From Podarcis muralis (Eukaryota), in NCBI RefSeq assembly GCF_964188315.1, contig NC_135667.1, positions 9,796,001-9,860,000 on the forward strand: a DNA stretch of 64,000 nucleotides. Direction: 5' to 3'. A program made the position numbers and the translations under genes. Positions 1-64,000 of this stretch are shown here, one piece after another (the stretch's first letter is position 1; each line of letters starts with the position of its first letter). Below the pieces are notes generated by a model that searched no databases, was not told the DNA's origin, and worked only from the letters and a program-made list of their open reading frames with translations.

Positions 1-160
1 AGCAAAGAGAGAAAAACAAAGGACAATAGTCCCACTTCATGGAACACAGTAACACAAACATCCTGTCACCGTCACTTCCCACTCTGTGGAGTCAAAACAT
101 AAACCGTCATGTGAAAGACAAAAATCCCATGACTGCAATCATGGAGCAGGAATTCTAACA
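1..160 (-). mobile_element. LTR, truncated by window edge (same family as 25378-25830)
   Basis: Near-identical to 25665-25830; ends ...aattctaaca, i.e. TGTTAG start on the minus strand. Confidence 0.85.
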
Positions 161-1274
161 TCCTCCAGATTTCATGCACTGATGTGAACAAACACAAAAG
201 GTATTTCAGTCAGGGGCTTTCAGGCAAGGGTCTCTCTCAGCCCTGTGAGGTGGGCTGGGAGGTAGAGGGGGAGATTTGGGAAGTGAGCTTAAAAGGAACT
301 CTGATGGGCAGGTCAAAGGGATAATGAAATGCCTGGGCTAGGTAGGTTGGGGAAAAGATCAGGAAACAAATTGGGTTTGGCTGGAAATAAATTTAATAGG
401 GATTAGGTCCAGATATTCTGAACCAAGCCAGGTATAACTGAGGGGAGTTGGACAATAATTGTTTCTAAACGTCTAGCCTATTTCATTATTATTTTTACCT
501 GAGGGCTCCCATTTTAACAGATGGCTCATGAACCTTCAGATTTTGAGGGAACCAGCGTGTTTTCATGTTTGAAGAGGCAGATCAATACCTAGGATAGGAA
601 GCTTCAAATTTCTACTCAGCCTTGAAGCCCATTGGGTGGCCTTAGGCCAATCAACCTAACCTACCTCACAGGCAGTACTATTTTGCTAGAAAAAGAGGTG
701 CTGGACCTCACCATGAATGCCTCCCTTGTCCTCTTAGAATGGCAATGGCACCCACCTGAGAGGTGATGGAACCAAGTTCCTGCGAGTTCAGGCTGAAAAA
801 AGCCCTACTCACCGGGTTCTTGTGAGGATAAAATGAGAGTGGAGAAGCACCATGTGTGTCATCTTGAGCTACTTGCAGGAGAGATGGGCTATAATTATAA
901 TGATTACTTATTTAATTAAACATTTTGCCTCATGTTTTCAGCCTTGGTAATCTCAGACCAAGCCATGTATAATCATTGCGAATGGACTTCCCATCAAAGG
1001 ACAAGTTGATTCAACTTCCTGATTGAGCTGCCTTTGCTAAGGGCAGAAATTGGTCTAAGCCAAGGGTTGGGAACCTCAGTTTTAAGGGGCAAATGCAGAC
1101 CTCCAGGCCCCTCTATCAAGTCCTCAACACTCTCACCATCCTCACATCCATTCCCTTGGTCACATCCCGCACTGCCCCTGCTTCACAATCACCCACGAGT
1201 AACTTTGACTGCCTGGGATGCAAGTTTGAGCTCTGATAATGCATCTTCCTTGCTTGGATGGAAGATGGACAGAA

Positions 1275-1295
1275 GTGTGTGTGTGTGTATGTGTG

Positions 1296-1357
<62 letters not shown>
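1275..1357. repeat. (GT)n(GA)n microsatellite
   Basis: Seen directly. Confidence 0.98.
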
Positions 1358-1361
<4 letters not shown>

Positions 1362-2819
1362 AGCCTACTATGCAAAGGTATAAATTATTTTAATTGTTCT
1401 ACCAACTTTTGTGTCTGGTCTCACCAGCTATAGGTATGTGACCTCAGAAAGTTGCTCAAAATGTATTGTGGCCCTCATACTTAAATAAGGCTGATGGCTC
1501 CTCTGGTCCAGCATCCTATTCTCACAGTGACCACTCAGATACCTCTGGAAAATCCGCAAACTGGATCCAAGCACAAGAGCATTCTCCCCCTCATGTGGTT
1601 CTCAGCCACTGGCTTTCAGAAGTCTTACTACCTCCAGCCATGTACCTTTAAGCCAGGACTGAGAAAGTACCTTGAGTTTAAAGAAACATATGCAATTTCA
1701 GACTTCTCCATTTGGACTAGTGCTTTCCACATTGAAGAAAAGTATATATGAATCTGAGCACAGTGCTGGATTAGAGGACACACAATTTCACAATATATTT
1801 TCACCACACCAAACACATCAATATGTGTATTTCGCATGCATAGTGTATCATTGTCACTACATTGTATCCAATCAAGTTGTCCCAATGGTGGAAGTACTTC
1901 TGCCTGCACAACAGGACTTCCTCTCTCTGCACCTGTCCAAATCAGATCCAGAGGGTTTGGGGAGCCCACAGAACAGATCTAGGAAAGCAGGAGGGTGCAC
2001 AGAGAAAGTAGACAAATCCTGGTGCAGAGATCATTGGATCCAACTCCAAACTGTGATATTATCTCTCCTCCCTTTCCTGTCTTGCGGAGGCTAACAACTA
2101 AAAATGTGTCAGTCCAGCAAAATTAAAACCACCATACGAAGGAAAATACAATGTAGCATACAATTTTGCCTCCAGCGATTTCTGTATCCTCCATTCTTTA
2201 AAAGATTTTTTTTCCACTTCCTTACATCACAAGCCAACAAGCTCTGCAAATTTTATGCCATGCATTTATCCATCTCTTTGCTACCATGAAGAATCCTACG
2301 GCATGCAATGTTACCCATTCGTGTCCTTGTGCAGCTTGCAGGAGAGCTATTCACTCTCTGAAGCTTAAAGAGGCAACCACTCATCATAGGCAATGGTGCA
2401 GCTTATTGTTCCTAAGACAACATTTAGCATGAGAGATATTAGCTCTCACTTTATTAGGATACACCAGAGACATGAGCTTTGATTCCCACCACAACAAACT
2501 AATCTGGAAGAATATTTGTGTATGGGGCTCAGCTATGGAACTGCTGCAGTTTCTTGTCCCCAAGCCAAGTTATTCGTGATACACCAAGAACCTTAGCTTT
2601 GCTTCCCAGAAGAGCAGAAAGAAAGAAAAATCTGGTGCAAGAGGCTCATATCATACTACCACAAACTAGTTTGTGAAGTTCACAGTCTGTATATGTAGCT
2701 TCTAAGTGGTTGGTTACTATTCTGGGATCAAGAGTTGTTATCACATTGCTCCTCCCTGCCTTCTTTCTTCTTTGAATTTTGATGTTGAATATTGGCTGGG
2801 ATATTCTATGTATCCCATA

Positions 2820-3170
2820 GGGACGCGGGTGGCGCTGTGGGTTAAACCACAGAGCCTAGGACTTGCCGATCAGAAGTTTGGTGGTTCGAATCCCCGCGAC
2901 GGGGTGAGCTCCCATTGCTCAGTCCCAGCTCCTGCCCACCTAGCAGTTCGAAAGCACGTCAAAGTGCAAGTAGATAAATAGGTAGCACTCCAGCAGGAAG
3001 GTAAACGGTGTTTCCGTGCGCTGCTGTGGTTCACCAGAAGCGGCTTAGTCATGCTGGCCTCATGACCTGGAATCTGTACGCCGGCTCCCTCGGCCAATAA
3101 AGCGAGATGAGCGCCGAAACCCCAGAGTTGGTCACGACTGGACCTAATGGTCAGGGGCCCCTTTACCTTT
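2820..3170 (+). mobile_element. Sauria SINE (POM type), full length
   Basis: GGGACGCGGGTGGCGCTGTGG head, B-box GGTTCGAATCCC, (ACCTTT)n tail. Confidence 0.95.
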
Positions 3171-3589
3171 TAATTCAGTTTTACTAGCAAACCGAAGGTT
3201 AACTACCACCTTTCCAGTTCCTGGGAGGAGTGCAGGGAGCCCTTGCAGTATATACTGTAGCCGACAGACTAACATATTGTGACACATAGTTTGGAAAGCA
3301 CTGTTCTAACCTTTCCCAGTCTTCCTCACAACAACTCTGTGGGGTGAGCTGGGCTGAGATGAACTGACTTTTCCAAGGAATCCAGTGAGCTTCATGGCTC
3401 AGAGGTGATTTGAACCCTGGACACTCTAACCACTATATCACACCTTAAACCATATCTGTAATTTACAGTCGAAGAATTATTCTGCATATCTGATGCCTGA
3501 CTGTGTTTGACAGCTGCCATGGAACAATAATTTACACTATACAATAATTACAATAATTTACAGCCAGTAAAGAGCTGGCAAGAGACCTT

Positions 3590-5557
3590 CATTCCTCAAT
3601 GATTGCTCCCCAGAAGTCATATCTTTAAAACAGTTTGATGAAATTTGGTTGCATTTGTTCAGATTACTGTTCTGGAAATGGTTTATCCATTAATTATGAA
3701 AAAATCTAAAATTTTAGTATTCAAAAGAAGCTTCTCCCAAGTTAAACGGGTACTGGATGGCCATAACCTTGAACTTCAGTTATCTAGAGCTCACATTCCA
3801 TCATACAAGATCTTGGAAGCACCACTGGCAAACCTCCCATCAAAAGGTGGAGATCACAAAGCTAGCCATACTCAGATTCTTTTTCACAAAGGGCGGCAAG
3901 TATGTTCCAGCAGCCTTAAGGGTTTTCAACGCAAAATCCATTTCCCAACTCCTGTACGCTGCAAATGTCTGGCATAATGGTGACCTGCCTAAGCTAGATG
4001 GCTTTCAGGCAAAATTTCTATGATCTCTGCTCCAGGTACCCAACTGTGTCCCCAACTTCATACTTCTGTTAGAAGCTGGTGAATGCCCAATTTCAACTAA
4101 AGCGTGGTGGGCTGCCCTAAAACATTGGCTCAGGATTTCAGTGTTTGAACTAGGGAAGGGTTTGTATCAACATCTGGCCAATGAGGAGTTTGTCAGCAAA
4201 TGGCAGAAAACCATGGCTAGAAAAGCCACCTCTATTGGTCTGCCCCCCCTCCCCCAACTTTATTACCTGGATCATGAAGGCACCCTAAAGACGTTAACGC
4301 AAAGATTATGGGATGCAACACACAGTGACTTGCGATCTCTTTTTTATTATTATTAATATTTTTATTAAGTACAAATTAGAAAACATACATATTCACAACA
4401 AAAGAAAATACAAAAGAAAAAGAAAATACATCTAACCAAGGAAAAAGAATTAGAGAATATTTTGTCTCTTTTCATATTTACAGTTATTTATACCTCTATA
4501 AAATGCTATTCACAATAAAGCAGTGAATGAAAGATATCAGAAAAAGAAAAAAAGAACAAAGAAAGAATAAAGAAGTAAAAGAAAAAGATCATAAGTGAAC
4601 ATTTTTAAAAGTAGATAAGTACTCACAATACATAGCCGTTTCCCATCTATATTTATATTCAATTGTATAATTTCATCTTGTCCGAATCTACCTTAAATAA
4701 ATTGTTGGGTTTTTTTTAAAAAAAAGACTTCCATCGCTTACCTCATGCGTTTTTAATAATCCGTTCGTCAGAACCTCTGTTCTTCATATTTTCCCTTTGG
4801 ATTTCCTTAATGTCTCACTTTGTATTTTTTATATTACGCACAAGATTATTCTAAACAAAACCAGATTTTTGTAGCTGAGCCCTGGTTTTGTAAATAATCA
4901 TTTAAGAACTCCCATTGCTTCATAACCATAGTTTTGGATTTTCTCCTTATTATATCCGTCAGTTTTGCTAATTCCAGGTACTCGCAAAGTTTCCCCAACC
5001 ATTCTCAATCACACGCAGTCTGTAGTCCACTGGCAGTAGGAGTACAATATGGGCATATCTTTAAGTTAACACCTCACATTAAAAACCTGACAGTAACAAA
5101 TTACCGAAGGTTATTCACCAAAGCCAGACTAAACGTTTTTCCTTCTGCAGTGTTGGATGGCAGGTTGAGAGGAGTTCCCTACCGGGACGGACTTTGCTAG
5201 TGTGCCCAAAACATCAATTCTATAAAACATATTTTGCTGCACTGTGTGAAATATGAGCAAGCCAGGGCTGAACAGATATTACCCTTGCTGGTACATTTCT
5301 CAGGAAAATCAGAGGCTCACTATGTCATGTTCCTATTGGAAAATCAGACAAGTGCTAGGACATTAGCAGTGGCAAAGTTTTTATCGGTGGTTGCAAGAAC
5401 TAATGATCCCTATCTTTAAGTCTGAACAAAATGCTTGTTTTACCTGGAGATAGGCTGTCTGAATTGTGCATTTCTTTGTAACGATTTGTTGAGTCTCTGG
5501 ACTGTAATAAAGACTGAGAATGACGATGACGACGACGACGACGACGATGATGATGAT
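3590..5557 (+). mobile_element. 5'-truncated non-LTR retrotransposon (RT C-terminus plus CCHC-like region; clade unassigned, RTE-X/L2-like), decayed
   Basis: Frameshifted ORF2 pieces YCSGNGLSINYEK.SKILVF, FSYLELTF...WKHH, ARLNVFPSAVLDGR, HILLHC; AATAAA then (GAC/GAT)n tail. Confidence 0.8.
4340..5003 (-). mobile_element. L1/Tx1-like 3' fragment nested antisense in the LINE above
   Basis: Minus strand reads EWLGKLCEYLELAKLTDIIRRKSKTMVMKQWEFLNDYL...*, then an AT-rich 3'UTR and poly(A). Confidence 0.8.
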
Positions 5558-6032
5558 CTTGCTTCCTCCCAGACCACATACACACATTCCTCCCTAACAT
5601 GGCCTTGAACATTGCTGTTTGACATCTGGCCCAGTAGTAAAGAACTCAGCCTCACTGATGCTGTGTGCAGAGGGTGACAATGAAACCCCTATAATAGTGT
5701 GTGTGTGTGTGTGTGTGTGTAAATATGTAATATACATTTCCCCACTCTCACACTCTCACAACCAGAATCAACTTCCGCAGTCACTTATGGACACACCGTT
5801 AAGACCATCTTCATGGAAGATAATCTTACTCAGCTACCAGTAATCACCAAAGAATGTACAACAGGTAGTCCGCTGATTTCAGAACTTTATGCCAAAAATT
5901 GATTTGGCATTTATTTGACATTTTTCACACACTGTATTCACCCATAGATGGTATCCCATCCTTGCAGTGTTATTGGGAGGCAAACCAAAGGCCTGATATT
6001 CATGTTCAAGCTGATGTCAGTCCTATTCCAAA

Positions 6033-6977
6033 TCACCTCGGGGACTTGCGAAGTCCAACACACTGTCTAAATCCAGCTCTCAAGGCATCCTGGACCTGCC
6101 TGTTCCTCAGGCAGTAAATGAATGGATTCAGCAGAGGAGATACAACAGTGTTCAGAAGGGCCACCCCTTTGCTGAAGTCTAACGTACCAGTGCCTTTTGG
6201 TTTTATGTACATGAAAATGCAGCTGCCATAAGTGAGGGAGATCACTATGATGTGAGAAGCACAAGTAGAGAATGCCTTCTGCCTCCCTGTGGTTGAAGGG
6301 ATGAGCATGATGGTTGAGACAATGCGTATATATGACACAATTGTTATGGCCAAGGTCCCAAGGACAGAGAGCAAAGCAATGAGGAAACTGAGGAGTTCAA
6401 ATAGAGACGTGTTTGCGCATGAAAGTTTCATCAGTGGCCCACTATCACAGAAAAAATGGTTGATGGTGTTTGGACCACAAAAGGGCATCTGAAAAAGGAC
6501 AACTATTGGAACCATAATGAGTGACAACCCCCCTAGCCAAGAGCAGAGTACCAGCAGTGAGCACAAGTGATCATTCATGATGGTTGGGTAGTGAAGAGGG
6601 TTGCAAATGGCCACATACCTGTCAATGGACATAACTGTCAGCAGAAGGAACTCTGTGGTACCCAGGACAAAATACAGAAAGCACTGTGTGAAGCAAGCAG
6701 GCAAAGAGATGGTCTTCTGTCCAATGGCCATGTTGATCAATGTTTTAGGAATGACAGAGGTGGTGAACCCAATCTCCAGGACAGCAAAGTGTCGAAGGAA
6801 GAAATACATTGGGGTGCTGAGCTGGGGACTCACCTGAGTGATTATAACAATCACAGCGTTTCCCGTTATTGTCAAAAGATACATGGGAAACAGAAGGGTG
6901 AAAAGCAAGATTTCAATTTGCCGGTTGTCTGTAAAGCCCCGAAGTATGAATTCTCTCACCATGGTGCTGTTCCTCAT
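6033..6977 (-). CDS. Olfactory receptor, class II, OR6C-like ('OR1'), 314 aa
   Basis: Intact 7TM ORF with [63 protein letters not shown]. True start is MRNSTM (N-glycosylation sequon); ttgtag acceptor at 6991-6992. Confidence 0.97.
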   Translation of the reverse strand: MRNSTMVREFILRGFTDNRQIEILLFTLLFPMYLLTITGNAVIVIITQVSPQLSTPMYFFLRHFAVLEIGFTTSVIPKTLINMAIGQKTISLPACFTQCFLYFVLGTTEFLLLTVMSIDRYVAICNPLHYPTIMNDHLCSLLVLCSWLGGLSLIMVPIVVLFQMPFCGPNTINHFFCDSGPLMKLSCANTSLFELLSFLIALLSVLGTLAITIVSYIRIVSTIMLIPSTTGRQKAFSTCASHIIVISLTYGSCIFMYIKPKGTGTLDFSKGVALLNTVVSPLLNPFIYCLRNRQVQDALRAGFRQCVGLRKSPR

Positions 6978-8111
6978 TTTGGGCACATTCCTACAACTAA
7001 AGTGAATAGAAATCATTCATTAGTATCAATGTTTTATAAACTATACTAAGCAAATGTTGCTTTTCCTTTTCTGGCAATCAAGTCCACAGTGCTGTGAATA
7101 ATAAGGCGTCTTGTATACTTCACAGTCAGGTCCCAAGTAGAAAATGGTACATTAAAAAGGAATTTTATTTAATATTCCATAAACAGGAACACAAACATAT
7201 TTGTGATGGAAATAAGGCAATAAATTCTTTTAATATAATTCTCTCATTTTGACACAGGATGTAATTTTATAGCACATCATTTGGAATGCAATTTTAAAGC
7301 ACAGTTAAAATAATGGAATAATTTAAAATAAAACATACAATATCTCATACAGTGATGTCTGTAGCCTCAGTGGTCTCTAGAAAGTTTCTTCTTCTTCTTT
7401 ACCACACAAAACTCTGCAATTTAGGACATGCATTTCTTTGCAAAATGGAAACACCCTATGAGAAGCGATGGTACCCAGTCTGTTCTTTAAGGGAGACAGA
7501 ACATGAGCTATTTGCTTCTTGGTTGCAACCTCTCCTAAGCAAGAATGCAGCTTCTTTTTCCTGAGGCAGCATTTAGCATGAGAGATATTAGTTTGTTTTC
7601 CCACAACGGGGACATGAGCTTTGCTTCCCAGAGGAGCAGAAAAAACTGCTGAACATTTGATGTAAGAGGCTACTGTCCTACTACTGCAAGCTTCGATGGA
7701 AGAGTCATGGTGCATAGGACTTCTACGTGGCTGGTTACTATCCTGGGGTCATGAGTTGAAACTATTGAGCTCCTTCCTCTCCCCTTCTTATATATCTACC
7801 CCCACCTTTCTTCCAAGGAACTAAAGGTGGTGCATATGGTTTTGTCTTCCTCACTTATTCATACAACAAGCCTGTCAGGTGAGGTAGGATGAAAGGCAGT
7901 GACTGGCCCACTAGCACCTGGTGAGTTTCATGGTCCCTCAACCCTGATTTCTGTCATTGAATAGCTTTTCACAACCAGCACAGAATAGTCAGTACTTGAC
8001 ATCATTAACTTGAAGGATTTCCTTGTAGGAAATCCTGTGTTACTGAAAGACAAGGTTTATCCAGTCGGCTGCAAGGTTTACATATTTTGATGTTTGAGCT
8101 GATGTTTGAGC

Positions 8112-8398
8112 TCAAGCACCTTGAGTTGCCACAAAACCCAACACGCTGTCCAAAGCCAGATTACAAGGCACCCTGTCTATTCCCCAGGCAGTAAACAAAT
8201 GGGTTCAGAAGGGAAGGCAAAACCATGTCAAGAAGAGAAACCCCCTTGGTAAATGCTAATTCACCTGCACCTTTGGGTTTTATATAATTGGAAATGCAAC
8301 TGCCGTGAGTGTTTGAGATCACGATGATGTGAGAAGCACAAGTGGAAAAAGTCTTCTGCCTCCTTGTGGTTGATGTGTATGATAGTGGAAATAATAAT
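8112..8398 (-). pseudogene. OR remnant (ICL3-TM6-TM7-C-terminus only)
   Basis: STTRRQKTFSTCASHIIVISNTHGSCISNYIKP...SLLNPFVYCLGNRQ with small indels. The 5' two thirds are absent; a Sauria SINE and a CR1 piece lie immediately upstream. Confidence 0.9.
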
Positions 8399-8406
8399 AA
8401 TGTATA

Positions 8407-8543
8407 GGTAAAGGTAAAGGACCCCTGACAGTTAAGTCCAGTCACAGACAATTCTGGGCTTGTGGCATTCATCTCGCTTTACAGGCTGAGGGAGCCAGCG
8501 TTTGTCCGTACACATTTTTCTGGATCATGTGGCCAGCATGACT
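8407..8543 (-). mobile_element. Sauria SINE, 3' part
   Basis: ggtaaaggtaaagg tail and ggccagcatgact core. Confidence 0.85.
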
Positions 8544-8559
8544 TCTGTTGCTGTAGCCT

Positions 8560-8680
8560 AGGATAGCGTTACCTTTTTTTTTGCTGCTGCATCACATTGT
8601 TGACTCATATTAAACTTGTGGTCTACTAAGATCCTTAGATCCTTTTCACATGTACTAATGGCAAGCCAGGTGTCCTCTTA
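8560..8680 (-). mobile_element. CR1 LINE fragment
   Basis: catcacattgttgactcatattaaacttgtggtctactaagatccttagatccttttcaca resembles squamate CR1 RT sequence. Further CR1 3' ends near 9629-9703, 19868-19960, 41160-41290, 43745-43870, 48917-48980, 51730-51960, 58200-58390. Confidence 0.65.
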
Positions 8681-9322
8681 TATAGCACCAGACTAAAACT
8701 CAGAAACACAACATAGAAAATCATCCTCACCCACCAAATATACATTCATACATTTGACAGGATGGACAAAATAACAGACATCCCAACCCTGGAGGTCCCT
8801 GCTAACGTCTCCCAAATGCCCCTGTCCTGCTCAGTTAGAATGGAAATGAGTGAAATTTAATTGTGGTTACAGATCAGAGTTACATACTCTGAGCCAAGGA
8901 CATCTGTAGTCTATGGAACTATGTCAACCACTGCTTTGAAATATCCAGCCCACTATTCGATTTGTGGGTTCTCATTTTGATCAATGGTTCATGAAGATTC
9001 ATATTTTTGGAGGACAGCCATGGGTTCATACTAAAATGGTTTCACTTGATCCTGGAAGATGAGGGTTCAAATTTCCAGTCAACCATGAAACCCATTGTGT
9101 GATATTGAGCCATTCATTGGCTCTCAGCCTAACCCTACCTCACAGGGTTGTTGTGATGGCAAAATGGGAGAGAGGAAAACCATGTGTGCCACCTTGGGCT
9201 CCCTGGAGGAAAAGTGAGATGTAAATATACAATGATTAATTACTTAAACCCAACCATTAGAATCTCAGATCAAAGCACATCTCATCATCAGTAGAGCATA
9301 AGACTCTTAAACTCAGAGTTGT

Positions 9323-9608
9323 GGAGAGCCAGCGTGGTGTAGTGGTTAAGAGCGGTGGTCACGTAATCTGGGGAACCGGGTTCACGTCTCCGCTCCTCCA
9401 CATGCAGCTGCTGGGTGACCTTGGGCTAGTCACACTTCTCTGAAGTCTCTCAGCCTCACTCCCCTCACAGAGTGTTTGTTGTGGGGGAGGAAGGGAAAGG
9501 AGAATGTTAGCCACTTTGAGACTCCTTAAAGGGAGTGAAAGGCGGGATATCAAATCCAAACTCCTCCTCCTCCTCCTCCTCTTCTTCTTCTTCTTCTTCT
9601 TCTTCTTC
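9323..9608 (+). mobile_element. Squam1-type tRNA-derived SINE
   Basis: A-box TGGTGTAGTGG, B-box-like GGTTCACGTCTCC, (CTC/CTT)n tail. Confidence 0.88.
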
Positions 9609-10340
9609 AAGCCCCACATTCGTCAAAAGATTCTTGCATTGCAGGGGGTTGGACTAGATGACCCTCATGGTCCCTTGAAGCTCTACAGTTCTATGATTTC
9701 TAAGGCGTTTGCCACTAAAGGGCAAGTTTATTCCTCAGCTCTGATCATCCTGCTTGATTTGCCTTTGCTAAGGGCTGGAATTGTGCAAGTCGGGAGCACT
9801 CAGATTTGAGGGTCAGATGTAGCCCTCCATGCCTCTCTAGCTGGTCCCCAGGGCTCTCCCCAGTCACAGATCTTTTCCTTGGGCCACATCCTGCTTCACA
9901 CATTTCATGAGTGTATCTGCCTACCTGGGAGGTATACTTGAACTCTGATAATGCCTCATGCTTGCCTGGATATGGATGTTTAAAGGTGTTTAGATGTGGG
10001 AGTAAGTGTAGAAACTAGTCTCCTGCACAAAGGTAACATTTTCATTGATTGCTCCACCTACCAACCATTCGGCCACACCAAACACTGGTAAGGTACCCAG
10101 AATGTAATGTGGACTCCATGCTTAAACGAATCTCCCAACCTCAGTCTAGGTTACTGAATAGCACCTGACATTTAACACTTGGTATCCTGTTTATGTATAG
10201 CTGAAACTCCTCTGTGATGTGAACATTCTATGCTCTTTGACAATAAATTTGATCTAATTTGTTTGATGTTTTCCTAACACAGTGTTGTCACAGTTAATAT
10301 CTGATTTTAAGGTTTCAGCTGATGGCAATCATCTTGGCTT

Positions 10341-11273
10341 CTAATGAAACCCAACACACTGTCTAAATCCAGCTTTCAGCGCATCCTGGACCTGTCTATT
10401 TCTCAGGCAGTAAATGAATGGATTCAGAAGAGGGGACACAATCGTGTTAAGAACAGCCACCCCTTTGCTGAAGTCCAAAGTACCAACACCTTTTGGTTTT
10501 ATGTAAATGAAAATGCAACTACCATAAGTGATGGAGACCACGGTGATGTGAGAAGCGCAGGTGGAGAAAGCTTTCTGCCTCCCAGTGGTCGAAGGGATGC
10601 GCAGGATCGTGAGGACAATGTTGACGTAGGAAACAATGTTTATGGTCAAGGTCCCAAGGAGACAGAGTGCAGCGATGAGAAGAAATCTGAGTTCCAGGAG
10701 GCTCGTGTTTGCACACGCAAGCTTCATCAGTGGTCCACTGTCACAGAAAAAATGATTGATGGTGTTTGGGCCACAATAGGGCATCTGAAACAGCACGGCT
10801 GTTGGGACCATAGTAAACAGCAACCCCCCAACCCAGGAGCAGACCACCAGCAGTTTGCAGACCCGAGCATTCATCATGGTGGAGTAGTGAAGGGGTTTGC
10901 ATATGGCCATGTACCTGTCAATGGACATGACTGCCAAAAGAAGGAACTCTGTGGCTCCAAACGCAAAGTACAAAAAGGTCTGTGTGAAGCAACCAGGTAG
11001 AGAGATGGTTTTCTGGCCAGCGGCCATGCTGGCCAATGTTTTAGGAATGATAGAGGTGGTGAATCCAATTTCCATGAAGGCAAAGTGTCGGAGGAAGAAA
11101 TACATTGGGGTGTTGAGCTGGTGATTCAGCCAAGTGATTATAACAATTGCAGCGTTCCCCGTTATTGTCAAAAGGTACGTGCTAAATATGAAGGTAAAAA
11201 GCAAGATTTCAACTCTTCGGTTGTCTGTAAAGCCCGAAAGTACGAATTCTCTCACCATGCTGTGGTTCCACAT
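10341..11273 (-). CDS. Olfactory receptor, OR6C-like ('OR2'), 310 aa
   Basis: Intact ORF starting MWNHSMVREF with [41 protein letters not shown]; ttgcag acceptor at 11287-11288. Confidence 0.97.
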   Translation of the reverse strand: MWNHSMVREFVLSGFTDNRRVEILLFTFIFSTYLLTITGNAAIVIITWLNHQLNTPMYFFLRHFAFMEIGFTTSIIPKTLASMAAGQKTISLPGCFTQTFLYFAFGATEFLLLAVMSIDRYMAICKPLHYSTMMNARVCKLLVVCSWVGGLLFTMVPTAVLFQMPYCGPNTINHFFCDSGPLMKLACANTSLLELRFLLIAALCLLGTLTINIVSYVNIVLTILRIPSTTGRQKAFSTCASHITVVSITYGSCIFIYIKPKGVGTLDFSKGVAVLNTIVSPLLNPFIYCLRNRQVQDALKAGFRQCVGFH

Positions 11274-12107
11274 TTTGGGCACATTCCTGCAACTAAAGTG
11301 AATAGAAATCAACCACTAGGAACAAAATTTTCAATTCCACTTTAAATATATTTTGCTACTCCATTTTGATTTAAAAAAAAAACAGGTCAAAACTGTTGTG
11401 AATAATAATATGCTTCACATACAGTCAGTTCCAGGTGGTGACTTCAAGAGAGAAGAATTGCAGTTCAGCTGTCTGTCTGTTAGCTCACCCCTGACAGAAG
11501 ATAATTTTGTGGTGATTGATAATAGAGAGATGGGCTGACCTTAAATCACTCAGGAAGAGGAGGGGGATTTGTGAGCAACCTCAAATGCTTTGATTGAGGC
11601 TTTTTATGCTGTCTGTGCCTGGTGGCTCAGACAGAAGTTAGAATGAGCTGGCAAGCTGAGGAGTCACAAAAATACCTTCTCTAGGTAGAAATACCCACGC
11701 CCTCCCTTCTTTAAACACTTCTGGGACAAGGAAAAGTATAACTTGGAGAGACCCCTCTACCTGCTAGTGAAAATTAACAGTCTGAAAATTTGTATGTACC
11801 ACATTCTGTCATTAAGAAGTACACAATGGAAAAGTGGACATTGAACTGTCTAAGGTAGAGCAAAATGCCTGATTTATGGTTGACAATAAGAATTATAAAC
11901 AGATGAGGGAATCCTCTGCGTGAAAAATCTCTAACCATTTTCCTGTTGCTTGCCACTAAAGAGATGAAAGAACTGAAAGTAAACCAACCATTACTCCAGC
12001 AATGGAAAATAATTTCTTGTGAGGTAAGATATGCTGGCTGTGATCATAAGGTGGAAATAGTGAGGCAGACTGAGTTGCTAATAATATTCAAACATCAAAA
12101 GCATAAA

Positions 12108-12468
12108 AAGGTAAAGGTAAAGGTATCCCTGCCCATACGGGCCAGTCTTGACAGACTCTAGGGTTGTGCGCTCATCTCACTCTAGAGGCCGGGAGCCAGC
12201 GCTGTCCGCAGACACTTCCGGGTCACGTGGCCAGCGTGATGAAGCTGCTCTGGTGAGCCAGAGCCGCACACGGAACGCCGTTTACCTTCCCGCCAGTAAG
12301 CGGTCCCTATTTATCTACTTGCACCCGGGAGTGCTTTCGAACTGCTAGGTTGGCAGGCGCTGGGACCGAACGACGGGAGCGCACCCCGCCGCGGGGATTC
12401 GAACTGCCGACCTTTCGATCAGCAAGCCCTAGGCACTGAGGCTTTTACCCACAGCGCCACCCGCGTCC
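12108..12468 (-). mobile_element. Sauria SINE, full length
   Basis: Complete element; about 11-bp TSD aaaagcataaa. Confidence 0.95.
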
Positions 12469-12985
12469 ATAAAAGCATAAAGAATGGCAAAGGTACCTTT
12501 AGATCGCCCAGTGATGTCCACCAAAGCAGCAGGTATGAATATTTCCTCTGGTTTTATTCCCAAAGCTTTTCTCATGAATGCGTATGTAGCCACAAGACAG
12601 CGGAGGTTTAGGACCAGAGTTTTCCTTCTTCTGGTTGGGCTACCTTCCCAGGTGGATGAGCCCCATCTGCCACTCAATTCCCTCTACAACACATGCAGTC
12701 ACGGCCTTCTACCAGAACCTGTCTTCACATGAAGGGGAAATTTCTAACTCCTTGAGGGTTGAAGCCCATTGGCTACCCTCACTTGTTTAGCCAGCCAGTA
12801 GAAGCCATTTCCCTTATAGGAGCCACAGGTGAGCAGAGGGCAGAGTGGGAATCAAAGGTGGATAAGCTTATAGGGACATATGCAAAAAAGAAAACAATAA
12901 AAAAATTAGGAGCTCAAGATATGGAATACAGGTTTCAAGCCATCTACATTCACACTCAAAAGTCAGTTCTGAGCTAAATACACAC

Positions 12986-13078
12986 CTCTTGCATTTCACA
13001 TTAACCGGAGGATATTCACATTACTGTATTTTCTTCCCACCCCCGGTTTCTGGAAGTTTTGCATCTACTTTATTCCTT
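12986..13078 (-). other. Predicted non-coding 5'UTR exon of OR2
   Basis: tttattccacag acceptor and CAAGAG|gtgtgt donor, both conserved in the OR3 paralog (19841-20389). Confidence 0.6.
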
Positions 13079-13719
13079 CTGTGGAATAAAAACAAGGTCT
13101 TAACTGCATAAGAAGAGCCCTGATGAATCAGGTCAGTGGCCCTCAATCGCAACTGGCAAAAATATTACTGCCTCCAACCATGCACATCTATTCCAGTAAA
13201 GTGTTTTAAGTTTATAGAAGCAGATCAGGGAGCTGCCCTATACAAGGTCAGACTTTTTCTCCATCTAGCCCAGTGCTTTGCAAGTTGAAGGGCAATGGCC
13301 CTCAAAGCTCTTATCTGGGGGGCTTTAACATCATCTGCTTCCTGATCCTTTTAATAGGAAGTGCTGACTATTGAATCTGGGGCTGCGGATGTAGGGAAAT
13401 TCTGCAATCTAATTCATGGGGAGTTATTGATCAGAGGACACACTTCTCTGAATTCTGCGATACATTTTCAGTTCAAAGCACAAGATGGATATTTTGCACA
13501 GGCAGAAGTACTTGTCTTAGAAGTATAACTTTTTGAACTCCGCTTTTAACTAAGAATTCTTATTCTCTCCCCTTCCTCTCTCATGAGCCCATGGAGGCTA
13601 GCAACTAAAAATGAAACATTCAAATAAAGTTAGAACCACAGTACAAAATACATTACAATACAGAATACAAATTTTCCGGTGAGTGGTGCCTATATCCTCC
13701 ATGCTTTCAAGAAACCCCC

Positions 13720-14071
13720 CCCCTCCCTTTTTTATTTTTTTTATTCAAAATTATAACAAGACATATTATCCAAAAACATATCATCCTTATTCCCTCCCCA
13801 TTTCCCCCCTCCCACACAAAACCCACCCACACCCACCCCACCCCCCGACTTCCCTCAGTTCCAGTCTTTGGTTTCTCTAATAATGATGTTTTCTGCATGT
13901 TACAATATAGTATAGATCCTCAAACTATTTAGCTGATTATTATCAATAAAAAAAAATTGTGAGTGTTTATTCAAAACCTGCCAAGGAGTCCAGTTCGCTT
14001 TGTTGCGTCTTCAGATACTTTGTAAAGGGTTCCCATTCATCCTTAAAGTCACAGTTATCCTTGTCCCATAG
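13720..14071 (-). mobile_element. L1-like 3' end
   Basis: Minus strand reads DKDNCDFKDEWEPFTKYLKTQQSELDSLAGFE*, then a G-rich 3'UTR and A tail. Confidence 0.8.
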
Positions 14072-14098
14072 CTTTTATGAAAATCCCCCCTTCCTTAC

Positions 14099-14600
14099 CT
14101 CATAAAACAAGCCCTGCAAATTTTATGTCATGCATTTCTCCACCTTCACTACAATGAAGAATCTTATGATATGCAATGGTACCCATTCTGTTCCTTAAGC
14201 AGATAGTGCAGATATGATGCTTGAGGGTGGCCTTTTCTAGGCAATGGTGATCCCCAAGCCAGCATTCACCACAAGATCGATTAGCTCTAATTTTGTCAGA
14301 ATACACCAAGGAGGACTTTAGCTTTGCTTCCCAGAGGAGCATTAAAAAAAATCTGATGCAAGAGGCTCAGATCACACGACCGCAAACTAGACCATAAAGG
14401 ACAAGGTATGCCTATGTGGCTACTATCTGGCTGGTTATTATTCTGTGATCTAGAGTTGAAATCACTTTGCTCCTTCTCACCGTCTCCTTTCTCCTCTGAG
14501 TTTCGATCTCGGATATTGGCTGGGATATCCCGTGAATATTTTGCCGAAGGTTCACTGAGCATTTGTTTATATATTTATTGCCTTTCTGCCTCACCTTTCT
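14099..14600 (-). promoter_or_regulatory. Predicted promoter and first exon block of OR2
   Basis: GAG|gtaagg donor at 14098; O/E-like site at 14328-39; block is paralogous and gene-oriented upstream of OR1, OR3, OR4, OR5, OR7 and the ghost locus. Confidence 0.5.
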
Positions 14601-14627
14601 TTCAAGGACCTCAAGATGGTGCACATG

Positions 14628-15451
14628 TGTCAGAGCTGCCCGAGGTCCCAGCTCACAAAGGACCAACGCCACTTCGTTGTTATATACAAAAGTCTTTATT
14701 GAAGTTCAGTTTCGCTTTCACAGCCGCGGCGCGCAGCTCTACGTCTCCAACTCTAGACCGCCGAAGCTCCGTCTGAATCTCCTCCCCCCAGACACCAGTT
14801 TAAGACTCTAGCCTTGCTCCACCTCTTCCTTTGCTCTTTCCTCCTCTGGTTCCGCCTGTCCGCTGGGGTCTTGCCCTTCCTAGACTCTTCTGACACTGAG
14901 TCCCCTGAGTCTTCCCCCTGCCTCCGGCGGGCTTTAGGACCTGGTTCCCAATCCAGGTTTTCTGCTGTCCCGCGCGCCTGTACATTTGAACTTGGCGCGC
15001 GTGCCTAGCTGGCCACCTTCCTCCTGACCGTTACACTGCTCCTGTCACTGCTTCCCCCTTCGGGGAGGCTAGCTGGACCTGACGTCCCCTCCGTTCCCCC
15101 ACTCTCCGATAGGGGCGTGGTCAGCCCTGACTCATCTTCTCTCCCTGCTGGAGGAGACGCTGGCCCTGACACATGGGACTCTTCCCCCCCACTGCGCTCT
15201 GGTGGGGAAGCTGGTCCTGATCTCCCACTGCTGCTTTGGGAGTCCCCGCTGGCCCCTTGCTTCGGGTGGTCCCCCCTGGGACCCCCCTTGCCCTGACCAT
15301 CGGCGCCCCCTTCTGGGAATCTTCTGATTCGCTGGAGAGGCTCATGGAATCTCTCGGGTCACTGTCATTCTCCCCTCCGCTGCCCTCAGATTCTTCCCCT
15401 TCGCTCTCCATTTCCTCTCTCCCCTGTGCCTCTGCTCCTGAGCCCCTGACA
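14628..15451 (-). mobile_element. Solo LTR (Ty3/Gypsy- or ERV-like), 824 bp
   Basis: TGTCAG...CTGACA ends, exact 5-bp TSD ACATG (14623-27, 15452-56), AATAAA on minus strand near 14697. Confidence 0.92.
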
Positions 15452-16026
15452 ACATGGTTCTAACCTTCCCAAATTGTCTTCCTAATAACCCTGTGAGGTG
15501 GAGCAGGCTGAGGTTAATTTTCTGTTAATTTTGAGTTTCATCGCTGTGAGATTTGAACCCTGAACTTTCAGGTCCTAGTCCAACAGTCTAAACATTCTAA
15601 CCACCACACCACGCCATAGGTGTGCTTTTTAGCCAATGAATTAGTCTGCATATCTGATAGCTGCCATTTGACGCTTGACTGCGTTTGACAGCCACCATGG
15701 AACACTAATTAATAATTTGTCTGAATATCAAAAAGGCTCAGTCTGAATTGTGCCAACTTGTGCTGTTAAAGGTTCAAAATGCTATACAGTCAGGTAGACC
15801 TGAATCTGTCTGTAGCTGTTTTATGCGTACCACCACCATCCCATTCAGAGTAGCCAAACTGCAACCACACTTTGAGGAATATGTAAGGATTTGATGCCCC
15901 ACACCCCTTTGTAAAATTGAGGGAGTTCTCAAGCAACTTTTCAATAGCAGAGCATCTGTTTCTGGATACAGAAAGTACCAGCTTCCCAATCTGGTAAGAT
16001 TGGTCCATCCAGCTCAGTATTCTATA

Positions 16027-16257
16027 CAGTGGTACCTTGGGTTACAGACGCTTCAGGTTACAGACGCTTCAAGTTACAGACTCCACTAACCCAGAAATAG
16101 TGCCTCGGGTTAAGAACTTTGCTTCAGGATGAGAACAAAAATCGCACGGAGGCAACGGGAGGCCCCATTAGCTAAAGTGGTACCTCAGATTAAGAACAGT
16201 TTCAGGTTAAGAACGGACCTCCAGAACGAATTAAGTTCTTAACCCGAGGTACCACTG
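16027..16257. mobile_element. Tigger/pogo-like MITE
   Basis: TA|CAGTGGTACC...GGTACCACTG|TA. Confidence 0.92.
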
Positions 16258-16573
16258 TACTGAGTAGCAATGAACCCTCTGGGATTTCAGGCAGGGGTTT
16301 CTCTTTCAGCCCAAACTGGAGATACCCGAGGTTGTAATTATGTATGAAACAACAGCAGCCAGAATCCTGTACACACAGAAATGGAAAGAAGAAGAACCAA
16401 CCAAGGAGGAATGGCTTCAAAAGTTAATGGACTGTGTGGAAATGGCAAGATTGACAGCAAAAATAAGAGATAAAAGAGCTGAACTGTTCACAGAAGGGTG
16501 GAGATGCTTTGGGGAGTATTTGAAGAACTGTTACAGTCAAATTAAAATGAAGGCAGGGTTTGAATTATGAGCA

Positions 16574-17375
16574 ACAGGTAAAAGAGGATTGGGAAATAAT
16601 CCATAACGAATTGGAAAAAAAAAATGTTTAAAAGTATTTTCCCCCAAAAAAACCCCAGAGTGCTGGGGATAATTCAGACAGAAATTCCCAAGTGTCAAAA
16701 AAAGTTTATTTATGTAGGCCATACTACAGGCCACGTTTTGTTAGGCCAAAAATGGAAAACAAGTGAGGTCCCAACTAAAGACGAATGGCAACTTAAACTG
16801 ATGGAATATGCGCAGCTTGTGGACCTAACATATAGAATAAGAGGACAAGAAGAACATTTGTTTAAAGAAGACTGGAAAATGTTTATTGAATATATGAGAG
16901 GAAATTGTGTACACTTGAAAACATGGGCAGCATTAAGATAAATCCAACAGTGTAAATACCATATTTTTTCGCTCTATAATATGCACCAGACCATAAGACA
17001 CACCTAGTTTTTGGAAGAGGAAAACAAGAAAAAGATATTCTGAATCTCAGAATCCAGAACAACAAGAGGGATCGCTGCACAGCAAAAGCAGCAATCCCTC
17101 TTGCTATTCTGGCTTCTGGGATAGCTGCGCAGCCTGCATTCGCTCCATAAGACGCACACACATTTCCCCTTACTTTTTAGGAGAGAAAAGGTGAGTCTTA
17201 TAGAGCAAAAAATGTGGTAAGTTTTGATGGATGTAATAATGGAATACTGAATGGTTTAGTTCATGTAAAATATGCAGGGATTTATGATATGCAAAATAAA
17301 CCATGGAACGAGAAGAAGAAAAGTCATGGATATTTTAAGGTTGTTTAAATGAATATTCTAAATTATAAAACAGAA

Positions 17376-17420
<45 letters not shown>
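16574..17420 (+). mobile_element. L1-like 3' fragment B with 12-bp TSD
   Basis: KWKTSEVPTKDEWQLKLMEYAQL...; TSD GAATTATGAGCA at 16562-73 and 17421-32; (AT)n tail. Confidence 0.85.
16959..17217. mobile_element. Tc1/mariner-type MITE inside L1 fragment B
   Basis: TA-flanked; imperfect terminal repeats ccatattttttcgctctataa / ttatagagcaaaaaatgtgg; internal palindrome. Confidence 0.8.
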
Positions 17421-17422
<2 letters not shown>

Positions 17423-18234
17423 ATTATGAGCAGTGGAATGAAAACATTGATAAGTGAAACAGAGAATAATTGTATTAGATAAAAGTATGTTATATAAAGC
17501 AGTAGGTATAAGGTGGGAATAAAAACATGGAGTTAAGGATGGGAAGTCAAAATTTTAAGAAAAATACATATTGAAATTTAAGTAAATTTGTAAAATTTTG
17601 GGGATATCAGTAAAAAAAAGGTCAAAAAGAGATGTCTGAGGTTGAACTTCAGGCCTTCTTCATACAGAACAAGTGCTCCACCCCTGAGTTAGGGCCCTTC
17701 TGTAATAAATACAATACAGTCAGGCTGCATGGTTTTATTTATTTCACATTTTTCATACTTCAAAAAAAATCTGTTCTATGTGATTTACTTTCAAAAAATG
17801 TTACAAAAATGCAAAGAAACATTACAAAAATTCCATATTTTAAAGCTTCTCAGATGGCAGATAAATAGGATCCTCTTAAACACCAGTGTAAATTGAAACA
17901 GCTGACATGGACTAGTGGTGGACCCTAGGCTCTCAAATTTCAGTAGCACCCAGTGTGATGCCAAAATTCTGTGTTCTCCCATCTCTCACATCATTCCATT
18001 CTACATCATCATTGCCATGTCCCACTGTGGAGCCCCCGAGGCTCTGCACCCAGTATGACAGAACAAGTCATGCTCACCTAAATCCACCTCTCCATGGACC
18101 AAATTCGACATTATCTGACACACAATATCAGTCTCCAATTGATATTCACTCCTGAAAGAAATCCAGGGAATGCAAGCTTTTCCAATTTGCTCCAAAGTTG
18201 ATCTCTGATTTTCATGTGTGATTTGAGGTCGTTT

Positions 18235-19179
18235 CTATTCCCTTGTCCTAGAAAACCCAACAAGTGCCTTAAATCCAGCCTTCAGGGCATCCTGGAACTG
18301 TTTGTTCCTCAGGCAGTAAACAAAGGGATTCAGAAGAGGAGATACAACAGTGTTAAGAAGAGCCACCCCTTTGGTATATGCTAAATCACCTGTGCCTCTG
18401 GGTTTAATGTACATGACAATGCAGCTGCCGTAAGTGATTGAGATCACTATGATGTGAGAAGCACAAGTGGAAAAGGCCTTCTGCCTCCTTGTGGTTGATG
18501 GGATGCACAAAATGGTGAAAATAATAATGGTATATGAGACAATATTTATGGCCAAGGTGCCAAGGAGACAGAGTATAGCACTGAGGAGAAATATGAGTTC
18601 CAGGAGACTTGTGTCCCCGCATGCAAGTTTAATCAGTGGTTCAATGTCACAGAAAAAATGATCTATAGCATGTGGGCCACAAAAGGACAATTGAAATAAT
18701 GTAATTGCAGGAGCCATCATGAGCAAAAATCCTCCAGCCCAAGAGCAGAGCACCAGCAATGAGCAAGTTCGATGATTCATTATGGTTGAGTAGCGAAGAG
18801 GGTTGCAGATCGCCACATATCTGTCAATGGACATGACTGATAGCATAAGGAACTCTGTGGTTCCCACACTCAGGTATAAATACACCTGTAGGAAGCAACC
18901 AGGTAGAGAGATAGTCTGTTGGCCATTGGCCATATTGCCCAATGCTTTCGGAAGGACAGTGCTGGTAAATCCAATCTCCAAGACTGCAAAGTGTCTTAGG
19001 AAGAAGTACATCGGGATTTTGAGCTGTTGATTCACAAGTGTGATTGTGATAATCACAGTGTTCCACATTATTGTCAAAAAGTACATGCCAAGCAGGAGGG
19101 TAAAAAGGGAAATTTCAATTCGTCGGCTGTCTGTAAATCCCCAAAGTGTGAATTCTCTCACCATGGTGTTGTTCCTCAT
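18235..19179 (-). CDS. Olfactory receptor, OR6C-like ('OR3'), 314 aa
   Basis: Intact ORF starting MRNNTMVREF with all OR motifs; ttctag acceptor at 19193-19194. Confidence 0.97.
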   Translation of the reverse strand: MRNNTMVREFTLWGFTDSRRIEISLFTLLLGMYFLTIMWNTVIITITLVNQQLKIPMYFFLRHFAVLEIGFTSTVLPKALGNMANGQQTISLPGCFLQVYLYLSVGTTEFLMLSVMSIDRYVAICNPLRYSTIMNHRTCSLLVLCSWAGGFLLMMAPAITLFQLSFCGPHAIDHFFCDIEPLIKLACGDTSLLELIFLLSAILCLLGTLAINIVSYTIIIFTILCIPSTTRRQKAFSTCASHIIVISITYGSCIVMYIKPRGTGDLAYTKGVALLNTVVSPLLNPFVYCLRNKQFQDALKAGFKALVGFSRTRE

Positions 19180-19264
19180 TGTTGGCACATTCCTAGAAGC
19201 AAAATGAAGAGAAATGAAGAGTCTGGATTCAATGTCTGTAAGTCATTTTAAATTCAAGTAGCTG

Positions 19265-19315
19265 TTTGTTTGTTTGTTTGTTTGTTTGTTTGTTTGTTTG
19301 TTTGTTTGTTTGTTT
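19265..19315. repeat. (GTTT)n microsatellite
   Basis: Seen directly. Confidence 0.98.
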
Positions 19316-20002
19316 TGCCATCAGGTCTCTGCTGTACAGTTGCTAGGAGATTCAATAGGTGATTTACTGGAACAGACCCAGATCCATCTTTAGTTTAGAT
19401 GCTAAGCCGTGTCTATACTTAGTTAGCCTCTAGAACTTTATAACCAGAATTGTGATGCCTCTTCTACACCACTGTTCTCCCCCTGACCACAACCTCTCAA
19501 CCTGCTTTTCAGTTAAGTCAGAATCAGAATGCTTTCCTCACATCTCTTTCATGTCATCTAGTTTGGCCATACTCTGGCTCATCGCATGCAATCTGATAGC
19601 AAAAGACATAGTGCAGACACAAAAATGCCACTTTTAAACAGTGCTTTAAATAATCATACGCTTCACAATTAGTTACCAAGAAAGAAAACAAGAATGTCCT
19701 ATTTTCTATGCAGTAACTGATTTTGGATCACAATATTTAAATACAAGTTTAAAGTCATCTCCATTGACACTCAATAGTAAATTCTCAGCAAAAGTCAAAG
19801 ATTTATACAATCTGAAGAGAAACCAGAGTAAACTACACACCTCTTGCACTTCACATTAACGGGAAGATCATAGAATCATAGAACTGGAAGATGATAGAAT
19901 CATAGAATTGTAGAGTTGGAATTGACCCAGAGGGTCATCTTGTCCAATCCTCTGCAATGCAGGAGGCCCATATGGACATTGAACCCATGACCATATTCCT
20001 CG

Positions 20003-20310
20003 CAATGGACTGAGCTCCTGTTGCTCTGTCCCAGCTCCTGCCAACCTAGCAGTTCGAAAGCACGCCAGTGCAAGTAGATAAATAGGCAGCGGGAAAGTCC
20101 ATGGCATTTCTGGGGGCTCTGGTTTCCATCAAGGTGTTCTGTTGTGCCAGAAGCGGCTTAGTCATGCTGGCCACATGACCCAGTAGCTGTCTGTAGACAA
20201 ATGCGGACTCCCTCGGCCTGAAAGCAAGATGAGCACCACAACCCCATAGTCACCTTTGATTGGACTTAACCATCCAGGGGTCCTTTACCTTTTACCTTTT
20301 ACCTTTACCT
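20003..20310 (+). mobile_element. Sauria SINE, 5'-truncated
   Basis: ctcctgccaacctagcagttcgaaagc core and (ACCTTT)n tail. Confidence 0.9.
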
Positions 20311-22769
20311 TCTAACCAACTGACCTAACTGAAATGTTCACATCCATTTTTTCCTGGTTTCCAAAAGTTTTGCATCTACATTCTTCTCTCTGCAAAATAA
20401 AAGCAAGGTCTTAAGAACATAGGAACATAAAACCATAACAATGTCAGAATAGGCTACTGAATCAGGGTGATATGTACAAATTCAACATGGAATGAATAAA
20501 GGCCCATCTATGCCTACCTGGGACCTTCTGCATGCAATATGTGCTCTGCCATGGAGCTATGACCTCTCAGGTCCAGTGAAGGAGAGACCTTCTCTTTCTT
20601 AAAAACCAAAGGACCATAACTATATTCTCAGCAATCTGCATTCCAGCAATCTCTGCAATGTTATTGCCTGGCTATCTCCATGGTACCCATTCAGGTCCTT
20701 GAGCAGATAGTGCAAAGGATATTCAGCCTTTACTTCTCAGACTCAACATCTTATAGGCAATGGTGCAGCTTCATGTCCCTAAGCAAGCATTTAGCGTAAC
20801 AGATATTAGCTCTTAGTTCATCATGATGCACTAGGGACCTTCGCTTTGGTCTCTGAAGGAGCAGAAAAGCTACTTAACATTTGATCTTTTTTATCTTATC
20901 TACAGCAGGGATGGGAAGCAAAATAAAGGGATTACCAGTCATCAGACTTAAAGTAGCAGAAGCCCCACCCGTTTTCCTTGAAATCTCACATTTTGATATA
21001 AATTTGATATCACTTGATATCAATTTCTCATAAATAAATTTTATTTTGTTTTTTGTTTGTTTTATGGTATTGTGTAAGCTATGCCTGCGAGTGGGGGTCT
21101 ACCATATATACATTACACATTTCGATGTATGGAGTCGTGCTGTGTAGTTCCTACCCCCCCCCCCCATGCAAAGGGTCCATTGAACATAGATTTGTTTGGG
21201 GGAGTGTGTCTTGTCCCTTTAAGGCCACTGCAGATACCTCAGATCTGGCATATAGACTTTTGTTTTAAATTTCCAATCACGTTATTTTCATGCCCCTGTC
21301 CACTACCCAACCAGTAGGAATCAGGGATGCAGATGACCCACCACAGTCACCCTGTAGGAGTAGGATCCATCACAGTGCTGGGGAGGTGGTGTCAGTTTTG
21401 TCTATGTATCCATTATGTTTGGTTCCCCACTCACCAACACCATGTGACAGCCCCCTCCCCAGCAAGATGCCAATGGCAGGTGGGCCAAATTCAAGTCCTC
21501 CAGCTGGCAAGAGAGTTCTCAGGTCTCTTGATTCCCTTGGGCTGCAATTGGTGATGGCAGGCCACAACACTACATCAACATCATCATCATTTATTATTTA
21601 TTATTTATGGGGTCATGCCCTGTATCTGGCTTTCCAAAATATGATAGTTCTATGAAGAACAATGCCAGATTAGGCCAAAGTCCCCTGTGGTCCAGTATCT
21701 TGTTCCCACAATGGCCAACCAGGTTCCTATGTGAAGCCCACACACACAATTGGTTTCAGCCTGACCCTATTTCATATGACGCACAATAAGTTTGTTGCAC
21801 CTTAGAGAAGCAACATTCATGTCTACTGTGTATTGTTAGCAAGCAAAGACTGGATATCTCTTGTGAGATGTGCTTAGGGACACAAACCAGCACTTAAGGA
21901 CATGAGCCAGGTTGCTTCGGTGTTCACTCCTGGCGCAAAGAGAAGGAGAAATGCAAAATATCATCGAGGTCACTAGTCTGTGAGCCAAGACAGCAAAGAC
22001 TCTTTGGCAAAGTGTTAAGGACGTGGCATGTTCAGAGGCCTCACAAAAAATAGGCTTAAGGAGAGGAATCTTTACAATTGTTCAATCTCCCTGGTTAGTG
22101 GAAGAATGTCAGGGTCATCACCATGGCCTGAAAGTTCTAGCAACCAACTCTGCATCTATACAAATGATAACACCACCCCCTTTTCTAAGTTGATGTTAAG
22201 AGGTGAGTACTTTGCTACAGACTTTGGTGATGAAATGAGGTGATGCAAAGTATTTGCTTTTGTAAAAGAAAATGATTTTGCATATGAGATGCTTATTCAC
22301 AGAATCATTTAGATTTCGCTATGGTTATTGTTATTGTTATTGTGATGCATCATATATGGAGATGTCTTTGAAGAGCATTTGGATGGGAACTGGCAAGGGC
22401 CTGCTTTGGTGGACATATCAGTGCAGACAATTCCCATGTCCCACCCACCCATCCAAGTTCAATGAAAATATGTTGCTTTGGTTCTGTTCCAGGGATGGTA
22501 AACTTGTGATTATTCACATGTCACTGGACTCCAACTCAGGGTTGATGGGGGTTTAAGTCCAATAATGTTTGGAAGGCCATCTCTGATCTAAATAGTCTGG
22601 GAGTAGGGTCTCTAAAGGACTGAAACAGATCTACTGGTCTGATCCAATTCTTCATGATATCAGTAACTGTCACACTCAGGCAATTGCAGAGAGTTAAAAT
22701 TGATTTTTTAAAGGCTAACACAGCTCTAAGGTTTGATTTCCCATTCCTTTTAGGGAAGTGCCAACAACG

Positions 22770-23711
22770 ATGAACAACACCATGGTGAGAGAGTTTATAT
22801 TGTTGGGTTTGACGGACAACCATCAACTTAAAATTATACTTTTCATCCTGCTAATTGGGGTATACCTTTTGACGATAATGGGGAACATACTGATAATTGT
22901 AATAACACTGGTGAATCAACAGCTCTACACCCCAATGTATTTCTTCCTACGACACGTTGCATTTGTGGAGATTGGGTATACCAGTGCCATTGTTCCTAAA
23001 ACACTGGACAATATGGCTACTGGCCAGAAGACTATTTCTCTAGCTGGTTGCTTCACACAGTCCTTTGTGCACTTTGTTCTGGGAACCACAGAATTCCTTC
23101 TGCTGGCAGCAATGTCCATTGACAGGTATGTTGCCATCTGCAACCCTCTTCGCTACTCAACCGTCATGAACAATCGGGTCTGCTCATTGCTGGTGCTCTG
23201 GTGTTGGGCTGGAGCATTGTTGCTGATCATCGTTCCTGCAGTTGTACTATTCCGGATGCCCTTTTGCGGCCCAAACACCATCAACCATTTTTTCTGTGAC
23301 AATGGGCCATTGGTCAAACTTGCATGCACGGACACCAGTCTGCTGAATCTCCTCAATTTCATCACTGCTACGTTCTCCCTCCTTGGGACCTTGTCTGTAA
23401 ATACTGCGTCTTATGTCCGCATTATCTCTACCATCATGCGCATCCGATCCACTTCAGGGAGGCAGAAGGCTTTCTCCACTTGCGCTTCTCACATCACGGT
23501 GGTCTCCATCACTTACAGTAGTTGCATTTTCATGTACATAAAACCCAACCATGATAGTGAAGTGGACTACAGCAAAGGGGTGGCTCTTCTGAACACTGTA
23601 CTGGCTCCTCTTCTTGTCCCATTCATATACTGCCTTAGGAACACACAAGTCCAGGATGCCTTGAGAGGAGCATGTAGACAGCTTGTTGCCATTAGGAAGG
23701 ACTCAAGATGA
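22770..23711 (+). CDS. Olfactory receptor, OR6C-like ('OR4'), 313 aa
   Basis: Intact ORF starting MNNTMVREF; TM7 reads PLLVPFIY; ccttttag acceptor at 22752-22753. Confidence 0.96.
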   Translation: MNNTMVREFILLGLTDNHQLKIILFILLIGVYLLTIMGNILIIVITLVNQQLYTPMYFFLRHVAFVEIGYTSAIVPKTLDNMATGQKTISLAGCFTQSFVHFVLGTTEFLLLAAMSIDRYVAICNPLRYSTVMNNRVCSLLVLWCWAGALLLIIVPAVVLFRMPFCGPNTINHFFCDNGPLVKLACTDTSLLNLLNFITATFSLLGTLSVNTASYVRIISTIMRIRSTSGRQKAFSTCASHITVVSITYSSCIFMYIKPNHDSEVDYSKGVALLNTVLAPLLVPFIYCLRNTQVQDALRGACRQLVAIRKDSR

Positions 23712-24539
23712 TTTGGGGTTCAATTGACACCAGAATAAACATTAATATTAAGCACTGATCATGGAGACACCCATTCGAAATCTGAATACTAGATTTCTTT
23801 CAATATCTGAATGCCAGTTATATTCTAGTACCATACATAAGTAAAATCTATACCTTTGTTTAGAAAAATCAAATAAGAAAAATCAGATGAAATTCAATAT
23901 AATTTTTTGCAAATGCAAAACATACATTCTTTTTGGAAGTTGATAATTCATGTAATAAATGAAATGAGAGACTATGTTTTGCCAACTACTCCCTTTTGGT
24001 TATGTTTATTATTGACTTATTTTACTGCATTGAGAGATGGCCATTCATTTACAAGAAGCTGCCTGTACAATAATCAGCTGCAGTGAGAATAATCTTTGTT
24101 TTCTGACACTGGCTGATCGATTAATGCTGTTGCGAGAGGATGTTCATATGGTTAAATTGACAGATCTGGTTAACATGTGAGGGAGAAGACAACACAGTAA
24201 TCAATTTATTGAAAAATTGAACCCTTTTTGTTAACTATGGGTGGAACAAACTGCAAGATAACATTGACCTGTATATTTTGTAAGGAACTTTATGCAGCCA
24301 GAATTAGGATAAGTCTTTAAATAGCAAATGATAAGTAAATAATAAACTAAAATTCTTTTTCTGTCTTTTGGTTATATGTAACAAATTATATTATTATGCT
24401 ATTATATATATTTGATTTTGTATATTAAAGACAAACAAATAAATAATTTCCCACAGGTACAGAATTGATTTTGAAATCTTACTCCAGCAATGTCAACTGG
24501 AAAAGTGAGCCATGTAGTCATGAAAAATAATCAGAAGTT

Positions 24540-24910
24540 TATCAGAATTAGACTCCAAAGGAGAAGCATTGAGGCATGATGTTGAAAGCCAGCAAAATCT
24601 ATTAAACCGGAGTTTGCAGCTAAAGAACTAGCAAGATATTCCAAACCATTCAGAGCTGGCCCTACTACTAGACAGTGTGAGGAATATGCCTCAGGTACCA
24701 GATGCTGGGGGCTTATACTTTTCATCCATCATTCCCCCAGAGTCCCAGAAGTTAGCCTGCTCTTCAATTGCTAACCTAGATGGCTGTACTTGGACACAGT
24801 GGAGGGTGCTGTCCCCAATATATGATGTTGAAATAGATCTGATAAGGTTCTGTGTGTGGAATCTGGTTGGCCCATCTTCTCCTTTTCCCAGACAGGAAAT
24901 TGTGTAAATC
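24540..24910 (-). mobile_element. Possible highly decayed LINE RT fragment
   Basis: Frameshifted YIGDSTLHCV-KYSHLG resembles the RT domain 7 KYLG motif; weak. Confidence 0.3.
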
Positions 24911-25377
24911 TGTGGAATCCCTTGCTTTTTATGCACAATGCATTGTGTCCAAGTTAACCTCACTCACTTTGAGTGGCCTTATGTAGCTCTGATACGCTTG
25001 CCTCTCGCAACTAAATACCTTAGCATACAATGCCTACAGACATTAAATGCTGTGAGTTTCCCTCAGATTTCTCTCTCTTCTTGGTCCCTTGCTCCATTAG
25101 TTCCCTACATCTTCCCAATTCAGCCTTCTCTTCAGTCACTAAACATTCCCTTGTGTTTCTCCTTCTCCATTCATTGCCCATTCAGTCCTTTCCTGCCTAT
25201 GGATAACCAGCTTCCCCACCCCCACCATCATTTTATGAACATTCAGATACAGCCAATCCATTTCAGTGTGCCCCAAAGCATAAGCCCTTCTCCTCATGAC
25301 ATTCACACCCACTGGTGACATTCATATCCTCCACCACCAAATTTGTCCCTCTGTGTCATATTGTGTGGGGTAGATTC

Positions 25378-25830
25378 TGTCAGGAGTTCAGCCTACACTC
25401 GAGTAGGACCCTGGCAGAGACACATGCCCAACTGGCATGTTCCCTCCCTCCTGGTTGATCATTTGGGAGCTTCATAAGCTTTCTTCAGCCTAAACATCAC
25501 AGCGACCGATGCCAACCGACATTGGCACACTTAAGGATCCGCAGAGTTTGCGCATTTCGCGTGACAGACCTCAGCAACTCAGCGTTTTGGCTAATCTACT
25601 TTATTTACATATAAACACACACGGAGCACTGCAGCATAGCTCCCGCTCTCTCTAGCGCCAGACAGCAAAGAGAGAGAAAAAAAGAACAAAGGACAATAGC
25701 CCCACTTCACGGAACACAGTAACATAAACATCCTGTCTCCGTCACTTCCCACTCTGTGGAGTCAAAACATATAATGTCACATGAAAGACAACAATCCCAT
25801 GACTGCAATCATGGAGCAGGAATTCTAACG
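25378..25830 (-). mobile_element. Solo LTR, 453 bp
   Basis: Exact 5-bp TSD GATTC (25373-77, 25831-35); AATAAA on minus strand near 25600; second copy at window start. Confidence 0.92.
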
Positions 25831-26009
25831 GATTCATCTTATTTTTATATATTTCTTCTGTTAATGTCTATTTCACTTCTGGCCTGGATAAGGATTATAA
25901 AACTGAATGCAGTGGGGCATAGAAGGCCTGGTTATGACAATATTCATGGAATCACGTCATATTGTACAAGCTCAGTATATGTAAGTGAAGCTTAGGTAGG
26001 CAACCTACA

Positions 26010-26461
26010 TGTCAGCTACGCTCCTTCGCTGACAGGGAATGAGGAATATAACATAGAGAGAGAGCAGCTAGGAATGTAATGTGTGTGGGGGGGGGGGAGA
26101 ATCCGCAGAGAGCAGCAGTAACGATCTCTGAGCACAGAGATACCGGAAGGGAGAGCCAGAGTGAAAGAATGCAGCTTGTCAGCTCAGACATGGACTCGGA
26201 CACAAGAACACCAGCAGTGCTCTCTCCAAAATCTCATAGGGTCATGAGACTTTACGAGAAGTGCGAAAAGGAAAGGAAGAGAAGGTGGGGGTTTTCCTAT
26301 TGGGTGAAAAGGGGGCAGAGCTTAGTTCCTGCAACTGTGCCATCGGATGATGCCAAAGCCTAGCTGAGCTCTGACCCAGGGTTTGTTATTTGATTAATAA
26401 ATCTGAAATAATGAACTGCCAGAGTCGTCTTGCGTGTGTGGGAGAGACCCAAGCCATTACA
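26010..26461 (+). mobile_element. Solo LTR, 452 bp
   Basis: TGTCAG...TTACA ends, exact TSD CTACA (26005-09, 26462-66), AATAAA near 26395. Confidence 0.9.
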
Positions 26462-28074
26462 CTACATGTCATTTGCAGAACATTAGAGCATGTGATGGAT
26501 TCGGCCAAAGTTCCATCTAATCCAACCAGGTGCCTATGGGAAGCCCTCCTGAGCAATTTTCATACAACTTACAATAAGTCTGTTGCTCTTTAGAGAAGCA
26601 ATATGCATGTCCCTTGTGTATCCTAACAAGCAAAGAGTGAATACCTCTTGCATCATGTGTTTAGGAACACGAACCAGCACCTAGAGATTGCTTCAGTCTT
26701 CACCCCTGCAGCAAAATATTACTAAGGTAACTAGTTTGTGCAGAAAGAAAGCAAGTAATCCTCCACAAAGCGTTAAGGATGTGGCATGTTCATGGGTTGT
26801 GAAAACAGGGAGTGGGAGCCTAAGGTCCATTTACTTAGTTAGCAGGAGAACATTGCCACCATCACAACTGATGGTTTACTCTTCACCATCATAACTCGCA
26901 GGTTCCAACAACTTGGTTTGCATTTGTGAAAATAAGAGTATAGTCTCTCCTCCCTAATTTGATTTTACTGGTAATTGGTGAGTATTTCACTACAACCTCA
27001 TGTTTTGGCAGTGCAAGAAGTGTTGCGAAGTATTGCAAAAAATTAAAAAGGGAACTGATTGTACATGCATGCATATTTACAACATCATTTAGATTAGATC
27101 ATGTATGGAATTGATTATGATGAGCCTTTGGATGGTGACCTAGAGGGGCCTGCACTAATTCATTGGTCTGCTGGGGATGGAACATCAACTTTTAATATTT
27201 CCAGGACACCCCCCCCCCCCATGTGCAATGAAAATCTTCTGCTTTGGATTCCAGGTAAGGGAAACCTGTTTTTCTCCAGATGTTGCTACACTCCAACTGC
27301 CGCCAGCATGGCCAATAGTCATGAAAGATTGCAGCGGGAGTCTTAACGTTATCGAGAAAGTCACAGGTTCCCCATCCCTAATCCATACCATTCTAAATAG
27401 CCTGAGAGCAAAGTATCTGAAGGACTGTCACATTCTATATGAGAGAGACTGTTCTGAAATATATGGTATATAAATAAATTCTGAATGGCATGATACAAAA
27501 CAAAAACAATCTGCATCTTTAGCTGGAAGAATAAATGAGAACAGAAACTGATTAAGGCTTTATGGTACATTTATGTGCTTGCCGGATATAATGGGAGTTG
27601 TAGTCCAAAAAATCTGGAGGACACCACATTAGTGAAGGCTAGTTTACATGGTAGTTATGAGTCCTTTTGGACAGAGACAGCAGATCATTGACTACCAGAT
27701 ATGGGGTGGGTGGAGGGAAAGACACAACAGAGAACAGCCATCAGCTTGCCTGTGGCTGACAACCAACAGAGGTGGATTCAGGGGAGCACAGCCAGTTCAT
27801 CCACATTGGATGCTGAGCTGAGAGGATGGCACAGAGGGCACCACAGCAATAACTTATAATGAAGGCCAGAGGTGGTGGGGTGCCAAATTTTGGCATCACA
27901 CAGGGTGCTGCTGAAATTTGAAAGCCCAAAGTCCATTACTGCAACCCCTGAGATGATCCAATACTTCATGATATTAGTGGCAATGCAAGAATCAAAACTG
28001 AACAACTTGCCCTTATTTTAAATGGTCAGTATTGAAATGATTGGTGTCCCTTTACTTACAGAGATGTGCCTAAA

Positions 28075-29052
28075 ATGAGGAACAACACCATAGTGAGAGA
28101 ATTAATACTCTTGGGCTTGACGAGCAACCATGAACTTGAAATTATCCTTTTCCTACTGCTAATGGGGATATACCTTTTGACAATAATGGGAAACATACTG
28201 ATTATTGTAATAACACTGGTAAATCAACAGCTCTACACCCCAATGTATTTCTTCCTACGACATGTTGCATTTGTGGAGATTGGGTATACCAGTACCATTG
28301 TTCCTAAAGCTTTGGCCAACATAGCCATTGGCCAGAAGACTATCTCTCTAGCTGGTTGCTTCACACAGTCCTTTCTGTACTTTGTCCTGGGAACCACAGA
28401 GTTCCTTCTGCTGGCGGCAATGTCCATTGACAGGTATGTGGCCATCTGCAACCCTCTTCGCTACTCTACCATCATGAACAATCGGATCTGCTCATTGCTA
28501 GTGCTCTGGTCTTGGGCTGCGGCATTGTTGCTGATCATCGTTCCTGCAGTTGTATTATTTCGGATGCCTTTTTGCGGCCCAAACACCATCAACCATTTTT
28601 TCTGTGACAATGGACCACTGATGAAACTTGCATGTGCCGACACAAGTCTGCTGGAGCTCCTCAGTTTCCTCATTGCTGTGCTTTCTCTCCTTGGGACCTT
28701 AGCCATAAACATTGTGTCCTACATCAATATTATCTGCACCATCATGCGCATCCCGTCAACCGCAGGGAGGCAAAAGGCTTTCTCCACTTGTGCTTCTCAC
28801 TTCACTGTGGTCTCCATCACTTATGGCAGTTGTATTTTTATGTACATAAAACCAAGAGGGACCAGTGAATTAGGCTTCAGGAAAGGGGTGGCTGTTCTAA
28901 ACACTGTTGTCTCTCCTCTTCTGATCCCATTCATATACTGCCTGAGGAATAAACAGGTTCAAGATGCTTTGAGAGCAACAATTAGACAGCTTGTTTCATT
29001 CTGGAAGGGTGATTCAGGTATATCAGAGCAAAAAAATAATACTAAACAGTAA
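28075..29052 (+). CDS. Olfactory receptor, OR6C-like ('OR5'), 325 aa
   Basis: Intact ORF starting MRNNTIVREL; TM7 reads PLLIPFIY; ttacag acceptor at 28060-28061. Confidence 0.96.
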   Translation: MRNNTIVRELILLGLTSNHELEIILFLLLMGIYLLTIMGNILIIVITLVNQQLYTPMYFFLRHVAFVEIGYTSTIVPKALANIAIGQKTISLAGCFTQSFLYFVLGTTEFLLLAAMSIDRYVAICNPLRYSTIMNNRICSLLVLWSWAAALLLIIVPAVVLFRMPFCGPNTINHFFCDNGPLMKLACADTSLLELLSFLIAVLSLLGTLAINIVSYINIICTIMRIPSTAGRQKAFSTCASHFTVVSITYGSCIFMYIKPRGTSELGFRKGVAVLNTVVSPLLIPFIYCLRNKQVQDALRATIRQLVSFWKGDSGISEQKNNTKQ

Positions 29053-29754
29053 ATATTGATACATATGGTTGCTGAAGCTGTACTTAGAAACTAACTTTCT
29101 TTTGTCAACTTCTAGGAACTCAATGTCATTTATATTCTGGTAATGTATTGTGGGATAACCAGCTTCATATAAGCAACATGCTTAAGTTTAATTAATGCAT
29201 GAAAGGGTTAATGCCATGGTGTAAACTGCCCTGCCAGTCTTAGTTCCCTCCACCTCACACAGGCCTACTGTTGTACTTCAGTCAACCAGAGAAGTATAGT
29301 GGTGAAAGAGGTCTGAACTAGTTTCTCCAAGTTCAGACTGTGTGGCTCTTACGAGACATTCTTGTGTTCCTACACCAATTATTTAAGAAACTTCACCACT
29401 GTAACTAAGCCAAGTTTTACTGCCTGTGCTACATTTTTTTGAATGCTGTATGGAAAAGCACATGAACGTGACCTTTGGAAAGTTTGTAAGTAAACCATTT
29501 CTTTATCTTACCAGACGCAGGGTCTTTTTCTATCATAATGGAAGAGGGAAATTTTGGAAGGAACTCACAAGGGCATATTTTAAAGGTCTAATGGCCTATA
29601 TTTCTACTCTTTACTTTGCTGCACAGTTTGCGATTTTAAATCTCTGCTGCGGTTCTCTCACCAAAGAGTACTTGCCCCAAATCTGGATATTGGCATTGAA
29701 GGAATTCTCCTTTTAATACCATATTTTTTTCCTTGCCACCAACATGTATGTGGG

Positions 29755-29756
<2 letters not shown>

Positions 29757-29833
<77 letters not shown>
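29757..29833. repeat. (GT)n(GA)n microsatellite
   Basis: Seen directly. Confidence 0.98.
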
Positions 29834-29834
<1 letters not shown>

Positions 29835-30661
29835 ACTGATTCACTAACACTGTATTCAGGAAATGTGAGACATTTTCAAGAAAAGAGCAAATACAGATAA
29901 TCTGGACACAGAACTCCCCACTAGCCTACATTCCAAAACAGGAATTCAGGAAGTTGTGGTATGAAGTTTGTAAGGAGTGTGGTTTAGTAGTTAAGAGTAT
30001 TGGACTGGGACTGGATAGCTCAGGCTTAGATCTGCACTCAACTTGTAAGATCCCTGTGTGACCCTTAGGCCAGTCAATCTTTCTTAGCCTTACCTACTTC
30101 ACAGACTTCTTGCGAGGATAAAGTGTGGAGGAGAATCAACATATATCGCCTTGAGCTCCATGAAGAAAGACAGAAAATGCATACATACATAGTTACATAT
30201 GTGTATACATAATTCGTAGGCGTGAGACAGTGGACACTTTTTGGGGTTTGATGCTGTGTGGGAAAAGTGATACTTGAACGGTCTCTTGACCGAAACATAC
30301 TGATGCGTCTTTGCTTGCAGAAGGCTTATTGATTTTGAGGAATATTTCATCAAAGGGGAGGAGAAGGTAATTCCTGCTCTTTCCTTCTCTCTACATTGTC
30401 CCATACTTCCCTTCAAGTCTGCTCTAGAAGGTTGGAAGACCCTGTGGAACAGCATGAGACATGATGTTGGGAGCTAGAAGAGAAACACGATACAGTATTT
30501 GCTGAAAAACACCTTCCCTAAGTTGAAGGACAACACAGAAAACAAGGCTGACTATTTGTTCAATTGTTATGAATGGAGCATTTGTTAGAAATGTCTGTTC
30601 AGTCACCTGAGGGCACTGTGCTGAGGGCACACAAAGTTTTGTCCTTCAACACCTCACCATT

Positions 30662-31172
30662 TGTCAGGCTTTGGGGACTCGGCTTCCTCCCCGCTTTGGC
30701 TGGAGATAAGCAGAACAAAGCAAAAAGAGTTGCGTACCATTTAAAGAGTCTTGAATGATCACAGCAAAAGAACAAAGCAGCCATTCTCAGAATGATGGTG
30801 TTCCCAATTAAGGTTTCCACCCACTTCCTCTCTAGTCACTTCACCGCCTTGCAACCTGATCTCGCAACCGCTTTGCTTTCTCGGCTGCCACCTTATCTGC
30901 TCGCTGTGATCTTGGGCTGGGCAGATGTGGGCTTTCAAGTGAGAGAGTCAGATAACTCTCTCTCTCTCCCAGTTCTTCTTCTCCTAGCTGTTCACCACCA
31001 CCACCCCCAGTTCGTCCCAACTTTTGTCTTCAGAACTATGCCCCTCTGCAAACCACTGCTTCAAATCTATACTGCTCCACTGCTCCTGGGCAGCTTCACA
31101 GTCCTGGTCAGGAGTAGGGGGCGGCTCCCACCTTCCTCATCAGAGCAGTATTCCTCAGCCTGGTCTCTGACA
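30662..31172 (-). mobile_element. Solo LTR, 511 bp (family of 39308 and 40444)
   Basis: TGTCAG...CTGACA ends; TSD ccatt/tcatt (4 of 5); homologous to 39308-39839 in reverse orientation. Confidence 0.87.
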
Positions 31173-32626
31173 TCATTGCTCCCTGCTGCTCACCATCCTT
31201 GCATGAAGTGGCCCTCTCATTCCAGCACTGTCCATTGGTCCATTGGCCAAATCAAACAAAATTAACAAAGCATCCCAACAAAAAAATTGCATTCCTTAGA
31301 TAGCCAACTGATACCACCCCAATAGTATGTCAGTTCTGTGTGATGTAGAAATTAGGTCTTTAGTGTGGTGACACTACTCTCTCCCATTTCATGCCTGACA
31401 GGGACCACCTGTGTTGTCTTCAAAGCACCAACTGATGACCTTCTTTTTCAAGGCATTTAAGTGGAGATTTTTACCATCCCTGGCTGTATCTACATTGAAT
31501 TTGAAATTGTCTCTATATATGGCGTTTAAAAAAATGTTTTACATACAAAACTGTTGTAATTGTTTTATCATCAGTGCTTTTATTATAAAATATATTCTAG
31601 ATATTTTATAGGCAGTGATTCATGAATAGGGGTAAAATAAACTAAATGAATCCCAGCTTTGAAGTAAAACAGTCCCTGCCTCCCACATCCCCGTACACAA
31701 AGTGAATTCTCTAGTGAATTTAGTTATGGTATTCACCAATTAACCTCAATGGGAATAGTTACAAGAGCAAAGGAGGAAAAACTTTGGCAAGCATGATGAT
31801 GTCATTCTTATTGAACCAAGAAAGATGATCATTATTTATACAGGCACGAGAAGCAGCTTGAAAGATTTATCTCTCCTTCTTTTCCCCACCCCAGTCCCCA
31901 CAAATTTTCCTCTCGCCGCTCTTTCCTTCTTTCTCTGTGTTCCACTGGCCTGAATGGGACACTGCTGTGGGCAGCTTGAGGAAGAAACAAGTCTAGAGTG
32001 AGAGACCTGGAACTGTTATCATTGTGGAACTTTTGTGGGTGAGGTGAGAGTTTGTTTCGACCCTGGGTGAAAACCTGGGGGCTGAGAGTTGTATTAATGT
32101 AACATTTTTATATGTAACTGTATATTTTTGTAATATTTTGTTTAAGTTGTCTGTGGTTGCTTGAGATTTTTGTACACTGTTTAGAGATATTTTTAATATA
32201 TTAAGTGGAGAATAAATTAAATAATCAACCAATCTTCAGCTAGTGGGTCAGTACCCACTAATAGATCATGACCTGTTCCAAGGTGGATTGCAACAGGAGA
32301 AAATATATGGCAAATATTAAGAAATAGGTCCATAAATGTATATTTGCCTTAAAAGCAGATCCGGGATCTGTAAAGACTGAAGGTCAATGTGTTGACTATT
32401 TGAGAAAGATATAAATGTTTAACTTAACATACACTGATTAATTCCTCCCATTGTTTCATTTTCCAAATTGCTTTATTCTTGGTTGCTCATATTTCAGCAT
32501 TTCCTACAGATTGCTGTCAATGCTGCCTTTAGACATTATAACAATGGCTGGAGACATCTTGAGTTTTCCATTACCAATTGGATTTCTTTTCTTTTCTAGA
32601 AAACCTTCCCTACAAATGAATGATGA

Positions 32627-33586
32627 ATGCCTACAATGGAAAACAAGTCTACCATAGTTGCTGAATTCATCCTTGTGGGCTTCACCAGTGTCCGGTGGCT
32701 ACAACTTCTCCTGTTCGTACTTCTCCTCATCATCTACTTCATGACCATTGGTGGGAACGTCCTCATCATCTCCATCACCTTGCTTGACCATCGTCTCCAG
32801 ACCCCCATGTATTTCTTCCTCAGAAATTTCTCTCTCTTGGAAATTGGTTTCACCTCTTCCACCATCCCCAAGGTTTTGCTCAACCTGGCCTTTGATGACA
32901 AAACCATTTCTGTTGCAGGCTGTTTCACTCAGTCCTTTTTCTATTTCATACTGGGGACCACTGAATTCTTCCTCTTGGCTACTATGTCCTTTGACAGATA
33001 CGTGGCCATCTGTAATCCACTTCGCTATACAACCATCATGAACAGTTGTCTCTGTACCCACTTAGTGTTGGGTTCTTGGATATTCAGTTTCCTATACCTT
33101 ATTGTTCCTCTTATTTTGTTGTTCCGTTTACCCTTCTGTGGCCCAAATGTCATCAATCACTTCTTCTGTGATAATCTGCCATTGGTAAAGCTTGCTTGCA
33201 CTGATACTCAGTCCCTAGAATTGCTTGATTTTCTCCTGGCCACTTTCAGTGTCCTGGGAACTTTAACTGTGACCATAGTTTCATACATTAAGATTATTTC
33301 TACTATTATGTACATCCCTTCAAAGGCAGGGCGGCAGAAAGCCTTCTCAACCTGTGCCTCCCACCTTCTGGTTGTCTTCATCACCTATGGAAGCTGCATT
33401 TTTATGTATGTCAAACCAAGGCAGAGTGGGGGACTGGACCTCAGCAGAACGGTGGGTGTTCTGAACAATGTGGTGTCTCCGCTACTCAACCCGTTCATCT
33501 ACAGCTTGAGGAACAAGCAGGTCAAGGAGGCCCTGAAAGATGTCATTGGTCAGAGAATTAAGTTTCCTGGGATTTTCAAGCACTGA
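32627..33586 (+). CDS. Olfactory receptor, OR6C-like but more distant ('OR6'); start at 32627 or 32636
   Basis: [55 protein letters not shown]; ttttctag acceptor at 32598-32599. Confidence 0.96.
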
Positions 33587-34189
33587 TGATTTGAAATGGG
33601 ACTGTAGAAAGGTTTTAGAAACATGGGAGGGTGTATTGTACTGAGAGAGACCTTAGGTGCATCTGGCCCTGTATTTTCTATACTGATGGGTAGAGACTTG
33701 CCAAGGGTTCAGACAGAGGACATTCCTAATCCTATCTGGAGATGCAAGGGATTGAACCAGTGACCTTTTGTGTGCTCAGTCGAATACATGCTACCCCCAC
33801 ACAAAAGGTGGATGTTCTGCCCAGACAAACACTGTTATTGTTTTGCTAATGGTGATCCTTCCTTTTCCTCTTTCTGCTCCTTCTATTCACTCCCCTCTGA
33901 ATCAAACAGCAACAGTGTTCATTACATAGTATCAGTGATTAAAACAATTTAGGTAAAGAGCATCCAGGTTCAGGTTTGAATTTGTTACCAGCAGAATGAA
34001 TTCTCATTGTTTCCTAATGGCATTCAGTTCAACTGATATTCTGGCAACAAACGCAAAGGCATTCAGTGTGAATGGTTGGCAAAAAACTTGAAAACTGCTG
34101 AGATAATAAAATAAAAAGGAGGGTAAAAGAAGGAAGAAAGCAAAGTTTTGGGAGAAAATAGTTTTCTTTTGTTAGTTACTGCCAATATA

Positions 34190-34811
34190 CAGTGGTACCT
34201 CGGTTTGCCTACGTCTTGGTTTGCATACGTTTTGGATTACAAACACGTCAAACCCGGAAGTGCGTGTCCGGGTTTGCAACCTCTTTTTTTTTTATTACAA
34301 CCCATTTTTATTTTTATTTTTGGACTACGAACAATTTTGGGGGGAGGCCTCATTGGCGAAAGCGCACCTTGGGTTACAACCTGTTTTGGTTTACAAACGG
34401 ACCTCCGGTGGAAGAAGAATGGAAGTTCAAGGATTATCTCAAGAATTGCTATAATATTTATGAGTGCTAAAATGCCAAGGGTAGTAACAAAAATAGAATC
34501 ACAGCTGTAAATGATGGGGTAAGATGGAGAAAGGATAATAAAAGTTACTAAAACGATAATTGAAGTGAGAAGTTGCTGAAAAAACTTAAATATTCAGAAT
34601 GCAGAAAAGGGGGGTACGGGGAAGTCATTGAAACGAGGTTTAAGAAAAGGATGCTATGAAATTATACATGTTTGTATGTGTATGTTTGTTTGTTGTTATT
34701 GTTTATTGTGTTGTTTATACCCCTTTGTTGAAAAATTAATAAAAATTATTTTAAAAAAAAATACAAACGGACCTCCGGAACGGATTATGGCTGTAAACCA
34801 AGGTACCACTG
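34190..34811. mobile_element. Tigger-like MITE containing the L1 insertion
   Basis: TA-flanked CAGTGGTACC terminal inverted repeats. Confidence 0.9.
34408..34761 (+). mobile_element. L1-like 3' end inserted in a Tigger-like MITE
   Basis: 16-bp TSD TACAAACGGACCTCCG (34392-407, 34762-77); VEEEWKFKDYLKNCYNIYEC*; poly(A). Confidence 0.9.
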
Positions 34812-35844
34812 TATATGTAATTTTCATGTAAACCAATGAAGATTTTAAGTTGTATGAGTAACATCTCACATAATACAATTCACTCTAGGCTTTGCACACA
34901 TTGTTTTCCAGCAAGCTAATACAAAGATTAAAACTACAAAATGAAAAAGCAACAAAATAAGCACACACCAAAAGACTCCTAAAAGGAACAGATCATAAAC
35001 TATCAAGGAGGTAAGTAAAGGTTGAGCACTATATTACATATTGGTTTGCATCTACAAAAATAATACGATGAAATACCTAAAAAGAACTTGCCAATGCACA
35101 TGGAATGCACATCCAGAACCTATGACCCTTACAGACTAATATGTTACAAAATTAGCTTTATTCATCAGTTGTACAGTAGGTTTCCTGCTCCTCAGAGAAT
35201 TAGAACAAACGTCTCTTGTGTAGCCTACCTAGTAAAGACCCAATATCTCTTATGCTTTGTGGTTAGGGATGTCAGCATGAACCACTATGTCTGAGAGGCT
35301 GATTCCATGTTCAGTCCTGATGCAAAGAGATGTAGAAATACATACAGTCATGCTGATAAGCTTATATGAAGCAAGGAAGCAAAGAATATTCAGGAAGGCA
35401 TAGTCAACTGAGAAAAATGGGAAATGGGAAACCTATGTGTTCTAAACCAGGAGTAAATCCCCTATAATACCGAGCCTTGCTCTGTTAGAGTGTGCAGTTT
35501 TTAGCCTTTACCTTTGCTTGGGAAGCAAGCAGGAAATCAGCTTCAGCACAACTGAGTCTTGCATTTAAGATCCTTTAACAGCTGCAGCTTGCAAGTTCTA
35601 GGCACTCATCTACCATCTGCAGAAATCAGAGTCTAGGCACCATTCTGCAGAGGACCAAGGAGAATATGCTGAAGCCCTCTGGTGAGTGTGGATTGTAAGT
35701 GGTGAGTACTTTGCAGAGAACTCGTATCCGGATGGTGAATGGCTGTGTTATAAACAATATAACACTGCAACTCTCTTCTAACAACTTCTCCTTCTCTCTG
35801 TAAGATGCGCAGCTTGGGGCTAGGTTTCTGAGAGTTACATCTGA

Positions 35845-35845
<1 letters not shown>

Positions 35846-35895
<50 letters not shown>

Positions 35896-36465
35896 CCTCA
35901 GCTTACAACATAATAAAAACATCAATCCTTAAAAAGTTCCCTAAACAGGGCTGCCTTTTAGAAGAACAGATAGTTGTTTATTTCCTCGACATCTGATGGG
36001 AGGGCGTTCCACAAGGAGGGCGCCCCTATCGAGAAGGCCCTCTGTCTGGTTCCCTATAACCTGGCAGTAAGGGAACTGCCAGAAGGCCCTCAGCACTGGA
36101 CCTCAGTGTCTAGGCTGAACGATGGGGGTGGAGACACTCCTTCAGGTATACTGGGCCAAGGCTGTTTAGGGCTTTAAAGGTCAGCACCAACACTTTGAAT
36201 TGTGCTTGGAAATGTACTGGGAGTCAGTGAAGATCCTTTAGAACAGGTGTTATATGGTCCTGGCAGCCACTCCCAGTCACCTTCAAAGGTAGCCCTACAT
36301 ACAGCACATTGCAGTAGTCCAAGTGGAAGATAACCAGAGCATGTACCACTCTGGCAAGACAGTCTGCGGGCACGAAGGGTCTCAGCCTGCGAACCAAATG
36401 GAACTGGTAAACAGCTGCCCTGGACATAGAATTGACCTGTGTCTCCATGGACAGCTATGAGTCCA
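35846..36465 (-). mobile_element. L2 LINE 3' fragment with (AAT)n tail
   Basis: LVRRLRP...HALVIFHLDYCNVLYVGLP (L2-type RT C-terminus). Confidence 0.85.
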
Positions 36466-36644
36466 AAATTACTCCCAGGCTACACACCTGGTCTTTCAAG
36501 GGCACAGTTCAGGACCAGGGAGTCCTCCACACTCACCCACCCCCTGTCCCCCAAGAACAGTACTTCTGTCTTGTCAGAATTCAACCTCAATCTATTAGCT
36601 GCCATCCATCCGCCAACCGCATCAGCTACAACAGATAGTAAGTA

Positions 36645-36887
36645 CAGTGGTACCTCGGGTTAAGTACTTAATTCGTTCCGGAGGTCCATTCTTAACCTGA
36701 AACTGTTCTTAACCTGAAGCACCACTTTAGCTCATGGGGCCTCCTGCAGCCGCCATGCCGACAGAGCCTGATTTCTGTTCTTATCCTGAAGCAAAGTTCT
36801 TAACCTTGAAGCACTATTTTTGGGTTAGCGGAGTATGTAACCTGAAGCATATGTAACCTGATGTGTATGTAACCTGAGGTACCACTG
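36645..36887. mobile_element. Tigger-like MITE
   Basis: TA-flanked CAGTGGTACCTC terminal inverted repeats. Confidence 0.92.
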
Positions 36888-37731
36888 TAACTGTATATAT
36901 TTCCCACTGCTATCATTACCAATCAAAAGGCAAGTGTGTATGATAAAATAATTTATTGAGATACAAATATTAAAAGATCTGATGACTGATTAGTGTTACA
37001 GAAGTGTATGCTTCTAGTTTTACAGTGTCTTATTGGTTACATACAGCACAGTGACTAATAACAATGCTGGGCCTCCTTTATTAAACTAACTTTGCCACCA
37101 CCCAAACACTCTCCCAATATCTCACTGCAATTACCACACAATTGTTTCTCTGAACTGTCTCCCATTATTCACACTCCCTTTCAAATTCTTATCCAAGCAC
37201 CACTCACTTCCCACATTCCAAGCAGACGCTCTTCCTCTCCCAACCAAACTCATACCCCAATTCATATATTATTGTTACCTACACATTTACTACTTAGTAG
37301 TTTACCATAGTTTCTGTAATATTATTACATAGCCGCACCATATTATTTACATAAATTCCAGATTTACAGTGCCCACATTTCTTCCTCCTTCCTCAAACAA
37401 TTCAGCTGTGCTTGAAGAATCCATGCCAAAATAATTCATATTGAACTGCTGAAAAATGGGGACCTCATAACTTTACACTGGCACCAAAATTCACTGATAC
37501 ATGGAGACAACCAAAAATTTAGAGACAAACAACTGAGGGTCACAGTCCTCAGACATCTGGTTTGCCACTGTGGGAGAAAAAATATGATGGATTGCTTAGT
37601 GTCGCGAGGGAGCTGACAGGCAACACACTTAGCAAACAGTCAAGAGAAACCAGGCATGCAGCAAGCTTCTTCTTCAGTTCATATATTAGTATCAAGCAGA
37701 AACGCATGGAGTCTACTCCCTCCCTACTCCT

Positions 37732-37970
37732 CCAGTGTGGTGTAGTGGTTAAGAGTGGTAGTCACGTAATCTGGGGAACCGGGTTCGCGTCTCCGCTCCT
37801 CCACATGCAGCTGCTGGGTGACCTTGGGCCAGTCACACTTCTTTGAAGTCTCTCAGCCCCACTCACCTCACAGAGTGTTTGTTGTGTTGGAGGAAGGGAA
37901 AGGAGATTGTTAGCCACTTTGAGACTCCTGAAGGAGGAGTGAAAGGCGGGATATCAAATTCAAACTCTTC
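37732..37970 (+). mobile_element. Squam1-type SINE
   Basis: Near-identical to the 9323 copy. Confidence 0.88.
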
Positions 37971-38155
37971 CTCATCCAGCCAGTCCCTGACACATAGAGA
38001 CCTTGATTGGTTTCAGCAAGTCCATTCTTAAATATATGAGGAATTACTGTATTGATTTAATGGGAGTGAATCAACACTAAATGACTTCTGCTTTTGGAGA
38101 GGCCAGCCTTATTGACTCATTTTCCTTCACTTTGTTTTCAGAGAAGTGCCCAGAA

Positions 38156-39103
38156 ATGAGGAACAACACTGTTGTGAGGGAATTCATACTCCTGGGCTTC
38201 AGTGACAAATGCTGGCTTGAAATCTTGATCTTTCTCCTGCTCTCCACCACGTATTTTCTGACCATATTGGGAAACACAGTGATTATTCTGATCACGCTGG
38301 TGAATAAGCAGCTCTACACCCCAATGTATTTCTTCCTCCGACATCTTGCAGTTGTGGACATTGGTTTCACCAGCACCGTCCTTCCAAAAGCTTTGACCAA
38401 CATGGCCAATGGCCAACGGACTATCTCCCTACCTGGTTGTTTCATGCAGATGTATCTATACCTGGTTGTGGGAACCACAGAGTTTGCTCTGGCGGCGGTC
38501 ATGTCCATTGACAGATATGTGGCTATCTGCAACCCTCTTCACTACTCAACCATAATGAATGGCCGAACCTGCTCATTGATGGTGCTCTGCTCTTGGGCTG
38601 GGGGATTTTTGCTTATCATGGCTCCAGCAATTACATTATTTCAAATGCCCTTTTGTGGTCCAAATGCCATGGACCATTTTTTCTGTGACATTGGGCCTCT
38701 GATTAAACTGGCATGCACAGATACAAGTCTTCTGGAACTCATGGTTCTCCTCACCGCTGTTCTTTCTCTCCTCGGGACCTTGGCTATAAACATTGTATCC
38801 TACATCAATATTATTTCCACCATCATGCGCATCCCATCAACTGCAGGGAGGCAAAAGGCTTTCTCCACTTGCGCTTCTCACAGCATCATGGTCTCTCTCG
38901 GCTACGGCAGTTGCATTTTCATGTACATAAAACCAAAAGGCGCCAATGAATTAATTTTCAACAAAGGGGTGGCTCTTCTGAACACTGTGGTGGCCCCTCT
39001 TCTCATCCCTTTCATATATTGCCTTAGGAACAGACAGGTCCAGGATGCCTTGAGAGGAACAACTAGGCAATTTGTTGGGAGGTTTTATAAGACTCCAAAT
39101 TGA
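38156..39103 (+). CDS. Olfactory receptor, OR6C-like ('OR7'), 315 aa
   Basis: Intact ORF starting MRNNTVVREF; TM7 reads PLLIPFIY; ttttcag acceptor at 38140-38141. Confidence 0.96.
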   Translation: MRNNTVVREFILLGFSDKCWLEILIFLLLSTTYFLTILGNTVIILITLVNKQLYTPMYFFLRHLAVVDIGFTSTVLPKALTNMANGQRTISLPGCFMQMYLYLVVGTTEFALAAVMSIDRYVAICNPLHYSTIMNGRTCSLMVLCSWAGGFLLIMAPAITLFQMPFCGPNAMDHFFCDIGPLIKLACTDTSLLELMVLLTAVLSLLGTLAINIVSYINIISTIMRIPSTAGRQKAFSTCASHSIMVSLGYGSCIFMYIKPKGANELIFNKGVALLNTVVAPLLIPFIYCLRNRQVQDALRGTTRQFVGRFYKTPN

Positions 39104-39307
39104 TTTTGGGTAGGATTTGGCATCAAAATCAGGAACCTTTGGGTGCCGGCTGCAATAGGTAACCATTTCCATTAAATTCTGTTTTGTGGAACGGGTCACA
39201 TTCACACCATGCATTTAAAGCAGTGTTGCACCTCTTTAAACTCCCATGGCTTCCCCTCAAAGTATCCCAGGAACTGTAGTATATTAAGGGTTCTTAGAGT
39301 TGTTAGG

Positions 39308-39839
39308 TGTCAGGGACTGTGCTGAGGAGGGCTACAATGAGGAGGCATGGTGGGAGCTACCGCCTCCCCCTGACCCTGAATCTCCCCAGGAGCAGGAGGA
39401 CAGTATAGATGTAGAACAGTGGTTTGCAGAGGGGCATAGTTCAGAAGGGGAAAGCTGGGAAAATGGATGAAGAGCAGCTTGGAGAAGAAACACTGGAAGA
39501 GAGAGGGTTAACAGATTCACAGTTGTTGGATAGCATCCCCCTACCCTTCCCTCTCCACATTCTAGGAGAGCTGAGAAAATTGCTGAACAGAAAGTACAGC
39601 AACTACAGGCTCGGGTTACCAGACATAGGGGTGACGCAGATTGGGAGGGTGTGTGTGTGCGTGCGCGCGTGCGCGTGCGTGTGTGGCCTTAATTGGGAAT
39701 ACCGCCATTCTTAGTGGGAGACATTTGTTATCCCTCACTGTGATTCTTATAGAATTCAAACTAGTAAGAAGACTCCGCTCACTTTGTTTTGCTTATCTAC
39801 TGCCAAGGGAGGAGGAAGCCGATTCCTTGAAGCCTGACA
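39308..39839 (+). mobile_element. Solo LTR, 532 bp, inserted in a palindromic MITE-like repeat
   Basis: TGTCAGG...CCTGACA ends, exact TSD TTAGG (39303-07, 39840-44). Confidence 0.92.
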
Positions 39840-40443
39840 TTAGGAGATCCCTTTTTCCCTTCCGGAGTGGTTTAACAACTCTTAACCCAGGAAGTGAGGG
39901 ATGAGCCCATTTGAGAGCTAATGGAAGTCCTCACATTTATCAGTTGTGAATATTTTCTGTTGTAATCTTTGGAAGAATCAGGTCTTCTCTACACATTAGC
40001 AGTAAAAGCTGGGAGCTTTTTCTGAATGAATATTGTATGTGCTCAACAGAATTAGTGATGGGGAAAGAGTTTTTTCAGTTCACATTTCAAGATGAGCCCA
40101 CCTAATTCACACTTTCTGAAATAATGTGAGAACCAAAACATGGCCATTCTTTGAAATTTGCACCTCCTTGAATTTGTTTGTATTGGATCCCTTGCTATTT
40201 TGTATTTATTTGGATATCTCAATCTAGTTATCTCTTTTGCCTTTGCTGATTAATAAATTTGGTTTAAAAAAAATAAAGCCAGAGGGAGGTTGCTTTTTAA
40301 AATCAACAAAAAAACAATTAACTCATAGTGAGTTCTTTCCTTGAATCTTACGGGATTACTTTCCAATTGTTCTAAAATTACCAAGTTAAAGAATGGGGCA
40401 CTTTAAAAAGCTATGTTTTTAATCATGACTGATCGTGCTGCGG

Positions 40444-40902
40444 TGTCAGGCTGCGTTGTCAGCCAAGAATCAGAGAAATGATAGTTCTTACCAAGCAATT
40501 TATTCAATAATTCACAGAGAGTGAGGAAGGAATGCAGCCTTCCCTAATAATGGTGTTGCTGCAAATAAAGTCCCACCCCCCATGTGTCTTCCCTATTCTG
40601 CATCACCCCTGCATCGGCTAATCTGAGCTTTCTGCATCTGAGCTTTCTGTTCTACTACCTTCAGTGCACGCCTGGTCCTGGGAGGCGGGTCAGGTATGCT
40701 TTCCAAGGTCACTGAGTCTGTCAGCTGTCTCTCTCCTGGCGCTTCTTCTTCTTGCTGTTCCTCTTCCAATATTTCCCAGCTTCTGCCCTCTGCAGTGTTT
40801 TACTAAATACTCTTCTAAATCTATACTGTCCTCCTGTTCTCAGGAAGGTTCAGGAGAAAGGGGATTGGCCTCCACCATTCCTCCTCAGTCCAGCCCCTGA
40901 CA
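40444..40902 (-). mobile_element. Solo LTR, 459 bp
   Basis: TGTCAGG...CCTGACA ends; TSD tgcgg/tgggg (4 of 5); AATAAA on minus strand near 40500. Confidence 0.88.
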
Positions 40903-41160
40903 TGGGGTCACACATGTCTTGTGGCATGGATCCTGTCTCCCAACGTTGCAAGAAAAGGTGTGGAGGAGCACCCTGAGGGAAGAGTTGAGGCAGGCCTTCA
41001 ACACTTCTGTTGGGATTCTGTCTTATCCTGGGAGTTGATGGTGTTCTTCAGCTCATCAGGGGGAGGAAGGACATCTAACTCTTCCAAGATAGGCAGAGTC
41101 TGGATGCAGTCAATGGCTGTGTCAGCAACCATGCTTTCCTGCGAGTACAGTTCTTGATAG
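40903..41160 (-). mobile_element. RTE-clade LINE internal fragment
   Basis: YQELYSQESMVADTAIDCIQTLPILEELD...DRIPTEVLK...WETGSMPQDM resembles the RTE ORF2 region before the RT core. Confidence 0.65.
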
Positions 41161-41307
41161 AACCTTCAAGGAAGGAGAGTCCACAACCTTCCAAGGGAGT
41201 CCATTTCACTGTAGGACAGCTCTTACCCTCAGAAAGTTCCTCCTGTTGTTTAGTTAGAATCTCCTTTCTTGTAACTTGAAGCTATTGGTTTGAGTACTAC
41301 CAACCAA

Positions 41308-41672
41308 ATAATAATGATGATGATGATGATAATTTATTATTTATACCCTGCCCATCTGGCTGGGTTTCCCCAGCCACTCTGGGCGGCTTCCAATAGAATA
41401 TTAAAACCAATACAGCACCCAACATTAAAAACTTCCCTAAACAGGGTCGCCTTCAGTTGTCTTTTAAAAGTAAGATCATTGCTTATTTCCTTGACATCTG
41501 CTGGGAGGACGTTCCACAGGGCAGGCGCCACCACTGAAAAGGCCCTCTGCCTGGTTCCCTGTAACCTCACTTTTCACAGTGAGGGAACCGCCAGAAGGCC
41601 CTCAGCGCTGGACCTCAGTGTCCGGGCTGGACAATGGGGGTGGAGACGCTCCTTCAGGTATTCAGGACCAAG
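41308..41672 (-). mobile_element. L2 LINE 3' end
   Basis: LQGTRQRAFSVVAPALWN; same family as the 35.8, 58.6, 60.1 and 63.1 kb copies. Confidence 0.85.
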
Positions 41673-42661
41673 GTAGTTTTAACAAACTGCTGGAAAAACC
41701 AGTTTTCCTGGGGCAATTCACAGTATATTCCAAGCACTTGAACAAAAATGTATTTCAGGTGTATTTGATTTTGCATTTCATATCATTACTTTACTTTATT
41801 CTCCTTTTACTCCAAGGAGTCAAGCAGAAATCAATTCATTAACTTATGTCTGAGTAGGGATATGATCTCAAGTCTCCCCATGCTTAGCTGGACTCTAACC
41901 CCTTCAACACACAAATCCGCTTTAAACTACATGCCAATAATCATTATCCTTCAACCAGGCTATATTTATTCCTGTAACCATGCGTGTGTGTGCTACTTTA
42001 CAAAGCAGGAGGGCAGCACTTAGCTGCAAGGTCTAGGAAATGCATTCCTCTCTGTGTGCATTCTAATGTTGATTCATTATATGGATCAATAAATAGTATT
42101 AAATTCCAGGGATGGGCAGAAGGTATATTAGAATAGCTACTGTTAAATCTCTGGTTGATTTGTAGTAGTTCAGGCAAAGTTTCTGACTCTCGACTGTCTG
42201 AAAATAACAGCAGTTAAAAATCTCCTCCACCTTCTAAATCTGGCTACTGAAAAGGCATTATCATAGTTCAATGATATGTTCCACTCATACATAGTGTGTG
42301 GTTTGGGGAAAGTCCTGAAAATCAAAAAGAGAGGCTAGGAGAACCACATTTGTCTCCCAAGCCTGATGTACCTCACCCCTGCTAAACAAAATGCACCTGT
42401 CTTAGGACTATATAGTTCCCTCTTCATTTCAGAGAATGACGTTATGGTCCACTACAGTACATTTAGTTCAACTGTAAGGTATAAGTGCAGGTAAAATCAC
42501 CACAATTCTTTCTATCATACAAAGTTTCTGGTGATCTTCTCACAAATGAACAAGGGCTTACATTGAAAAAGTGTAGCTGAAGACAGAATATTGAGGAATT
42601 GAACATGAGGGTCACTGGAAAGTTCCAGCTATGTACTGAAGTCAATGCTTTGCCCACAAAA

Positions 42662-43630
42662 TTAAGCATGATTCATGAGCAACTTCCGAAGCTTCTGAGT
42701 CTCTGAAGCTTTGCCCTGACCAAAAATCCCTTGCAAGATGCCCTTGACCAAATCATTTCTCAGTGTATACACGAAAGGACTCAGGAATGGGTTGACTATG
42801 CTACTCAGTAATGCTGGAACCTTGCGAGCCCCCAAAGCAGATTTCTTAGATGGGATCACATACAGTAAGATGGAGATGCTTACAGCCATTAGGAACAAGG
42901 TGAGATGAGAGGCACATGTGTTGAAGGCCTTCTTCCTCCCAGTGTCAGTGGGTATGGCCAAAATGGTGGAGACAATGTACGCATAGGAGATGAGAGTTAG
43001 AACCAAGGAGCAGAGGATGACCATTGTTGACAGCAGAAAAGTGATTATCTGTATCAAGCCTGTATCGGTACAGGATAGTTTCAGCAGAGGCTCACTGTCA
43101 CAGAAGAAGTGGTCAATGACATGGGACTTGCAATAGGAGAACTTGGTGATCATGATGGTTGGATAGAGGACAGAGATGAACCCACCCAGCCAGCAGACCA
43201 ATACCAATTGGACACAAACCTGGCCATTCATAATGATGGGGTAACGTAATGGGTTGCATATGGCTACATAACGGTCATAGGACATGGACGTCAAGAGGAA
43301 GTACTCCACTGTGGCCAAAAAGAAGTAGAAGTAGGATTGGGCCATGCAGCTAGCAAAAGAAATGGTCTTGGCTCCAGAAAGAAGGCCCCTTAGCAAGCTC
43401 GGAACAGTCACAGTCGAAAAAGCAAGGTCCAGGATGGAGAGGTTGCCAAGGAAGAAGTACATGGGTGTATGGAGGCTGCTGTTGGTGGAGGTAATGAACA
43501 GAACGACCATGTTACCCAACAGTGTCAAGATGTACACAGCTATGAGAACTGTTGCCAGCAGAATCTCTGCTTCACGTTGCATTAGAAAACCTATCAGGAT
43601 GAAGTCTTCATATCCGGTGCGGTTTCCCAT
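42662..43630 (-). CDS. Olfactory receptor, family 6/9A-like divergent type ('OR8'), 322 aa
   Basis: Starts MGNRTG; [48 protein letters not shown]; acceptor near 43638 after a T-rich tract. Confidence 0.95.
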   Translation of the reverse strand: MGNRTGYEDFILIGFLMQREAEILLATVLIAVYILTLLGNMVVLFITSTNSSLHTPMYFFLGNLSILDLAFSTVTVPSLLRGLLSGAKTISFASCMAQSYFYFFLATVEYFLLTSMSYDRYVAICNPLRYPIIMNGQVCVQLVLVCWLGGFISVLYPTIMITKFSYCKSHVIDHFFCDSEPLLKLSCTDTGLIQIITFLLSTMVILCSLVLTLISYAYIVSTILAIPTDTGRKKAFNTCASHLTLFLMAVSISILLYVIPSKKSALGARKVPALLSSIVNPFLSPFVYTLRNDLVKGILQGIFGQGKASETQKLRKLLMNHA

Positions 43631-44328
43631 CTCTAATCTTTCAAAACAAAACAAAACAAAACACACACACACACAAACAAACACAAAGAGAATTTGCTCC
43701 ATAAATTGGCATGCAACAGCAATCTAATTAATTTCTAGCGCAGATTTGAGTTTCAAAGAGTTGGAAGGGACTTCAGAAATCTTGTAGACCAACTGCCTGC
43801 TGATGTAGGCTATGTGTTGCTACACCATGCCTGAAAGGCTGTCGTCCAGCATCTGCCTAAAAGTTTCTAATGAAATCTGGGAGCCCATGGAATCATATAC
43901 AGATTCAGCTGCTTAAATTTCAAATACAGTTTTAAGGATTGTATATCAGCATTGAAAACTACTTCTTCCTCCCTCCTCATCCCCCATCTACAACCACAAC
44001 CTGATGATCTGCAGCAGGGGTTTGCAGATTTCTGACTTGTCAGATCTATTTTGGATGACGATGATGATGAACTATAATCCTAAGATCTACCAAGCAGAAC
44101 CAGGTGGAAAAGACTTTCAAATAGACTGAGAGACCATGGTGCCTCTGAGTGGAACTGAGCTAAACTGAGAAGTACTCTCTTGGTTAGCTTTCTTCATTTC
44201 CACAGTCCAATTCAGCAGAAGAAGCGATTTTGTTGCTCTCGGTGCCCAATGATTGGGAGTTTGAAACCCTTTCTGGTCTACTGCAAATCAGCTACACAAC
44301 TCCCAGTAGCTCATGATCAACCTTATTT

Positions 44329-44542
44329 TAGGGTTGCCATGTTTTAAATTTTTAAAAATGAAAATCCAGACAGAAAAGTTGTTGAGCCATTTTTATGGGA
44401 AATCAGCAAAAATGACACTGTTGACATGGGTTGCTATACGTCCAGATTTTGCCAGATATTTCTGCCGATTTCCACCCAGACACAGCTACCAACTACAATA
44501 GTCCATATACGTCCGGGGAATTTCAGATATGTGGCACCCCGA
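44329..44542. mobile_element. Older hAT-like MITE
   Basis: Imperfect TIR tagggttgcca/tggcaccccga; no clear TSD. Confidence 0.5.
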
Positions 44543-46332
44543 CTGATTTGTTCACTGATTATGGTTTTAAATCTGTAAGACAATTGACCCAAGAGGCTTA
44601 GAGAGGACAACAGGAGCAGGGGACCGTGGCATATAAGCCAAACTTTACAAAGTGACTTCTGATTTGTCCTGAAAACAAAGTAATACCCTTTTTGTGCACA
44701 TTCTCTCCCATTATCAACATGTTTGTACACTTTTTTTTTGTTTAGTAGAACCCTCCAGATTATTCACACAAGAAAGACTAGCCTCATCCTACAATATAAA
44801 TGGAAGGCAACTTGCCTGAAAAAGTGAAAAACGGCTGTGTAAAAATACTCACTTTAGCATATGAACAAGATGCAGTCTGATGTTCCTTTTAGTCCCATTT
44901 CATTTAATGAGAGACCCTAGGTGCTCTTCTTCTTTGCTGTATCCATCTAGTGGTGAATGACCATCTATCCTCTTTTTAATTGTCTAACAGCACATTCGTA
45001 AGACTCAGAAGTAAGTCCCCCTGAGTTCGAAATGACTTTGCTGAATCACTGCATTGAAAGGAAGGAACCTCAAAGGTCATTTGGTCTTCTGCCCTTGTGG
45101 CTGAAGTGTCACACTTCCCACAAACCACTTCATGTAGTATTAGCTTAATCTACCATTAGCTTAATCCATTTTGGAAGCATATAGAAATGGCAATATTGTT
45201 GTTCCAGGGAAACAACTGAGACAGCATGAAACGGTCAGTCCGCACTTTCCCTGCTTATCAGTGTTTTAAGCATGAATTTTGGGGAGCTTAAATGAACATT
45301 TTCTTCAATAAGAGATCACAACATGTGGGGGTGTTTTCCTCCTAAAATACAAATGCTGTTTGTGTGGAGTTGATTGATAGAAAATGTATAAGCAGAATGG
45401 ATTGGAAGGAAAGGGAATGAGACAGGAAAAGGCCCACTTACTAACAGGAGAGAAATTATTCCAAAAAGTATTTAAAGGAAAAATGGGAAGTGAGGTGAGT
45501 CCACAAGTTGAACAAGAAGTCAATGTTCAATTTGCACTCTACAGAAAAATCTGAAGCTTCTTCTCACCCAAAATCTCATCCCTCCTCCCCTCCTGCAGCC
45601 TACTTTCTCAATCCGTTGTGTGTTCACTTTCCTAAGATGATTCTATTCATCTTCTCTAGGGATGCAATCAGAAGAACATTCCAAGGCAAGGCTTACTTGT
45701 TAACAGGAAGCTAAGGGATTCCATTATTTGTCACCCTACAAGGTGAAGCACATCTACCACTGAATTTAATGAGACTTCAGGACAGAAGTTCAGTGGTAGG
45801 GCACATATTGTGCATGCTAAAGGTCCCAGGTTTTGCCCCTTGGGATCTCCTGACAGGGCTGGCGTTAGAGTTATGGTTATGGTTGCATTGGAGCAAGGAG
45901 AAAACCTCTTTCTGAAGCTTTGGGAATCTTTTGCCAATCACTGTGGGCAATACTGAGCCAGATGGACCAAGGATCTGACTTGGTGAAAGGCAGCTTCCTG
46001 TATTTCTATGCTTTTTAGCAAATTTGTATATTTTCCAGTCATCATGCCAAGGCTTGCATCTACGTAGTTCCCGCACTGTGTCTATACATAACAAAAATTC
46101 TGAATTTTATTATTTCCTTTCTTATGCGTACGTTCTGCCTTTCTTCCATCATGGAATCCAAGGTGGTGTGTGCATATGGTTCTCAAGTGGTAATCCATCT
46201 AACCACTGACCAGACACAGACCTACTTAGTTTCAGTGGTGGTATCATGTGCCTTCATATGGTATTGCCCTTGATTAAAAAAACACAAAAACTACAAAGTT
46301 ATATGCAGCTGCATCAGACCAAAATTCCTGTT

Positions 46333-46567
46333 AGAAGAAGAAGAGGAGTTTGGATTTGATATCCCGCTTTATCACTACCCGAAGGAGTCTCAAAGCGGCT
46401 AACATTCTTCTTTCCCTTCCTCCCCCACAACAAACACTGAGAGACTTCAAAGAAGTGTGACTAGCCCAAGGTCACCCAGCAGCTGCATGTGGAGGAGCGG
46501 AGACGCGAACCCGGTTCCCCAGATTACAAGTCTACTGCTCTTAAGCACTACACCACACTGGCTCTCC
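46333..46567 (-). mobile_element. Squam1-type SINE
   Basis: Reverse complement of the 9323 copy. Confidence 0.88.
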
Positions 46568-46740
46568 ACACTGGCTTGATGGATCAGTGTTAGAACATTG
46601 ATCCATCAAGCTCAGTGTTGTCTTCAATGAGCACCTGTCAGTCAGTGAAGACAATTCTGAACTAGATGGACCAACGACCTGTCTCAGAATAAGACAGCTT
46701 CCTGTGTAGCCCATAATCTTGTGGCCTACACTGAGTAGTC

Positions 46741-47072
46741 CAGGGATGGGGGACCTTTTTCAGCCCAAAGATCACGTGCAATTCTGGGCAACCATCTCAG
46801 GGCCACATAACAATGATGCGTCAGCTAGGAGTGTTAAGTGGATGGAGCTAAGAATGTTAATTTTACCACTGTACACACAGACACCTCCATCCTCCATCCA
46901 GTTTACCAAGAGACTTTATCAGGGTTCAGGGATACATTGTAGCTGGGGGGAAACACTCAAGAAGGTTGTGAAGCAGGATTGGTTAGGGGGGTGGCCTGAA
47001 AATAGTCCTAAGGGCCAGAAAGGGACATGAAGCGCTGCTGTCAGTCATTGGGCCTGAGGTTCACCATCCCTG
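46741..47072. mobile_element. Older hAT-like MITE
   Basis: Imperfect TIR cagggatgggggacct/aggttcaccatccctg; no clear TSD. Confidence 0.55.
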
Positions 47073-47314
47073 GACTCTGCCTCAGCAACAATACTCTTTT
47101 GTTGTTCTGTGATTTCCCTCCCTCATATCCTTATGAAGCAATCTAAAAACCACTTGTCACACCAGTGAGCTCCAGAAGTTTAGTATTTTGTGAAAAAGTA
47201 TTTTATCTGGTATGTTCTAAATCTGCTACCAGTCAATATCAGGGTGACCTAGGGTGTTATAGCAGTGTCCTTACCCAGGAGAAGCCTAGTCATGGTCAGT
47301 TCATTTATATAAGG

Positions 47315-47875
47315 CAGTGTTTCCCAACCGGTGTTCCGCGGCACACTACTGTGCCGTCAGACATTGGCTGGTGTGCCGTGGGAGGGAGGCGGGCGAGTCG
47401 GGCGGTGAGAGGCGGCGGCGGCGAGGATCCGCGTCGAGCCGGGGGCGGCTCCGCGGTGGTGGTGCCGAGCGGCGGGGCAGCGCGTGCAAAAGGGAGGAGC
47501 GCGAGACAGCGGAGGAGGAGGAGGCTGGCATGTCCGGGCAGCAGCAGCAACAACAGCAGCAGCAACTCCCGGCGACGGCTCCTCAAGCCCCGCCGCCGCC
47601 CCCTCCTCCGCCCGCTATCGCCGCCACCACCACAACAGCCGCCGCCGCCTCAGTTGCCGCCGTCCCTCAGTCCCTCGCTCTGCTGCCTCCTCCCACCCCC
47701 AAAGCTTGGAGGTTCCCCGGCAAGGGGGAGGGGAAAAAACTTTCACTTTCGTGCGTCCCTCCCGGCGTGACGCTGCGCGCTGACGTCACGGGGCGGGGCT
47801 TTAATGGTGGTGTGCCGTGAGATTTTTTTTCAGTAAACAGGTGTGCCGTTGCCCAAAAAAGTTTGGGAAACACTG
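47315..47875. mobile_element. Non-autonomous hAT element with GC-rich interior
   Basis: TIR CAGTGTTTCCCAA/TTGGGAAACACTG; exact 8-bp TSD ATATAAGG (47307-14, 47876-83); repeated subterminal GTGTGCCGT. Confidence 0.95.
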
Positions 47876-48145
47876 ATATAAGGGATAGAGTACTGGTGGC
47901 CCCCTAAATGTTGCTCCCGCAATCCCTGACCACCAGGTCAAACTGACTGGTACTGATGAGAGCTCATGTCCAACAATGTAAGCAGGTCCACAAGTTCAGC
48001 TTCCTTAATTTATATACCTCATTTCACACATGCATCATGCTCAAAGTGTTTTGTTTTTTTAATAAAAAATAGAGAATTTAACTTCATCTGCTATTGCGTT
48101 TCATTTCATTCTCTCCCTGATCCTCTGAGTCACCTCCAAACTTGT

Positions 48146-48495
48146 TTAAAAGGCCCTTTTTTCCCCACCATGGATCTCAAATTTTTGAGTACAGTGGTAC
48201 CTTGGGTTACAGATGCTTCAGGTTACAGACGCATCAGGTTACAGACTCCGCTAACCCAGAAATAGTACCTCGGGTTAAGAACTTTGCTTCAGGATGAGAA
48301 CAGAAATTTTGGGGCGGCGGCAGCAGCAGGAGGCCCCATTAGCTAAAGTGGTACCTCAGGTTAAGAACAGCTTCAGGTTAAGAACGGACCTCCAGAACGA
48401 ATTAAGTTCTTAACCCGAGGTACCACTGTAATCAACACCTTGTACTGCCTCAACACATCTTTCAGTTCCTGCTTCACAGTGTCATTTTTCAATGT
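48146..48495 (-). pseudogene. OR C-terminal remnant paralogous to OR9, split by a Tigger-like MITE
   Basis: TLKNDTVKQELKDVLRQYKVLI[MITE]TQKFEIHGGEKRAF* aligns to OR9 TLKNDTVKQALKDVLRQYKVLVTQKAWGSLQKKRPI*; the 3' flank is also paralogous. Confidence 0.88.
48192..48428. mobile_element. Tigger-like MITE inside the OR remnant
   Basis: TA-flanked terminal inverted repeats. Confidence 0.92.
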
Positions 48496-49412
48496 TTCCT
48501 CAGCACCCCAACCCAGAAGAAGCCTGATTGTAGTCAGTTTATTCATATCAGGGACAGGGAACATGTGGCCCTCTAAATGTTGCTCCCACAATCCCTGATC
48601 ACTGGAGCCTTATTGACCATCACTGATGAGAATTTGTGCCAGGCAACGTCAACTAGTCCACAAGTTCACCTTTCTCGAGTTACGTACTGCATTTCACACA
48701 GATTCACCATGTTTAAAGTGGGGGGTATTTTTAAAAGGAAATAGAGATTTCCAAACAATATGAAACACCTTATATATATATATTAATAAATGCATTCCAA
48801 ACACCATTGTATTTATCCATATACCATCTGTGTCTAAAAGCAATCCATTCATACGTTGCAAGAGTTGTCATACCGTTGGTCCGTTGTTCAAAGGGGACCA
48901 TGGTATTATCTTTCCAATCATAGACTCAAGGAGTTGAAAGGGGCCCAAGGCTCTCATCTAGTCCAAACCCCTGCAATGATCAATATCAGTCTTTGGCAGA
49001 AGTTAGAGCATGGAGAGTCCACCTACATTTATATGCTGTCAAATTTCAAATAATTGGTGTATGGTTTAAAATAATAATATTTGAGAATTTTAAATCCCCC
49101 CTCCAAAATGGTATATATACAGTATTACTTATAAACCTATATTTTGTATCCTATCACAATTTCAAGTTTTCTTCTTTTTCTTTTTGTCGTTTTTCTTTTC
49201 TATTCATTCACTTTATTTTCTTGCTGAAAAGTTTCAATAAAGCATAAAAAATAAAAATTACACAAATAAAATAGAGAATTTATCTACATCTGCCATTGCC
49301 TCTCCTCCCTTCAATCACAGTGACTACACAGTTACTCCCAAACAAAACAACTGGATGTTGTTTTAGCTTCTTCCATTTTCCCCTTGTGCCTATGAATCAC
49401 CTCCAAACTTAC

Positions 49413-50384
49413 TTAAATCGGCCTTTTCTTTTGCAAGGAGCCCCAAGCTTTTTGAGTGACCAACACCTTGTATTGTCTCAACACATCTTTCAGTGCCTGC
49501 TTCACAGTGTCATTTTTCAATGTGAAGATAAATGGGTTCAGAAAGGGGCAGACGATGGTGGTGAGAACGGCAGGCACTTTGTGAACTTCCAAGGTCTCTT
49601 TCTGAGAAGGTGTAACATAGATGAAGATGCTGATGCTGCAGGAGATGGAGATTATGGTCAGGTGTGAAGCACAGGTGTTGAAAGCCTTGGCCCGGCCAGT
49701 GGTGCTGGAGATGTGCATTACCGCTGAGATGATGAACATGTAGGAAAACAGAGTCACAGTTAATGAGCATATGATGACAACAGCAGACAGAAAAAAGTCC
49801 ATCAGCTCAATGAAACTGGTATCGCTGCACGACAGTTCCAGCAGTGGACCGCTGTCACAAAAGAAATGATTGATGACGTTGGACCTACAGAATGACAATC
49901 TGGTGATCAGGATGGTGGGAAAGAGGACCGAGAGGAATCCACCCAGCCAGGAACCCACCAGCATTTGAATGCACACCTGGCTGTTCATAATGGCATGATA
50001 CTGCAGGGGCCTGCAAATGGCAGCATATCGGTCAAAGGACATGGAAGTCAAGAGGATGAACTCCACCGTGCCCAGAAAGAAGTAGAAATAGGATTGGGTC
50101 ATGCAGCCAGCAAAAGAAATGGATTTGTCGTTGGAAAAGAGGTTCCACAGCAACTGTGGGCTGATGGCCGAGGTGAAGAAGATATCTAGGGCAGCAAAGT
50201 TGCCAAGGAAGAAGTACATTGGGGTGTGGAGCCGGGTGTCCACCAACACCACAAAGAGGATGACCATGTTGCCCAGCACGGTCACAACGTAGAGGACCAA
50301 AAAGAAGAGGGCGAGAAGGATCTCTTCATGGCGGTCAATGGAGAAGCCCAGCAGGATGAATTCAGACACGCTCTGGTTCTCCAT
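49413..50384 (-). CDS. Olfactory receptor, OR6M/6V/9A-like ('OR9'), 323 aa
   Basis: Starts MENQSVSEF; QSYFYFFLGTVEFILL, MSFDRYAAIC, PFLNPFIFTLKN; ttcaag acceptor at 50418-50419. Confidence 0.96.
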   Translation of the reverse strand: MENQSVSEFILLGFSIDRHEEILLALFFLVLYVVTVLGNMVILFVVLVDTRLHTPMYFFLGNFAALDIFFTSAISPQLLWNLFSNDKSISFAGCMTQSYFYFFLGTVEFILLTSMSFDRYAAICRPLQYHAIMNSQVCIQMLVGSWLGGFLSVLFPTILITRLSFCRSNVINHFFCDSGPLLELSCSDTSFIELMDFFLSAVVIICSLTVTLFSYMFIISAVMHISSTTGRAKAFNTCASHLTIISISCSISIFIYVTPSQKETLEVHKVPAVLTTIVCPFLNPFIFTLKNDTVKQALKDVLRQYKVLVTQKAWGSLQKKRPI

Positions 50385-51019
50385 CAGACTTTCCACTCGT
50401 CACTCTCAGCACATTTTCTTGAAGGAACAGTAGAATGGTGAGAGTCAGAACTTTGAACCCAAAACACAGGTGGTGCTTTACAATCCTTATTCACCTTTCC
50501 CACCACACTTTTTAGGCATTTATTTGGGATGGGATATAAATCTACTAAATGACTAATCAAATACACAATTATGACAAACATGAACATTTACTTACTGAAG
50601 CAAGCAAAAATCCAGTCATGTCCAATACTGGATTTGTAGGCATGGTTGCAAGGAAGATGCTTCTAGATACTCAATGTTATTTTGTGTTCTGTCAAGAAAC
50701 CTGCTGTCTGTCTATCAAACTGGATTTGTAAAATACTCCATTCTTCAACCCTCTTTAATCTCAGCTGTCCATGTTTTCTTAAAAGATGAACTCTACTGAA
50801 AAATCTTCCTCCTGCCATGCTCTGTGGCAAGTAACCCACCCATTTGTAGTTAGAATTGAATTGTTCCCAATGTGTGCAAATGAGAGAGGACAGGTTTGAG
50901 GAATCCCATTTAGTAATGCATTGAGAGTCTGAAATCATTAGTGGGGCTCTAGAGAGACAGACTCCAGGGATATTGTTAGAATAATTCTCTAATACAAAGG
51001 TTGATGTGACAGACTTAAA

Positions 51020-51377
51020 GGGACGTGGGTGGCACTGTGGGTAAAAGCCTCAGCGCCTAGGGCTTGCCGATCGAAAGGTCGGCGGTTCGAATCCCCGCGG
51101 CGGGGTGCGCTCCCGCTGCTCGGTCCCAGCGCCTGCCAACCTAGCAGTTCGAAAGCACCCCCGGGTGCAAGTAGATAAATAGGGACCACTTACTAGCGGG
51201 AAGGTAAATGGCGTTTCCGTGTGTGGCTCTGGCTTGCCAGAGCAGCGATGTCACGCTGGCCACGTGACCCGGAAGTGTCTCCGGACAGCGCTGGCCCCCG
51301 GCCTCTTGAGTGAGATGGGCGCACAACCCTAGAGTCTGTCAAGACTGGCCCATACGGGCAGGGGTACCTTTACCTTT
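51020..51377 (+). mobile_element. Sauria SINE, full length, flanked by a 59-bp duplication
   Basis: Complete element; direct repeats at 50950-51008 and 51378-51436. Confidence 0.95.
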
Positions 51378-51492
51378 TAGAGAGACAGACTCCAGGGATA
51401 TTGTTAGAATAATTCTCTAATACAAAGGTTGATGTGGTAGTCGATGAAATGGGAATTTCATTTAGTTCTTTTGAACCAGTTCCTTTCTAATG

Positions 51493-51494
<2 letters not shown>

Positions 51495-51530
<36 letters not shown>
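51495..51530. repeat. (ATC)n microsatellite
   Basis: Seen directly. Confidence 0.98.
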
Positions 51531-51534
<4 letters not shown>

Positions 51535-52677
51535 TCTTCCTTTTATCAATGTACTGTGTTGGAATGAGTGTTCAATTTCAGGTGGAGAGTTCTGGACTCA
51601 AAAAAATGGTCGTCTTCTATGAAATGCACTGGGTGGCCTTGGGATCATCACTACGTGTATCTCAGCCAAATTTACATCACAGGGATCCTGAGTGGAAAGG
51701 AGCATTGGAATAGAACACAGCCCTGTTGCATCAAGTCAAAGGCCCATCTAGTCAAGAATTGTGTTCTCACTGTGGCCAGCTAGATACCCATAGGAATAAC
51801 TGCACAATAGAATGTGAACACAACACAAGTTGTCATTCCCAGTGACTGGTGTTCAGGTGCATACTGCCTCTGATGGTTGGGGCAGAACATAGACACTGTG
51901 GATAGTGAATAGCCCTTGTAGTCTTCATGAGTTTGTCTAATCCTCTTTTAAAGCTATCCATTTGCTCGGTCAGGATGCTTGCTCTTCTGGGAGCAACTTC
52001 CTTAAAATGGAAAACTGGGAGCAGGGGGTCAAAGCCTTGCAGCAGTGTCAGACAGAAAGAAGTTGAGTTATTCTCTGGCTCAAATCAAGATCCAAGCCAG
52101 AGAAGAACTCAGGGGATTATAGTGTTCCAACTTACATTCAAGATGAGTTTTATGAGTTGCTAAGAATCATAAGCCAAGTAAAGGAATATTCATATCATGT
52201 CTCTAATATTTTGCCAGATGAATAGGATGAGATGTGATGAGAATTCAGTGCATACTCAAAGGTATGCAGTACCAGCACTTTTTTTCTATTAAAAAGCACT
52301 GTTTCAAAGAATGCCTATACTTGCACCATACAAGAATTGGGCATGCAAACTTTAAATCAGTTCAAATCAACATAAATGTCATTTTGTGAAAGTTAGCAAG
52401 AATATCTATGACAGTCTTCCACCTCAAATTCTTCCCTTGAGAGATTCTTCTCCTTTCTCTCTCCCGCTACCTGCAATTCCAGGCCAACATTTCTTGTATA
52501 TCAGCAACTGCGCCTGACACACACACAAAATGACTCATTTTGTGTGTTGACCACAAGGGGACAGTCCTTCTCAGTGTACTCAATTCAAACTTTCAGCTAC
52601 TCATCTGGACCATTCAACATGTGTGAATCATGGTCTGGGGCTAGGGTCTGACAGTACATAGTGCAGCAACTTTGTTG

Positions 52678-52745
52678 AAGCTAAGCAAGTCCAGGACTGG
52701 TCAGTGCCTGGATGGGAGACCTCCTGGAAACCATATGAATGCTGA
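52678..52745 (+). mobile_element. 5S rRNA-derived SINE fragment
   Basis: gaagctaagc...ctggtcagtgcctggatgggagacc matches the 5S internal control region; related minus-strand copy near 46130-46240. Confidence 0.55.
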
Positions 52746-53000
52746 ATGGAGTTTAAGACATTTGAGATGTAAAATGTATTTATTAACCTAGAAGTAGAAG
52801 CAAATAAATGGAACTGAAAGTGATTCTTGGGTTACATTGAGTAAATCATCTTGCTCTGGGGGAGAAAGAAGAATATACTTGTTTCATAAATAGAAATTAG
52901 TCCAACATTGCCTTGAAGGTACTCAGTGAAGGAGCTCCCATCCTTCCCTGTGGAAATGTAGCAGGACCCCCAAGACCTACATCCGGTCACACCAGCAGCT

Positions 53001-53999
53001 TCACATCTCACCCGCCACAATTTTGTGAAAGTTCTTGCCAGTCTTTTCCTTTACTTCTTCCTTGAGGCACAGTCCTCTCTTCCTTGCAACATCTCGAAGG
53101 GCTTCCTTGACCTTCTCATTCCGCAGGGTGTAGATGAAGGGGTTGAGCGATGGGGCTACCACACTAGTCAATAGAGCCACCACTTTGTCCACCCTTTCAG
53201 TATAGGTGTGTGTGGTGCGGACATGCATGAAGATGTGGCTGCCGTATACTATGGTGACCACAACCATGTGGGAGGCGCAAGTGGAGAAGGCCTTGCTTCG
53301 ACCTTGCATGGAGGGGATCCTCAGAACAGCCAGGGTGATCAAACAATAGGAGATGACAGTCAGAACCAAAGATCCGAGGATGAGCCCCCCAGCCAGAACC
53401 AAGTTGATGGTCTCCACCCATTCGGTATCGGTGCAAGCCAGGTTCACCAAGGGCGTGCGGTCGCAGAAGAAATGGTTGATGACGTTGGAGTCACAGTAGG
53501 GTAGACCAGTGACCATGATGAGCGGGCCAAGGATAGTGAAGAAGGCTGCTACCCATGTCCCACAGACCAGCTTAAGGCAGAACTTCCTGGTCATCAGTGC
53601 TGGGTAGCGCAAGGGGTTGCACACGGCTTGATAGCGGTCAAAGGACATGACTCCTAAAAGCAAGAACTCAGCAGCCCCGAGGAGAAAGTAGAAGTAACAT
53701 TGAGTCATGCAACCAGCGAAGGAGATGGTGTGGCTTCCCCAGAGGAACCCGGCCAAAAGCTTAGGCACCGTCACCGTCGTGAACCAAATTTCTGCAAAGG
53801 AGAAATTGCGGAGGAAGAAGTACATGGGGCTCTGCAGGCGATGGTCGGACAGAGTGATGCAGATGATGACCGTGTTCCCTGAGAGTGTGATGAGGTAGTT
53901 GGTCAACACCAGGAAGAAGAGAAGCAACTGTGTGGAAGGTTCTGTGGGGAAGCCCACCAGGTAGAACTCCCGCACGGCTGAAGAATTGGCATAAGGCAT
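53001..53999 (-). CDS. Olfactory receptor, OR6M-like ('OR10'), 332 aa
   Basis: Starts MPYANSS; [46 protein letters not shown]; cctacag acceptor at 54026-54027. Confidence 0.96.
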   Translation of the reverse strand: MPYANSSAVREFYLVGFPTEPSTQLLLFFLVLTNYLITLSGNTVIICITLSDHRLQSPMYFFLRNFSFAEIWFTTVTVPKLLAGFLWGSHTISFAGCMTQCYFYFLLGAAEFLLLGVMSFDRYQAVCNPLRYPALMTRKFCLKLVCGTWVAAFFTILGPLIMVTGLPYCDSNVINHFFCDRTPLVNLACTDTEWVETINLVLAGGLILGSLVLTVISYCLITLAVLRIPSMQGRSKAFSTCASHMVVVTIVYGSHIFMHVRTTHTYTERVDKVVALLTSVVAPSLNPFIYTLRNEKVKEALRDVARKRGLCLKEEVKEKTGKNFHKIVAGEM

Positions 54000-54483
54000 G
54001 GATGGATGGTGGGCTCTGGTCTTTTCTGTAGGGGCAAAACAAAATTCGCAAATGACATTCAACTCTGGATGGGGGAGAAATCAGATTGTGTTCACGTTTA
54101 ATTTGAGTTTCCTGAAACTTTGCCCTCGTATATGCATTTTGGTACACATTACTGGGCTGAAGAATTGCGTTGCAAATTTCAGAGAAGTATGGCTGTGCTT
54201 CAAATCACATTTCATTCTAGAAAGTGCACATTGGGCAGGTTTACCTTTAAATGTGAATTGAATGGGTTTCTGCCCCATCCCTTGCTGAGCCCCAGCTCTC
54301 TAACTAAGATCTGTTCTACCTTCAAGAGGCTTGGGATGCTCTGCTTGGTTTTGTGTGCTCACTAACAGTGTCAAGGGAGCCTGATGATTTGGAGGGAGCA
54401 GAAACCAAACTGTACATATTTTACCCTCTGACTCTAAGTACACCCCTGCAGATGTTCATCCCATTGAAATCAATGGCATTACC

Positions 54484-54793
54484 TCAACCAAGAGGGTAAA
54501 AACTTTATAAATGAATGGAAAAAAATTATAAACTATTTAGGAGACCACTGTAAGCAGAAGGAAACATTAGCGGGATTTTGATTTCACTTGTTGTGTACCA
54601 ATTACCATGGATAATTATGGATTGATATAAAAGTTGGAGTATCGAAGAATATGCAGTATTAAATGTTTAAAATTGCACCCCATGGAGGGGATGAGGGGAA
54701 GTCCTGAGATTCAGAGGAATCTCTGTTTATGGATTTATATTTGGATAACTTTGTATTTGTAAAGCCAAATAAAAATGTTTTCAAAAAAAGAGA
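54484..54793 (+). mobile_element. L1-like 3' end
   Basis: 18-bp TSD GAAATCAATGGCATTACC (54466-83, 54794-811); NQEGKNFINEWKKIINYLGDHCKQKETLAGF*; AATAAA plus A tail. Confidence 0.9.
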
Positions 54794-55078
54794 GAAATCA
54801 ATGGCATTACCCCCAACTGATGATGTGAGGAGCTTCTAGCAGGAAATGTCATTAGAACATTCCAATGAAATATATATCACATTGCTCATTATAATCCCTT
54901 ACCTCAAACAGGTGTGTATTCTACAGCATGGAGCAGATATATCTTTTGTAGAATTTGTTGTTGTTGTTGTTGTTTGCTGTGTTTAAACTACAATTTTATT
55001 TGTACAGCCCCTGGAGAGCTGTTTGATCAAGTAAATGTGGCTCCTTTTTTTGTCAGTGAGCCAGTAAATGTGTTAGAA

Positions 55079-55293
55079 CATGGGTAAGCAAACTAAGGTC
55101 TGGGGGCTGGATCAGGCCCAATCGCCTTCTAAATCCGGCCTGCGGACAGTCTGGGAATCAGCGTGTTTTAACATGAGTAGAATGTGTCCTTTTATTTAAA
55201 ATGTATCTCTGGGTTATTTGTGGGGCCTGCCTGGTGTTTTTACATGAGTAGAATGTGTGCTTTTATTTAAAATGCATCTCTGGGTTATTTGTG
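55079..55293. mobile_element. hAT MITE left arm with internal ~60-bp tandem duplication
   Basis: catgggtaagcaaact start; repeat units 55163-55222 and 55234-55293; right end missing. An unrelated hAT arm lies at about 57017-57082. Confidence 0.65.
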
Positions 55294-56052
55294 TTTTCTA
55301 CATCTGCACATATACAATTCAGTGCTCTGTGTGAATAGAGCCCAAGGTCAGCAGGTCGACCTGAATATTTGCATTTTACCTGTGTGTGTTTGGGGTGAGA
55401 AACAAAGAGAGATGCAATTCTGTTATGTACATTTAAGGGAAGGGCCACACCTCAGTGATATAACATCTGCCTTACATGCAGAAGGTCTCAAGTTCAACCC
55501 CCAGTATCTTTAGATAGAGCGCTTCTGCCTGTCAGTGTAGCCAGTACTGAGTATAAAGGATCAATAGCCTGACTCAGTATAAGAGAGATTCCTATGCTCC
55601 TAAAAAAGAAAGTCACAGGTGATCTGGGATTCTATTGAGAACCGCAAAAAAACAACTGTATGTCATTCTCCTCCCTCTCTCTCTCATTCTCTCCTTTCAC
55701 ACAGATAGATCAGAGCAGAAAGAGATGATGGAATAGTTATGTGCTGGTTTGTCCTCCTTAAAAACCTTTTCTCTATGGAACAGGCACTTGACAAATGTTC
55801 CATAATGTTCATTCCATATTTGTGAGACTTCCAATTGATATTAGGCAGGTACTTTCATCAGACTGTTCCAACGCTTGCTGAAACCTTTGGATTCGTGCAA
55901 GCCAAACTTGATTTTATGTGCATTTGCACTTAAACACTGTTGATTTTAGCTATATTTTGATCATTTTATTATGTCAATTGTTCTACAAGTCTGCTTTTAT
56001 TGCTATATATATATATTTAGGATTGTTTTTAGTCATCTTAGTAAACCATATA

Positions 56053-56300
56053 CAGTGGTACAGTGGATCCGTTCTGGAGCCCCGTTCGCATCCAGGAGCA
56101 AACGTAACTAGCGACGGCACGTCTGCGCACACGCGCGTTGCTTTTTGCCGCTTCTGCTCATGCGCGTGACATCATTTTGAGCGTCTGCGCATGCGCAAGT
56201 GGCGAAACCTGGAAGTAACGCACTCCATTACTTCTGGGTTGCCACGGAGCGCAACTCGAATGCACTCAACCCAAAGCGCATTCAACCCGAGGTATGACTG
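56053..56300. mobile_element. Tigger-like MITE, variant with partial deletion
   Basis: TA|cagtggtac left end; gaggtatgactg right end. Confidence 0.7.
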
Positions 56301-56636
56301 CATCTCTTTCTGAGTAAAGGCCAAAATACAATTCTGCCTGACAGGACCAAGGTCGCAATATTGTTCTACCAATCCATTGCCATGGTAAGAGTTTTCTTAC
56401 CATGTTGTAAAGAAAAGATTGAGTGGGAGTTGGTCATTTCAAGATTCCCCATACTCCAGGGTTGATTGCCAGCCAGGATGGGTCACACCAGAAGAGCAGG
56501 CATGTCCAAAGTCCATTTTGGGGGCTGTCTTTATCCAGCCTTTGTGGCAGTTTATTTATTGGGGTCAAATCCTTTAAAAAGCTCAACAAGCTCATTCTTT
56601 AAAAAAAAAAACTTCAATCCTAAAAAAAAACTTTGG

Positions 56637-56991
56637 GGTAAGGTAAAGGTAAAGGGACCCCTGACCACTAGGTCCAGTCGTGACCGACTCTGGGGTTGCG
56701 ATGCTCATCTCGCTTTATTGGCTGAGGCAGCCAGTATACAGCTTCCGGGTCATGAGGCCAGCATGGCAAAGCCACTTCTGACGAACCAGAGCAGCACACG
56801 GAAACGCTGTTTTACCTTCCTGCAGCAGTGGTACCTATTTATCTGCTCGCACTGGTGTCCTTTTGAACTGCAAGGTTGACAGGAGCAGAGACTGAGCAAC
56901 GGGAGCTCACCCCGTCGCGGGGATTTGAACCGCCGACCTTCTGATCGGCAAGCCCTAGGCTTTGGTTTAACCCACAGCACCACCCACATCC
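56637..56991 (-). mobile_element. Sauria SINE, full length
   Basis: Reverse complement of the 2820 copy. Confidence 0.95.
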
Positions 56992-57785
56992 TACTAAAAT
57001 CGTTAAAAAAAAAAAAGTTGGCCCTCATGCATGTTCACTTCATCAAATCTGGCCCTCTTTGAAAAAAGTTTGGGCACCCCTGCACTAGAGAGACCATAGC
57101 AATTCCACATACCTACCCTAGTGCTCACAGCCAAGATCACCCCTCAGAAGCTGTTTTGTCTTCCGTCACAGAGGCTGGGTGAGCAACGTCAGTAGCAAGG
57201 TGATGTCTTGACAAAAGAGGAAAAGGATGATGAACTGTGTGCATATGAGAGACATAGGCAGATGGATTAGAATGGGGCTCAGCATCAGCGTCTTAGCGTC
57301 TTAATGCTTCAGTGCGGATCGTTTCCCTGATTTCAGAAGAGTTTAAAGGAAGCAATTCTCCAGGGGCAGAAATCCCAATAGAAAAGTGGCTGTTGAAAAA
57401 AAGATGAAGTATGTAAAGCTAATCTAGGATTCATTGGCCCGAGATGTTGACATGATAAATTTATTGCTTGAATGTGCAGAAGAGCCCTGCATTTAAGTGA
57501 TCAGAGACCTTAAGCTACAGTTCCATGAAAATATTAAATATTACATATATAGCTATCCCTTCCTTCAAGGATGCATGGTTCCCCCCCCCCCAACTGCATT
57601 ATATATTCACAACACCCCTGTGAGGTATATTGGATTGAGGTGGGCTGCACAGTTTCTTGTGTAGGCTTGAAGATGCTCGAGAACTGGAGTTTTAACTCTG
57701 TAACAGAGCTAGGAAGACCACAGTGCCAAGCTCCAGAGAGCTGTGTCCTCCATCACAGTTTCACAGAATTCCATGCAGTCCCAGA

Positions 57786-58144
57786 GGAAGCGGGTGGCGC
57801 TGTGGGTTAAACCACAGAGCCTAGGACTTGCTGATCAGAAGGTCGGCGGTTTGAATCCCCACGACAGGGTGAGCTCCTGTTGCTCAGTCCCTGCTCCTGC
57901 CAACCTAGAGTTCGAAAGCACGTCAAAGTGCAAGTAGATAAATAGGTACCGCTCTGGCGGGAAGGTAAACGGCGTTTCTGTGTGCTGCTCTGGTTCGCCA
58001 GAAGTGGCTTAGTCATGCTGGCCACATGACCCGGAAGCTGTACTCCAGCTCCCTCAGCCTATAGAACGAGATGAGCGCCGCAACCCCTAAGTCAGCCATG
58101 ACTGGACCTAATGGTCAGGGGTCCCTTTACCTTTACCTTTTACC
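57786..58144 (+). mobile_element. Sauria SINE, full length
   Basis: Complete element; ccagagg repeated at both ends. Confidence 0.95.
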
Positions 58145-58639
58145 AGAGGCAAAGCACTCTGGGAAATAAAGATGGTGACCAGAACAACACAGGAAACTAA
58201 GAAAAGCCCTGCTAGATCAAGCCAAAGGCTCATTTAGTCCAGCACCCTGTTCTTCACAGTGGCCAACCAGATGCCTGAACGCAGGATGTGAGCAAAGGAT
58301 GTGGTATTTTCAGAGGCATAAGACTTAGAACAGTGGAGGGAGAATATAGCCATTGTGGTACATAGCCATTGATATCCACAATGGACTGTCTGGTGCTTTG
58401 CTCTGCAATGCACCAACTTGGTTTTAAAAAAAGAGGAAAGACATTGTGGTTGACTGCCACTAAGGGGATGGAGTTATTTTGGGATGCCCTTGAGCCATAC
58501 TGGTGCCACTGGTTCCACACAACAAAACAGTCCTTTGTGTAACATCAGCATCTTGCAATATGCTGCCTTATGGTCCATTGTCTTTAACATTCAATGCTTT
58601 TACACCTTGCATTGATGTATCCATTGGGGTCTAGTAATT

Positions 58640-59003
58640 TATAATAATATTTTATTATTTATACCCCCATCCACCTGGCTGGGTTTCCCCAGCCACTCTG
58701 GGTGGCTCCCAACAGAAATAATAATAATAATAGCGATGAAACATCAAACATTAAAAACTTCCCTAAACAGGGCTGCCTTCAGATGTCTTCTAAAAGTCAG
58801 ATAGTTGTTTATTTCCTTGACATCTGATGGGAGGGTATTCCACAGGGCGGGCGCCACCACCAAAAAGGCCCTCTGCCTGGTTCCCTGTAACCTCACTTCT
58901 CGCAGGTAGGGAACCGCCAGAAGGCCCTCAGAGCTGGACCTCAGTGTCCAGGTTGAACGATAGGGGTGGAGACACTCCTTCAGGTATACTGGACTGAGAC
59001 TGT
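58640..59003 (-). mobile_element. L2 LINE 3' end
   Basis: LQGTRQRAFLVVAPALWNTLP; homologous to 41308-41672. Confidence 0.85.
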
Positions 59004-59164
59004 AAATGGGGATAAATGGTGTTGGACTCCAGGAAATCAAAGTTGCTCAAATTCAGCTCAGAGTCTCCGCTTGACCTCGTGATGCTATCTACAGTTGAAA
59101 TGTACCACCTTTCTGGAATCACTAGAGTAGTAAGTTCCTTTGAACTATGCTGGATGTTGCACCT

Positions 59165-59670
59165 GAGAATATAATTAGTAATGAGCTACAAAACTTTGGT
59201 CTAAGATCCTCATTCCCTTAAGAAATTGCCCAATTAAACTTTGTGGTGAACTTCTTTTAAACAAAAAAACAGGACTGGGAGCTAGCAGCTCATAGACCTA
59301 ATTAAGAGCAAAGGATCCCCTGGGTCAAAGAATATCCCTGGACAGGTGATCTTCTCCTTAATTAGAAGGAGTTTGTTTTTTCCCCAGTCCCCCTTAGTTT
59401 ATTTTAGGGGAAAAGGAGAGTTTCCACAGATTTTAAAAGTCCCACCTGAGCATGGTTCTGCTTCCCCCTCCCACTGTCTACGGATGAAATAATCCTATTT
59501 CTTTTATGTTTCTTTCTATCACTGCCAACAAACTGCTAGTAGAATAAGCATCCACTGTCCTAAGCCACCCCTAATATGGTGAGGGCTTGTAGACTTGTCC
59601 GTCATGCACAGCAGTTAGGCATGTATTGCTTCAAAACACTTTGGCCCTGACTTTCATTAAAAATATATTC
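59165..59670. promoter_or_regulatory. Candidate OR enhancer or OR10 promoter (homeodomain plus O/E motif cluster)
   Basis: TAATTA at 59172, 59299, 59359; TAATGA at 59179; CAATTA at 59231; TCCCCTGGG at 59316; TTTTTAATGA on minus strand at 59654-63. Confidence 0.45.
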
Positions 59671-59676
59671 AAAATA

Positions 59677-59902
59677 CAGTGGTACCTTGGGTTACATACG
59701 CTTCAGGTTACAGACTCCGCTAACCCAGAAATATTACCTCGGGTTAAGAACTTTGCTTCAGGATAAGAACAGAAATCATGCTCCGGCAGCGTGGCGGCAG
59801 CAGGAGGCCCCATTAGCTAAAGCGGTGCTTCAGGTTAAGAACAGTTTCAGGTTAAAAATGGACCTCTGGAACGAATTAGGTACTTAACCCGAGGTACCAC
59901 TG
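59677..59902. mobile_element. Tigger-like MITE
   Basis: TA-flanked terminal inverted repeats. Confidence 0.92.
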
Positions 59903-60118
59903 TATATTCAATTGCATATATTTGTGTGCACCTCACTGTGTTTACCCAGGGTTGGGTGTCCATGGAATGAAGGTCTAACGTTTGGCCTATTTTCCTCCAT
60001 CCTAGAATGAGTGGCGTATCACCAGGTGAGGCGGAAAAGGGGCTCAATTTTAAGATGCTGGTGATGGATACTTAGCTGAGCAGCTAAGGCCACTAGCTAA
60101 CAAATAAGCCTTCCTATA

Positions 60119-60455
60119 TGGTGGTGGTGGTGGTGGTGGTGGTGGTGATGATGATGATGATGATGATGATGCCACATATCTGACTGGTTTGCCCAAGCCA
60201 CTCTAGGCAACTTCCAGTAAATTGCAAAACCTCAAACATTAACACCTTCCCTACGCACGGCTGCATTCAAATGTCTTCTAAAAGTCCGTTGTTATTCTGT
60301 TTGACATCTGATGGGAGGGTGTTCCATGGGGCTGGCGCCACTGCCAAGAAGGCCTTCTACCTGGTTCCTGGTAACCTCACTTCTCTCAATGAGGGAATTG
60401 CCAGAAGGCTCTCAGATCTGGATCTCAGGCTGACCAATGGGGTTGGAGATTGGTT
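60119..60455 (-). mobile_element. L2 LINE 3' end, older copy
   Basis: Homologous to the other L2 copies; (GGT)n(GAT)n tail on the plus strand. Confidence 0.75.
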
Positions 60456-60552
60456 CAGCATCCTATTCTGAACCTCTCTGGGAAGAAGATCACAGGCATA
60501 GAAGGGAGCTATGGTTATCATCAAGACTGACCCTCCAAACCTTTAACAATAC

Positions 60553-60768
60553 CAGTGGTACCTCGATTAAGAACTTAATTCGTTCTGGAGGTCCGTTCTT
60601 AACCTGAAACTGTTCTTAACCTGAGGTACCACTTTAGCTAATGGGGCCTCCTGCTGCCGCTGCATGATTTCTGCTCTCATCCTGAGGTCAAATTCTTAAC
60701 CCGAGGTACTACTTCCGGGTTAGTGGAGTCTGTAACCCGAAGTGTTTATAACCCAAGGTGTTTGACCG
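60553..60768. mobile_element. Tigger-like MITE, degenerate right end
   Basis: Reverse-orientation copy of the 16027 family. Confidence 0.8.
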
Positions 60769-61041
60769 TACACCCATATACAGCCCACATCTTCAGCGCT
60801 TGCATGGGCTGGGTGTCGGTAGCACCTTCTTCAACCTTCCGATCACAGGAACAGCAGCACAGCATCCCGCTGGAACAGGTCCTGGTGCAGTGGACTCGCA
60901 TTTGCTATTGTGAGCACCTCAAAAGCAGCAGAGAAACGGAAACAAAACTGTGGAAGTTTTGTTGCATACCTAATTTTATTTCTGCTGGTTAAACAAATAA
61001 AAGAACATAACAAACACGTACGAGAGAGTCAGCTCTCTCAT

Positions 61042-61888
61042 CAGTGACGTAGCGTGGGGGGTGCCAGGGGTGCCGGCCGCACCGGGCGCAACATCTGGGG
61101 GGGCGCAAGTCCAGAGGGAAGGGACAAGTTCCTTCCTCCGCCGGGCTCCCCGCCGCCGCCGCCAGCCTTGCGCCCTAGCGCGCGCGCGCCCCCCGCCGCC
61201 GCTGTGGCTGCGCTCCACTCACTGCTCGCAGGAGGAGCAGCCGCTGCAGCAGCACCGACGCCGCCACCGATGCCTGGCCGGGCACGGGCAGCCTCCGCAC
61301 CCCGACGCCGACGCCATCCCCTCGGCCCAGCCACAGGCGGCGGCTGCTTCTGCCGACTGGGAGGGAGGAGAGCTCCGAGGGGCCTCGCCGCGCCCTGCAC
61401 TCCCCAAAACCCTCTGAAAGGAAGCCGGCAGGCGGGCGAGGGTCTCCCGGTGGAAGGGGGCGCCGCTGGCTCCGGCTCTCAGCACAAGTCTCAGCCGCGG
61501 GGGGGGGGGCGAGGACGGAGCACGGCTGGAAGCCCCTGGACCCGGCCGGGAGGAGGAGAGGCGCTCGCCAAGCTCGGATCTGGAGCTCCACCTACAGCCC
61601 AAGGAGAGGAGGGGGCGGGGAGGCGCCTGAGGGGAGGGGGCTTAGGCTGCCTCGGCCCGCGGGGGCTCCGCAAATAATAAATGTAATAAATTCCTGCTGA
61701 GCCTTTGGGGGGGGTCCTTGGCTCCTTCGCTTGCCCCCAGCCCCAGTGGAATAGCGTGGGGGGGTCAGGGGGGCCGGGCGCAACATCTGGGGGGGGATGC
61801 GCTCACACTCGAGTGCTAAAATCCACGGGTTAGGGGACGCAAATTACTTGCCTTGCCCCGGGTGCTGACAACCCACGCTACGCCACTG
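61042..61888. mobile_element. Non-autonomous hAT element with GC-rich interior, composite
   Basis: TIR CAGTGACGTAGCGTGGG/CCCACGCTACGCCACTG; exact 8-bp TSD TCTCTCAT (61034-41, 61889-96); second left end at 61744. Confidence 0.95.
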
Positions 61889-62658
61889 TCTCTCATACTG
61901 CCTTCCTGTCTCTAGACAGATCAAAAGAAAACAGGCACAGCGCTAGGGACGGAAGTCTGGAAGAATGGTCTCAGCCCCCTCCTTTCTCAGAGACAGAAAG
62001 TAAAACAAACATGATTTGGTGATCTTTGCAATGGGAGGGATGAAAATACTGACAGGGTTTTTAACCCAAGGTACCACTGTATGTGCTTCTGTTTTTCACA
62101 ACTGACATAGCCATGGTTGGAATAAGGAGACACAAAGGCACGCCAAGAGATGCTTCTACCAGATGTTTCATTTTATTCTCCCCTCTGGGTGCCATGGTCA
62201 AGGTTGAGGTGGGGCAAGGGATGCCCTTCTGCCATGATCATGCCATTAGCCAGGTATCGGAGGGGAGGAGGGGGAGGTGGACCCACAGCATCGTCTCTTG
62301 GGACCTCATACCACGTGGCGGGAGGCAAGTCTTCTTCTGCCACCATGGAAGAGACGAGGTTCCCCATCAAGCGGTGATACCTGTAGTTCTCTTCGCGCTC
62401 GCCCCCATCTCCGGCCACCCACAACGTTAAAGAGGACAGTGGAGGACAAGATCTCTGAGCCGCCCGGCGGAGACGGGCACCTCTACGTCCCCAGGAAGAC
62501 AGCATCTCCTTTCGAATGGGGTCCAGGTCTTGGTAGAATATCTCACTAGGGGCAAGCGATATTTCTTTGGGCTGGAACAAAAGGTTTGAGGTGAAATGGC
62601 TCCCTTTCTTAGGTGGAGTGGGGAGAGACAATCAAGAACAATAGCAAATTGCAAGGTA

Positions 62659-62880
62659 CAGTGGACCCTCAAGTTACATACCACTCTGGATACGTAACTT
62701 GTGGGCTGCGAATGTGGTAAACCTGGAAGTGTATACTTCTGGGTTTCACCGGGCACGCATGTGCAGAAGCACTCTATCGCACCACACGCGTGTGCAGAAA
62801 AGGGCGCCAGCAGTTACGGACTTTTCAGGTTAAGTTTGGACCCCCGGAATTAATTTAATTCGCATCTGGAGGGTCCACTG
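62659..62880. mobile_element. Tigger-like MITE, second family
   Basis: TA|CAGTGGACCCTC...GAGGGTCCACTG|TA. Confidence 0.9.
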
Positions 62881-63079
62881 TATTTGACATCCTTGTTTCC
62901 CTTTGGAAATCCTGGTGGTTAAATGGAAATAGACAAATGGGGGCTATGTTCAGCGCCATCCAGTGGCTAAACTGTATAATGACACTTATCCATGCATACA
63001 CAAATGACCATTGTCAAGAAGGGTTTTGAAAGTATGACATGCCTAATGGTAGGCCACATTCATGGATGGGTTTGACTTT

Positions 63080-63080
63080 G

Positions 63081-63130
<50 letters not shown>

Positions 63131-63430
63131 TACACCACCCATCTGGGTTTTGCCAGCCACTCTGGACAGCTTCCAGCAAAATATATAAAATAATAAAATG
63201 TCAAACGTTAAAAACTTCCCAATACAGGGCTGCCCTCAGGTGCATTCTAAAGTTGTATAGTTCTTAACTCCTTGACATCTGAAGGGAGGGCATTCCACAG
63301 GTTGGGTGCCACTACCGAGAAGGCCCTCTGCATGGTTCCCTGTAACTTCACTTCTCACAGTGAGGGAACTAGCAGAAGACCGTCCAGGCTGAATCATGGA
63401 GGTGGAGACACTCCTTCTTCAGGTATACTG
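63080..63430 (-). mobile_element. L2 LINE 3' end
   Basis: Homologous to the other L2 copies; (AAT)n tail. Confidence 0.8.
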
Positions 63431-64000
63431 TTTCATAGTGATTTCTCTTCTTTTCATGGTATTGATTGAAAAGTGTCTGTACTTGTTTCAGAGTACGAAT
63501 GCAATCATTTCAGTTTGTTACAAAATCACTTATGCTGTTATAAGGAAGGTGAATGAACTATATGCTAGATTGAGTCTGGCCTAATTTGAAATGAAACCAT
63601 TCCACTTCATTTTACACACACATACACTTTTCAAGAATTGAGGCGAGCAATGGGTGTTAGGAAGTGGTGTTTTTAACTTGAAATAATCAACATGAATGGG
63701 AGTCACCTTCATGTAAATGGGTGCATAGGACAGCCCAATAAATGCACTTTGACCTTCTCTTTAACAATAAATTGCAGCCTCTAGTGATATTCAGTTTAAC
63801 TCAAAGCAAACTAATTGCAGCAAGGGGGGGGGGGGAGAAAAATCTTGACTTGGGTCCTCCTGACAAATGGGCTTCAAAAATTAAATGATATGTTCTCATG
63901 CTTCTCATGTTTATGCATTTTCTGTTAAAGATCTTCATTTGAAGGTCTTTTTTTAAATGCAAAATACTAAATTCACCATTAGTATTGTTGCTTCATACCT

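Follow-up and report, generated by a model that had tools for sequence, protein, structure and literature searches.

Vertebrate olfactory receptor (OR) genes ordinarily consist of an intronless coding exon, preceded by one or more non-coding 5′ exons and a promoter with O/E and homeodomain sites; introns are usual in their 5′ UTRs (Young et al., 2011, PMC3247239). In human and in mouse, seven OR loci per species use the 5′ UTR exon or exons of an upstream OR, and OR remnants can be found embedded in the 3′ UTRs of neighbouring genes (Barnes et al., 2020, PMC7055050). A third relevant arrangement is the set of engineered mouse alleles, in which the promoter of an OR is kept and its own coding sequence (CDS) is removed (Serizawa 2003; Lewcock and Reed 2004; Shykind 2004, as described in PMC11166465).

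Here we analyse a locus at the left end of a 64,000-nucleotide stretch of the wall lizard Podarcis muralis (NC_135667.1, positions 9,796,001 to 9,860,000; the window, with negative positions lying to its left), which combines features of all three. A "ghost" stretch in the window, related to the OR2 unit and carrying a block that resembles an OR promoter and first exon, is followed on the same strand by an intact receptor gene, OR0. With the ordinary OR plan the locus shares a block 3.3 kb upstream on the same strand, a GT donor and an acceptor just before the ATG; it departs from that plan in that the closest relative of the block, that of OR2, belongs to another lineage than the coding exon, which is of OR3/OR7 type, and in that the presumed OR0 intron holds the 3′ flank of a vanished gene. 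As in the shared 5′ UTR loci, a same-strand downstream exon would take its promoter and first exon from an OR upstream of it, with a splice that skips the position of the upstream gene. Unlike in those loci, the upstream coding exon of the lizard has been deleted outright, such that OR0 would be the sole user, and the junction is deduced from comparative anatomy rather than from RNA. OR0 and the ghost block can be placed with the OR genes that share 5′ UTR exons, as a variant of that arrangement. The ghost also resembles the remnants of OR birth and death in being a decayed tandem duplicate within an OR cluster, and the relic downstream of OR2 is a remnant of precisely that kind; whereas the usual OR pseudogene keeps a damaged coding exon, the ghost has lost its coding exon cleanly and retains the regulatory end. 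Compared with the CDS-deleted mouse alleles, so far as PMC11166465 describes them, the wall lizard differs in having an intact receptor in the same direction behind the block, and choice of this promoter would probably yield a working receptor; the empty state of those alleles is matched only by Lacerta agilis, where it is equivalent to any expressed pseudogene.

Coordinates of the features of the ghost stretch, of its comparators in the OR2 unit and of the collinear chain that joins them.
Feature	Window position	Strand	OR2-unit counterpart	Basis or remark
Chain pair	375-733		8834-9201	blastn
Chain pair	803-915		9133-9247	blastn
Chain pair	972-1294		9693-10009	blastn; 66%, E 3e-31
Chain pair	1355-1452		10010-10105	blastn
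Gap following the preceding pair	143 bp		3031 bp
Chain pair, after the gap	1595-1737		13136-13290	blastn
Chain pair	1762-1836		13422-13498	blastn
Chain pair	2057-2202		13561-13710	blastn
Chain pair	2214-2488		14087-14333	blastn; E 7e-31
Chain pair	2579-2813		14301-14537	blastn; 75.5%, E 3e-44
Chain pair	3294-3532		15448-15710	blastn
Segment A, homologue of the OR2 3′ flank, inside the presumed OR0 intron	375..1452	-	8834-10105
Junction, 3.0-3.3 kb absent relative to the OR2 unit	1452..1484	n/a		alignments to OR2 units
Segment B, homologue of the distal OR2 5′ intron	1484..2202	-	13136-13710	blastn
Ghost block, putative promoter/first exon of the lost OR2-like gene	2212..2775	-		nhmmer profile
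Putative first-exon splice donor, GAT/GTAAGG	2220..2224	-		read directly (cttac on the + strand)
Internal insertion/duplication of ~120 bp in the ghost block, repeating the O/E-like GGGAA(G/T)CAAAGCT	2452..2608	-		alignments
Transposable-element insertion, 450 bp, in the presumed OR0 intron	-287..163 (right end 1..163)
Comparator: OR2 ORF, counterpart absent from the ghost	10341..11312	-
Comparator: OR2 promoter/first-exon block	14081..14499	-		donor 14092-14096
Relic of an OR3/OR0-type coding exon (3′ fragment), downstream of OR2	8084..8404	-	10304-10592	73% to OR2

Sensitive blastn aligned the OR2 unit (8834-15710) with window 375-3532 as one collinear chain. The initial annotation had proposed collinearity of 500-3540 with this unit, and all of the anchors that it listed are contained in the chain pairs; the variant that it read as a 20/21 match is a 21-mer at 2086-2106 and 13593-13613 with one mismatch, for which shuffled sequences give an expectation of 0 matches. 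The strength of the links is uneven. The pairs at 972-1294 and 1595-2202 have no other match within the window; the significance of the weaker links at 1355-1452 and 1762-1836 comes from their collinearity alone. The pairs at 803-915 and 3294-3532 are weak evidence of duplication because they are members of an interspersed repeat family, which occurs in both orientations (9062-9247, 7788-7934, 15452-15584), and 2803-3172 is a very high-copy SINE with no relation to the chain. Segment B begins at 1595 when aligned with the window's own OR2 unit and at 1484 when aligned with the Lacerta OR2 unit (74.5%); it is partly repetitive, with similarity between 1482-1561 and both 21669-21745 and 58213-58276, and a depth of ~1500 in the read bin at 1365-1556. 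On both sides of the place of the missing coding exon, homology extends to the OR2 units of three species.

The piece without a match runs from ~0.25-0.35 kb of 3′ flank through the coding exon and its acceptor into ~1.8 kb of proximal intron; the OR2 ORF lies within it, which agrees with the initial proposal that roughly 3 kb equivalent to the OR2 CDS and acceptor is missing from the ghost. Searched by tblastn with six paralogous proteins, the DNA separating OR1 from OR0 yielded no trace of an OR coding exon in any of four species (best E 0.16). Alignment with the OR2 unit of the window itself bounds the junction no more tightly than 1452-1595, and this interval has no match in 8000-17000 that would represent a direct repeat or shared transposable element as the deletion mechanism. 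The junction is contiguous in the assemblies of P. raffonei (window 1725-1356, 95.7% identity, one gap) and Lacerta agilis (window 1806-316), and in Zootoca a match to window 1739-1340 takes in the core of the junction and what lies to its right, the larger part of segment A having been deleted there. The comparison with related lacertids that had been suggested at the outset thus returns the same junction in two species and its core and right side in a third, which shows that it is old and not an assembly collapse. That a collapse at 1452-1595 conceals a real coding exon is accordingly a negligible prospect: short-read contigs from two DNA studies show no visible bridge over the junction, being too short and too swamped by repeats to provide one, and the bin at 1365-1556 is repetitive, but independent assemblies share the junction and both studies give single-copy depth at 1557-2324. 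On the evidence of the chain and the empty tblastn search, which bear out the structural part of the initial annotation, the ghost is a paralogue of the OR2 unit in which the coding exon has disappeared and the flanks, some of the intron and a promoter/first-exon block persist. The event would have been a deletion of ~3.0-3.3 kb in an ancient receptor gene of OR2-like ("M-type") kind, which lost its coding exon before the divergence of wall lizards, Lacerta and Zootoca.

The promoter block that the initial annotation described as retained is matched by an nhmmer block profile at 2531-2212 (E 4e-75) and 2775-2542 (E 3e-57). The profile finds one block per gene of the subfamily, with the others at 7380-7798, 14081-14499, 20584-20959, 21790-21894, 26581-26691 and 35097-35305. 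The ghost block is 74% identical to the block of OR2, 67% to that of OR1 (a gene whose annotated start is an internal Met) and 54% to that of OR3. The blocks of the ghost, OR2 and OR1 group together (65-74%), and those of OR3 and OR7 ("L-type") make up a second group, which is 54% identical to the first and within which OR3 and OR7 share 65% over 147 bp. The ghost block is also found in P. raffonei, Lacerta and Zootoca. Its internal duplication is common to the window genome, P. raffonei and Lacerta, and Zootoca keeps most of it, lacking 40 bp of the first copy; a 43-bp deletion within the block is shared by Lacerta and Zootoca. The first-exon donor noted earlier is present, reading GTAAG on the minus strand, and its counterparts in the alignment are GTAAGG in OR2 and GTAAAG in OR1; GTAAGG is identical in all four lacertid species. 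The aligned GT is AT in Lacerta OR1 and absent from OR3, which makes the donor assignment insecure across the family. To the eye, the best conserved parts of the block are an O/E-like element (TCYTCTGGGAAG) and a CTAAT element, and TCYTCTGGGAAGCAAAGC and GCTAATATC, conserved in the alignments, are candidates for O/E and homeodomain sites. Position and orientation suggest that the block acts as a promoter. Its interspecies identity is 93.6%, compared with 92-94% for neutral flanks and 91-93% for the blocks of the intact OR1 and OR2; footprinting is powerless here, since the blocks of intact genes do not rise above their neutral flanks either (91-94% everywhere).

OR0 lies 1.1 kb to the left of the window (L001 18084-19037, equivalent to window -1106..-2059, minus strand), on the same strand as the ghost block and 3.3 kb downstream of the retained donor. 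It encodes an intact receptor of 317 amino acids and is intact in P. raffonei and Zootoca as well; among the window species, P. raffonei and Zootoca its dN/dS of 0.27-0.39 indicates purifying selection. In Lacerta agilis it is frameshifted and truncated. The coding exon starts with a conserved acceptor, a pyrimidine tract and TCTAG/G five nucleotides before the ATG that aligns with the acceptors of OR1, OR2 and OR3, and OR0 therefore requires an upstream exon. The ghost block is the sole block upstream of OR0 in the window genome, P. raffonei, Lacerta and Zootoca, and the profile found no OR3/OR7-type or other block between the two in any of these four. The distance from block to gene, 3.3 kb for OR0, is similar to that in OR2 (2.8 kb) and OR7 (3 kb). 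The presumed intron has continued to change. The 450-bp transposable-element insertion, 88-92% identical to 25376-25829, is found in the window genome only and is absent from the site in P. raffonei and Lacerta. Zootoca has undergone an extra 2.3-kb deletion, from window ~1250 to -1075, which removed nearly everything between the block and OR0 and left 26 nt upstream of the OR0 acceptor AG. As the Zootoca gene still has an intact 317-aa ORF, now 1.7 kb from the block, nothing within the deleted interval is needed.

We therefore favour, at a probability of roughly 0.58, a reading of these alignments in which the ghost block is not idle and the leftover promoter and first exon drive OR0. Transcription would start in the ghost block on the minus strand, and the non-coding first exon would splice from the putative donor across a 3.3-kb intron, now containing segments B and A and the young transposable element, to the OR0 acceptor. 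Of the two functional roles offered by the initial annotation, this is the orphan first exon splicing into the next OR to the left; the intact OR0, the single block and the Zootoca deletion all argue for it, and the splice itself is inferred. In the tree, OR0 clusters by coding sequence with OR7, OR3 and the relic (UFBoot 99-100), and the proximal introns of OR0 and OR3 are homologous (-669..-1104 to 19661-19190). An OR2-like block in front of a coding sequence and proximal intron of OR3/OR7 type suggests that the OR0 promoter is probably the legacy of a deleted paralogue. An L-type receptor would then be expressed from the OR2-type promoter of its deleted upstream neighbour.

The other readings differ over whether the block does anything and over where it came from. 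That it is a dead relic, decaying and functionless, with OR0 transcribed from a different, unrecognised promoter and first exon, we regard as unlikely. Its conservation does not exceed that of its flanks, it carries the 43-bp and 40-bp deletions, and in Lacerta agilis it is as well kept as elsewhere although OR0 is broken there, an observation that counts against a role in OR0 expression. The lack of excess conservation applies equally to the blocks of intact genes, however, and OR0, under purifying selection, needs an upstream exon for which four species offer no second block-like sequence; the Zootoca deletion took nearly all of the space in which an alternative might lie, and OR0 survived it. 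RNA reads give the block no support: one run (X23) and the RNA-like contigs of X15 contain SINE and other repeats only, with no OR1 coding exon. The lack of OR1 coding-exon reads in X23 indicates that its source was not olfactory tissue; neither this run nor the X15 contigs can inform on OR expression. A quite improbable alternative, turning on origin, is that nothing was lost: the block and segments B and A would be the native long 5′ region of OR0, and in the other unit a 3-kb segment with the OR2 exon would have been inserted into the intron of the relic's forerunner. In both units the elements do run L-type coding exon, A, B, block, the interval between the left coding exon and A is free of blocks, the count of one block per gene is compatible, and loss of the promoter to an inserted exon would account for the death of the relic. 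Against this, given two groups of blocks, an M-type block before an L-type coding sequence would be an odd original state; the OR2-specific 3 kb shares just the coding exon and ~100 bp on either side with other units, and hence has no visible donor; and deletion is the simpler mutation.

A natural decoy, the other role offered by the initial annotation, finds no support and strikes us as very improbable. Selection would here keep a promoter devoid of coding sequence, and neurons that choose it would receive no feedback and switch to another receptor. Mouse neurons do need a functional OR coding sequence for feedback and switch from non-functional ORs (PMC11166465), the block is older than the split of three genera, and Lacerta agilis has no intact coding sequence after it. 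In the window genome, P. raffonei and Zootoca the block is nevertheless followed on its own strand by an intact OR, which is constrained, so that a block with no functional receptor CDS downstream is found in Lacerta agilis only. The block bears no sign of selection, its persistence at 6-8% neutral divergence requires none, and promoter-bearing pseudogenes are ordinary in OR clusters (PMC7055050). As read from its sequence, the Lacerta agilis block is such an ordinary OR pseudogene with a promoter, truly without coding sequence in that species.

If the ghost block serves OR0, the origin of the pairing can be sketched tentatively. The relic downstream of OR2 is orthologous to fragments in Lacerta and Zootoca, and it mirrors the ghost, in that the downstream gene died in the OR2 unit. 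A possible, though doubtful, ancestor is a unit with one promoter and first exon followed by an OR2-type and an OR0-type coding exon, which would have undergone tandem duplication and reciprocal loss: one copy would have deleted its upstream exon and kept OR0, and the other would have kept OR2 while its downstream exon decayed to the relic at 8084-8404, with a natural promoter swap as the outcome. Within the OR0/OR7/OR3 clade the relic groups with OR3 (UFBoot 99), not as the sister of OR0; a simple duplication of the unit would therefore require later OR3/OR7 copies or gene conversion.

For annotation, the locus illustrates that reliance on CDS alone would miss the relic and mis-assign the 5′ end of OR0, and that a fixed-window reading can make the 5′ end of an ordinary gene look like a "ghost". 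For the receptor family, confirmation by RNA would establish a natural promoter swap, in which a receptor owes its expression to the promoter of a lost neighbour from another subfamily. Were the reciprocal loss correct, the promoter of one lineage, with its choice probability and zone, would have passed for good to a receptor of another, and the swap would have been fixed for tens of millions of years. Three natural states now exist: an intron of 3.3 kb in wall lizards, one of 1.7 kb after the second deletion in Zootoca, and a dead receptor in Lacerta agilis. This series could separate the contributions of promoter and coding sequence to receptor choice without transgenics.

The window, taken from assembly GCA_964188315.1 and free of N runs, holds ten intact ORFs of an olfactory receptor (OR) cluster, and the receptor genes of this genome group with those of Podarcis raffonei. 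The stretch at 500-3540, termed the ghost here, had been read as collinear with the OR2 unit (8980-15720) and devoid of its coding exon. Sensitive blastn of 1-4500 against 8000-17000 bears out the collinearity, with a single chain running from 375-733 (paired with 8834-9201) to 3294-3532 (paired with 15448-15710), and every anchor named in the initial annotation falls within its pairs. The top link joins 2579-2813 to 14301-14537 (75.5%, E 3e-44); other strong links are 972-1294 with 9693-10009 (E 3e-31) and 2214-2488 with 14087-14333 (E 7e-31). The shared 21-mer was verified at 2086-2106 and 13593-13613, with one mismatch and a chance expectation of none. Both 803-915 and 3294-3532 are part of an interspersed repeat that occurs in either orientation, and 2803-3172 is a tRNA-like SINE of very high copy number, so these were not counted as anchors; 972-1294 and 1595-2202 have no match elsewhere in the window. 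The only large break in the chain is 143 bp in the ghost versus 3031 bp in the OR2 unit (10105-13136), the latter containing the OR2 ORF. In none of the four species did tblastn detect an OR-like coding remnant in the interval from OR1 to the next gene (best E 0.16).

This junction, bounded to 1452-1595 on the window's own OR2 unit, lies between segment A (375-1452), the homologue of the OR2 3' flank, and segment B (1484-2202), that of the distal OR2 5' intron. Segment A includes a long (GA)n microsatellite (1298-1359), which also occurs at 29754-29833 and, inverted, left of the window (-878..-840; negative positions denote sequence before the window start). Between the OR2 counterpart of B and the OR2 donor lies a C-rich, low-complexity stretch of about 380 bp (13710-14087) that is absent from the ghost (2202 to 2214). 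The summed contig depth of the SINE exceeds one million and both its strands are read in RNA run X23; the copy in the OR2 intron is missing from the corresponding Lacerta site.

Receptor genes, upstream blocks and associated features (window positions unless a locus is named)
Feature	Position	Strand	Remark
OR1	6033-7016	-	intact ORF, left part of window
OR2	10341-11312	-	intact ORF, left part of window
OR3	18235-19188	-	intact ORF, left part of window
Relic	8084-8404	-	3' fragment of an OR coding exon between OR1 and OR2, followed directly by a SINE piece (8379-8541)
Block, ghost	2212-2775		profile HMM match
Block, OR2	14081-14499		profile HMM match
Block, OR1	7380-7798		profile HMM match
Block, OR3	20584-20959		profile HMM match
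Block, OR4	21790-21894		profile HMM match
Block, OR5	26581-26691		profile HMM match
Block, OR7	35097-35305	+	profile HMM match
tRNA-like SINE copies	2803-3172; 12113-12471 (-); 51019-51379; 56645-56985 (-); 57768-58134		extremely high copy number
Zootoca 2.3-kb deletion site	L008 16830-16900		joins segment A to sequence upstream of the OR0 acceptor; adjoins a (TC)n microsatellite

Sequences upstream of OR1 (7324-7789) and OR3 (20680-20867) share homology with the right part of the ghost as well (about 2150-2813). A profile HMM built from this block recovers a single copy upstream of every subfamily gene, in the orientation of the gene. In the alignments, conservation is highest in an O/E-like and a CTAAT element, and in the ghost, OR1 and OR2 the block closes with a putative GT donor (G|GTAAG in some, G|GTAAA in others); the GTAAG previously proposed as the ghost donor is present on the minus strand, where it corresponds to cttac at 2220-2224 of the plus strand. 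As 5' UTR introns and promoters bearing O/E and homeodomain sites are the norm in mammalian OR genes (PMC3247239), the position, orientation and motifs of the block suggest a promoter with a non-coding first exon. The aligned GT is missing in OR3 and is AT in Lacerta OR1, where ATAAAG (merged L004/L005, ~23080) stands against GTAAAG in both wall lizards although the ORF is intact; the first-exon donor may thus differ between species or paralogues. Interspecies conservation is flat (91-94%) across blocks, introns and flanks, and since this includes the blocks of intact genes it speaks neither for nor against block function.

In 4 kb of sequence left of the window, on the contig around OR1 (L001), lies OR0, an intact 317-aa OR ORF on the minus strand (L001 18084-19037, window -1106..-2059) in the same orientation as the ghost block. 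A pyrimidine tract and TCTAG|G open its coding exon, 5 nt ahead of the ATG; because this predicted acceptor aligns with those of OR1, OR2 and OR3, OR0 would need an upstream exon. A search of the interval between OR0 and the ghost block found no further block, and assigning the ghost block to OR0 leaves one block per gene. The distance of 3.3 kb is similar to those of OR2 (2.8 kb) and OR7 (3 kb). In OR7, the sister gene of OR0, 3 kb separate the upstream block from the coding exon (38081-39103), implying another long 5' intron. The dN/dS of OR0 is 0.27-0.39 (window species, P. raffonei and Zootoca); values for OR1 and OR2 are 0.09-0.21, versus a rather high 0.48-0.62 for OR3 and its orthologues (window species, Lacerta and Zootoca). 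An existing gene call (L001 18093-20945) gives a 300-aa product from the OR0 MRNSTM start, spans more than 2.8 kb and runs past the locus end; as it conflicts with the intact 317-aa ORF, the model has probably been mis-spliced. A young repeat of 450 bp has inserted at window 1-163, extending left to -287 (88-92% identical to 25376-25829); it is specific to the window genome and absent in P. raffonei and Lacerta. No read of run X23 falls on the OR1 coding exon, and the run is therefore silent on receptor expression.

Over the whole interval P. raffonei aligns collinearly at about 95%, the junction included (window 1725-1356, 95.7% and a single gap), and OR0 is intact in this species. Lacerta agilis retains orthologues of OR3, OR2, the relic, OR1, the ghost block, B, the junction and A. 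Its OR0 is a pseudogene (merged L004/L005 30150-30601) with a frameshift near codon 40, and it stops after roughly codon 141, since a deletion has removed the equivalent of window -1529..-2263, the 3' ~530 bp plus about 200 bp of flank; the promoter-like block upstream is retained. Zootoca vivipara has the ghost block at L008 14785-15224, its donor unchanged, followed by B and the junction, and a 2.3-kb deletion joins window ~1250 to ~-1075, which is 26 nt ahead of the acceptor AG of OR0, placing an intact 317-aa OR0 ORF merely 1.7 kb from the block. The Zootoca counterpart of the (GA)n in A lies a few tens of bp from this breakpoint, and a 732-bp insertion (L008 15733-16465) is specific to Zootoca. 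Short-read DNA contigs on 1365-7100 are short and repeat-dominated, with no visible bridging of the junction. The species comparison indicates that the coding-exon loss is older than the split of the three genera, that the junction is not an assembly artefact, and that OR0 is a working gene in two lineages. Zootoca has lost nearly everything between block and OR0 while OR0 is intact, which argues that the OR0 promoter lies outside the deleted interval.

The ghost block is closest to that of OR2 (74% identity), followed by OR1 (67%), and far from that of OR3 (54%); the OR3 and OR7 blocks are alike. By contrast, the coding sequence of OR0 forms a clade with those of OR7, OR3 and the relic (UFBoot 99-100), to the exclusion of OR1 and OR2, and the proximal introns of OR0 and OR3 are homologous. 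An OR2-type promoter thus appears to precede an OR3/OR7-type receptor, a mismatch that favours a lost OR2-like coding exon over a native long 5' region of OR0. The OR2 unit mirrors this: OR2 itself survives, and downstream, beyond its 3' flank, lies the relic, a decayed 3' fragment of an OR3/OR0-type exon that groups with OR3 within that clade and has orthologous fragments in Lacerta (merged L005+L004 21602-22008) and Zootoca. In the simplest history, an ancestral unit of block, OR2-type exon, A and OR0-type exon would have undergone duplication (paralogue divergence about dS 0.5), after which each copy would have lost one coding exon. Such a unit has precedent in human and mouse, where downstream ORs use the 5' UTR exons of upstream ORs and OR remnants lie within a neighbour's 3' UTR (PMC7055050). 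The alternative, that an OR2 exon was instead added to the other unit, seems improbable beside a deletion, which we regard as the very probable origin of the ghost.

The best explanation, to which we assign a probability of roughly 0.58, is that the block of a deleted OR2-like gene now serves OR0; present use of the block by OR0, taken by itself, is likely. Of the two functional readings offered initially, a first exon splicing leftwards is favoured and a natural decoy is not. In mouse, feedback depends on the OR coding sequence being functional, and neurons with a non-functional OR switch away from it (PMC11166465); a decoy would need to have no functional coding sequence downstream, and an intact OR0 lies there in the window genome, P. 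raffonei and Zootoca. Only Lacerta agilis lacks one, and its state is that of any pseudogene with a promoter. The likeness to human and mouse lies in a downstream OR drawing on an upstream OR's 5' exon, as proposed here for the lizards, and the ghost would be a variant of this already known 5'-exon sharing among OR genes.
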